From Macrostomum hystrix (taxonomy: Eukaryota; Animalia; Platyhelminthes), in NCBI GenBank assembly GCA_950097015.1, contig CATNEN010000038.1, positions 2,604,001 through 2,668,000 on the forward strand: a stretch of DNA of 64,000 bases. Direction: 5' to 3'. A model generated the notes under the pieces. The model was not told the origin of the DNA and searched no databases. It was given only the letters and a program-made list of their open reading frames with translations. A program made the translations under genes and the position numbers. Positions 1-64,000 of the stretch are shown piece by piece; the first letter of the stretch is position 1, and each line of letters starts with the position of its first letter.

Positions 1-520
1 TTGTTTTCAGGTGGCTGTGAAATGGGGTGGATGTTTGTTCTGCTACGGCTGCGACATGGGTGGATGTTTGTTTAGCGGTGGCTGTGAAATGGGGTCGATA
101 TTTGTTTACCAGTGGCTGTGAAATGGGGTCGATATTTGTTTAGCGGTGGCTGTGAAATGGGGTCGATATTTTTTTAGCGGCGGCTGTGAAATGGGGTAGA
201 TGTTTGTTTAGCGGTGGCTGTGAAATGGGGTGGATGTTTGCGATGCGTCGGCTGTAAAATGGGGTGGATGTTTGTTTAGCGGTGGCTGTGAAATGGGGTG
301 GATGTTTGCTCTGCGGCGGCTGTGAAATGGGGTGGATGTTTGTTTAACGGTGGCTGTGAAATGGAGTGGATGTTTGCTTTGCGGCGGTTGTGAAATGGGG
401 TGGATGTTTGTTTAGCGGTGGCTGTGAAATGGAGTGGATGTTTGCTTTGCGGCGGTTGTGAAATGGGGTGGATGTTTGTTTAGCGGTGGCTGTGAAATGG
501 AGTGGATGTTTGTTCTTCGG
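1..520. repeat. 34-bp minisatellite (GGTGGCTGTGAAATGGGGTGGATGTTTGTTTAGC)n
   Basis: ~15 degenerate tandem units, period 34 (CTGTGAAAT at 82, 116...); source of spurious ORFs 344-665. Confidence 0.9.
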
Positions 521-1513
521 CGGCGGAGTGGGGTGGGTGATAATCTGTAGAGGTGATGGAATATTTTGGCTTTTGGCCCGCCGCAGGGCTGGCACCGGGT
601 GGTTGTCTGTCTGCGGCGGCGGTGGATTCGGTGAATCAGCTGCAAAAGTCGAGTGGGACTTCTGATTTGATTATCAGAAGCTTTACAAGTAACTTTAGTG
701 CTTTACATGAAATTCGTGCTTCAAATAGTGCCTTTCACATGCCTATTGTTTGAGAGCTAAAAGAATAGAGCACAGATTTTAGTCAGATTCGCACAAACTA
801 ACGTGCTTCTTGACTCGTCATCTTTCAAGCCTAACTGACTTCGCTCACATCCGCGCTTCGCTGCCCCACCTGACTTTCAGCGAATCCCCTGGCTAGAATC
901 CGTGAGCCAAAAATGGAGAGGCTCAAATTTTTCTGTTGCAATATTCACCCAGAGTACATTTTTTTCTTTTAACTCGCTCACTTGGTGGCGGCAATGTTTT
1001 GTGGAATTAAAACTAAATGGAGGTATGGGATTTTGTAACTTTCCAAAATCTAATGATGATAATTAGTGCTATGTCAGGTCACCAGGTAATTTGATACTGC
1101 GTCATCTGGAATGACCTTGAGCTTCAGAAAACAATAGCTCGAATTCACTCTGCTCCCGTTCGCTCGCCATTCGGATTCAACTTGCCGTTTCTTTCGGTAA
1201 TAAGAGTACATTAGATTAAGGCCTATCACGTGACAGTTCTGAGCCAATCAGCGGCAAACAGTAATATCAGGGTCTGCAGCCAATAGAAGCTCTCTGGTGA
1301 TTTCCAAGGTCAGCTAATACGTGGTAGTATAAATTAACATTTGCAAAATTTGCGCGTAATGCGTGATCACTAGTTTTAACATTATTAGTGTTTTCTGGTT
1401 ATGGTTTGTTAAGTATTAAATTATGCAGAAAGAAACTGAAGTTTCGTAACGTCTGTCTAGAAACGAAAGAGATCCACATTCCGTTTTCTCCCCGAATCCA
1501 TTTTTTCTTCCAG

Positions 1514-4500
1514 GAAATCCGCTCGCGTCACTGGACCCAGGTGATGCAAATCACCGGTGTGAATTTCTCGCTTGAAAGAGAGACGTTCCGACTGAAGAAC
1601 CTGCTAGACATTGGCCTGCTCGAGTGAGTTCTCAGTTCCCAGGTGTATAATTAGAGACTTAACACAAGACATCTGCAAACAGCTTTTGCAACCACATGAA
1701 CCACATTCTCATAGACACGCCGAAGCGGTGGAGGAGGTCTGCCGAGCAGCTCAGAAGGAGCAGGAGCTCGAGCTGAAAATGAAGCAGATCGAAGAGGAAT
1801 GGACAGAGCAAGTCCTCAGCTTCCTACCCTACAAGCGCAAAGGCAACGTCCTGCTGGACAAGGCTGTGACGGAAAGGCTACTGGAGCAGCTGGAACATTC
1901 CCAGACGGAGCTCGCCGTCATGCTGACCAGCCGCCACATCGAGCCTCTGCGCGACGAGGCTGCCTCATGGGCCGAGAAGCTAAAGGACATCTTCCACGTT
2001 CTGGAGCTGTGGGCCGAGGTGCAGGAGCTTTGGCAGGACCTGGAGGCCGTCTTCTGCGTACCGGAGACCGCTCGCGAGCTGCCGCAGGAGGCCAAGCGCT
2101 TTGAAAGCGTCGATCGCAGCTACGTGAAGAGCATGAAGCGAGCCTTCGCCACCAAGAATGTGCTGCAGTGCTGCATCGGCGGCGGCGACGTGCCGAAATC
2201 CGTTGTGCTGCGCCACATGCACGAGGAGCTGGAGATCTGCTTCAAATCTCTGGTGGCCTACCTGGACAATAAGCGGCGCATTTTTCCCCGCTTGTCCTTC
2301 GTCAGCAACAGCATCCTGCTGAGCATCCTGCGGAGGCCGCATGATCTTGAAACGGTGCGGCCTCAACTTCGGAGCCTGTTTAGCGCAGTCTCCGACGTCC
2401 ACACCGAGCGAGTCATTGTTGAGAGCGTCGCCAACGGAGGTGGCGGCGGCGCAGCGAAGGCCGTCGACCAGGTGTCAACAGCGTCCTCCGCCAGGGGCGG
2501 CCGACGAACTCCGGCCAAGGCAGGCGGCCCGAGTGTCACTCTGGTGGAGCCGCCTGGCGCAACTTCTGCGGACAGGGAGCGCGACGAAGAGGTAGCGAAT
2601 TCGAGTGCCTTAAGTTCACTCATGCTTTATTGCTTCAATTGATTTCCATCGTCACTGCACGAATTGAATCTTCTGTCTTGAAGTGAAACTATATTTTTAA
2701 TTACTGAATTTTCTGAAATTTTTAATTCGTCACGCAACTTTGTCGAAACTGTTCAAAATATCGACCAGCGTTCAGCGATTCCATCGATTTCACCGGGACT
2801 TCGACCTAAACTCGCTGCCGGCTGGAATAAGCTGCACAATATACTGCTATTCAAGCAGCCGGTAATTCCTCCAGAGTGCCATGCTGTCACCTTGCCCAGT
2901 CCTCCCGTGCTGTCACCCTGCCCAGTCCTCCAGAGTGCCATGCTGTCACCTTGCCCAGTCCTCCCGTGCTGTCACCTTGCCCAGTCCTCCCGTGCTGTCA
3001 CCTTGCCCAGTCCTCCCGTGCTGTCACCTTGCCCAGTCCTCCAGAGTGCCATGCTGTCACCTTGCCCAGTCCTCCCGTGCTGTCACCCTGCCCAGTCCTC
3101 CAGAGTGCCATGCTGTCACCTTGCCCAGTCCTCCCGTGCTGTCACCCTGCTCAGTCCTCCAGAGTGCCATGCTGTCACCTTGCCCAGTCCTCCCGTGCTG
3201 TCACCCTGCCCAGTCCTACAGAGTGACATGCTGTCACCCTGCCCAGTCCTCCAGAGTGGCATGCTGTCCCCCTGCCCAGTCCTCCAGAGTGCCACCTTTT
3301 AAAGGGACCAAAGGGCCGCCAAAAGTACCATCACCGAAAGCACTGATCTCTCTAGCTTTTTTCAGACGTAATTACCAGCTTGGTTTGTAGACCATTCTTA
3401 GATCTTGCTGTTTTGTTTTCAAAGAAACTTTGCAAAACTTTATTGATTTTTCTAGACATTGAACACAGCTGCGTTCATGCTCAGTGTCGCGATGGTTAGA
3501 AGGGGAATGCTGAAAGAATGTGATAACTTTGTTTTTGCATCTTTAAGAAATTAAAACTTGTTTCTTAGTTAATTCAAATCTTGTCTTTATTCGAACATAA
3601 ATTTAGTTTAATCTGTTTACTAACCTATCTCATTTGGATGTTCCTATGCTAGTAGCAAATGATCTTCCGTGCGAAGTCTGTCTTCTAATGTTCCAATATA
3701 ACTCGCCTATTTGAAATTTTAGTCGCAGCAGCATCTCGTTGAAGATGCCAGCACTGAGAAGGTCATCTACGACATCTGCGGCGTCATCAGCCCTGACGGA
3801 GATGAGCTTATGCTCAATAAGAAGGTGTGCGCTGCTTATCGCATCTGTACCAGCGGGCATTGACAGTTCCTAGTACTGCACCCACCTCACACCCTGCCAA
3901 TCAGCTACTAACAAGTCCTGCACCCACCTCACACCCTGCCAATCAGCTACTTCCAAGTCCTGCACCCACCTAACACCCTGCCAATCAGCTACTTCCAAGT
4001 CCTGCACCCACCTCACACCCTGCCAATCAGCTACTTCCAAGTTCTGCACCCACCTCACACCCTGCCAATCAGCTACTTCCAAGTCCTGCACCCACCAAAC
4101 ACCCTGCCAATCAGCTACTTCCAAGTCCTGCACCCACCTAACACCCTGCCAATCAGCTACCCCTAGTCCTCCACCCCACACCTCACACCCTGCGGCGGCC
4201 TTCCAGTTGATCTAACTCACCATTTCTTCATCAACCTCAGGTGACACTGGACAGCAATGTGGAAGTGTGGCTATCTGAGCTGCAGCGAAACATCGGCGAG
4301 ACCCTTGCCCACCTGTCCCAGGGTGTCATAGCCGACATCAACGCGCTAGGCCCGCTAGACGAGCTGGCATTTAAGTATCCATCTCAGGTGTGCCGCCTAG
4401 GCCTGATTTACTACTGGACAAAGGAGTGTGAGTTTGCCATCGGAGACATTCGCAATGACCGAAAGGCGCTGCAGAATGTGACCAAAAAGTTCAGCGCCAC

Positions 4501-7500
4501 AATGACACGACTGCCGACCATTCTGCACCGGGGCGCGTGGAAGACACTCGACGACAAGATGCTGCCCGTGCACCGACGGCGCTTGTCGAATATGATCACG
4601 GAGGCTTATTACCTGCGCGAGTGCCTGGAGACTATGATCACAAGGAAGGTGAAAGACGGAGTAGATTTCGATTGGCGCAGGAATGTCCGCTGCTATGCTC
4701 GCGACGTCAGTGAGTTTCGCGACTTTTCTCGCTAGGAAAAATACTTTTGTTGTACATTTTTCATACGAAAACCACCAACATAATCTCCCACACTCCCGCC
4801 AGACGAGCAGCAGATCCCGTCGCTGTACATTCAGGATCTTGAGTTCTCCGTTGGTCCCGAGTTCATGGGCTCGGCCTCGGTGCTGGCTCCCACACCAATG
4901 ACCGACCGCTGCTTCCTGGCCATGAGTCAGGCGCTTAAGAGTCTATCCGGCTGTCTGGTGCAGGTGAGAATTAGCTATTAGGTTTTTTATAGACATTTTT
5001 GTCCGAGTGACAAAGTGTTATAATCGTTGAATGTCTCGCTGATGTTAAGGGTTGAAGACTTGATTATTGTTCAGAAGGTGCAAATGACAATTTAGGTCGT
5101 GTTCTGGAATTCCTTAAGCTTGCACTGCACCGTTCAGGTGCCGCAAGAATATCAGGGTGAAATCCCAGCCTAGTTAATTCTCGTGAACATGTTTGTTCCA
5201 GTTCAAATAAGTTCCTTGAAATGAGGTAGTGAATTGGTTTAGTGGAATAGGATTTTCTCTTTAGAATACCTAAGTTTTCTTCGATTTTACCGTGTATTTA
5301 CTCCTCTAGTACTCGCAGTAGTCTCCTTTGATAATAACCTCACCACATGCGCCCAGGGTCCCAGCGGCTGCGGCAAGACGGAGACTGTGAAGGGCCTAGC
5401 CCAGCTGCTCGGTCGTCACGTGTGCGTCACTCACGCCAGGAGCTCCTTCGACGCGCAAGCTCTGAGCAAGTTGGTGCAGGGCGTCGTGGCCGACGGCTGC
5501 TGGAGCCTCATCGACGAGGTGCAGAAGCTGCCAGCTGAGGCCACTGGAGTCCTGGTGGATCACGTGCGGTCCGTGTTCCACTCGCTGGCTTCGGGATTAA
5601 ATACCTGCCATCTAGGTGACTCTCACGAGGTGAGGAACAAATCTAAGTCACTGTGCTAGGCCAAGGGAGCTTGGGGTTAGAGCTAGAGTTAGGTTAGAGC
5701 TTCGGTCCTTTGGGACTGCGACGTCGGGAGTTTGAATCTCAGTCCAAGTAAAACAACTTGTGCCCTTGAGTAAGACAATAAGAGTGTAACAAATATAATC
5801 GCAAGAGGGGCTGCGGTAAATTGCAAGACAAGCCCCCAAGCTTTCTCTACGCGTCTGCGCCCCAAGTTGGCTTTGCCGCGGAATCGAACTTATGGACCGT
5901 GGTGCGAGAGGCAAACACGTTAGACTGCTCTGCCACTAGCTCACAGTCTGAACAGCTGACCACGGACTGAACAGCTGACCACGGACTGAACAGCTGACCA
6001 CGGACTGAACAGCTGACCACGGACTGAACAGCTGACCACGGACTGAACAGCTGACCACGGACTGAACAGCTGTACACAGTCTTTGGATTCACAGCGCATT
6101 AACTGCGACTGCTCCACTAGCCCAAATGGGGTCGATGTAACTTTTGTTCGCATACGCAGGTACCAAAAGCTAATTTCATGCCACTTTGAACGATTTCCAG
6201 GTATCCATTGGCTCCTCTGTCGGCTTCCTCATCACTTACAATCCGTTCAACCACGCTGGCCAGCTCCCCTGCGAGATCCGTGCCTACTACCGGCCCGTGT
6301 CCATCAGCCGGCCGGACCTGCTGCAGGTGCTGAAGATGAAGTGCCTGGCCATGGGATTCCGGGCGCCAACCTTGTTGGCCACACGGCTGAAGCTCATGTC
6401 GGAGTACGCAGCCGACCAGCTGTGAGTTGCACAATTTCCTGCAGTATGAGCACCGCGTCAGTATTCAGATTTAATTACTATATGCACTTTTCATTTTGCA
6501 CTTTTCATTTAGGCCGAACGAGCCGCAGAACACTTTCGGCTTGAACTCGCTTTGCGCTGTGCTGGCCCGAGCCGATCAGCTGCGCCAGATTGCCAACGAG
6601 GAGGCCGTGAATCGGCAGGACTCGACTCTTGGCCAGCCGGGTGCCGGCGCTGCTACTCAACAGCAGCAGCAGCAGCAGCAACAGGGTGAGAGAGGCAGGT
6701 GGTTTCACAATGGGAGTTAAACGCAAGAGAAACTTTGCGCAATTTTTCCTGAAAATTTCAGAAGATTAAGTGGCCTTTGGTTTATTGTACACTAATTTTC
6801 ATCCGTGCATGGAGCCTGAGTTGTAGAATGTACACTGTTTCCGCTATGGAGGGGTAGGAAGTAAGGGAAGGGGCGGAGGTTTTGAATGTACAGTGCTCTG
6901 TTATCTAGGGGTAGGAGTTAAGAGAGATGGTGCTGTGGAATGTACAGTGCTCTGTTATCTAGGGTAGGAGTTAAGAGAGATGGTGCTGTGGAATGTACAG
7001 TGCTCTGTTATCTAGGGTAGGAGTTAAGAGAGATGGTTCTGTGGAATATACCTCATGAATTGAACCTACAAAATTTGCAGCCCAGCAACAACAGCAGCAG
7101 CAGCAGTTAACTTCATCAGAATTTTGGCCTCCGTTCAAGGAACGCACCGAAATCATCACTAACAGAGCTACAGGTAAGATTGTATGAACTCATCTTAGTG
7201 CTCGATGCTACAGATTAAATGAGCGAAGTTAGTAGCTCACCGCTTGTTATTGCTCAAATTTTCATACAGGCCAGAAGCTGCCCACCTTCGTAAACAAAAA
7301 GACGGCCTCCAACCTGCCTCTGAGCGCCGCGGCCAAGCAGGAGCACAGCATGGCTCGCCAGGCCGCCCTGGAGCTGCTGGAGCCACGCGTTCGCCCGCAG
7401 AGCGTCAGTATTCTGCGCCAGGCTGTCGCCGACGTCTTCGGCGGCCTGCCTCCGGTGTCGTCCAGTGCGGTGGCGCGGAAAACGGCAGACATTTTGGACC

Positions 7501-10500
7501 GTATCGGGCGGGTCTGTCAGGCGCGTCGCCTGAGTCCGGCCAAGGCCTGGCTAGAGAAATGTATCCAGATATTCAACGTTTCGGGCGCGCATACCGGCGT
7601 TGTGCTGGCCGGCCCGCCAGGCTGCGGCAAATCCACCGCGCTGGAGGTCCTGGTGGCAGCTCTGGCGGCTCTTGGCGGCGGCGCAGCGGAGGAGACCCAC
7701 CGGCTGCAGAGAATCTTCCCTCTGTCTGTGGACAGTTTGAGCGCTGTGTTCGGCGAACTGAAGGCCAACGGCGAATGGTCTGATGGCGTGTTTACATCGG
7801 CGTTTCGCAAGGCCAACCGGAACCAGTCAACCACGTGGCTGCAGTTGGACGCACCCTTGAACACTAGTTGGTCGGATAATTTTAACTCGGTCAGTACTGC
7901 GGTAGTTTGCAGTATTCTGTAGTCCTTAGTGCAGTGAATGTAATCTGTACTTTGTGCAGCATTCTATGTTAATTTGTGCACTTTTCAGTACTCGTCTGCG
8001 CTATTCTGTGGCAGTTTGAGCTGCATAATAGGATAGTTTGTGCAGAATTCTATGGCAGTTTGTGCAGAATTCTATGGCAGTTTGTGCAGAATATTCTATG
8101 GCAGTTTGTTCAGTATTCTATGGCAGTTTGTTCAGTATTCTATGGCAGTTTGTGCAGTATTCTATGGCAGTTTGTGCAGTATTCTATGGCAGTTTGTGCA
8201 GTATTCTGTGGCAGTTTGAGCTGCATAATATGATAGTTTGTGCATCATTCTATGGCAGTTTGTGCAGTATTCTATGGCAGTTTGTGCAGAATTATATGGC
8301 AGTTTGTTCAGTATTCTATGGCAGTTTGTTCAGTATTCCATGGCAGTTTTTTCAGTATTCCATGGCAGTTTTTTCAGTATTCCATGGCAGTTTGAGCAGT
8401 ATTTTATGTTGCTATCTCGGGTTTGTCATATTCTACGTAGGGGTGTTTATATTCTCACCTGTGACAAGTTTACTCCATGCACCCGTTGTTACCATCTCAA
8501 GGTACTGGACGCCGAAGCCACTTTGCACCTTCGCAACGGCGACCAGTTGAAGATCTCGGATCGGGTGCGCATCGTCTTCGAGACGGACAGCCTGGCGGAC
8601 GCTTCACCAGCGGCACTCGGTCGCAGCGGCATCGTTCACTTCGACGTAGAGAGCCTCGGCTGGCGTCCCGTCGCCAACGCGTGGCTTCGGTCCAGGACTC
8701 CACAGGTGGCTCATGTAAGTTCTCAGCCCGTGAAGTCACAGATAAATGAACTTCAAGTATATAGTTGAGAATGAAGCCAATAAACTTCACTCTATTATTA
8801 CAGACGCTAAACGCAGCGTTTGAGAAAACCCTGGACTCCCTGATTCCGTGGGTCCAAACTGAAGTGAAGTGAGTGCCAGAATTTTTTCGGTCTTGTGTTT
8901 AGGTGATTTCTAAAGAGAATTTGAGCACAGCACTCGTAAACTTGGAGCTCAAACTACTCGTAAATTCGATGTCCGCAGGCCGATCATTCCCGGCTGCTCA
9001 TTGGTTGGCGTGTTTCAGTCCTGCCTCGGCCTGCTACAGGCTATGCTGGACGAAAGTGCGGGCCACCTCTCCGGCACTGTCCACGTTGAGCGGCTCTACC
9101 TGTTCGCTCTAGTTTGGTCTTTTGGTGCCCTGCTGGTGGACAACGACCGGGTGCTGTTCAGCAAGAAGCTAAAGGACCTGTCCTCCGCGTGAGTTTCTTC
9201 TTGCTTTTGCTTTAAGCAACAAAATAGCAGCAGTAAGCCCAGGATATCCCCTTGACATCCTTCGATATCCCCTTGACATCCTTCGATATCCCCTTGACAT
9301 CCTTCGGTATCCCCCTGACATCCTTCGATATCCCCCTGACATCCTTCAATATCCCCTTGACATCCTTTGATATCCCCTTGACATCCTTCGGTATTCCCTT
9401 GACATCCTTCAATATCCCCTTGACATCCTTCAATATCCCCTTGACATCCTTCGGTATCCACTTGACATCCTTCGGTATTCCCTTGACATCCTTCAATATC
9501 CCCTTGACATCCTTCAATATCCCCTTGACATCCTTCAATATCCCCTTGACATCCTTCGGTATCCACTTGACATCCTTCGATATCCACTTGACATCCTTCG
9601 ATATCCCCTTTGACATCCTTCGATATCCCCTTGACATCCTTCGATATCCCATTGACATCCTTCTATATCCCCTTGACATCCTTCAATATCCCCTTGACAT
9701 CCTTCGGTATCCCCCTGCATTCGATATCCACTTGACATCCTTCGATATCCACTTGACATCCTTCGATATCCCCTTTGACATCATTCGGTATCCCCTTGAA
9801 ATCATTCGGTATCCCCTTGGCATGCGTCAATATCCATATGACATCCTTCAATATCCCCTTGACATCCTCCAATATCCCCTTGACATCCTCCAATATCCCC
9901 TTGACATCCTTCAATATGCCCTTGACATCCTTCGGTATTCCCTTGACATCCGTCAATATCCCCTTGACATCCTTTGACGTCTTTTGACTTCCTTCGGCTG
10001 CGAATACCGCTATAGTTTTTTATAACGATAATGTCACCTATCTAACCATGTTCTCATAATTAAAAATTTGTTTTACTGAGGTCTTCTTTTTACTATTTCA
10101 TATAAACTTTTTGCAACCCAGTAGCGGCAGCAATGTCTAACCACTTTGTCTAACCACTGAGCCACAGTAATTGTGTAGTATACTAACTAACCAAATACGA
10201 GAGCAAACCAGCCCTGTGTGTCCATCGAGAGATGACAAAAATTACGTCAAATGATTTTGCCGGAAACTTTCAGTGAGGCATTGCCCGACTACCTTGAATC
10301 CAAACAGCTCTACTTTGGAGAGTGAGATACTATTATTGATTTCTGCGAAGTTTTTGCTAACCTTTGTCTTATTTTTATTTACAGCCTTCTGTTCTAAGCA
10401 TTGTCCTACGCACGAATTTCTTGCAGAAAATTTCAATTGATTGAGTTTAATCTGAGCGGAAATTAGCAATGTGACCTGTTAGTTCTATAATTTGAGTTGA

Positions 10501-13500
10501 TTTTGCGTCTTGCAAGCTTGGAAATCAATCCTTGCTAATTTACCTCTGTCCACGCTTATCTGGGCCAGTCAGCGTGAAGCATCGAAGACTACAAAATATT
10601 GAAATCCCAGCTCAAAACACTTCCAGACTCCCCGATGACGATCGGGAAATCTGCATCTACGATTATTACGTTGATGAGAGCGGCGAATGGGATCCGTGGA
10701 CGTCACGAGTACCGGAGCTCATCAACACCGACGACCTGGCGCTGTCCGGTCAGGCGCTGGTCGAGACAGTGGACACCATCCGGGTGCAGCAGCTGCTGGA
10801 CTTGTCCTACAAGGCGCAGCGGTCGGTGCTGCTGGTCGGACCTCGAGGCGGCGGCAAGACGCTGCTTGGCCGGCAGTTCGCCGAACGGCAGGACTCCCAG
10901 CTCCGGCTGTTGCGCCAGCTGGTCTATTCGGGTGACACCGAGGCAGCCACGCTGCAACGGTTTGTGCAGGCCAACACTGTGCACAGGTGAGCCTTTGTGC
11001 CGTCATATTATAGAGGCGTACTCAGGAACAGCGGATTGTACATCTGCTCAGAATTTTTCATCGTCATGGAGTGAAAACTTTCACCTGCCGAACAAGTCCA
11101 ACCCCAAAAATGAATGTGGCCTTGCCATTAGAACTAGAGTCGAAACGCGTTGCCATAGTAACGCTGAGTCAACATAGCGCGAGTTCTTCACATGAAAGTC
11201 TATAAAATGTTGTCATGTGCAAGGACGCGTAAATAGCAGTCAGCTGGCTATAGCCGTGCGGCTATGACAGACTGACGAGGGCAAACAAGCCCAGAACCGG
11301 TCTCAGTCTGCCGCGCATGGTTTGACTGCTTTTAGCGGCTGATAGCGATATATTAAGATAGAGTTCTAGCTTTTTCATTGTAATTTCCAAACCCAAATTG
11401 CTCACTCCAGACAAGGCTTCGTCTATGGAGCCAAGGAGGGCAAGCGGCTGCTGTTGTGCATCGAGGACGTCTCGGCCCCCAGACCGGACTCATTTGGCAT
11501 TCAGCGCCCCGGAGAACTGCTGCGCCAGCTCTGCGACTGTCACCAGCTTGTCACTCAGGAGCGACCGCACGAGTGGCGCCAGATTGAAGGTCTCTCAGTG
11601 GTGGCCTCGGCTGCCACTGGTGGCGCGCCGGCCGTGCCGACGCCGTCGCTGTCGCCCCGTCTGTTGCGGCACTTCAACCTCGTGCACGTGCCCGCCCCGG
11701 CCAAGGACGCGCTGAGAAGTGTCGTGCGCGGCGTGCTTGAGTCTCAGGTATAGGCAAAGATTTACTTTCAACCGATTGACTAAATAGGAACGCATTGTTT
11801 CTTATTTAAAACTATATTGTCTTGGTTTTTCATTCACTGCCAGATGAACTTCGATGATCGCCAGCCGCTTGAACAGGACGCCCTGGCTAGCCTAATGGAG
11901 GCCTCCTGCCAGCTGCTGGAGAGCTGCCAGGCCACCCTAAAGCTTTCACCGCTGCCTGGCCGGCGGCACTACCTGTTCAACCTGAAGGACTTGTGCGACG
12001 CATTCCTGTGCCTTCGTAGGCTGCCAGACGAGAGGCGCATCGAGCTGACGGACCTGGTGCCCTACTGGGTATACCAGGTGCGCCGGGGCTTCGCCGATCG
12101 CGTCTGTCGCACAGCCGACGCGCTCTGGTTCAACGAGACACTCGAGCAGCTGTGCGCCAAGCACTTCCCGTCCATCTCGGTGGATCTGCTCAGCCAGCAG
12201 TTCGCCACGTTTGACAAGAACGTGCAGAGCTTCAACATTAGACCGACTTCGTCGTTCAACAGAGCCTCCATCTGCGTGAGCAGCCTCATGCCGAAGATTG
12301 AGTCGTTCGATGAGCTCAGAGAGACCCTGGATATTTACAAGGTGAGCAGAGTCTTTTGGGGATTATTTATCGGTCCATGTGAATCCGTTGAAACTAAAAA
12401 AGCTCAAAGTTATTCTACTCCCTAATAAAATACGAGTATCAATGAACTTGCCACTCGCCCATTGGTTTGCAGACCCGCTACAACGAGGAAGAAAAGCACG
12501 AACCACTCGAAGTTACTCTCTCAGAGACCGTTATCGCTCACATTGTTCGCGTCCATCGCGCCCTGTCCGTCCCGTACCGTGGTCACGTGATGTTAATAGG
12601 CTCCATCGGCACCAAGCTGTCCACCTTGTGCCGCCTGGCCGCCTTCATGCTGGAGATGCGGGTTCAAGAGGCCGACACGAGATCGCGCAACGCCTTCTTC
12701 GACAGTCTCCGCGGAGCTCTCCGCCTGGCCGGCTTGGACGCCGTCCACGTGGCCGTGATCGTCACCGCCCGCTGCATGATGGACAGCGTCTACTGGGACG
12801 CCATCAACTCCATCATTGCGTGCGGTGAGCACCCGCAGCTCTTCACCAACGAGGAGATGGACACCCTGATGCAGTCCCTGGTGCCAACCATCAAGAAAGA
12901 GAACCAGGCTCTGCTAAACGACCCGGTGAAGTTCTACCTGTCCAGAGTGCGGCAATACCTGCACTTTGTCATCTGTCTGCCTCCCAGTGATCCTCTTCTA
13001 TGCGCGGCCGTCACCAGCTACCCCTGCCTGCTCAAGCACAGCCAGGTGAACTGGGTAAACGACTGGTCTATGCAGACGCTGCTGCAGGAGGCGCAGCACT
13101 TCTTCGGCGCCAATCAGCAGCTGAACCTCAGCAAAGAGGACGCTGACGCCCTGGGCCGCGCCTTCGCCCAGGCGCATTCGCTAGTGCTTCGCGAATTCCG
13201 TCAGGTGCCCTGGGCGGGCGACCAGGAGCTCGAGGTCGAGCTCACAAAGTACAAAGAGAGCCGCAGCCACTCCAAGCAGGAGACGCTGCGCGTGCCAAAC
13301 CGACCGTATGCGCAGAAGGTTCGCTGCCCCCAAATAGGGAATTCAGTAGCTTGGGGATGCTGTGGTTTCATGACTACTAAAGTACGATGAGCCACTTGAC
13401 ACAGTTGCATCTTCACCTTATCAATTCCTTTAGTAGTCATTGTGTAAGCCCCAGCCAATGAAGAGGCAATTCTGCTCATTCAGTCGACTACAATGCACAC

Positions 13501-16500
13501 TCCGGAACACGGATGTAGGCATGCTGTATACTCGCATATTGTATAACTTCAACGCAGATTCTAGTCTGAGGGATGAGTCTAATGCAGTCAATAGCGTTAG
13601 TGCTCAAATCGATGCAGAGTTTGACGTGCCTAATTTTTTGTTCGCATTGCGTGCAGGTGCTACTGGACCACCTGCGCAGTCGTCATATTCGCTCAGGCGA
13701 AGACGCTGCCTGCATTGATGCCGTGCCGATCGGGCCGATGCACTTCAGGCGCCTGTTGCTCGCGTTTCACTATCTGTACTCCAGCAAGACTGGTGAGCGG
13801 CGCAACCGGCTGACACTGCTCAGGCGAGCTCTGGCCACCCTGGCGCAGAGCAGGCACGATGAGAGGACCATTCGAGCAGCGCGGGCTGCCAAGCTGCGCA
13901 ACTATCAGGAAGTTCGCGCCGAGGCCGACCGGATGCTGGCCGAGCTGACAAAGAAGGTCACCGTTCTGGAGAAAATTCGCTCCCGCACTGATCACAATTC
14001 GTCATTGACCCACTTTCTGAAAATGAACGACCTGCCACCGGAAGTGAGTGCCAATGCTGACTTCGTTTTCTTCGTATAATATCTCGGTCCACAACTCAGT
14101 CTGTTCAGCCCTGACTCAATATTTGTTACTTAAATATATACGAGCTATTTGTCTAGTAACTTTGCGTCCTGTAACTAAATCATTGGTCCTGAACTCAATC
14201 TTTGGTTTAGTGCGAGTTTTATTACCTGGAGTCCGTAGTCGTATATCCTCGCCAAGTTGCGGATAAATTCTCTAGAATCACTCTCGCTCTATTCGTCAGG
14301 AAACCGAGCAGGATGAACTGCTCAACAACGAAGACTACGACGACTACGATCGCCAATTTGAGCAGATCCGCCAGGAGACAATGAAGAATCGCAAGACTCA
14401 GGCCCGAGACGAACTGGCGGCGGCCAAGGAGACCTATCGGGCCTGCAAGGCCAGCCTTGAGAGCGCTCGCAAAGAAGTGGCCAGCTGGAGCAACAAGGTC
14501 GACCGGAACTGCATCGAACGAATCCGGGCCTTCCAGAATCCACCGGCCCTGGTCGGCCAGGTCATGGAGATGGTCTGTGTGCTCATTGGTAAGAAGCCGC
14601 CAACTCTTACTGCCGGTGGCACCGGCGCCGCTGGCGGCGACAAGCGAAAGGATGCCGACGGGTTGCTAGGCGACAGAACTTCGCTTGGCTCGGCGCAGCC
14701 AAAGCCAACCGGAAGGGGTCAAAAGGAGGAAAAGGTGCGCCGAGAATAGACTATAGAATACAGAGAAAGCTAAGTATCTTATTCCGAACGTCGAGGCTAA
14801 ATGATAAACCATTTATTTTCCTTTCAGGTGGACAGAGCAGCCTGGAAGCAGATGCAGCAGAGCATGAACGACTCTGTTAAATTTGTAGAGATGCTGCAAA
14901 ATGTCAGCTGGCTGGATGGCCTTGATAAAGATGTGCTCAGAAGTGAGTACCTGGCAGTACGATAATTTTTGTGTGCATCTGCACCAAGCGAGCGCGCAGC
15001 TTTTTGTATTTATTTTTATTCTTTTTCTCTGCCCCGTAGCTGTGGAAAGCTACCTGGCAAAGAGCAAGGACGGCCAGCTCGGCGTGACGGGTGAGGGCTC
15101 GCTGCTGGAGGGTGCCGACAATATCGAGAAGATTCGTGGTCGGCGAGATCAGTCTCCTGGCGACGGCGGGCCACGCGGCATCACCATTTCGCAGGCCAAG
15201 TACAGTAGCGAGGACGCAGCCACGCTGGTGCACTACACCATCGCTCTTGTTGAGTACAGCCGCCTCTGCGGTCCGCTCAAGGATGCCAAAGACAAAATCG
15301 GAACTCTGGAGCGCGAGATTGTGGAGAGTGAGCGCTCGGAGCGAGACGACAACGAAAAGGTGAGCTTGGATGACCTTCCAAAATTGATAGTCTGGTTTAG
15401 CATAGAGGACTAGCAAAATCGGTCCCCCTAACATGAAACTATGATTGTGTTTGTTTTAGCTACTTCTTCTTGTAGTCAAAATTCTAAATTTTCCATAAAT
15501 CTTTTTCAAAACATTTTTGCAGAAAAAGGACGAAATGGTAATTGCTGATGATGGTAAACCTGCTTGTTTAATAAACTAAATTTGACAGGCTTGCTTTTCG
15601 CAATCGTTGAGTTTCGAGCATCCACGCTTGCACTTTATTTGCACCGATTTTTTATTTTGCTTAAAAATATATTTTAGGATTTCTCATGGGTCCAAATAAG
15701 TTTGTTGTTTGACCTGACTAGTCTGAAAAATCTTGTCACTTGTGAGGGTCAAATGAGCACGACGCACTTTTACACATGTGATTGCCATTAAAATTTTCTG
15801 TTGAGATTAGATTTTTTCTTTTTTTCAACGCTTTTTATGAACTTTATGACCATGTAGGCCAATGGCCAAAAATAAATTCTTAAAAATCTTTAAGCAAATT
15901 AAAAATCCCACAATGAATAATAAGCTCGTACTTACACAGGCCAACGCCGCAGCCGCAGACGCAGCCTCCGCCGCCGATGCCGAAGCGGCCGCAGCCGACG
16001 CCGCCGCAGCCACTGAGGACGCCGACACCGTCGAGAAAGACCTGAAGCGCTTGCAGAAGGAGTACAATGACGTCATCCTTAACAAGCACCGCCTGCAGGG
16101 CGAGATCGACTCCATGGACGAGCGGCTGCGTCGCTGCCTCGCCGTTTTGCGCCAGCTGCAGCCGATGGAGGCCGAGTGGTCCGCCTTTGTGACGGAGTTC
16201 TCCAGCGACGCCGTGCTGCAGGCTAACTGCGCCGTGGCGGCTGCCTTCGTAACCTACTGCGGCGGCCTGTCAGCCGATGCTCGTCGCCGATTGGCTGGAA
16301 AGTTTCGCCAATTGTGTGAAGCTGCCGGCGTTCCGGCCGGCCGGACCAAGTCCCTGTTTGATCCGCTGGCTGGCAAACAGTCAGTAGAGCTGGCTGATTT
16401 TCTATTCAAATCGGTGCGCAGCTTTTTTCGGATTTTTCAAAGTAACGACACAACCGTTGTACGAGCGGTTTGATGAAGTATTAAAAAATGAATTCTCAAT

Positions 16501-19500
16501 TCAGGTGGACACGGACGAGCTCGAGTTGCTGCGCCTGCCAACCACGCGGCTGCAGCGCGAGAACGCCTGCTTCGTTATGCTGGAACGGCACTGCCAGGCC
16601 TGGCCGCTGATCTGCGACCCGACCAGAGCGGCTGTCACCTGGCTGAGAAAGTACCAGCAGTCAGCCGTGAGTAGCTGCAGCATTTTTTCACTGCTTTCTC
16701 AAAAAAATCTCACTTACTTATTTACCGCTAGATATTTGTCTAGCAGCAAAATTTGTTTAATACTTATTGCTTCCTGAGAGTGCTAAAGTTCTTAGGTTTT
16801 ATTTTGATGAAAAAGCATTAAATTGTATATCGGCACCTATAGTTACTCCCAATTTGCCCTAAAACTCATTCCACCCTAAAGGCTACATAAAATATTCACC
16901 CACCTTACAAACCACCAGGTGGAAGTGAAGTACCATAGCCTCCGTACCCAACTGGAGGCGGCACTGGCTGACGGCAGCGTTCTGGTTGTCACCGACTGCG
17001 ACCTCGATCAGCTGGCGGACGATCGTCGATTTCGACCAGTCCTGATGCTGCAGCGGAAATTCCTAACTGAGACGGCGCCATTCAAGATGCTGCTGCTCGA
17101 TCACGAGGTGGAGTGCTCGCCCAACTTTCGGCTCTATCTGCACACCAGCGCGTTGCCCTCTGGGGTGAGTTCAGTACTTTGTTATTTTTGTAGCATGTTT
17201 TACTAAGTTTTGAATGAATAAAGTAATTCATAAATTCCTCTAGCTTTTCTATATTTAGAAACACGCTTTCTCTGCTAGCCGCTTTGTACGCATCTATAGT
17301 TGTTCTATTTTTAGAAACACGCTTTCTCTGCTAGCCGATTTGTACGCATCTATAGTTGTTCTATTTTTAGAAACACGCTTTCTCTGCTAGCCGCGCTTCC
17401 CTGCCTTGTTGTTCTTGTTTAAAAAAAAGAACACTTGAATCAGAACAAAAAACTGTCTCAACGCTTCAATTTCAGGTTCCGCAGCACCTGGCCGCATATA
17501 CGAATCTGTTAAGCTTCCACCGTAGCCGCCAGTGCACGGAGGAGCTGCTCCTGGACCGATTTCTTGAACTGGAGAAGCCGCGTGTTGAGCGCGAATGGCG
17601 CGCCGTTTTAGCGGATCGATTGCGCAACAGGAAAAGCCTGGAAGCCATCAAGGAGGCGGTGGCTGAGCACCTGGCCACCGAGGGCGCGCGCCTAATGAAC
17701 GACCTGCCACTGGCCGGCCGTCTGCATGACCTGGCCAAGCAGATGGAAGAGACTGAGTCCGCACTGGAGCGACTGGCCGAGTCAGAAGCCCTGATGAGGA
17801 AGAGCCGCGAGAGTCACCGGGACATTGCACGTCGGGGCGCAGTCTGCTTCGAAGTCACGGGCCTGATGCGCTGCCTCAGTCCGATGTACAGCTTCTCCTT
17901 CCAGGAGCTGATCAAAATCTACGATTTGTCCATTCAACACTCGGACAGGTATGAACAATGGCTACTGGATTTTTTGCTTTTATCTGTTTCGAAAAGTTAT
18001 TTGTTGTTTGAGCAAACAGCTGATTGAGCTGATTGGCTGGTAGTGCTGATTGGCTGGATAAGCTGATTGGTTGGTTGAGCTTGATTGGCTTGTTACGCTG
18101 ATTGGTTGGTTGAGCTTGATTGGCTGGTTACGCTGATTGGTTGGTTGAGCTTGATTGGCTGGTTACGCTGATTGGTTGGTTGAGCTTGATTGGCTGGTTA
18201 CGCTGATTGGTTGGTTACGCTTGATTGGCTGGTTACGCTGATTGGTTGGTTACGCTGATTGGTTGGTTAAGCTGATTGGTCGGCTGAGCCAATCGACTGG
18301 TTAAGAAGTTACTACGAAAATACATAAAGTGCATGAAATTTCAAGAATCCAGAATTCCAGAAAAGCCTGCATTTTCTGATCCTCATTACTGGCTCGTAGT
18401 TTAGTTTTAATGCGTTAAGTCTTCCCTTTTGGTATTTAATACGTGATGAATGCAGTACTTACTATTTTTGCAATGAATAACAAATCTCGAACTTCAGACC
18501 CCTACTAGTTAAAGAGTACAAAACAACTGAGCCAACGCCTATAGCGTTCCGATTTGCTGGAAGGTAAAGCTGTGCTGTTTGCGGGCAAGAAAAATTTGAC
18601 TCATTCTTTGTTAATACGAGTATGAGCTTTGCATCCTTGTATTTATGGATCTTTGTTCTACTTTATTTTCTTCTTTTCTCGCTTTTATAAACTTTGCTTC
18701 GTTCGTTCTAAACAAGATTTGCTCGTATCGTCGCAAACTTATTTAGGGCACTCTATTTTTAGAAACATAGAATCTGGCATGTACTTTAATAACGTACAAA
18801 TCAACACAAGCTGCTCTATTTTTAGAGGCATTCTTTTCTGAATTAAACGACAAATTTCGAGATAGACTACAACGAACTATCAAATTTGCATTGATTGTTG
18901 TTGATCAACACGCCGTAGTGAATAAATTTCTGGATACGCATCAGTAATAAATTGTTGCATAACTTAGACTCTGCTATGAAATTTATTCCTTCGGCTGATT
19001 TATTTTAGCCAGCTTTCCTATTCAGCTAGTTATAGATACAATAATGTGATGCTATTTTTTCTTTTTAACAATTCAGAATTGCCGTCCAGACAATCTTGGA
19101 GCGGCTCACCTGGTCAGCCTACTTGTACACCTGCCGAGCCCTACTGGAAGCGGACAGGTGCGTGTACAGGACCGCCCTGGCCATGGAGATCAGCGACAGC
19201 CTGGGCCACGTGCAGACTGGCGAGCGCGAGTTCGTCATCTCGCCCAGCTTCGGCGCAGAGGTCGTCCGCGCCGCCGACGCTGCCCGCTCGCCGGAGGAAG
19301 TCGCCTCAGCCGCTGCGACAGCCGCCACCGTTGCCGCCGCGGCCGGCGCCTCCTCGGGGGCGAACGCGCCCGGCGGCGGCAACCTGGCGTCGAAGCGGCG
19401 AGCTGGCGCCGGCGCTGGTGGCGACACCGGTGGCGGTTCGGGCGGCGGCGCCGGTGAGGTAAAGAAGCCGGACTGGATGACGGACGAGGCGTTCGGCAAT

Positions 19501-22500
19501 TTGAGCCTCCTGGCGCAGTCCTTCCCGTGGTTCGCCGAACTGTTCGGCCGGTTGAACTCCAGCGAGTCGCAGTGGCGCGGCCTCGTTGAGAACTCGGACC
19601 CGGAGTCCGCACCGCTGCCGGACAAAGCCGAGGAGCACCTGAAGCCGCTGCAGCGACTCTGCATCATTCGCTCGGTGAGGCCGGAGCGCTTGCTCCAGGC
19701 TACGTCGGCCTTCGTGTCGAAAGTTCTGGGCGCCCGATATGCCGGTGATCCCGGAATCGAACCCATGGCTGTCGGATCGGATCCGGCCACGCCGGTACTG
19801 CTCCTGCACGATCGGGACGCGTCGGCCGCCGACCGGCTCGTGAGGCGGACCGCTGCGAAGGTCACCGGACGACCGGCTGTGGTTTTCCAGGTGCTTGCTT
19901 GAATTAAATGCTTTTCTGAATCATTCCTGAACTTCCCTGATCACGAAACCTTACTACCCTCTCTAACCCCGACCAATCAGGTCGCTGACGATTCATCCCA
20001 AACTGAGCGCGGCGCCAAGCGGGCGATTCAGCGCGCCGACGCGGACGGCGCCTGGGTGCTGCTTCATTTTAGCGGGCCGACCACGCTGGACGTCATGCAG
20101 CGCTGCGCCGACCTTGTTGCCGGCCTGCAGCGCCAGTCGCAGCAGCTGCTGTCGCAGCAACAGCAGCAGCAGCCGCAGGCCTCCTCTTTCCGCCTGCTGA
20201 TGACCTGTCGAGCGGACTGCTGCCTCGGAAATCACCGACCTCCGGTGCTGCAGTCGGCGGTGAAAATCTACGTCGACATGCCGACCATCTTCAAGGACTG
20301 CGTGCAGCGCTGCTGGTCCGCCATCGAGCAGCAGGTGCGGACGCAACGCCCTGCGATGCAAAATATAATACACGCTTCCCTTCTCGAGTCTTGGGTCCAA
20401 TTTACTCCAAATGAGGGCCAACGGCCAGGCTAAGGAGTCAGCGGAATGGGGAGAATTGCCTCTCGCTGGCTGCGGGTAGAATATCTATTATTATTATATA
20501 TTTATCTTTGTTTGCTAAAATTTCCTTCCTAGGACTACCAGCAATTTCCACAGCAGCAGCAGCAGCCGGCATCGTCCACAATGCCCGCCATGCGCGCCTC
20601 GGCTGGTGGCGCCGGCGGCGGCCGTTCCGATTGGCCGGCTGCGCTGCACAACCTGACAATGCTGCACGCCGCCCTGCAGCTGCGGGCCCGTCTTGGCGGC
20701 GGCTTCAATCGGCCGGGCGATGCAGGCCATATCGGCCTCGAAGATTTCCTGGCCGCCTCGCGCGCTCTGGCTCGAGAATTCCGCGACGAAGCCACTGGCA
20801 AGATGGTGGCTGGCCGGGCCGTCAACTATGTCAGCGTGCGCAGCGTGCTCCAGGAGACAGTCTACGGCGGCGCCATGCTTGATTGGCAGGACGCCCTGAC
20901 TGTGGGCGCGGCGGCCGACTATTGGCTTAGCGCCAACTCAGTTAGGAAGGATTTCGAAGTGGCCAAGCGTAAGCAGGACTCTCCTCTTTTACTGATTAAA
21001 AAATGAGAAATCCCAGTTTAACTTTCTCACCTGCCTTCCAGTGAAGTACCGCATACCAGCCGTGTTCTTCGGCTCCCAGAGCTCCAAGCTTCCGGTGCTG
21101 ATTCAGGCTCTGGAGCAGGCTATTCCTGCATTCAGCTTCGACAGCGCCGAAGGATGCCACCTGCAGCCGTCTGAAGAGGTACAAAGTTCGATACTTTTTT
21201 TATAAGTCATTCCACTTATTACTCCTTTTCTAGATTTTGGTGATATTTTTAATTTACCTTTTGAATTTGAACTTTTGTGCAAATCATTTTAAAATAGAAG
21301 TAAATAAAATTATTAAAACGAGTTTCCAGGATCTGGGATCAGGATCTGGGATCGGGATCTGGGATCGGGATCTGGGATCAGGATCTGGGATCGGGATCTG
21401 GGATCGGGATCTGGGATCGGGATCTGGGATCGGGATCTGGGATCGGGATCTGGGATCGGGATCTGGGATCGGGATCTGGGATCGGGATCTGGGATCGGGA
21501 TCTGGGATCGGGATCTGGGATCGGGATCTGGGATCGGGATCTGGGATCGGGATATGGGATCGGGATCTGGGATCTGGATCTGGGATCGGGATCTGGGATC
21601 TGGGATCGGGATCTGGGATCGGGATCTGGGATCGGGATCTGGGATCGGGATCTGGGATCGGGATCTGGGATCGGGATCTGGGATCGGGATCTGGGATCGG
21701 GATCTGGGATCAGGATCTGGGATCGGGATCTGGGATCGGGATCTGGGATCGGGATCTGGGATCGGGATCTGGGATCGGGATCTGGGATCGGGATCTGGGA
21801 TCGGGATCTGGGATCGGGATCTGGGATCGGGATCTGGGATCGGGATCTGGGATCGGGATCTGGGATCGGGATCTGGGATCGGGATCTGGGATCGGGATAT
21901 GGGATCGGGATCTGGGATCGGGATCTGGGATCGGGATCTGGGATCAGGATCTGGGATCGGGATCTGGGATCTGGGATCTGGATCTGGGATCGGGATCTGG
22001 GATCGGGATCTGGAATCGGGATCTGGGATCTGGGATCGGGATCTGGGATCGGGATCTGGGATCGGGATCTGGGATCGGGATCTGGGATCGGGATCTGGGA
22101 TCGGGATCTGGGATCGGGATCTGGGATCAGGATCTGGGATCGGGATCTGGGATCGGGATCTGGGATCGGGATCTGGGATCGGGATCTGGGATCGGGATCT
22201 GGGATCGGGATCTGGGATCGGGATCTGGGATCGGGATCTGGGATCGGGATCTGGGATCGGGATCTGGGATCGGGATCTGGGATCGGGATCTGGGATCGGG
22301 ATCTGGGATCGGGATCTGGGATCGGGATCTGGGATCGGGATCTGGGATCGGGATCTGGGATCGGGATCTGGGATCAGGATCTGGGATCGGGATCTGGGAT
22401 CTGGGATCTGGATCTGGGATCGGGATCTGGGATCGGGATCTGGAATCGGGATCTGGGATCTGGGATCGGGATCTGGGATCGGGATCTGGGATCGGGATCT

Positions 22501-25500
22501 GGGATCGGGATCTGGGATCGGGATCTGGGATCGGGATCTGGGATCGGGATCTGGGATCAGGATCTGGGATCGGGATCTGGGATCGGGATCTGGGATCGGG
22601 ATCTGGGATCGGGATCTGGGATCGGGATCTGGGATCGGGATCTGGGATCTGGATCTGGGATCGGGATCTGGGATCGGGATCTGGAATCGGGATCTGGGAT
22701 CTGGGATCGGGATCTGGGATCGGGATCTGGGATCGGGATCTGGGATCGGGATCTGGGATCGGGATCTGGGATCGGGATCTGGGATCGGGATCTGGGATCG
22801 GGATCTGGGATCGGGATCTGGGATCGGGATCTGGGATCGGGATCTGGGATCGGGATCTGGGATCGGGATCTGGGATCGGGATCTGGGATCGGGATCTGGG
22901 ATCGGGATCTGGGATCGGGATCTGGGATCGGGATCTGGGATCGGGATCTGGGATCGGGATCTGGGATCGGGATCTGGGATCGGGATCTGGGATCGGGATC
23001 TGGGATCGGGATCTGGGATCGGGATCTGGGATCGGGATCTGGGATCGGGATCTGGGATCGGGATCTGGGATCGGGATCTGGGATCGGGATCTGGGATCGG
23101 GATCTGGGATCGGGATCTGGGATCGGGATCTGGGATCGGGATCTGGGATCGGGATCTGGGATCGGGATCTGGGATCGGGACATGCGCGCGTCCCGTAGTT
23201 TTTTTAGCTGTTCCGATAATCCCTTCACCTGTTTTCAGTTGCTTATCAGCGGCTGTGGAAAACGCATTTTGGATGAGCGGAAATACGTCACTGTTGTACG
23301 CAAACTTGCTCACCACAATCACAAATTTTTATTCGTAAAGTGCAATTTTAGGGCCGCTTTAGTGTTGAAGTATAAATCTGAAAGAATAAAGTTGAGTATA
23401 GACTCACCTCGATCATGTTGTTCGTACTGGTGTTTCTTATGATTTTTGTAATTTTTATTTGACATTAAAATAAGCTATGATGAAGCTTTGAAATTGTTAG
23501 TTCGATTGAAAAAAGTAGATTATTTGATTTTGAACTCTCATTCTTGCTGTAATTAATCTATACTAAAAGCTTTAGTTATATTTTCGCCCCTTATTACCTT
23601 AGCTTCACTGTCACTAGCGGCTTGCGTCACTTAAAGAACTACTAAAATAATTTGTCAGAATTGGTTTTTTAAACACAGTTTTCGGATTACAGGATTGAAA
23701 TTTAAAATCCTCAGGAAACTATTACGATTTTTTCTGAAACTTTTAAGAAGCGATGAAAATCCTTTTCGTTCTACTAATTCAGTAGTCTGACAAGTGCGTG
23801 AACACTTTTATAATTACGAAACCATTTTTTATCGTTGAATTCTCAGACCTCACTGGGCCTCGACCACTACGTGTTTACCCGGCTAAACCTGGTGCTGGAC
23901 AGACTGCCTGCATCACCCAGCCTTAGCCACGACCTCTACAGCAGACCGCCAACTCCCACGGATGGTGAGCTAGGGATCTGTGAATGGTGAACAGTGGGAT
24001 CTGTGAATGTTGAAGACTGAGATCTGTGAATGGTGAACAGTAGGATCTGTGAATGTTGGAGACTGGGATCTGTGAATAATGAAGACTGGGATATGTGAAC
24101 GGGGAACAGTGGGATCTGTGAATGGTGAAGACTGGGATATGTGAATGTTGGAGACTGGGATCTGTTAATGGTGAAGACTGGGATATGTGAATGGGGAAAA
24201 GTGGGATCTGTGAATGTTGTGAAGACTGGGATCTGTGAATTTTGTGAAGACTGGGATCTGTGAATGTTGTGAAGACTGGGATCTGTGAATGTTGTGAAGA
24301 CTGGGATCTGTGAATGTTGTGAAGACTGGGATCTGTGAATGTTGTGAAGACTGGGATCTGTGAATGTTGTGAAGACTGGGATCTGTGAATGTTGAACAGT
24401 GGGATCTATGAATGGTGAACAGTGGGATCTGTGAATGGTGAACAGTGGGATCTGTGAATGTTGGAGACTGGGATCTGTGAGTGTTGGAGACTAGGATCTG
24501 TGAATGTTGAACAGTGGGATCTGTGAATGTTGAACAGTGGGATCTGTGAATGTTGCAGACTGGGATCTGTGAATGTTGAACAGTGGGATCTGTGAATGTT
24601 GAACAGTGGGATCGGTGAATGTTGAAGACTGGGATCTATGAACGGTGAACAGTAGGATCTTTGAATGGTGAATCAGTCTTGACGCACAGCCGCTTGTCCC
24701 ACAGGTCCGTCTCAGTGCCAGGTGGGCCCGAATTCGTTGAAGCCGACGGTGGCAGCCAGGGGAGCCGTGGCCTCCGGCTCACGCGGCCGAAAGCTGGCCG
24801 ACCTGATGGAGGTCTGCAACACCGCGCTGGCGAAGCTGGGCCAGCCCAGGACCGCACCTGTAGCTGAGACTCTCAGCAAGGCCCAGCAGCAGCAGCAGCC
24901 GCATCCACAGCAGCCCGCCTTCGCAGCCTGGATGATGCGAGAGTTCCAGGTGCGAATTGAAATGCGTGAAAATTTGACATTTGGATTTATGGATTGGGAA
25001 TCTTGATTTATGGATTGGGAATGTTGATTTATGGATTGGGAATGTTGATTTATGGATTGGGAATGTTGATTTATGGATTGGGAATCTTGATTTATGGATT
25101 GGGAATCTTGATTTATGGATTGGGAATGTTGATTTATGGATTGGGAATCTTGATTTATGGATTGGGAATGTTGATTTATGGATTGGGAATGTTGATTTAT
25201 GGATTGGGAATCTTGATTTATGGATTAGGAATCTTGATTTATCGATTGGGAATCTTGATTTATGGATTGGGAATTGGGATGTAGGGATCGGGAATGGGGA
25301 CATATGAATTGGGATTTTGGATTTTTTGGGATTGGGATTCGGGAAGTATGGATTGGGATTTGAGATTTAGAATCTGGGCATCGGGATGTGTAAATGAAGA
25401 ATGCGGGAATCGATATTAAAAATATGTAAACCTGCAATAAAAATTTTTGAATTGCGAACTGAAATTCGTAAGCAGTGAATGTCATGAAGTTGGCAACTTT

Positions 25501-26586
25501 GCGAATCAAAATAAATAAAAAAAATGTTTTTCCAAATCCGTCGCAACCCGCCCCCGCATCGCAGCTGACCCAAGTGCTCGTGTCAGCCGTGCGCGACAGC
25601 CTGCAGAACATCAAGAACGCCCTGCTGGACTCCAGCAGCCTCGGCGATTGTCTCAGCCCTGAAGACACCGAGGCCGCCGATGACCTTCATCGCTTTCGCC
25701 TGCCAGCCCGCTGGAGCCGGCTCTGGGGCCGCGGAGCTCCGCCGCCTCATCATCCGCTGGCCAGCTTCCTGACCGACCTGACCGCGCGCCAGAGCCAGAT
25801 CGATCGCGCCCTCGCCCTAGGCCGGGCTCGGATGCCGCTGTACAACCTCGGCCTGCTGGCTCAGCCCAACACGCTGCTGTCTCTGCTCCTGCAGGAAGCC
25901 GCCGGCAGGTCGCCGGAGCCGAGCCTGCTGCTGGTCGCCGAGCTCAGCTCGCGAGACCGCGATCACATCCGGGACCCGCCAACTGAAGGCATCTTTGTCC
26001 ACGGCCTGTGCCTGTGGAATGGCTGCCTGGAGAAGGGCAGCTGGGAGCTGCTCGACTCGCCGCCGAAGGCAGCCGGTGGCTACACGCCAATGCCGGTGAG
26101 TTGCTGGTGGTTTGTGGACTTTAAAGAATATTATGGAAATTGTTCAGGATTGCTCTAACGCAGAGGTTGGCAAACTTTTTCGCTTGCGGGACCAAAGAGA
26201 AAAGCTAAAGGTGAGACACAGTAGAGGTGAGACCCCTGCTCTAACGAGTTCCAGAAGGACATCCCTAAATTTCCAGAAGACATTATCGAGAACAATATCA
26301 ACAATATCGCCATCCCAACCACCACTCGCAGGTCATTCAACTGACCTGCGTCACCCAGGAGGCGCGCGCTCTCGCCGCCGACCCGGCCAAGCAGGGTGAA
26401 GTCTACGCCTGCCCAGTGTACTTCTCCCGGCACCAGCCGACATCGGCCACGTCTGCAACAATCGCCAACGACTTGCCGCAGTCGCCGCCGCAAACGCCAA
26501 TGTTTGAAGTGGAGTTGCGACGCGACGGTGTCTCATCCATGAAGTGGGCTCTGAGGGGCGTACAGGCCACACTCAGGCCCTACTAA
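1514..26586 (+). CDS. Divergent dynein heavy chain (5'-partial): linker, AAA1-AAA4, stalk/MTBD, AAA5, AAA6, C-terminal domain
   Basis: Frame-consistent GT-AG exons: 1514-1623, 1715-2591, 2769-2861, 3723-3824, 4241-4709, 4803-4963, 5357-5629, 6201-6421, 6513-6685, 7081-7173, 7270-7889, 8502-8714, 8804-8868, 8979-9188, 10627-10986, 11411-11747, 11844-12341, 12473-13318, 13657-14043, 14300-14734, 14828-14942, 15040-15359, (15523-15537?), 15940-16413, 16505-16666, 16919-17164, 17476-17948, 19077-19890, 19981-20334, 20533-20968, 21042-21178, 23847-23964, 24705-24949, 25565-26095, 26332-26586 (TAA). Dynein motifs: RSRHW, FPRLSFVSN, TPMTDRCF, GPSGCGKTE, WSLIDE, GPPGCGKST, GEWSDGVF, ASPAALGRSG, GPRGGGKT, FQNPPALVGQVMEMVCVLIG, GIFVHGLCL, YACPVY, KWALRGV. 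Subclass not assignable by eye. Confidence 0.93.
2868..3295. repeat. Intronic 26/33-bp minisatellite (GCTGTCACCTTGCCCAGTCCTCC...)
   Basis: Mixed 26- and 33-bp tandem units starting 6 nt after the donor at 2862. Confidence 0.9.
3875..4192. repeat. Intronic 42-bp minisatellite
   Basis: TGCACCCACCTCACACCCTGCCAATCAGCTACTTCCAAGTCC x~7.5. Confidence 0.9.
5682..5780 (+). mobile_element. Truncated tRNA-derived CORE-like SINE (family B)
   Basis: GGTTAGAGC...GGGAGTTTGAATCTC head, then TTGTGCCCTTGAGTAAGACA, similar to the 26745 copy. Confidence 0.5.
5810..5940 (-). mobile_element. tRNA-derived SINE (family A), partial
   Basis: Reverse complement matches the 62201-62340 copy (GTAAATTGCA..CCCCCAAGC..GGAATCGAACT..TCTGCCACT). 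Confidence 0.7.
5947..6071. repeat. 19-bp tandem repeat (CTGAACAGCTGACCACGGA)n
   Basis: ~6.5 near-perfect units. Confidence 0.9.
6880..7050. repeat. 53-bp tandem repeat x3
   Basis: GAATGTACAGTGCTCTG at 6884, 6938, 6991. Confidence 0.85.
7900..8405. repeat. ~20-bp degenerate minisatellite (GCAGTTTGTGCAGTATTCTATG-like)
   Basis: Tandem degenerate units filling intron 7890-8501. Confidence 0.85.
9243..9975. repeat. 21-bp minisatellite (CCCCTTGACATCCTTCGATAT)n
   Basis: ~35 units; gives the repetitive spurious ORFs 9096-9987. Confidence 0.92.
11254..11320 (+). ncRNA. Type I hammerhead ribozyme-like motif, degenerate core, in a dynein intron
   Basis: CTGACGA (11272-78), stem II GGGC-AAACAA-GCCC, AGAA (consensus GAAA), CCGGTC; stem I GACAGA/TCAGTC plus GTGCGGC/GCCGCGC. 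Confidence 0.65.
17228..17392. repeat. 56-bp tandem repeat x~3
   Basis: TTAGAAACACGC at 17255, 17311, 17367. Confidence 0.85.
18018..18303. repeat. 16/17-bp minisatellite (GCTGATTGGTTGGTT..)
   Basis: Tandem ATTGG-containing units. Confidence 0.85.
21329..23180. repeat. 13-bp G-rich satellite (GGGATCTGGGATC)n, ~1.85 kb, intronic
   Basis: ~140 units; variant cassette containing TGGAATCGGG recurs at 22011, 22441, 22682. Confidence 0.97.
23970..24675. repeat. 23/25-bp minisatellite (CTGGGATCTGTGAATGTTGAAGA)n
   Basis: Fills intron 23965-24704. Confidence 0.9.
24982..25390. repeat. 21-bp minisatellite (TGATTTATGGATTGGGAATGT)n with degenerate tail
   Basis: ~14 clean units then decay. Confidence 0.9.
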
Positions 26587-26744
26587 CACCAGTGCTTCTC
26601 AACTACTTGCTCTCAGATGAACATGATAAAGATTACAGCAGCCAGTTGTTTTCTGAAATATTTTATGCGAGCTGGAGGAGCTCATTTGCCAGCCAAATCC
26701 CAGGATTAAAAATGAATTGGGAACCTTTCTAAAATCAATTTCTA

Positions 26745-26972
26745 TAGGTCGGGAGTTCGATTCGCGACTCCACTGGAACAATTTGTGTCCTTTAGCAAGA
26801 CACTTAACTCTACATTGCTTCAGTTCACCCAGCTGTTAACTGGGTACGGGCATCAGCTGGGGTAAGTGAGGGTGGGTGTGGCGTCCCCCAGTCCATGGAC
26901 TGAACAGGTGTACGCAGTCTTCAGATGCGCTGCGCAATAGATGCGGCTGTGCTGTCGGCTGCGTATCTGATT
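26745..26972 (+). mobile_element. tRNA-derived CORE-like SINE (family B) downstream of the dynein stop
   Basis: B-box-like GGGAGTTCGATTC; CORE-like TGTGTCCTTTAGCAAGACACTTAACTCTACATTGCTTCAGTTCACCCAGCTGTTAACTGGG; homolog at 58045-58250. Confidence 0.7.
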
Positions 26973-27004
26973 CAATTGTGAAGAAACCAGCTGACAGAAA
27001 GCCA

Positions 27005-27109
27005 CAGTAGCCACAGAAATATAATCTGCTGGTTGTGTGTATGTGCGACCAGCTGATACCAGCCGAGCAAACAACATTTATAGTCTAGATTATATTTCTG
27101 TGGCTACTG
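27005..27109. mobile_element. 105-bp Tc1/mariner-type MITE (perfect 23-bp TIR)
   Basis: CAGTAGCCACAGAAATATAATCT (27005-27027) is the reverse complement of 27087-27109; flanks CA / TA. Confidence 0.65.
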
Positions 27110-27469
27110 TACTGATATGTCATTGTGTCATCCTTTCTATTTTCTTGGCTTTCTTGACTTTCATTTGGCTAAAAGCTTTGATCGCGTAAAATTATTTGCT
27201 TAAACAATGGCTATTTTTAAAATGTTATGACTTATTAATTGTCATTTTACCATGATAAATAAAATGCTGACAATGCGACATAGTTAAAAGTGCCTTTTAA
27301 AATTCTTTCTGTGCGTACTTTAGCACAGACAATAAGTAACAATATGTATGTTGGATTCCTATTTGAATGGGTCCTTTTGAGCGACTTTTTGACTGTTTTG
27401 ACTGTCGCTTTTAACTAAGCTGCAAAATGTTTTCAGTGAGTTCATTTTAATTTTATCTAGAGCTGAACT

Positions 27470-28555
27470 TTCGGTTCTCCCGTCACTTTTACGCCATTTC
27501 GATCGTCCCGTCACTTCGACGCCATTTCGGTCCTCCCGTCACTTCTTCGCCATTTCGGTCCTCCCGTCACCTCTTCGCCAATTCGATCCTCCCGTCACCT
27601 CTTCGCCATTTCGATCCTCCCGTCACCTCTTCGCCATTTCGGTCCTCCCGTCACCTCTTCGCCATTTCGATCCTCCCGTCACCTCTTCGCCATTTCGGTC
27701 CTCCCGTCACCTCTTCGCCATTTCGATCCTCCCGTCACATCAACGCCATTTCGATCCTCCCGTCACTTCTTCGCCATTTCGATCCTCCCGTCACTTCTAC
27801 GCCATTTCGATCCTCCCGTCACATCAACGCCATTTCGATCCTCCCGTCACTTCTTCGCCATTTCAATCCTCCCGTCACTTCGACGCCATTTCGATCCTCC
27901 CGTCACTTCGACGCCATTTCGATCCTCCCGTCACTTCTTCGCCATTTCGGTCCTCCCGTCACTTCTGCGCCATTTCGGTCCTCCCGTCACTTCGACGCCA
28001 TTTCGATCCTCCCGTCACTTCTTCGCCATTTCGATCCTCCCGTCACTTCTTCGCCATTTCGGTCCTCCCGTCACTTCTGCGCCATTTCGGTCCTCCCGTC
28101 ACTTCGACGCCATTTCGATCCTCCCGTCACTTCGACGCCATTTCGATCCTCCCGTCACTTCGACGCCATTTCGATCCTCCCGTCACTTCGACGCCATTTC
28201 GATCCTCCCGTCACTTCGACGCCATTTCGATCCTCCCGTCACTTCGACGCCATTTCGATCCTCCCGTCACTTCGACGCCATTTCGATCCTCCCGTCACTT
28301 CGACGCTATTTCGGTCCTCCCGTCACTTCGACGCCATTTCGGTCCTCCCGTCACTTCTGCGCCATTTCGGTCCTCCCGTCCCTTCTGCGCCATTTCGGTC
28401 CTCCTGTCACTTCTGCGCCATTTCGATCCTCCCGTCACTTCGACGCCATTTCGATCCTCCCGTCACTTCGACGCCATTTCGATCCTCCCGTCACTTCTGC
28501 GCCATTTCGGTCTTCCAGCCATTTCTGTCCTCCTGCCATTTCTACGCCATTTCGA
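27470..28555. repeat. 28-bp minisatellite (GCCATTTCGATCCTCCCGTCACTTCGAC)n
   Basis: ~38 contiguous units with no unique spacers. Confidence 0.95.
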
Positions 28556-29069
28556 TTCTCTAAAATTCCTGCCTCTATTTTTATTCCGCCCCTTGATACT
28601 TCTGCAAGTTTTGATACTCCAAAATTTTCCGACATTCTGATGGGATAATTTAGTAAATATTCTGAATAAGCTACACAGCACATCCATTGCTTAGGAGAAA
28701 AATAAATTTTCTGCTCTTTTTTACAAAATAATTGCTTCTACGATAATCGTTTTAGGCTATCACCAGTCAATTAGTTTTGACACTGGATTATACGGATTGC
28801 AGAGCATGGGCTGTCATAATTCAACAAACGTTTTTTTACTCGTCTAAAATGGAAAACGGAATATCCGCACAGCCTCATGCAGTCAGGTAGCTGTTTTGTT
28901 TTTCTATTCAACGCCCCCGCTAAAAGAGCTGCCTGTTTTAGAACTAAATTGTTTTCTCGTTGCCAGCTGCAGTTATGGCACTATAGTCCGTCATTTTTCC
29001 GGATAAAAGCAGAATGAAAAACTGAAGCTACTCTTGTTTGGCTAGTTTGCATTGTTTAATATAACAAAC

Positions 29070-32000
29070 ATGGGCTTTCTAAGAGTAATTCTGTTCTTCT
29101 TCAGGACTGCAGGTAAATGCATATAAGCTGCCGAGACTTTTACTGCTAACTTTATGTTAATAAATGAGCTCTTTAGTTATATTGGATTTCTTAATTCAAT
29201 GACTTAGGGAACAATAAGTCTATCGCAGTAAAGTTCTGGCTTCACTACTTGAAGCTACTTCACTACTCACTACTAAAATCTAGCTTGTGAAGTTTCAGGC
29301 TTGTTAAGTATCTAGCTTGTTAAGTATCTAGCTTGTTAAGTATCTAGCTTGTTAAGCTTTTAGCTTGCGAATCATCTATCGCTTGTGAAGTTTCTAGGTT
29401 GTAAGTATCTAGCAAGTAAAGTTTCTAGTTTGTGAAGTTTCTAGCTTGTGATGTTTCTAGCTTGTTAAGTTTCTAGCTTGTGAAGTTTCTAGCTTGTGAA
29501 GTTTCTAGCTTGTTAAGCTTTTAGCTTGCGAATCATCTATCGCTTGTGAAGTTTCTAGGTTGTAAGTATCTAGCAAGTAAAGTTTCTAGCTTGTGATGTT
29601 TCTAGCTTGTTAAGTATCTAGCAAGTAAAGTTTCTAGCTTGTGAAGTTTCTAGCTTGTGAAGTTTCTAGCTTGTTAAGCTTTTAGCTTGCGAATTATATA
29701 TGGCTTGTGAAGTTTCTAGGTTGTTAAGCATCTAGCAAGTAAAGTTTCTAGCTTGTTAAGTATCTAGCTTGTGAATTTTCTAGCTTTTGAAGTTTCTAGC
29801 TTTTGAAGTTTCTAGCTTGTGAAGTTTCTAGCTTTTGAAGTTTCTAGCTTGTGAAGTTTCTAGCTTGCGTATTATCTGTGAGAGATACAATTCAGACTAC
29901 TGACAACAGTAGAAATGCAAAGACTTGGCTGCAAAACTCTCACATAAAACTAAAAAAGTATCGCCATAAAAATGGCAAGGTTAAAAGAGACTTCTGTGCA
30001 CACTGAGAGTGGTGGGAGAGGACGGCGTGTGGCTATGGCTGACTGACGAAGGCAAACAAGCCAGAAACCGGTCTCGGTCTGCCAGCGCCAGGTTCGTTTC
30101 CCACTTTTAGTTTGTTACATTATCTATGGCTTGTGAAGTTTCTAGCTTGTTAAGTATCTAGCTTGTGAATTTTCTAGCTTGTGAAGTTTCTAGGTTGGTA
30201 AGTATCTAGCAAGTAAAGTTTCTAGCTTGTGAAGTTTCTAGCTTGTGAAGTTTCTAGCTTGTGAAGTTTCTAGCTTGTGAAGTTTCCAGCTTGTGAAGTT
30301 TCTAGCTTGTGAAGTTTCCAGCTTGTGAAGTTTCTAGCTTGTGAAGTTTCTAGCTTGTTAAGCTTTTAGCTTGCGAATTATCTATGGCTTGAGAAGTTAC
30401 TAGCTTGTGATATTTCTATGGCTTCTAAGGCTTGTATCTATGGCTTGTGAAGTTTTCCGCATCGCCACCGACGCACGTAAAAGAAGCTCGCTGCTTGTGC
30501 ATAGAAAAACTCGCCGTTCATTCGCTTGCATTAAAAGGCGGATTTCGAAATATCTATATTACAATATAGGTGACGTGTCACACCTTGGTGTGATAGACTG
30601 GAACAGATTATTAAAGCGGACTAATACATAAGCAACAGACAAGAAAAAAGTGGATAGAATAGAATAGCAAAAGCATCAAACCTCTGAAATTCTCAAATTG
30701 TTTATTGTTTAAGAGCAGGAGAGGTGCACGAGAGTAAAACACAGCAAGCTCACTAAATGCTGAATACACAAGCTCGAACCCATTCAATTCACAGCGCTGT
30801 TCAGCTGCGGACTTGGACAATTCACGCAGAACGGTCCGGTACTGCTAGCTGAGGACTACAGCAGCACAATGCTCAACGAGTCAACTGGGACGGCTTCTCC
30901 GAGATCTGAACTCTACTGCCTCGACCGCTGCTTGAGCCTAGGTTGCGCTCTGGTCAGTCTCAGCGCTGACAATCGTCAGTGCCAGTTTGCTGTGCTCAAC
31001 GACGCTTCCACAACGGCCGGGCCGCCGGGCACTCACGTGCGACGACTGGTGGGCGCCGAGGCCGGCTCGCGGCTGTGGCAGGCAGTAGATTTTGGCGAGC
31101 AGCTCCGCACCAAAGCCGTTGCACGAGTGTTTACCAGTGAGCTGGCACATCGTTTGGTGACACTAGAACCGCAGCCAGCGAGGATCGCAGTTCTGCCCTT
31201 TCCGCAGCACACACACACACTCACACACACACACACACACGCACGCAGATACCGTACGCAGACAGCTCAACAGGTATATCTGCCCTGACTTTCTCATCGT
31301 TAAGACCTTGAAGGTTGGCCCTCGAGGGCGTAAATTGCACGACAAGTCCCCAAGCCTTCTCTCCGCGGCTGCACCCCAAATCGAGATCAGGGACATTGGT
31401 GCGAAAATCAAATGCGTTTCTCTCTCTGCCAATGACCCTCTTGATTAGACTATAATACTTCGCGTTCGGTACATGAAGGGTAGAGAAAAGGCGCTTTCTT
31501 TTCAAGCAATGACAGGCAACCCGACCCAGCCAATCACTACCAAGAGAGAAGCCAAATCCCGGGGGGGGAGAAATGTTTCATAGATTAGATGTTCTGCAAT
31601 ACCCAGTTGCTCATTTCTTGCCCACAGTTGCATCATACTGTGATTTCGATTATCTTCACAAGACCAGCTTCGTACATAGAAGTCAATAGAAGCTCGCGTA
31701 CCCATCGCAGATAGCAGCACTGGTCGGGTTGGAAGCGTCCAGAACTACACCGTGCAGTTCACGGCCTGCTACCGTATCGAAGCCTTCGGCGCCAGGGGCG
31801 GCTCGACCAATCCCACCGATCCCGTGGGCAACGTCTCTCTGGGTGGCCTCGGCGCCAAGGTGTCTGGCAAGTTCCTGCTCACCAACGGCACCGTCTTGGC
31901 CATCGTCGTCGGTCAACGTGGAGGCGACGCTGCCGGTATGTACCGTGTGACTCCCTCTTATGGCTACCTGGAGTTTTCCGGCTCCGGGGGCGGTGGCGGC

Positions 32001-32928
32001 AGCTTTGTGTACCGCAGATCGGACAACTCGCTGCTTCTGTCTGCTGGTGGCGGTGGAGGCGCCACCAATCACTGGCGCCCGGGTAAGAAATACGAGCGTA
32101 CAGGAGCGGAATTCAGGGTAACATTGTAGACTGTGATCTAGATTTATTAGCAAATGGCTATTGGCAAAGAGTTTTAAAATGGACAAGTCACTTTGAGACA
32201 ATAATGGGCAGGGTAGCTTCTATCGGGTCACATTTTTCAAATAATTCAACGCACACTCTACAACACTGAGTGGGCAAAAAGAAGACTTTGATTTCGGCTA
32301 AGTTTTGCTGTCAAATTGCTGATGTAATTTGCCAATATATATTATAATGACCTATGACGGACGCACTATTGCAAATCACAGGATCACTTTCGTGAATAAA
32401 TTTGTTGTTGTAAGCCTTTTAAACAATGATACTAACTCTTAAGGAAATCCTGGGCAGGCGTCAAGAAATGGAACGGACACCAACGGGAAGCATGCTGAAT
32501 ATAAAGGCTTCGGCGGGGTCAACGGAAACCCAGGCCTGATCAATACCGCAGGCGCCATTGCCTACTACAAGTTCGGGGGCGCCGGCGCTGGATGGCTCGG
32601 CAAGTGCAGCGTTCTGCCCAGGACCGGTGACGACGCCGATAGCGGCGGCAGCCTAGCCGACGCCTGGCTGGGTGGACGCGGCGGTGCCACCAACAACTCG
32701 GCCGCTGTCGGCGGCTTTGGTGGAGGCGGAGGCGGCGGTGAAGCCTGCGGCGGCAGCGGCGGTGGCGGCGGTTACAGCGGCGGCGGTGCCGGCAGCGCTT
32801 GCGACCAGTCGGGCGGTGGCGGTGGCTCCTTTTGTGCTGGCGCCGGCTGCAATGCCACGACGGGTGGCAACACTCTTAGCGATCAGGGCCTTGTGGTGCT
32901 GCAAATGCTAGGCCCTAGCTGTGGCTGA
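29070..32928 (+). CDS. Secreted PAN/apple-like + ALK/LTK-type glycine-rich domain protein
   Basis: Exons 29070-29112 (MGFLRVILFFFRTA, signal-peptide-like), 30795-31136 (CLDRCLSLGC...CQF), 31711-32082 (QNYTVQFTACYRIEAFGARGG, IVVGQRGG, GGGGGSFV, LLLSAGGGGG), 32444-32928 (GGAGAGW, GGFGGGGGG, GGGGGYSGG, GGGGGSF, TGA); all introns phase 1; no TM helix or kinase. Confidence 0.82.
29877..30119 (+). mobile_element. 243-bp TG...CA element with 5-bp TSD (TTATC) carrying a hammerhead motif; solo-LTR/retrozyme-like
   Basis: Uninterrupted array motif GAATTATCTATGGC (~30375); here TTATC|TGTGAG...GTTACA|TTATC. Confidence 0.65.
30024..30089 (+). ncRNA. Type I hammerhead ribozyme-like motif
   Basis: CTGACGA (30043-49), A-GGC-AAACAA-GCC-A, GAAA, CCGGTC (predicted cleavage after 30073); stem I GGCTGA/TCGGTC plus GGCGTGTGGC/GCCAGCGCC. 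Confidence 0.72.
31208..31445 (-). mobile_element. tRNA-derived SINE (family A) with (CA)n tail, intronic
   Basis: CTGCCCTGACTTTCTCATCGT and GTAAATTGCACGACAAGTCCCCAAGCCTTCTCTCCGCGGCTGC match the 62201 copy. Confidence 0.75.
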
Positions 32929-33319
32929 GGCCTAACTATAGCGATAAGAGAGAGGGGGCAGTGAGGGACGAAAATGCTTCGGCAGTCACTGATTTTCATT
33001 CTAATGTATCGTTCGGAATGGGCGGCTGTGTAGCCTTTAATTAATGCCTTGAAGTACTGTTATTTAAGTTATTTAAGTTAAGTTAACTTATGTAGTGTCA
33101 GCTTGTTTGCCCTTCTATCTCCCCGTGTTACAGTATTATTCAATACTTATTTTTAGACACGTGTTTTTTGTTAAAAGTCACCCACGCCAAGCCGGGTCGG
33201 ACCAGCCGGGGGAACGGACGCCCACCAACCCCGCGAGCGCTACTCCTGGGCTACAGTCCCAGCCAATCAGCGAACGACCCAGCCTCACTACCTGTCGGCC
33301 CTCGGCAAGAAGCAACCCC

Positions 33320-36300
33320 GGGGCTCAGAACGGCGGTCGCAAGTCTACTGTGATTTGTCGCCTTGGCTCAAGCTACAGACATTTTTTACTTTAAGCGAAA
33401 ATTAAAACAAAAACACGAACTCTCGAACCAGAGTGTATGTCCGACTCTGACGCCGAGCTATGCTTTAAAAAATGTGCGGGACGAATTCGTCAATGATTTG
33501 CTACTGAAGAAACTTTTAAAGTGTGTTCTGCCGGCTTTTTCAGATGCGTCTTATGATCCTATTTCTGCCTCACCTAAAGGCATGGGTCAATTATTTCACC
33601 AGATACTGCTACAACTGCTTGACGCATGTCCCTGCTACACAATGACACCTCAGACACACAAATTATTCAAGTACTTTTTCAGATATTCTCATTTAAAGTG
33701 TGCTTTCTCTGCTTCTTTGCTACTTTTGACACGGCACACTGCTGGAAAGTTGTTTTGTGATTCAAGAAGTCAAAACGCGTTTTTTTAGAGTTTGGAGTTC
33801 ATTGAAAAATATTTTGGCACTATTATCAAAGCGAATTTTCGTATTGGGTATAGTAGGCAACGAATGATTAAATGTATACAAATGTTCGGACGATTTTAGG
33901 GTCATGTCATAAATACTAATCGTCAAGGGACTAGAGCCACGTACATAAGTCAATCAGGGAACAAATATTAAATGTCAAGTTGACTGCAGTCGACGCAGAC
34001 ACTTTTTTCCGTTGCAGATGCTGGCGACTCCAACAGGCATTGTGCATCCAGGGGCATTCGATCTGGCCAAAATGGGAGGTTTGCAACCGAACCTACACGT
34101 GACGTACATGTACTTTTGCAAGCACTACTTATGCAGAAAACTTACCCACTGAATGGCAGTGTGACGTTGTCACTTGTTGAAGGCGCCCCTGCAATATTAC
34201 TCTATGCGTTGATGTCATGCTTAATTTCCTAATTATGTACTAGCTTGGGCCGTTTTAACTCATCGTATAATATCATTCAATTCTGTTAATTTATATTATT
34301 AAGTCAAATTATTAGGGCGCTACTGTTAGTAACCATAAACGCATATCGCGCCATGCTAGCAATTTCCTACGCGTATCTTAATGTATTTCCCCCCGGCCAA
34401 TGAGCGTGCGAGCTCTGGCTGGCCGGAAGTATCGATCGCTATGTTTTGCAGTCTGCCTAGTTTACTTAACTGAGGGCTTTGGGCCCGCTCGCGCCTCACA
34501 CGCGCCCCCTCCATTGCGCACTTTCATTCTCACTCTCGCCCTTCTACGTTTTCATACTGTGCCATTCTCTCGCTACACTTCACTACATTCGGTTCTGTTC
34601 TTGTTTAACACTCACCATTAACGAGCTCCTACGCCTTACATAACACCCTGCTTGTCGACGTCCCAGTGCATCCAGAATAAACGTGCTACCGCTACACCAC
34701 CGACATTAAATATTGAAATCAACTCAGAATTGCTGAAAACTACACTCGCCGACGCTCTGACTTCGACTTCGTCCTTTGTGTTAAATCGTCACAGCAGCTA
34801 TCTTTCGACCAGGTGGCTCCTCTTTACCGCAGGCATGACATGTCTTCTGATCGGCACATTCGGAGAAGTTTATGATTGCCGTCTTTATTATTGTCCTCGC
34901 CACGGAAAGCTTTCGTTGAATATTAGATAGGACTGTACATGAGTCTAGAAGAAGGCTTCTACCAAACAGAGAGACGAAGACGCCTGTACACGAAGATATT
35001 CAGAGAATATCTGAAAAAGTACTTGACTAATTTGTGTGTCTGTGGTGTCATTGCGTAGCAGGGACATGCGTAAAGATGTGTGTAAAATTTGATGTCACAT
35101 GTGAGGCAGTGAATAAATTAGGACATTTTTAAATTCCCGCCACTTTTCCTCACGCGCTAGCTAAATATCGTAATCTCACGCAGAGCTCTTTGTTCGTAAT
35201 ATTCGCTCTAAAGTGGAAACATGCACCTACCCCAATTTCTTTGTATATATAGAGGAAAATATAAATGCGATCTTCAACCTGCTCCCTCGCTCCCCTCATA
35301 CCAATAACACTGGTTAAACCTACTATACGTTCTCGACGAAATATAAGCGATTAAACTTCCTAACTCTTTTCCTGTTTCGCTATAAAATAGACCGAGTTCC
35401 TTAGTTATTTTCCTAATAAAAGGAAAACAGTTAAATATACCTTTGCCTTCCAAATCCTCTCCAAAAGATCTCTCGTCGGCCTTCTTTACCCAAATCCACC
35501 CTAGCTATTATATGATCCCTTTGAAATCCCAATATACCGTCCTAAAATCCCGACCAAAAGTCCATCTGAAGTCTATCCGAAGTCCACCTAAAAATCCCTA
35601 AATACCCCCACTGAAGTCCCAAAACTCCGCCTTTATCCCTCTTGAGACTGTACTAATCTCGGACCCCATAGAGGAAAGTAAGTGAGAGTGCGAAGGACGT
35701 TCACCAGGCAACTTCAATCCATCCTGATACGCCCCACGGACAGTGCCCCAGATCAGTGACCCAAGCCCTCGTGCCAGCAACAGTAAATTCCGCTCCCATC
35801 GTTAGTAGCTAGTGTCCTGCCGCTCGGGCATTAGCGCTACCTTAGGTATAACCCGAACAGCGTGGAAAATACCTATTCTCACCCTCATAACTTACGCTAC
35901 CATTCCCCCCAAATACTCAGCTCACCAATCCCAAATCCAACAAATAGAGAGAGAGCTGAGAGGTCTGCCACATGGATCAAGTATACGGTCACAGCACTCA
36001 TTTGTTTAATGTCAATGGTATAACGAAAGACGCAAAGAAGCAGAGAGAGCACACTTTAAATGAGAATATCTGAAAAAGTACTTGAATAAGTTTTGTGTCT
36101 GAGGTGTCATTGTGTAGCAGGGACATGCGTCAAGCAGTTGTAGCAGTATCTGGTGAAATAATTGACCCATGCCTTTAGGTGAGGCAGAAATAGGATCATA
36201 AGACGCATCTGAAAAAGCCGGCAGAACACACTTTAAAAGTTCATTGTCAAAAAGTCAAATCATTGACGAATTCGTCCCGCACATTTTTTTAAAGCATAGC

Positions 36301-36741
36301 TCGGCGTCAGAGTCGGACATACACTCTGGTTCGAGAGTTCGTGTTTTTGTTTTAATTTTCGCTTAAAGTAAAAAATTGTAACACTTTCCCTCAACAGTAC
36401 GGTATTTCAAATTAGCGGAAGGGAAATCAGTTTACTTTCGGACAATACACTCGCCTCACGCGCTGTCGCTCCGAAAAACGTTACCGCTCGATGCTCGCAG
36501 TGTAATTCAGTTTAAAAAATTATTTTTGTTTACAATTTAAAACAAATGTATTGCGAATACTCGAATATTGCGAAACTATTGATAGCGCGAACTTTATCAT
36601 GTAAAAGAACTATTAAAAACATAATGATACATTAGAATCGAGCTCGCGTGAAAGCGGCAAACCTCAAAGTACTACAAAATGTCTGTAGCCTGAGCCAAGG
36701 CGACAAATCATAGTAGACTTGCGACCGCCGTTCTGAGCCCC
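33320..36741. mobile_element. Non-autonomous element with ~400-bp terminal inverted repeats (foldback-like)
   Basis: 33320-33720 is the reverse complement of 36032-36741 (minus a 300-bp insertion); ends GGGGCTCAGAAC.../...GTTCTGAGCCCC; extra partial arm copy ~35003-35070; no transposase ORF or TSD seen. Confidence 0.75.
36377..36676. mobile_element. 300-bp solo LTR
   Basis: TGTA...TACA ends, 4-bp TSD AAAT; empty site visible in the opposite TIR arm (33375-33395); ATTAAA ~60 nt before the end. Confidence 0.75.
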
Positions 36742-37074
36742 TCACTCAAGGGGCTGTCGCCTGTCGGAAAATGTCTGTCTGGGAACCCATACATTAAGGT
36801 TGCGAGGCACATGCGATCGAGTGAGTTAGCTTAAAATCCACAGTCTATAGGCCTATTATTGTCATTATGTACTTTGCTGTTATATAAATTTTAATTTTAG
36901 TATTATGCTTAAAGTTATCTTCTAACCTTGTTACCATGTATTCAAAGTTATCTGGGTGACATGCAGATAAAGCTTGAAGTCTTGACAATGCTGCACTGAG
37001 TGCTGATGTGTGGTGCTAATTAAAATTATTTGTGTACTATATAGGGCCTTTTTGACTCAGCCTACAGGTTAAAA

Positions 37075-37470
37075 ACTGCATGGCATCACGTGTTTTGTGT
37101 TGCAGGGCCCAGTATTACGTAATTTCGACAATGTTAGCCAGAGGAAGGTGTGAACCTTCAAAGAAGGATCCCTTCCGAATTGAATGTTGGTGGCGGCATT
37201 GGCGGCAGTCCCAGGCATAGCCATCCATCCAGTCATTGCCTTGACGACACTGTAAATGCATGTCAATGGCACAGCGACAGCAGGTTGCCAAGTTGGCTAG
37301 GAGGTGGTCACCTTGTCAGCCACTGGATGCAGCTTCAGGTGTACTGGGTTGCCGTCACCATATTGCAAATGGTAAAGTTGGACATCATCAGATCCAATAG
37401 CTCCGCAGAATTCCTAAGTTGAGCTGGTGGCATTATCCATGATGGTGCCGCAGGTTGACCAGCCATTATC
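37075..37470 (-). pseudogene. Merlin (IS1595/ISXO2-like) transposase N-terminal relic
   Basis: CIQWL / frameshift / HLLANLATCCRCAIDMHL...DGYAWDCRQCRHQHSIRKGSFFEGSHLPLANIVEIT*YW, with stops. Confidence 0.7.
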
Positions 37471-37693
37471 TGTATGCAGTCAAAAAGATTCTTAGGCCTA
37501 ATCACAAAAATTAGATAGAGGCTGAAAAAATGTCCCTCCCTTATATACTAAAAGCTCACTCAGCCACGTCAGCTTCATTCTATTGCAGTTGCCACATCAT
37601 ATTAAACATCTCTGTGGATGCGCGAATTCAAATCCATTTGAAAAATAATATCGCAAAGGAAACCTCCACATTTCCAAAAACTTTAGTGTGCTA

Positions 37694-39037
37694 GGGTAAT
37701 GTATCATCAACCAAACAAGAGTGTGTATTTTTTTAACTTCAAACCTAAGCTACAGATTTTCTATTTAAGATATGATGATAAATCCAAAGCCAAGTTATAG
37801 AAAACAGTTATACATCTTTCTAAAAAGTAGGGTAATGTATCATCAACCGAACAGTGTATCTTCAAAACCGAACAAGAATTTTGACTCCTTCCTTGGTCTC
37901 GTGCAAGACAGAAACAAGCTATTGTGTTTCACAGAACAACTAATTTGAAAGTTGAAAAAATTATCTACAAGCTGAGGCATGATGTGCAATGAAGCATTAA
38001 GAGGAAAAAAAGATATTGATGTTTCAGTAGAAATTTTTATTGCAAAAGCATACTTTTTAACAACATTTTTTCAGTATGTACTTTAGACAAAGATTGTATG
38101 CGGTTGCTTGCCAATTAAATGACCATAAATGTAGTTATTTATAGAGCATGAAAAATGCTTTCAAATGACATAATTCATGATAGATCACTTCTTAAAAATA
38201 AGATTAAACCACTCACTCAAATAGTAAAACCAAACATCAAATTCTCTGTTTGGTTTGAAGATACATGAAAATCATTGTTTGGTTTTAGATAAAAAGCAGG
38301 AATAACATTTTTTCTATTTGTCAAAATAGCAAAAGCAGATACTTTTTAGAAAGATGTAACTGTTTTCTATAACTTGGCTTTTGATTTATCATCATATCTT
38401 AAATAGAAAATCTGTAGGCCTAGCTTAGGTTTGAAGTAAAAAAAATACACATTCTTGTTTGGTTGATGATACATTACCCTATCTGCTTTTGCTATTTTGT
38501 CAAATAGAAAAAAGTTATTCCTGCTTTTTATCTAAAACCGAACAATGATTTTCATGTATCTTCAAACCAAACAGAGAATTTGATGTTTGGTTTTACAATT
38601 TGAGTGAGTGGTTTAATCTTATTTTAAGGAGTGAACTATCATGAATTATGTCATTTGAAAACATTTTTCATGCTCTATAAATAACTACATTTATGGTAAT
38701 TTAATTGGCAAGCAACCAGATACAATCTTCGTCTAAAGTACATACTGAAAAAATGTTGTTTAAATAAAGGTATGCTTTTGCAATAAAAATTTCTACTGAA
38801 ACATCAATATCTTTCTTTCCTCTTAATGCTTCATTGCTCCTCATGCCTCAGCTTGTAGATAATTTCTTCAACTTTCAAATTAGTTGTTCTGTGAAACACA
38901 ATAGCTTGTTTCTGTCTTGAACAAGACCAAGGAAGGAGTCAAAATTCTTGTTCAGTTTTGAAGATACACTGTTTGGTTGATGATACATTCTTATTCTTAT
39001 TATTATCTTATTATCTTATTATCTTATTATCTTACCC
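37694..39037. mobile_element. ~650-bp MITE (TIR GGGTAATGTATCATCAACC, TA TSD), outer copy
   Basis: TA|GGGTAATG at 37694; right TIR split by a TTA/TTATC-type simple repeat before ACCC|TA at 39037. Confidence 0.8.
37830..38479. mobile_element. Same-family MITE inserted in opposite orientation into the outer copy
   Basis: TA|GGGTAATG...CATTACCC|TA; empty site AAAAAGTATCTGC reconstructable from the inner copy. Confidence 0.85.
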
Positions 39038-40954
39038 TATTCTTATTACTATTTTTTCAAACAAAAGTAAAAAGCTATGCTCTAACTTTGTAATAAATGC
39101 TATTTTAAATGAGTCAACTATTATGATTGTACGAGCGTATATGATATTTATAATGCCTAGCCTAACTTGTTGCGTAGGTACTAAACTTGCTGCACTGCAA
39201 GAATTTTACAATATTATAGCATATTTAAGAATTCTGTCTGATGAAGCAATAATTTGCATCAATCATATTTTTATAATTATAGCCTAGTATTAAAAGTTAT
39301 AAATTAAACTGTCTACTCACTGTCTATGGCTACAGTTGCATTTATGTTAGGCCTGTGTGAGTTAAATTAGGCTAAATGCCATCTTTAGGATTTCTGTGAA
39401 AATTGCTCATTAGAAACTAGCTAGGTCTTAAGCTAGGATAGAAAACCTTTCAAAGATGTGTAATACTATACAATTTGTTTGTACAATCCTTTAAAAAACA
39501 TTCTGCAACTTGTGTAATATATATATTCTATAGTTTTGTGTGCTCTTGTTGCTCTGGGCACAACAAAAATTATGCATAGAAAACACCCCTGGTATAAAAA
39601 TAGGCGGCAAAATAGTTTTATAACTTCTTAAATCCTAATAAAATAAGTTAAAAATTGGGCAATAATGCACTTTTGTTTGCAAATTTTTTTTTCATTAAAA
39701 TTTTTTAGTTCAAAACCAGAAAACAATGACAACAATAAAAACTGTCTTTCACATCAGGGCCTAGTTCCTATGTTGCACCATACTAGAAGGCCCAATGTTG
39801 TGTTGAATATTTTCTTATATGTAGTAAATGATATCAAACTTTGATGCATTTTAAATATGAAAAAAATAAATTAGTATTCAACCTTTTCTATTGGAAGTCA
39901 TCAAAATAACATTGTTATTACTGTAATAGAGCGAAAATAAGCATACTGTATCTTGTATTTGAAATTTGATATTTTCTATGAAACCAAAATTCAATTCCGA
40001 TAAATGTTTTACTGCACCCAAATGTTTGTTTTATTGCACCCAAATAATTTCGCACAAATGTTTGTTATACTTACGAGGTAGGGAAAATACTATAAATACA
40101 CGAGAAGTGAGGGAAAGAAAACCTAACCTTGTCAAGAGCGGAAAAACATCCAAAAGACTTGAAGGTTCAAATAAGTATCTTTCAGATTGAGTGTTCATAA
40201 AAGAGTTATTCATTTGATATAAAGAGAGATATAAAGAAGGAGCTGTAATCCTTAGATCATTGGTAACGCCTTAACTTGACCCAGCAGACTGAACATTGCA
40301 AACCAGAACCTGCTTAACAAGCAAATATATAATTCTATACAATTGTATGAAATAAGCACATTAGAACTCGGTTACTATATATATAAAACGCTACCAATTC
40401 AGACTTAAATACGCTACCATTAAGAGTTAAAAGCTTCATATTGCATTAAATTATAAGAAAGGTTAATAACCACTTTGATAACAGCAATTGGATATTAAAT
40501 ATTATAATAATCCTATAACAATTTTGATAATAACAGTGGAACAGTAAATATAATATAAAGAAGCCCTAGGACAACTTTGGTGACAGCAGTAAGATTAAAT
40601 TAGCCCTACAACATTACCAGAAAAAGAAAAAATAGTATCACATGAGATGGGTCCCATTTTCTTAGAAACCATTTCCCGCGCAAATTTATTATTTTGTTTT
40701 ATTCTACAAAACTTTTTTTTAAATGCACCAATTAAAAAATCTTTTAATGAAGTCGCGGAGGAGGAGTTTTAGTATATATATACATGAGCAAAAAGAGAAG
40801 AATCAACCCGCTCTCGTTTGAGAAAGGAGTTCAAAGTAAAGAAAGCTTGAATCTTGAAGTGTTCGTGTTGAAGTTATTTGAGAAAGAGACATTGCAAAAG
40901 AGAAGTAAATAGAGTGAAGAAAAGCTGTACTTCTAGATCCATTGGTAAAGCCCA

Positions 40955-41135
40955 AGGACGGACTGAAGATTGAAATAAAGACATACGGAAGATTGAATTA
41001 AAGACGGACTGAAAATTGAATTAAAAACGGACTGAAGATTGAATCACGGACGGACTGAAAATTGAATTAAAGACGGACTGAAGATTGAATCAAGGAGGGA
41101 CTGAAGATTGAATTGAAAAGTGAACTGACAATTAA
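40955..41135. repeat. ~23-bp degenerate tandem repeat (GACGGACTGAAGATTGAATTAAA)
   Basis: ~7 units. Confidence 0.7.
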
Positions 41136-41657
41136 ATAGAAAACAGATTGAAGAGTAGTTGAAGAGTGATAAAGATGGATAAAGACTGATAAAGATAGAT
41201 AAAGATTGATACAAAGTATTTATATGAATAAAACAGTAAAATAGAAGTCAGCCATATTATAACGCTACCAGATTAGATACATAAATGCTGCTAATTGAAA
41301 TAAGAAAGTGCATAAAGCAAATAATTAAAGACATTCATAAGATTGATACAAAGATAGTATTTTGTGTAAGCCTAGGACAAAGATAGTATTTTGTGTAAGC
41401 CTAGGACAACTTTAGTAACAGCAATAGGATTAAATTAGCCCTACAACAACTTTGGTTGCATTCAGTGGGATATTAAATATTATAAAATAAGCCCTAGCAC
41501 ACACACATCTATATCAGTGTTTGCTGTGTCACTGTGTTGAGTTGTTACACTTTGAGATGGCATATTTGGGTTGCTTTATTGCACTTATGTTGTACATCTA
41601 GGAGTTTCTAAAACTTATTCTTATAGGGGTCCTAACATAGAGATTTGAGTGAATATA

Positions 41658-43038
41658 TGAGGGGTGTTCCAAAGGTCCTTTCCCTTTTGAACATAGCTCT
41701 TGCAATACCGCTCAGATTTGAGTGCAGTTTTCGTAACTTGGCAACTAAACTACAAGTATTAGCACAAGTTTTTTTGTCGAAAAATATAGTATAAGATCAA
41801 GTTTTAAACAAACAGAAACTGATTTTAAACAATGTGCATGGCGATAGAGTTACACAGATTTAAAAAATTGTCTAGGGTTGATGAGCGTCAGAAACAGCAA
41901 CCAGCAACAAATCAAACAAACAATGGTTGCTGCAAGCATTTTTCCTGTCCAATTGAACTGTCACTCATCATTCATTACTGTCAGGAGCAGCAGAAGCTTT
42001 CTCCACAAAGCCACCAGCAAGATTCAAGCATTTTTGCCATCTTTAGTGCAAGGCATCAATGGCACCTGCAAACTCACTCCAACGGCGAACAGCGGCGAAC
42101 CTCCCGTTCCAGGTCATCCTGACAAGCAAATACATGGCCTCTGAGGAGTCTCTTGAGTGATGGAAAAATGGCAAAGTCACAGGGTGCAAGATCGGGGCTG
42201 TATGGCGGATGCTCCAAGACTTGAAATCCCAGCTTGGCAATGGCAGCCTGGGTCTGGGCAGCAGTGTGCGGACGAGCATTATCGTGAAGGACAAGAAAAG
42301 GCTTGGGTCCAGTCCTGCGCTTATTCCGAATGTCCTCCTTTAGCTTAGTAAGGATCTGGACGTAGCGCCCCGAGTTAATGGCCGAGCAAGCTGGCGGACT
42401 GTCATGCGAGCATCTTCATCCAGGAGTGCCTTGATGCGAGGGGCCAGTTCATTGTTGAATGAATTCATTGGGCGACCAAAGCGAGGTTGATTACCAAGTT
42501 CCACCTGGCCAGCCTCAAAGCGGTCGATCCAGTTGCGCAGTGCGGATGCTGATAGCGTGGTTCTGATGAGCAGCCGCTAGTGCTTCATGAATCTTGGTGG
42601 GAGTCAGGTGATTCTTCCATAGCGTGAAAATTGCTGCTCGCTGGGCCTCAGCGCTATGAGCATCGATTAGAGATTTTGATGACGATGGGGTAGTTAAACT
42701 GAGCTTTCTAGGATCACAGTCCTAACTTTTAGGTGAAATTAATCTCAGATGGTTTGACGATCTTTTGGTAAAAAATCACTAGCTTTTGACTTCTCTGTTG
42801 CAGTGGGTCAGCAAAAAATTAATAGCAACACCTGTGTGTAAGTCTATCCCAAGGTGGTCTAGGGCAAAAATGTACTCTAGACAAAAATCAATAATAGATA
42901 GGAAAAATGCTCAAATTACAAAACGTTTGAGCTAAAGTGCATCTTTTTATAGTCGAAAACCGCACTCAAATCGGAGCAGTATTGCTGCGAGAGCTATGTT
43001 CGAAAGGGAAAGGGAAAGGACTTTTGGAACAGTCCTCG
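41658..43038 (-). mobile_element. Mariner-family transposon, internally deleted (pseudo-transposase ~41995-42680)
   Basis: TA-flanked TIRs (TGAGGGGTGTTCCAAAGGTCC / GGACTTTTGGAACAGTCCTCG); minus-strand WIDRFEAG, PRFGRP, LHDNARPHTA, HPPYSPDLAPCDF, RWQKCL; first catalytic Asp region missing; stops and frameshifts. Confidence 0.88.
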
Positions 43039-43326
43039 TACCTACTCGTAGCTATCATTTATATGCAACTTATGGAATTTTTCTTACATTTGTTGACAAG
43101 TTGTGAAAATGTACAGATTAGTCAATAGTGACATGTCTGTCATGTGAAACAAAGGGAAACTCTTATTTAGAATAAATGGAATTCAAGTGCAGAGGGACAA
43201 AGTGACTAAGTAATTACCCTTTAGATAAACAGCAAGACTAACATTAAACTATGTGACTTTTAACATTTTTTATCATTAAAAATAAAATCAAACTTTCAAT
43301 GCAGCTGGTTTTTGCAAGCTATAGAT

Positions 43327-46300
43327 ATGGCCAAGTATCCAAGCAGCCAACCACACAGTGTGTTAGTGCTGTCTGCAATCATTATTGTCTGTTTGGCCTA
43401 CTTGTCCCCATGGCTGCCAGCAGTGACTGCCAAGATTTCAGCCGCACCGCCAGACACTGTCCAGCTGCCGCTGCATCGATTCGGCAGTAAGACAGCCTAC
43501 AGAAATGTGGAGAAGCTTGCACCAGAGCTTCCACCTCCTGTTGGCGTTGCTGACGGATGCGTGGCTCGCCAGCTGCTCATGCTGCTCAGGCATGGCTCGC
43601 GAGGGCCATCAGTCAAGCAGGTGAGTGGGTCAACTGAGTCACTTTGCTTTATCTAAATTAACTTCCTCACCTCCACCGTTCTCTCACCTATGTTCTCCCC
43701 TCAACTTTGCTGTTCTCTTATCTGTAGCTATTATCTAAATTGGTAAACTTGAGGTATTTACATTTATTATCCTCTCGCCTCTATTTTCCCCTAATCTCTA
43801 TTCTCCCCTCGTCTCTATTCTCCCCTCACCTCTATTCCCCCCTTATCTCTATTCTCCTCTCGCCTCTATTCTTCCCTCATCTCTATTATCCCCTTATCTC
43901 TATTATCCCCTTATCTCTATTATCCCCTTATCTCTATTATCCCCTTATCTCTATTATCCCCTTATCTGTATTCTCCCCTCACCTCTATTCTCCCCTCACC
44001 TCTATTATCCCTCATCTCTATTCTCCCCTCACCGATCGCAACCCAATAACTATATTCAGGTTCGCCGCGCCGAGGTAATTCTGCACCGCCTGACCAGCGC
44101 ATTCCGGCCGGATCCGATGTTCGCCAAAGCCGCCGCCGCCTGGTCCAGCCCATTCGCCCTGACCGGAGGCGGCAAAAGCCTTAGCAATGTCGGCCACCAG
44201 GAGCACGAATTGATTGGCAGTCGGTTAGCGCTGCGCTATCCTAATCTGTTTGCTAGCCACGAATCTATCGCCGTGCTCAGCTCCAGCTCCGAGCGAGCCT
44301 TCGAAAGTGCCAAAAGTTTTCTGCACGGCGCTGGTCTAACAGACGCTGACATCGCTGTGCAACTCGCCAACGGCCACATCAGATTTTATGACGAGTGTCA
44401 TCGATTTAAGGTTCGTTTTTCGATAAGCTATTGTTTAATAATCGATAAGAACTTTTTTTATAACTAATTAAGACGTTTTTATCGTCCTAAAAATGTATTC
44501 GATAAATATCGACCGATGATAAAAATATATCGATAGGTGACACTAGACCCGCAGCCAACGAGAAAGTAATTCTGCCTACTTTGCTGATTCCTGAGTACAC
44601 ACGCACACATATCCGTATGCATGTATACACCGGTTGTGTAACATCTGTCTTGACCTTCAGGCAGTCGCAGTGTACATTCATTGCACCTTGGCGGTTGGCC
44701 TTAATGGGCGTAAATTGCACGACAAGCCTTCTCTGGCTTTGCCCTAAAATAATGTAGCCTCGCCGCAACAAACAGCTAGTATTGCTTTTTTCGATACATA
44801 TAGCTTTTCTCGTGATTCAAGGCCACCATTGACAACGGTCCTGACGGCAATCGGGAGTATCGACAGTTCTTGGCCGGCCCGGAGCTCCGAGCTGCCACCA
44901 AGGCAGTCCAGGAGCGCCTGGGCCTGACGGACATCGATTTGAGCGCTGCAGATCTGGCCATGGCATTTAGCCTGTGCGGCATGGAGCTGGCTAATAATCT
45001 CACGGCTCCAGGCGACAGTCCCTGGTGCCGCCTTATCCAGGAGCCGGGGGCCCACGAAGCCATCGAGTATCTGCTGGGTGAGGCTGGTCTTTTATTACAA
45101 CCTATGGGTTCTTTTTGCAATATTGGGATCTGTTTTGGACTAGTGGGATCTTTTTGGGACCATTGGGATTTTGGATTTTGTTGGGACTATTGGGATCTTG
45201 TTAGGACTATTGGGATCTTGTTAGGACTATTGGGATCTTTTTAGGACTATTGGGATCTTTTTAGGACTTTTTGGGATCTTGTTAGGACTATTGGGATCTT
45301 GTTAAGACTATTGGGATCTTTTTAGGACTATTGGGATCTTGTTAGGACTATTGGGATCTTGTTAAGACTATTGGGATCTTTTTAGGACTATTGGGATCTT
45401 GTTAGGACTATTGGGATCTTGTTATGACTAATAGGATCTTCTCGGGACTAGTGGGATCTTGTTACGACAATTGGGATCTGTTTTGGGACTTTTGGAAGAC
45501 TTTCGAGTTCCTTGTACGAGTATGAGTATCGTAAATATCATTGAAGGACCTTTTTTGTAGCACAAATCCATTTGTGGATAGTAGCACAGACTAACGGCTT
45601 ACACTACAGTGTAAGCACTGTAGTCTTCAAGTGTCAAGTATGAAACACTTGCAATATTATTTCAGACCTGAAGCACTACTGGCGCAAGTCGCACGGCTAT
45701 GAGCTGAGCAACCTGATTGCTTGTCCCATGGTGTCAGATCTGGCCTTGAATTTGATTCGGGCCGCCAACCGAGAGAAGGCCGGAGGTGACGCCTCAGCTG
45801 ATGCTCCGGTGGCCAACTCGACGGTGCTCTACTTTGGCCACGCCGAGACCCTGTTCCCAGTGCTCGCTAGGTGCGAATAGGGGTGGTGTAGTGACCGACT
45901 GGAAGCATTGTGGTTTGGTAATGACCAACTGGAAGCATTTTGGTTGGGTAATGACCAACTGGAAGCATTTTAGCTGGGTAATGACCAACTGGAAGCATTT
46001 GGGTAATGACCATCTGGAAGCATTTTGGTTGGGTAATGACCATCTGGAAGCATTTTAGTTAGGTAATGACCAACTGGAAGCATTGTGGTTTGGTAATGAC
46101 CAACTGGAAGCATTGTGGTTGGGTAATGACCAACTGGAAGCATTTTGGTTGGGTAATGACCAACTGGAAGCATTCTGGTTTGGTAATGACCAACTGGAAG
46201 CATTTTGGTTGGGTAATGACCAACTGGAAGCAATGTGGTTGGGTAATGACCATCTGGAAGCATTTTAGTTAGGTAATGACCAACTGGAAGCATTTTGGTT

Positions 46301-47652
46301 GGGTAATGACCAACTGGAAGCATTTTGGTTAGGTAATGACCAACTGGAAGCATTGTGGTTGGGTAATGACCAACTAGAAGCATTGTGGTTGGGTAATGAC
46401 CAACTGGAAGCATTGTGGTTTGGTAATGACCAACTGGAAGCATTGTGGTTGGGTAATGACCAACTGGAAGCATTGTGGTTGGGTAATGACCAACTGGAAG
46501 CATTGTGTTTGGGTAATGACCAACTGGAAGCATTTTAGTTGGGTAATGACCAACTGGAAGCATTTGGGTAATGAACATCTGGAAGCATTTTGGTTGGGTA
46601 ATGACCATCTGGAAGCATTTTGGTTAGGTAATGACCAACTGGAAGCATTGTGGTTTGGTAATGACCAACTGGAAGCATTTTGGTTAGGTAATGACCAACT
46701 GGAAGCATTGTGGTTGGGTAATGACCAACTAGAAGCATTGTGGTTTGGTAATGACCAACTGGAAGCATTTTGGTTGGGTAATGACCAACTGGAAGCATTG
46801 TGGTTTGGTAATGACCAACTGGAAGCATTGTGGTTTGGTAATGACCAACTGGAAGCATTGTGGTTGGGTAATGACCAACTGGAAGCATTTTGGTTGGGTA
46901 ATGACCAACTGGAAGCATTCTGGTTTGGTAATGACCAACTGGAAGCATTTTGGTTGGGTAATGACCAACTGGAAGCAATGTGGTTGGGTAATGACCATCT
47001 GGAAGCATTTTAGTTAGGTAATGACCAACTGGAAGCATTTTGGTTGGGTAATGACCAACTGGAAGCATTGTGTTTGGTTAATGACCAACTAGAAGCATTG
47101 TGTTAGTTTAATGACCAACTAGAAGCATTGTGTTTGGTTAATGACCAACTAGAAGCATTGTGTTAGTTTACTGACCAACTAGAAGCATTGTGGTTGGGTC
47201 ATGACCAACTGGAAGCAAATTTGTTGGGTCATGATCGAAATTTCGCGACTTTTCTAGGTTGAGTGTGGAAATAGTCATTGCACAGTTATATCAGTAGTTA
47301 TTCCACCAGTTACCTTCCGCCTACGCATTTGTGCAGACTCGGCCTATTCCGCGACCCGGCCCACCTGACCCACCAGAGCTACGCGGCGCATCGGCACTCG
47401 CGCCAATTTCGCGCCTCTCGCCTGGTCCCGTTTGGCGCCAATTTCGCCCTGACTCTTCTGGCCTGCCAGGGCGGCCGCCTGTTCGTTCAACCCGCGCTGA
47501 ACGAGTCGCCGCTATTCTGGACATTGTGCAACGATTACAAATGTCCGCTTGAAACTGTACTCGAACTGCTGGATAAGCAATGTCCACTAAGCTTTAATTT
47601 TGAAGCTGTATGTGCTCATAACCCAGCCAGTAGCGTCCACGATGAACTATAG
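43327..47652 (+). CDS. MINPP1: Multiple inositol polyphosphate phosphatase 1-like histidine acid phosphatase
   Basis: Exons 43327-43620, 44060-44410, 44822-45077, 45666-45870, 47337-47652; hydrophobic N-terminus, FGSKTAY, RHGSRGP, DLKHYW, FGHAET, LGLFRD, VPFGAN, C-terminal HDEL. Confidence 0.9.
43770..44032. repeat. 17-bp pyrimidine-rich minisatellite (CTCTATTATCCCCTTAT)n
   Basis: Period 17 (43881, 43898, 43915). Confidence 0.85.
44595..44765 (-). mobile_element. Degenerate SINE family A fragment
   Basis: GGGCGTAAATTGCACGACAAGCCTTCTCT, CAGTGTACA and ACAC tail shared with other copies. Confidence 0.6.
45120..45495. repeat. 20-bp minisatellite (TTGGGATCTTGTTAGGACTA)n
   Basis: Tandem units in MINPP1 intron 3. 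Confidence 0.9.
45890..47235. repeat. 30-bp minisatellite (GGTAATGACCAACTGGAAGCATTGTGGTTG)n
   Basis: ~44 units filling MINPP1 intron 4. Confidence 0.95.
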
Positions 47653-48202
47653 CTGAGCCTTTGCCAGCATGGGGATGCTGTGCTGTGAGTTCTGCTGTGA
47701 GTCACGGAGTCACTCTAGTGCCTTCTCAAACATTAAGAGTCATTCTAGTGCTTCGGAGACATTGTGAGTCATTCCATAAGGATTTGAGACATGAAGTCAC
47801 TGCAGTGGGTTTTTAAGTTTGTCATCAAACGTTTTTTAATGCGTTTTGTTGTATTATTCTATTTTATTTATGTTAGGTGTCCTTGAGTGTATGTACGTTT
47901 TATTTACTCTTCTTACTACTAGACTAGTAGTATTGTGGGATGCATGTTCATAATTAGGCATTAACGGTCGTTTTCTGTTTTGTTTTTGTTTACCTAGTTG
48001 TACATTAAATTTAATGTACTTGTTTTAATTGTTTTACCTTACTGATATTTACGAATATACCTATACTATTAGCGACTTCCTACTGATTGTTGCATGTTTA
48101 ATTTATATACTCCTTAGAGTTCTGTCTTACCTGTTTTATGTGCATGCCTTTGCTCTTATGGTTGCAATTTTAGTGCGCTGTCCTGCACAATAACTATTCT
48201 GC

Positions 48203-48700
48203 TATCTACCCCTCAGCTACTCTACCATCTACCCCTCAGCTACTCTACCATCTACCCCTCAGCTACTCTACCATCTACCCCTCAGCTACTCTACCATCTA
48301 CCCCTCAGCTACTCTACCATCTACCCCTCAGCTACTCTACCATCTACCCCTCAGCTACTCTACCATCTACCCCTCAGCTACCCTACCATCTACCCCTCAG
48401 CTACTCTACCATCTACCCCTGAGCTACTCTACCATCTACCCTTCAGCTACTCTACCATCTACCCCTCAGCTACCCTACCATCTACCCCTCAGCTACTCTA
48501 CCATCTACCCCTGAGCTACTCTACCATCTACCCTTCAGCTACTCTACCATCTACCCTTCAGCTACTCTACCATCTACCCCTCAGCTACTCTACCATCTAC
48601 CCCTCAGCTACTCTACCATCTACCCCTCAGCTACTCTACCATCTACCCCTCAGCTACTCTACCATCTACCCCTCAGCTACTCTACTATCTACCCTTCAGC
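48203..48700. repeat. 23-bp minisatellite (CTACCCCTCAGCTACTCTACCAT)n
   Basis: ~21 units. Confidence 0.95.
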
Positions 48701-49157
48701 TGGTGCAATAAAAATGGTGCAATAATTATCTTAGTCGTGAATATTTATTTAGATTAGATCAAAAGTAAAGATATTTCATAATGTACATTTTCGCTCTGTT
48801 TTTTTAGATTTTTAAGTTTGTCGCGCTTGTTTTTGAGCAGTTCTATAATTCGAAAATATTCATAAAGCAACTCTGCAATAAACATAAAAACTGAAACCCC
48901 GTTATGACTTTTTCTTAGATTTTTTCAGTTCTCGGAAAAAAAAGCTAATTGAGTGAAATTCTACGGAAATTGTAGATTCATCTGAAAAATTCCAGAATTT
49001 CTAAGACAGTGTGGTGTTTCTAGGAAAAGCCGGGAATTTTTTCTTTGAAAGTGCGTGATGCTTGGAATTTCTAGGAAAAGCGAGCCTTACATTTCTCAAC
49101 ACGAGTGACATTTTCAACTGTCGGTGAAGGTGTAAAAAACATTTAAAAAATTTGCAG

Positions 49158-50933
49158 TCATCGGCATTGCTATCTGCAACTGTCGGCAGCCAAAAAGAGG
49201 CTGAAGACAATGATGAGCGCGGGCCTGCTCGGACTGCAACTAGCAGGGCCTGTACACAGGACCGCAAACGCAGCTCTGAGAATAGAGTATTGCAGGCTAA
49301 GGTGAGTGATGTGCTGTTAATGAGGCTTATTTTCACTATTTAGTGTGCTGGTAATGGCCTGCTCTTTCCTTGCAGCTTCGCCGTCTCGCTCGCCGCAGCC
49401 TAGACGGCGAGGCGTTGACGCCTGACGAAGAGGCCGAACTGCACCGTCACGCCGAAGCCTGTGAGTTGTTCAACGCCCGCCTCCTACAAAGCCGCGCCTC
49501 TCGCGCTGCACGCCAGTCACGCGCCAAATTAGCGCCAGATTCGGCGCCAGATGTTGAAGCCAAAGTGGATCGTTTGGCGCACCTGCTGGCTGACTGCGGA
49601 CAGCGTGGCTGCGTTGTGTACACAGGAGCTGGAGTCAGCACCGCGGCCGACATTCCGGACTATCGCGGACCCGACGGCATGTGGACGCGGCTGCCGCGAG
49701 GCTCCCTGCCGCGGTTTTACCTGCCCGGCGTGTCTGATGCCCGCCCGACCTTTGCTCATCGCTTCATCGCTGCTCTGACTGCTCACAACTCATCGCCTGG
49801 GAGCATTCCTACGGAAGCTTGCGATTTGTCACCAGCGCCTCACCCGGCCTCCTCATCATCGGCCGGACTCCCAGCTTCCTCATCATCGGCCGGACTTCCA
49901 GTTTCCTCATCATCGGCCGGACTTCCAGTTTCCTCATCATCGGCCGGATTTCCAGCTTCCTCATCATCGGCCGGACTCCCAGCTTCCTCATCATCGGCCG
50001 GACTTCCAGCTTCCTCATCATCGGCTGGACTCCCAGCTTCCTTATCATCAGCCGCATCTATCGAGCTGCCATTAGTCAGTCACGTGGTGTCGCAGAATTG
50101 CGACGGCCTGCATCTCCGTTCCGGCATTCCGGCGAGTCGCCTGTCCGAGCTGCACGGCAATGTTTTCTTGGAGGTGTGCGACATCTGCCGTCGTCTTGTC
50201 CGTCGCCGATTCGATGTCACTGAGCGGAGCAGACTGAGACGACACGCCACTGGTCGGCTGTGCGGTGGCGACTGCCCTGGCCGCTTGCTGGATACCATCG
50301 TGCACTTCGGCGAGTTCGGCCGCCAGTGCACCGCCGACCGGGTGTACGAGTGGCGTGCCGCTGAGTCTGCAGCGTCCGGTGCCAGACTGATCCTCTGCAT
50401 GGGCACCAGTCTGCAGGTGATTTCCTTGTTGCCATTTCCCTTCTCTAATACGTCATTTCCCTATTTCAATGTGCCATTTCCTTGCTCCAATATACAATTT
50501 CCCCTACTCCAGTATGTCATTTTCATACTGCAATATTCCATTTCAAACGCTGATGTCACAGTTTCCTAAATTGAATGTCCCGCTTGTTAAATAAGAAATT
50601 TAATTAAATTTCTATACTCCAACTTGCATAAAAAATGAGATCTCAGTAAGCTTACTTAGCCAAACAAATCCGTCTCAGGTATTGCGTCACTACAGCTCGC
50701 TATGGCCCCCAAAAGTGCCACTGGTGATTGTCAACCTACAGCCGACGCCTTTCGATCGTCGCGCCCTGATGACCATCCGTGCCGACTGCGACTCCGTCTG
50801 TCGCCAGCTCGCCCAACGGCTGGGAGTTCGCGTGCCTGACTACTCGACTGACGAGGATCCCCTGCTGGCTGCCTGCGAGCCGCTGGCGGAGGAAGACCGG
50901 GCGATCGTGTCTCGGCCTGACATTCGCGCTTGA
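49158..50933 (+). CDS. SIRT7: Class IV sirtuin, SIRT7-like NAD-dependent deacylase (start codon not found in exon 1)
   Basis: Exons 49158-49301, 49376-50416, 50679-50933; VVYTGAGVSTAADIPDYRGPDGMWT, HVVSQNCDGLHLRSG, LSELHGN, CxxC...CxxxC, DTIVHFGE, GTSLQVL, IVNLQPTP; basic helical N-terminus as in SIRT7. Confidence 0.88.
49845..50053 (+). repeat. In-frame 30-bp coding minisatellite (PASSSSAGLP-type x7) in the sirtuin domain
   Basis: CCAGCTTCCTCATCATCGGCCGGACT repeats within the open exon. Confidence 0.85.
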
Positions 50934-51029
50934 GTATTTGTTCCAGTATCTAGTACTTGGGACTTCAGTTGCAGCTTCGCTCCTTATGTGAATTCGGTCT
51001 TAGATCCTAGATTCTGGGATTCGAGTGTT

Positions 51030-52130
51030 ACCTTGAATCCCTTAAATCCTCGTTTTTGGAACTTGATTGTCACTTAAATCCCAAATCCTTAAAATTGGGA
51101 TTTAACTGTCAGTTGAATCCTAAAGATCCTCTATTTGGGGATTTAAGTCTCACTTGAATCCTAGAGATCCTTTATTTAGGGATTTAAGTCTCACTTGAAT
51201 CCTAGAGATCCTCTATTAAGGGATTTAAGTCTCACTTGAATCCTAGAGATCCTTTATTTAGGGATTTAAGTCTCACTTGAATCCTAAAGATCCTTTATTT
51301 AGGGATTTAAGTCTCACTTGAATCCTAGAGATCCTTTATTTAGGGATTTAAGTCTCACTTGAATCCTAGAGATCCTCTATTAAGGGATTTAAGTCTCACT
51401 TGAATCCTAAAGATCCTTTATTTAGGGATTTAAGTCTCACTTGAATCCTAGAGATCCTTTATTTAGGGATTTAAGTCTCACTTGAATCCTAGAGATCCTC
51501 TATTAAGGGATTTAAGTCTCACTTGAATCCTAGAGATCCTCTATTTAGGGATTTAAGTCTCACTTGAATCCTAGAGATCTTTTATTTAGGGATTTAAGTC
51601 TCACTTGAATCCTAAAGATCCTTTATTTAGGGATTTAAGTCTCACTTGAATCCTAGAGATCCTCTATTTAGGGATTTAAGTCTCACTTGAATCCTAGAGA
51701 TCTTTTATTTAGGGATTTAAGTCTCACTTGAATCCTAGAGATCCTCTATTAAGGGATTTAAGTCTCACTTGAATCCTAGAGATCCTCTATTTAGGGATTT
51801 AAGTCTCACTTGAATCCTAGAGATCTTTTATTTAGGGATTTAAGTCTCACTTGAATCCTAGAGATCCTCTATTAAGGGATTTAAGTCTCACTTGAATCCT
51901 AGAGATCCTCTATTTAGGGATTTAAGTTTCACTTGAATCCTAGAGATCCTTTATTTAGGGATTTAAGTCTCACTTGAATCCTAGAGATCCTCTATTAAGG
52001 GATTTAAGTCTCACTTGAATCCTAGAGATCCTCTATTTAGGGATTTAAGTCTCACTTGAATCCTAGAGATCCTCTATTAAGGGATTTAAGTCTCACTTGA
52101 ATCCTAGAGATCCTCTATTTTGGAATTTAA
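51030..52130. repeat. 41-bp minisatellite (GATTTAAGTCTCACTTGAATCCTAGAGATCCTTTATTTAGG)n
   Basis: ~25 units. Confidence 0.95.
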
Positions 52131-52426
52131 CTGTTGCTTCAATTTTAGAAATTTTCTATTTTAGGATTTCAGTTTTGCAAAAACTGTTAATCCTTTAACC
52201 CGTGGATTTCCTGTTACCGTCTATTTGAGCTCGTGTGAGCAAAGCACCTAATTCAATAAAATACGAGTATGTAAAGTGTCTTCTGTTACTATTATCTAAA
52301 AATATGTAAATAAAGAGTGTGGCAACTATTAACTTATATTTTCTACCTCCAAATGTGATTAAATAACTTAAAAGCGGTTATATGAGGCTTCAAACATTTT
52401 TAGTTGATAAAACTAGCTTTTACTCA

Positions 52427-52988
52427 TACACTGCTGCGATTCCAGCTATGAAATATACACTGCTGCGATTCCAGCTATGAAATATACACTGCTGCGATTC
52501 CAGCTATGACATATACACTGCTTCGATTCCAGCTATGAAATATACACTGCTGCGATTCCAGCTATGAAATATACACTGCTGCGATTCCAGCTATGAAATA
52601 TACACTGCTGCGATTCCAGCTATGACATATACACTGCTTCGATTCCAGCTATGAAATATACACTGCTGCGATTCCAGCTATGAAATATACACTGCTTCGA
52701 TTCCAGCTATGAAATATACACTGCTTCGATTCCAGCTATGAAATATACACTGCTGCGATTCCAGCTATGAAATATACACTGCTTCGATTCCAGCTATGAA
52801 ATATACACTGCTTCGATTCCAGCTATGAAATATACACTGCTGCGATTCCAGCTATGAAATATACACGTACTGCTGCGATTCCAGCTATGAAATATACACT
52901 GCTGCGATTCCAGCTATGAAATATACACTGCTGCGATTCCAGCTATGAAATATACACTGCTGCGATTCCAGCTATGAAATATACACTG
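52427..52988. repeat. 29-bp minisatellite (TACACTGCTGCGATTCCAGCTATGAAATA)n
   Basis: ~19 units. Confidence 0.95.
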
Positions 52989-53224
52989 TTTATGCAGTTC
53001 CAGCTGCCTAAGTAGGTCCTACTGCAAATCCGCAATCAGGCTATAAATAGAATGGCTAGATGGCTTAAAGCTGAAAATGGCAGTTCACGGTGGAAGAATG
53101 CCCGTGTGTCCATAGACAGTGGTCGGCAAGATAAGAACCCCAATTAAAAAAGTGATTATTTTATTATGGCGACTAAGAAGAAATCAAAGGCCTATCCCTG
53201 ATTTTGCGTTGCTAAGCAACTGGC

Positions 53225-56200
53225 ATGGATGCAATGGTGACTGCAGATAACGAGGAAAATAACTCCGACTCCAGCGCATCCTCGGTGGCCAGCAGCGACT
53301 GGCTTCAACTCGAGATGCTTCTGAATTTCTCGCCGAGGAAGCAGCAGCAGCAGCTGCAGTTTCCGGTTGCTGTTGAAAAAGATCCGACAGTGGCTAGTAG
53401 TCAAGTAGTCAAGACTGTCCAGAGACGGAAGAGCCTAGCTGGCCAAGCTGCCAGTGCCGATTCAGCTAATCAGGAATCGAGCCCTAAACGCGTGGACATC
53501 TCCGAGTACGTCCGGATACTTCAGAGGCTCAGGGGACGGCGAAACCTCCTGGGTATGGACCAACAGCAACAGCAGCGCCTCAAGGCTGCCCAGAAACGCC
53601 TGCGGCAGATACTTTCGGCCGCTGACGATGACGCCAGTGCGCAGTTGGAGGATGCCGACGCCGACAGTATTGAAGACGTCGACGAGGAATCTCCGACATC
53701 GAAGACGCTGCTCGACTGCAGTACGTGGAACTCCAACAGTCTGGTGGCTGCAGCCACGGCTCAGCAGAGACCGTAAGCGTCTTTGCCGAAACATTTTTGC
53801 TGACTTGTTAAGCGTCGAGCTTGTTGACTATCCAGAGCATGTATTCATCGAGCTTGGCAATAGTATCGATCGTGCTTGGCTTTAGTATCGATTGAGCTTA
53901 GCTAGAGTATCGATCGTGCTTGGCTATAGTATCGATCGAGCTTGGCTTTAGTATCGATCAAGCTTGGCTATAGTATCGATCAAGCTTGGCTTTAGTATCG
54001 ATCAAGCTTGGCTTCAGTATCGATCAAGCTTGGCTATCGTATCGATCGAGCTTGGCTTCAGTATCGATCGTGCTTGGCTATCGTATCGATCGAGCTTGGC
54101 TTCAGTATCGATCGTGCTTGGCTATCGTATCGATCGAGCTTGGCTTCAGTATCGATCAAGCTTGGCTATCGTATCGATCGAGCTTGGCTTCAGTATCGAT
54201 CGTGCTTGGCTATCGTATCGATCGAGCTTGGCTTCAGTATCGATCGTGCTTGGCTATCGTATCGATCGAGCTTGGCTTCAGTATCGATCGAGCTTGGCTT
54301 TAGTATCGATCGTGCTTGGCTTTAGTATCGATCGAGCTTGGCTTTAGTATCGATCGTGCTTGGCTATAGTATCGATCAAGCTTGGCTTTAGTATCGATCA
54401 AGCTTGGCTTCAGTATCGATCAAGCTTGGCTATCGTATTGATCGAGCTTGGCTTCAGTATCGATCGTGCTTGGCTATCGTATCGATCGAGCTTGGCTTCA
54501 GTATCGATCGTGCTTGGCTATCGTATCGATCAAGCTTGGCTTCAGTATCGATCGTGCTTGGCTATCGTATCGATCGAGCTTGGCTTCAGTATCGATCGTG
54601 CTTGGCTTTAGTATTGATCAAGCTTGGCTTTAGTATCAATCAAGCTTGGCTTTAGTATCGATCAAGCTTGGCTTCAGTATCGATCAAGCTTGGCTATAGT
54701 ATCGGTCAAGCTTGGCTTTAGTATTGATCGAGCTTGGCTTTAGTATCGATCGAGCTTGGCTTTAGTATCGATCGAGCTTGGCCATTGTATCGATCGAGCT
54801 TGGCTAGAGTATCGATGGAGCTTGGCAAATCGTTTTGTGTATTCTGTCGACACCAGAATGTCATGTTCCGATTTGTTTCGTAATGGCCACCTGTTCTTTT
54901 TTCTTCAGTTCGATTGAATCGATCGGCAAAACTGGCAAAGAGCACCTGAAAGAACATCTAAATAAAGAGGCTTCAAAAGCTTCTTCCGCAGTCAAAGATG
55001 AATCTCAGCGCGAAGTAGCGACCATCGATCAGGTAGCGATTGATTCTATCGCATTCGAACCGCAATCCAACCCCGAGGATCAGGGTGCACAAGCGCCAAT
55101 CGCCACGGGGGGATTGCTGCTTAGAGGGCGTGGCAACATGCAATCGACGATGTTGTCGCAGACTGACCTGCCTGTGGAGGTGCTGAGGCCTTCTAAAGCC
55201 AAAAAGAATCGGCGGAATCGGTCTCAGCAGCAAATTTCCAGTGGGATCATGGGGCCGAAAACTTCCCCAGGCCAGTCGCTGCCGCCCTCGGGCCTGCGGT
55301 CACACCTGGCCCTAGCCCCGCTGGTGTCGTGTCGCCTGTCCGAAATGGTGCTTTCGATGGCCTTCGACCCTGTTGGCCGCAGATTGATCTGCTTTCAGCC
55401 CAACCGCGGCATCTCCTTCAGGGCCATCACTGGCTCCGGAGACGACCTGGAATCGTGCGAGCAGCTCAACTGGCGCATCTGGGCCCGCAGTATCTCCGTC
55501 CTACCCTCCGGACACCTGCTTGTGGCCAATCCGGGCTTTCTTCAGGTAGATCGCTTTTGGGCTACAATACTCAAATTGTAACAATGCGACCTACGATTGG
55601 GGCCCGACATTGGAGTCGCAAAGTGGTGCGCTAACAGTAGATTGACCACGGGAATATGGACATTGTTTTCAGTATCTCCCAAAATATTCAACCAATCGCC
55701 AATAAGACCCAGACCTGGGCTAAAATTTTCCGTTCGGGCGGAATTTTCCGCTCTTCACATGAAACAACTTCCAGAATCACAAAACATCGGCGTCGTGAAG
55801 ATAATCAACGATTCTCGTCGAGGTGTCTGGTGGCAAAAACCACCAATGTAGGCATATTTTTTCTTACAAAATCCATCGTAAAACCATGTGTATTACTTGT
55901 ATATTGTTACGTTTTATATTTTTGGACCAATATGGATTAGCCATCGAGGTTAATACAGAGCAATGTTAGCTGTCCTTGTCACAGGGTCTTCGACTAGAAT
56001 CGCTGAGTATCTCGATGATTCTGACGTCTGAGAGCTTAGACAGCTAGTTTATCGTAAAGTGCGGAAAATTTCGATTGAACGGCTTTTACGAAAATCGGTC
56101 ATTTGTTTGGTGTCTATTATAGGGGGGGGTCGGTGGCAGAGCGGTTATCGCGTTTACCTCTCGCACCACGGTACCTAAGTTAAATTCCACGGCGAGGCCA

Positions 56201-57095
56201 CATTTATTTGGGGCGCAGCCGCGGAGAGAAGGCTTGGGGGCCTGTCGTGCAATTTACGCCCTTGAGGCGATTGGTTGAATATTTTAGGAGATACGGGAAA
56301 ATGAAAAATGTGGGTATTTGAAACATCTCCCCGTACAGCCGTACACAGCCTTCAGATGAGCCGTGCTACATCTGACCAAATCGGGGCAGGTGTTGATAAA
56401 TTAGCTATTCTTATTATTAAACACCCGTTGAAAAGTTAAACACCTTCACCTTCACCAAGGTGGTGCAGCCGGATGGCACTTGCTTAGCAATGAGCGAGCG
56501 GCGGTCCCTGATCGTTTCCATGACCGTCTACGACCGCCTGGTCATCGCCCTGACCTACGGCCTGATAGAAAAGAATGGTGTGAAGGAGCAGACCTACAGC
56601 ATGTTCGTGTACGAGCTGCCCAGGCTGACACCCAGGCACCGACATCCGCTCAACGGCATCCTGCCCGGCGGGCTGCGCTGCCCGGAGGCCATGTGTGCCC
56701 TGCGCGGCCTGGCTGTTGTGGACCAGATCCAGGACACGCTACGAACCATCGAGATTGACACCGGCCGACTGCGCCAGTCTGTCATGGTGTCCAACGTGAA
56801 CGGCCCGAAGCAGTTGGCAGCCTGCGATAGCCAGGGCCTGTTGTTCGTGTCTGTGATCAGCGACCGCAGCATAAATATCTTTCACATGTGCAACAACACG
56901 CTGGTGAAGGTTGGCACCTACCGTGATCCACTTATCCTGCCAGGCCCGATGGCTTGGGTCCCGGGAAATGGAATCCTGACCTGTGCCTGCAGCCTGGCAG
57001 GCGACCCGCGGCGGCACGAACTGCGCACCTTCAGACTGCACGACGCCAATCGGATGCCGAAGTCACCGAAGTCCATTCTCATCCATGCGGTGTGA
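53225..57095 (+). CDS. Uncharacterised protein: low-complexity/helical N-terminus, probable C-terminal beta-propeller (NHL/WD-like)
   Basis: Exons 53225-53772, 54909-55545, 56460-57095 join in frame; blade-like motifs SMAFDPVGRRLI, SISVLPSGHLLVA, GPKQLAACDSQGLLFVS, PGPMAWVPGNGIL. Confidence 0.65.
53845..54826. repeat. 22-bp minisatellite (AGTATCGATCGAGCTTGGCTTT)n
   Basis: ~44 CpG-rich units in the intron. Confidence 0.95.
56123..56400 (+). mobile_element. tRNA-derived SINE (family A head; family B-like tail)
   Basis: GGTGGCAGAGCGG head, GGGGCGCAGCCGCGGAGAGAAGGCTTGGGGGC body; GTACACAGCCTTCAGATG tail resembles 26910-26930. Confidence 0.65.
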
Positions 57096-57096
57096 T

Positions 57097-57810
57097 TGAC
57101 ACACCCCTTGTGACACACTCCAACCCACTGTGACACACTCCAACCCCCAGTGACACACTCAAACCACCTGTGACACATTCCAACCCCCTGTGACACACTC
57201 CAACCCCCGTGACACACTCCAACCCCCCGTGACACACTCCAACCCCCTGTGACACATTCCAACCCCCTGTGACACACTCCAACCCCCCGTGACACACTCC
57301 AACCCCCTGTGACACACTCCAACCCCCTGTGACACACTCCAACCCCCTGTGACACACTCCAACCCCCTGTGACATTCTCTAACCCCTTGTGACATACTCA
57401 ACCCCTTGTGACACACTCCAACCCCCTGTGACACACTCCAACCCCCTGTGACACACTCCAACCCCCTGTGACACATTCCAACCCCCTGTGACATTCTCTA
57501 ACCCCTTGTGACATACTCAACCCCTTGTGACACACTCCAACCCCCTGTGACACACTCCAACCCCCTGTGACACACTCCAACCCCCTGTGACACATTCCAA
57601 CCCCCTGTGACATTCTCTAACCCCTTGTGACACACTCCAAGCCCCTGTGACACACTCCAACCCCCTGTGACACACTCCAACCCCCTGTGACACACTCCAA
57701 CCCCCTGTGACACACTCCAACCCCCTGTGACATACTCCAACCCCCTGTGACACATTCCAACCCCCTGTGACACATTCCAACCCCTGTGACATTCTCCAAT
57801 CCCCTCCAAC
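57097..57810. repeat. 20-bp minisatellite (GACACACTCCAACCCCCTGT)n
   Basis: Starts immediately after the stop codon at 57095. Confidence 0.95.
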
Positions 57811-58044
57811 ACGTGCCTTAGAAGCATCAAGCAAGCAGCCGCGCCTCATAAACAACTATGAATATAATCAACTTGCAAGAACGCAGGGCAGCCATTGAAT
57901 GAAGAAATAATGTGATGACAAAAAAAATTTTTTTTTGCACTTATAATTCAATTTTTACCTTTAATTGCACTAAAAAGCTAAAACTAGTCTTTACCTATCT
58001 TTGTAGAATAAGGATCAATTCAGATAAGTTGATTGCAGATCGCT

Positions 58045-58250
58045 GGCTGGTTAAAGATCGGGAGTTCGATTCCATTTAACTCTGCATTGCGTCAGTCAAC
58101 TGCCATTAAATGGGTACCTTTTTATGGGTACAGCATTAGCTGGTACGAGTCGTATAACTGAGAGTGCGTTTGGCGCCTCCCTTCCAGTCCATGGACTGGA
58201 CAATTGAACGCAATTTTTTTAGATGTACGAGCGGCTGTGTTGTCGGACAA
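58045..58250 (+). mobile_element. Degenerate SINE family B copy
   Basis: GGGAGTTCGATTC, TTAACTCTGCATTGC, AAATGGGTAC, CCAGTCCATGGACTG, GCGGCTGTGTTGTCGG shared with the 26745 copy. Confidence 0.65.
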
Positions 58251-59039
58251 TGATACAAATAAAATAAGATCTATGGATAATATCAAGATTGATCTGCTTC
58301 ACTAGTTCTGTATTTGTAATCAGTTCGATCTGCCTGTTCACTGAAGCCAGTCAAGACAAAGAGGATTTCGCAAAGTTAGTTTTATAACGGCGTGGCAAAT
58401 CTATAATTTATCCCATTCCAGAACGGATTACGGTGGGAAGAACATTAGCAGCAGAATTATAAGTCTGGGCCTAGAACTTTTCTAATGCGCACTTTATAAA
58501 GTCAACTGACGAAGATTTTATCTGTCGATTTCGTCATAAAATCAACTTTATAAAGGCTTTTTAATGAACAGAAAGGCAGTCCACACTAGGCATTGTCTAA
58601 CATTTTCAGAACGTCCCTGGTTGTTTAGTGCTGATTTGTTAGACAGATAGGCGAGCTATATGACCAGAGAGTGCGTAGTAAGACCGACGGTCTGCCACGG
58701 AAATATAGTTTTATGCGCCATTCTTGCCGAACCGCCAGAGGTGGTGCCTTGATGCTCGAACCAAACGCCAGGCCGATGGCTCGTTGAACTGGCAGGAATT
58801 TCACTGAAAAGTCTGGGCGAGTTTCCAGGGCCCTGCTAGACCAGACCAGCGCATTGTGCGCTACCTGGACATTGCTCCGCGAACTTTCCGCGCTCCTACA
58901 ATCAGCTAGCTTACCTTCGCTAATTTCTAGGAGAAGAAAAAGGATTGGCCGAGGAAAAGTTCTTCACCAATGTGCCCTGCCCTGTTCATTGCAGAGGCGT
59001 TGCCGAATTCCCGACTGCGCTATCTAGTGCGGTGCGGTC

Positions 59040-59580
59040 CGATGGCACTCCCAAATCTCCCAAATCCCCTGTCACGTTCCCGAATCCATGATGTCGCTTC
59101 CAAATCCCAGATGGGACTCCCAAATCCCCGATGGGACTCCCAAATCCCCGATGGGACTCCCAAATCCACGATGGGACTCGCGAATTCCCGACGGCACTCC
59201 CAAATCCCCAATGGGACTCCCAAATCTCTTAAACCCCCGATGGCATTCCCAAATCCCCGACGGGACTCCCAAATGCCCAATGGGACTCCCAAATCTCTCA
59301 AATCCCCGATGGGATTCCCAAATCCCCGATGGGATTCCCAGATCCCAGATGGGACTCCCAAATCCCCGATGGGACTCCTAAATCCTCGATGAAACTCCCA
59401 AATCTTTGATGGGACTTCCAAATCTTCGATGGGACTCCCAAATCCCCAAAATCCGCGATGGGACTCCCAAATCTTTGATGGGACTTCCAAATCCTGGATG
59501 GGACACCCAAGTCCCCAATGGGACTCACAAATCTCCCAAATCCCCGATTGAGCTCCCAAATCCCATCCAAATCTCCCAAT
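59040..59580. repeat. ~20-bp degenerate minisatellite (CCCAAATCCCCGATGGGACT)n
   Basis: Tandem units; source of spurious ORFs 58970-59609. Confidence 0.88.
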
Positions 59581-59794
59581 CGAGAATCCAGGCTACGCCT
59601 CTCATCTAGGCGTAACTTTCAGAGTATTATGTGCTGAAAACGGTCAGTCAGCTGACAACTTCAAAGCTGATTTCTCGCGTATGCTTCAAAGCTCTAACAC
59701 TAGCTGATATGGCCGATGACTATCTAGAGTTTTTTCATAGCAGCGTCTACAGGCAGTAAAAAGCGTCGCGAATCTCATCGCACAGATCGTACAG

Positions 59795-62700
59795 TCAGAC
59801 TAATGCTTCGCCCTGTGCCACCGTCTGCGGATCTTCCGGCCGCTGGACAGGTCGAGAATCGCGGCGCAGACTCGGCTGTCTCTTGGTCTCTCTGGACCGC
59901 ATCGCCGTCAGGCAGATGAGCTCAACCAGCTCGAAGGCAACAGCCAGGGTGCATCCGATGGTCAGCGAGCCGAGGCCACCGATCCGAGCCAGCAGAGCCG
60001 GCAGGGTGATCTGCAGCACCTCCGTGCGCAGCAGGGTGTCGTAGGAGCTGCGGCTCACCGTTACCAGAGTCAGCTTCTCTAGCTGGAGCTCCTGTCGATT
60101 GTGCTGCGACTCGCTCGCGCCCGTCTGGGTGGCTGACGTGGAGTGAGATCTGGTGGATTGCAAAGGCACAGCCTGTTTTGTCATCAGCTTTTCTTTTGTT
60201 CTGCTGTACAGTTAAGGGAAAAGTAAAAACTACGAGAACATTTGTTGATCTGCGGCGTCGCTGAGGCCGCATTTCGTACTTGAATGGCTTTCCCACAGTC
60301 TAAAGCCTTTCCTTGTCGCCTGTCAAGGGCGGCGCTGTTCAAGACTGCAATTGAGACCGTCATGACCATTCAAACAGCTCACTGACTCATGCGAGCAGCA
60401 AGCGGACGTTTAAGATCAGATGACAGACGAGCGAGACAGTAGCGTCACCAAGTCACCGCCTTTTCGTGCCGGCCAAAACCACCAGCAGGCTGAATTATCC
60501 TCTCCGAGTCATTCTGCCCACAGCAGGCACCAGCAATCAGCCCGAACAAGTCCGAACTGGACGTCGTTTCGTCGAGACAGCGCGGCCTTTGTTCGAGCCC
60601 AAACTTTGAGACGGACCACGCAAATCATGCACACACTCAACACCCACCGCAGGCTCACCTGGTCGCGCCCGCATCAGCTTTTTTGTTCAAGAAGCTCTCC
60701 AATGTGCGATCAGCCGCCTCCCTGTGACTGTGACTGGCGTTCTCACGCTCCAGAACCTCCCAGGACTGCGTGACGTTCAAGGCCAGACGCAGCTGCGACG
60801 CGGACGGGAGCCACCTCGCTGAGCTGGCCTGAAGCTGGTAGCGGCTGTAGTTGCATCGCTGCGGGCAGTGCCGAGAGCGCAACTGCGCGATTCTGCTGGG
60901 CAGCCGGATGTCGCGGACGCAGTTCAGGCGATGACCAAGCTGACTGTCGTGCGTGTGACAGAACGGATGCGTGGCATTCGGTGGGCTGGCAACCAGGTGG
61001 AAGGCCGACACGCAGCCGCACTCGCTGAGGATGAGACTTCCGATGGCCTCGCTCATGCATCCGGTGAACGTGTACTGGTACGTCTGGTCGATGTCCCGCA
61101 ACTGCCTGTCAGGCGTGTCAGGGCTACAGCCCCCAGACATCTCCACGGCCTCCGTGTCGTCCGAGCTGCGACCGCCGACGCTAAGACGTCGCCGCTGGAT
61201 CAGGCGATAGCGCAGCTCCGAGTTCTGCTGAAGGCCGACGCTGACACCGTGCCGGTCAATATCCGGATGTGTCCCCGGCTCGTGCAGCGTCAACCGCATG
61301 CCTAGAGCTTGAGTGAACACGTCGTGCACGTGAGCCCGAGTGTTCGACGAACTCCGCCTGCCGTTGTACCCGGTCTCAGCAGCGCCGTCGGCATCTCCGT
61401 CGCTGTCAGACTCATCGTTGTGCGGCTTGAGAAAGTCGCCTGACTGCAGAACTAAAGAGACCGAGCTCACCTGTGGCGGGGGTATCGAATTGGGCTCCGG
61501 ATCATTGTGTAAATTATTAAGGGCATTGTGACAATTAAATGCATTTGCAATATAAATTTAATCTTCTCTGCAAGAGTCTGTGCTTACGCCTCTAAACGGA
61601 TCAACCTCAGACGAGCCAGAGGGTAAGAGATAAAAATGAGGGTTGAAAAAGACAGACCAAGAGTGAGCCAATCAGAGGCGAGAGAGAGAATAGAAAATGA
61701 AAGCTATCTAAGAAGTTAAACAGGGGGAGAGAGGAGCGGGTGCAGTGAGTAGGCGCGGGAAATCAATGCAACCCGTGGAGAGACAGTGGAGAAGTAATAA
61801 GGCACCAATGAAGGCTTAATGAAGGCACCAATTCTCGAGCTATCGTGTCTGCCTACCTGCGCTGAGTCATTTTCGTCGATTGTGATGTCATAGCAGTTGA
61901 GGTAGAGCGGATGGCGCACCAGACGCACCGACATTCGGCAGGTCTCGTCGTGGCTCACCGACGGATTGTTGTTCTTTGAATGGCTCATCAGGCAGAGCAG
62001 CACCATCTCAGCGGGTTGCATGCCGATGGATCTGGCTTCCTGAATTTCCAGGTTCTGGAAGTAGGTGGACAGCTTGTCCGCGAAGAACAGGTCCTTGGCG
62101 GCTGGCAGGTTGCCGGACTTGTAGGCTGCCAACATGCTGGCTCGGAGCTCCTGAATGGTTGGGAAGTTGATAATACAGGTTATAATTGGTAGTATCTAAG
62201 GGGCGGGTGAGTGGTAGAGCGATTAACGCGTCCGTCTCTCGCACCAAGGCCCTGTGAGTTCGATTCCGTGGCGAGGCCACATTCGATTGGGGCGCAGCCG
62301 CGGAGAGAAGGCTTGGGGGCTGGCCGTGCAATTTACGCTCTTGGGGACCAATTTCCCAAGGCCCAGTTGAGAGTGTACACTGCCTGACGATGAGAAAGTC
62401 AGGGCAGATGTACACACACACACTTGTGTGAGTGTCTGCGTACTATATCTCCGCTTTTGCCCATTTCGCTGACTCCTGAGCACACTTGCACACGGATACT
62501 GTACGCTGGCACACGCTCACACAGGTGTGTACATCTGCCCTGACTTTCTCATCGTCAAGCAGTGTACACTCTCACTGTGCCTTGGAGGGTGGCTATCAAT
62601 TGCGCGACAATCAAGGCATCCAAGCCTTCTCTCCGCTGCTGTGGCCGAAATAAATGTGAACTCGTTGCAAAATCGAGCTCACGGACCTTGGTGTGAGAAA

Positions 62701-63454
62701 CATAGGCGTTAGACCGCTCTGCCACTCACCACCTGAGTATTGAATGTATTAATTAGTACTTCTGGGAAAAGGGGAGCTTATTTCAGACTCGTTGAATAGT
62801 TTGATTATCGGAGAGCTGACAACATTGTTCATATTTCAGAAGGTTCCAATACCGACATATCTCAGGTGCAGAATATATTGTCAGGGGGATTCCCTACTGG
62901 TACCTCTACTGTTAATAGAACATTTGGGGGACACTTTGTACTTTAAAACGCAGCCGAGTATATGCTAATGGCATCATAGTCTGGAAGAAATATTCGAATA
63001 GATAAAGCCCAACGGACTCTGCTTCTGGGCGACGATTTTTATCTAGACCCTAACCCTAACCCTAACCCTAACCCTAACCCTACCCTTTCCCTAAGCCAAT
63101 CCCTACTCGTTGCTAATTTAATTGCATTACCTGGTTGAGCTGTCCGGGCGATTTCACCTGACCGGTGCGCCAGAGACCAGCTGCAGCCAAACCAATGGGT
63201 CCCTGGCTGCAGACACAAATTGCTGGTATCGGAGTCAGGTGCTGCACTCGCTCGCTCTCTTGTACAGTCACGTGATAGTCCAAGTATTCGAATACCAGAT
63301 AATAGGTGCTGCTGAGTAGTAGGGTTGCCATGGAGATTATGTAAACTAGCCATAGTAGACGCAGGCCGCTGACTGGCGAGTGGTAGCAGTTTCGGAAGCC
63401 GCGCATCGAGGTACGCTCGATAAAAGTCTCAAGACACAGTCTGAGTAGGCCCAT
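59795..63454 (-). CDS. DEG/ENaC (amiloride-sensitive, FaNaC-like) ion channel subunit
   Basis: Exons 63454-63131, 62150-61857, 61470-60659, 60149-59795; TM1 LRLLWLVYIISMATLLL..EYLDY, IPAICVC, HPLYLNCY, LTLHEPGTHP, YTFTGC..ECGC, CPQRC, TM2 LLARIGGLGSLTIGCTLAVAFELVEL. Confidence 0.85.
62201..62445 (+). mobile_element. tRNA-derived SINE family A, near full length
   Basis: A-box-like TGGTAGAGCG, B-box-like GAGTTCGATTCC, 3' hairpin CTGCCTGAC...GTCAGGGCAG, (CA)n tail. Confidence 0.8.
62495..62733 (-). mobile_element. SINE family A copy, inverted (tail-to-tail) relative to 62201-62445
   Basis: GTGTACATCTGCCCTGACTTTCTCATCGTCA...CCAAGCCTTCTCTCCGC...GCTCTGCCACTCACC. Confidence 0.78.
63048..63085. repeat. 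Interstitial telomere-like (CCCTAA)5
   Basis: Five perfect CCCTAA units in ENaC intron 1. Confidence 0.85.
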
Positions 63455-63460
63455 ACCTTA

Positions 63461-63488
63461 TGCTGCTGCTGCTGCTGCTGCTGCTGCT
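63461..63488. repeat. (TGC)9 microsatellite just upstream of the ENaC start codon
   Basis: TGCTGCTGC... directly visible. Confidence 0.85.
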
Positions 63489-64000
63489 ATTGTCAAGTAT
63501 TGGCAGCTGTGTGGGCAAGCTCTATAGCTTGTCACAATGAACTGGCAAGAAATTCTACTCTGGAGGTCGAAAACTGCAAGCAACTTTTATGCGCGATCCG
63601 CAAGCGAAGAGGATGACAGCAAGAGAGTGCACCAAAAACTAACTAATCTCATTGGCCAGCCAGTTTCCGACATGCTTTCTGCAGCACATCTGGCATGCCG
63701 TCCAGAGTTTAGGCAAAAATGATGTATGGAATGAGGTCGCACACGATTTGTCGCATGATAAACTTGCACAACTAAACTGGCCTGCTTAGAATATGACATT
63801 CTGAATTAGTTTCATCATATTTACAAAATCCTCCGCACCTTCTACATCCCCCTACAAAGCTAGCGAGCCTTACAATCAGATGAACTTTTTAGAATAATTC
63901 GACTTACTGTCGTTTTTACAAATTTCGCAAGCAAAAGTTCATTTGTCGACAGTCGATACTTGCAGCCAGCGGTTCTGCCTATTCTGCTGACCCCTGAACA

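Follow-up and report, generated by a model that had tools for sequence, protein, structure and literature searches.

The window, that is, the whole 64,000-nucleotide stretch of Macrostomum hystrix DNA analysed here, is animal-like, because it carries an intron-split dynein heavy chain gene together with DEG/ENaC, ALK/LTK-type and Sir2 exons (Table 1). Protein searches with a dynein exon gave no match at the cut-offs used. Tandem repeats are very dense in the window (56 rows), and a SINE-like family with a tRNA-like head is found at 62201-62730 and again at 5816-5937, 31315-31384, 44708-44764 and 56123-56267. The SINE-like copies at 62200-62730 are two, placed tail to tail in inverted orientation, and a reversed 50-nt piece of the tail of this repeat (62364-62414, 62528-62575; 80% identity) lies at 11037-11087, ~170 nt upstream of the second hammerhead described below. 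Large nested inverted repeats with arms 94-100% complementary occupy 33320-36741 and 37692-39002 and are possibly foldback or MITE-like DNA elements, and a DDE_3 (Tc1/mariner-type) transposase fragment is found at 42077-42415 on the minus strand.

A 243-bp TG...CA unit interrupts a 16-bp minisatellite, which served as its target, and is bounded on both sides by TTATC. A first-pass annotation had described this insert from the letters of the window, and its coordinates and sequence are confirmed; that annotation had also called the insert unique, and it belongs instead to a multi-copy family seen in public contigs, with a related hammerhead at 11255-11322. When the insert and one TTATC are excised in silico, the sibling array unit at 30373 is recovered with a single mismatch. 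The two ends of the unit form an inverted repeat of 4/5 bp with no extension over 12 bp. Neither AATAAA/ATTAAA nor a TATA box is found on either strand of the unit, so the orientation of the LTR is taken from the hammerhead strand only. The unit as a whole folds with a z of -3.83, a value matched by 0 of 200 shuffles. It is likely that the unit is the LTR of a small retrotransposon, present here as a solo copy.

Table 1. Positions of genes, repeats and insert features in the window.
Feature	Position	Strand	Remarks
Dynein heavy chain gene	1608-26158	+	intron-split exons
Second, related hammerhead	11255..11322	+	within a dynein heavy chain intron; retains G10.1-C11.1; has AGAA for GAAA
16-bp minisatellite (target), left arm	29279..29867	.
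TTATC target site duplication, left copy	29872..29876	+	5 bp
LTR-like unit, TG...CA	29877..30119	+	243 bp; solo copy of a multi-copy family; from sequence, ends fixed in public contigs
TGTGA, left terminal motif	29877..29881	+	4/5 complementary to the right end
Extended hairpin (predicted)	30011..30105	+	hammerhead on top; z -1.89, 8/200 shuffles as good
Minimal type I hammerhead	30024..30089	+	interrupted 15-bp stem I, core, 3-bp stem II, palindromic stem III
ACCGGU palindrome	30067..30072	+	predicted pairing between two hammerheads, duplex -8.3 kcal/mol
tRNA B-box-like motif	30091..30101	+	one mismatch (the invariant A); T4 downstream (30105-30108); candidate Pol III promoter
TTACA, right terminal motif	30115..30119	+
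TTATC target site duplication, right copy	30120..30124	+	5 bp
16-bp minisatellite, right arm	30129..30418	.
ALK/LTK glycine-rich domain exon	31680-32126	+
Sir2 family exon	49355-50569	+
DEG/ENaC channel gene	59798-63457	-

The hammerhead and its A10.1/A11.1 core

The 3' part of the insert holds a type I hammerhead fold, as had been proposed at first pass. It has the CUGANGA, GAAA and UH core elements and stems I-III of this type, and a relaxed type I descriptor finds it as the one match in the window and finds none in 20,000 dinucleotide shuffles of the insert. The core consists of CUGACGA (30043-30049), A30050, stem II (30051-30062), A30063 and GAAA (30064-30067), stem I is formed by the pairing of 30024-30042 with 30074-30089, and stem III is available only as a 2-bp stem or as an intermolecular palindrome. 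Cleavage is predicted after C30073, with 197 nt of the unit upstream of the cut and 46 nt downstream. Folded alone, the hammerhead stretch has a z of -1.11 (29/200 shuffles). In the monomer the lowest-energy fold pairs the core with the palindrome and lies 3.5 kcal/mol below the hammerhead fold. A dimer is probably needed, because the core is of Penelope type with a palindromic stem III, and the predicted folds make it plausible that the hammerhead is gated by dimer formation. The Rfam hammerhead models, which the first-pass annotation had named as a check, gave no match to the unit's hammerhead at E up to 5 or 10; motifs with A10.1/A11.1, missed by Rfam, are undercounted in hammerhead searches.

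The position normally filled by an R10.1-Y11.1 pair is A/A in the window copy and across the 8 public runs compared, with no alternative letter listed at 30050 or 30063 in any of them. A10.1/A11.1 is the usual state of the 243-bp family. In minimal hammerheads G10.1-C11.1 is highly conserved (PMC4209133). Among seven aligned hammerheads the standard 10.1-11.1 pair is absent in four, and of the 10 units of unrelated tandem arrays (L002, L008) that parse cleanly, 7 have A/A; as far as these sequences go, A/A at 10.1-11.1 is a recurring natural variant. The earlier suspicion that the A-A pair marks an inactive copy is, as decay of the window copy, not borne out, given its presence in 8/8 runs and in an unrelated array. 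Work by Lunse et al. 2017 on hammerhead variants may already cover A/A cores.

Across the 8 runs no variant is listed in the core, stem II, the palindrome or stem I, an absence biased by the higher depth there and by the 5% threshold, and the 5' third of the unit varies. In X9, a run from a diverged population, 19 variable positions fall in 29914-29964, against none listed in 30027-30088. Among the seven aligned hammerheads, each of the six proximal pairs of stem I is altered in both of its bases, and 0 of 500 shuffles reach the covariation score, which is inflated by related rows among the seven; the stem I pairs were left unfixed by the search pattern.

The second hammerhead in the window is 84% identical to that of the unit over 69 nt. 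Its locus has in common with the unit only the ribozyme and the downstream box and T-run (module 11255-11340), and no unit bounded by TG...CA ends and a duplication of 4-6 bp is found around it. A family-specific hammerhead pattern had 0 matches in metagenome, viral and prokaryote contigs; a looser pattern matched nine metagenome loci and had 0 matches in viral contigs. None of the nine resembles the 243-bp unit beyond the hammerhead core, and five of them (L001, L004, L005, L006 and L007) were dropped as they look like chance matches in microbial DNA. L003 (148-3746 and 4587-4617) is a Penelope-like element whose second ORF encodes RT and GIY-YIG and whose hammerhead core is near-identical, with A/C at 10.1-11.1; its first ORF is GDSL/SGNH-like. 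In L009 (1-5706) a 3-kb element with two ORFs is repeated in tandem, with a G-C hammerhead between the units; it matches RT weakly, and no endonuclease domain was found in it. L002 and L008 are tandem arrays of 260-300 bp with a minimal hammerhead in each unit, apparently noisy long reads, and the L008 array switches strand.

Copies of the unit in public sequencing runs

Parts of the 243-bp unit were found in 19 public runs from 10 studies, none recorded as RNA, and contigs were compared for 8 of these runs, which come from studies P1, P2 and P3 (P3 being the diverged population; X5-X8 are runs of unrecorded kind). These runs gave 154 contigs that partly match the unit, and junctions were counted among the contig ends listed. 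On the left, at least 48 junction contigs stop at 29875-29877 (among those listed: X3 30, X9 9, X7 3, X1 2, X6 2, X5 1 and X8 1), and on the right at least 11 stop at 30119-30120 (X3 5, X9 4, X5 1 and X6 1). Moreover, in X7 and X8 a whole contig terminates exactly at 30119. The same two ends are found in all three studies. Stops 1-2 bases outside the unit are expected from chance matches to the flank of the window copy, and the flank agreement within the junction piles (0.42-0.59) is the level given by unrelated flanks; a shared flank is possible for at most about 2-3 contigs per pile. The single run X3 contains at least 30 distinct left junctions, a firm lower bound on the copies of the unit, and its summed unit depth is ~1000x that of flank contigs, a ratio not to be taken as a copy number.

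The sole left-flank and the sole right-flank contig listed for X5 share an exact 5-bp duplication, which does not extend to 6 or 7 bp and has a chance probability of about 0.001; we infer that the two belong to one locus. With that pairing, the target duplication is 5 bp at both loci with readable flanks, the window and X5. Every readable copy of the unit is a lone one with unique flanks, and no head-to-tail joint (30119-to-29877) is present among the joints listed for the 8 runs, in which other joints were detected, contigs showing presence better than absence. Fixed ends, a 5-bp duplication, dispersal and the lack of a listed head-to-tail joint together support integrase-type insertion of a fixed unit. 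The LTR-type ends first read from the window copy thus hold up, with TG...CA fixed across copies and an exact 5-bp duplication at a second locus. The constancy of ends that had been set as a check is found in the junction contigs of all three studies, together with some flanked contigs that stop inside the unit. The alternative offered at first pass, a 7-bp duplication (ATTATCT) left by a non-LTR insertion, is rejected because of the junction piles at both ends and the X5 locus.

Flanked contigs ending inside the unit do so at 30101 and 30111 (X3), at 30080, 30096 and 30043 (X9), at 30031 and 30062 (X7), at 29956 (X6) and at 29992; we take two of these contigs for diverged ends or for different repeats that carry a hammerhead. 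Immediately before the left end (29876) the base is C in 20 of the 48 junction contigs listed (p about 0.002), and in the remaining junction piles the majority lines have G, possibly a target preference.

None of the three single 3' flanks that could be read, those of the window, X5 and X6, has a tRNA-like PBS, and no copy with two LTRs is present among the contigs listed; an internal junction shared by many copies would be merged into a single contig with 30 nt of overlap and so fall outside those listed. The X7 and X8 contigs that end at 30119 do so at a branch whose successors are not among the contigs listed. A purine-rich left flank (25/30 purines) recurs in X6 and X7 with agreement at 21 of 30 letters, where unrelated flanks agree at 19 or more in about 6 of 100,000 simulations, and may represent either one shared locus or an internal junction. 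It is not a clean PPT and was not counted as one, since it is possibly a single shared locus.

A candidate animal LTR retrozyme and competing readings

We tentatively favor the reading that the unit is the solo LTR of an animal LTR retrozyme, a non-coding LTR retroelement in which two hammerheads cut the RNA to unit length, a possibility that we hold at slightly less than balanced confidence. From the fixed ends, the duplication at two loci, the dispersal of copies and the conserved hammerhead fold we infer the following cycle. A non-coding master copy would have two LTRs around a short PBS-PPT segment, and its transcript would carry two hammerheads, paired through their ACCGGU palindromes. 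Each hammerhead would cut after position 197 of its LTR, and only as a dimer, and the unit-length RNA would be ligated into a circle, by which one whole LTR is rebuilt. The circle would then be copied and inserted by the reverse transcriptase and integrase of another element, from a lineage that makes 5-bp duplications (Mag-type Gypsy, BEL or Copia). A solo copy, having one hammerhead, would be silent because its lowest-energy fold blocks the hammerhead core, and solo copies could arise by LTR-LTR recombination or straight from copying of the circle. The plant retrozyme model likewise expects solo LTRs from a circular template (PMC4918200). In one preprint, eight of nine predicted animal retrozyme dimers did not cleave. 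The first-pass annotation had proposed a solo LTR of this kind: its LTR-type ends and 5-bp duplication stand, and the retrozyme part is put forward here as conjecture, the core being of Penelope or non-LTR type and possibly a passenger.

A more specific form of the LTR-retrozyme reading, about which we are doubtful, is a hybrid element that joins integrase-type ends to a dimer-gated A/A hammerhead of Penelope type and a tRNA-type box. Only its two-LTR transcript would cut and circularize, and many of the lone copies would have been inserted directly from the RNA circle and not formed by recombination.

The elements most like the unit are the plant LTR retrozymes (Cervera, Urbina and de la Pena 2016, PMC4918200; review PMC7761336), which also have a hammerhead within the LTR, integrase-type ends, a short fixed duplication, solo LTRs and a hammerhead that is blocked in the lowest-energy fold. 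Their hammerhead is of type III, their duplication 4 bp and their LTR ~330-350 bp (PMC4918200), whereas the unit has a minimal type I hammerhead with a palindromic stem III, a 5-bp duplication, a length of 243 bp and an animal host. By its type I topology and its 5-bp duplication the unit falls outside the plant LTR retrozyme family itself. In the full-text literature searched, from which most subscription papers and Repbase are absent, we found no animal LTR element with a hammerhead, and LTR retrozymes are described there from plants only. In that literature, as far as it was available, retrozymes fall into two classes, the LTR elements of plants, whose hammerheads are of type III, and the non-LTR elements of animals, whose hammerheads are of type I. 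A type I hammerhead in an animal LTR does not respect this division, and suggests an exchange of ribozyme modules between elements of the Penelope and LTR types. If the unit does belong to an LTR retrozyme, it offers an animal system, probably within a genus that has a transgenic model species, for asking whether a circular RNA is copied by LTR machinery and whether a solo LTR can arise as a primary insertion. If the hammerhead is dead, the unit is an ordinary solo LTR with captured cargo.

This last case is the one we regard as the main rival, although an unlikely one: a solo LTR that spreads by the linear LTR route and carries a module (hammerhead, B-box-like motif and T-run) captured from a Penelope-type or tRNA-SINE-type element and kept as a promoter, as a hairpin or for no reason. 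The module at 11255-11340 does occur without LTR ends, and that LTR-less copy, together with a hammerhead core like those of the Penelope-type loci (L003, L009) and the tandem arrays (L002, L008), would fit a captured passenger. Cassandra and Ajax are proposed to have arisen when an LTR captured a SINE (PMC10886601). If the 5' LTR were cleaved, the repeat needed for linear strand transfer would be lost (PMC4918200), and an element on the linear route should therefore favor a dead ribozyme. A/A at the conserved 10.1-11.1 pair also speaks for a passenger. Against this, the hammerhead parts are free of listed variants in the 8 runs in which the 5' third of the unit varies, and the A/A units of the unrelated array suggest that this is a tolerated variant.

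It is quite improbable, in our estimation, that the unit serves as LTR to an autonomous Gypsy (Mag), BEL or Copia element with protein-coding genes, in which an active hammerhead makes RNA ends or a circle. The Mag clade of Ty3/Gypsy does share short LTRs and a 5-bp duplication with the unit: Culex Mag elements have 5-bp duplications in 20 of the 21 rows listed and LTRs of 119-304 bp (PMC3286476), and the data on ends are blind to whether an element is coding. Mag is also the largest LTR clade in Macrostomum lignano (PMC12801592), and is plausible as the source of enzymes for the unit. However, no coding region or PBS is linked to the unit, and no RT or integrase domain is present in the 76 window frames scanned, a set that samples the part left of 26,200. 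The named autonomous families of Macrostomum lignano have 4-20 copies (PMC12801592), as against the at least 30 left junctions in one run, and hammerhead motifs had 0 matches in the supplements of that survey (six families, the long cells incomplete), in the main text of which the word "ribozyme" does not occur.

Readings outside the LTR class fare worse. We think it very unlikely that the unit is a non-LTR retrozyme monomer or a Penelope pseudo-LTR, with target-primed reverse transcription as its route of insertion, a 7-bp duplication and TG...CA ends by coincidence. Animal non-LTR retrozymes (Cervera and de la Pena 2020, PMC7229834; Li, Clavereau and Pollet 2026 preprint) do resemble it in their type I hammerhead with a weak stem III, and are likewise of 150-450 bp, non-coding and present in many copies (PMC7229834). 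They are tandem, however, and are without LTR ends and have longer duplications (PMC7229834; above 4 bp, and 15 bp in Nematostella), whereas the unit has ends fixed in three studies, exactly 5 bp at the second locus and no head-to-tail joint listed. The minimal hammerheads of Penelope-like elements (Cervera and de la Pena 2014, PMC4209133) share with the unit's hammerhead CUGANGA, a short stem II and a palindromic 15.2-16.2 region, and have the dimer requirement that is predicted for the unit; in the unit, A/A replaces their conserved G10.1-C11.1. Penelope-like insertions are 5'-truncated and tandem (PMC8557442), and the unit is without this truncation pattern. Among the same 76 frames, sampled left of 26,200, there is no Penelope-like RT or GIY-YIG gene.

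DNA transposons of the Ginger and IS3EU types have longer inverted repeats. A miniature DNA transposon with TGT...ACA ends, mobilized by an integrase-like transposase of the Ginger or IS3EU type and carrying the hammerhead as cargo, would account for copies that are all, where readable, lone units with unique flanks, but is just as improbable as a non-LTR monomer, the terminal inverted repeat being just 4/5 bp with no extension over 12 bp.

A possible Pol III box and the Helenus and Ajax elements

There are no tRNA genes in the window, and a box A-like motif in the unit is not above chance (4,969 of 5,000 shuffles as good). The B-box-like motif is rarer: when it is scored against a consensus in a test made after the motif had been seen, as good a score is reached in 44 of 10,000 shuffled versions of the last 46 nt and in 138 of 10,000 of the whole unit. 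Helenus and Ajax TRIMs (Kojima 2024, PMC10886601) carry Pol III promoters in their LTRs, with tRNA box A and box B expected in the Helenus type; the box B-like motif of the unit is without the invariant A. No hammerhead is reported for them in the available parts of that paper, the main text of which has no mention of flatworms, and animal Helenus elements make 4-bp duplications as against 5 bp for the unit. Like the unit, they have short TGT...ACA LTRs with many solo copies, and the B-box-like motif and T4 of the unit resemble the 3' ends of Helenus LTRs, in which a B-box and then a T-rich run come shortly before the 3' CA (PMC10886601).
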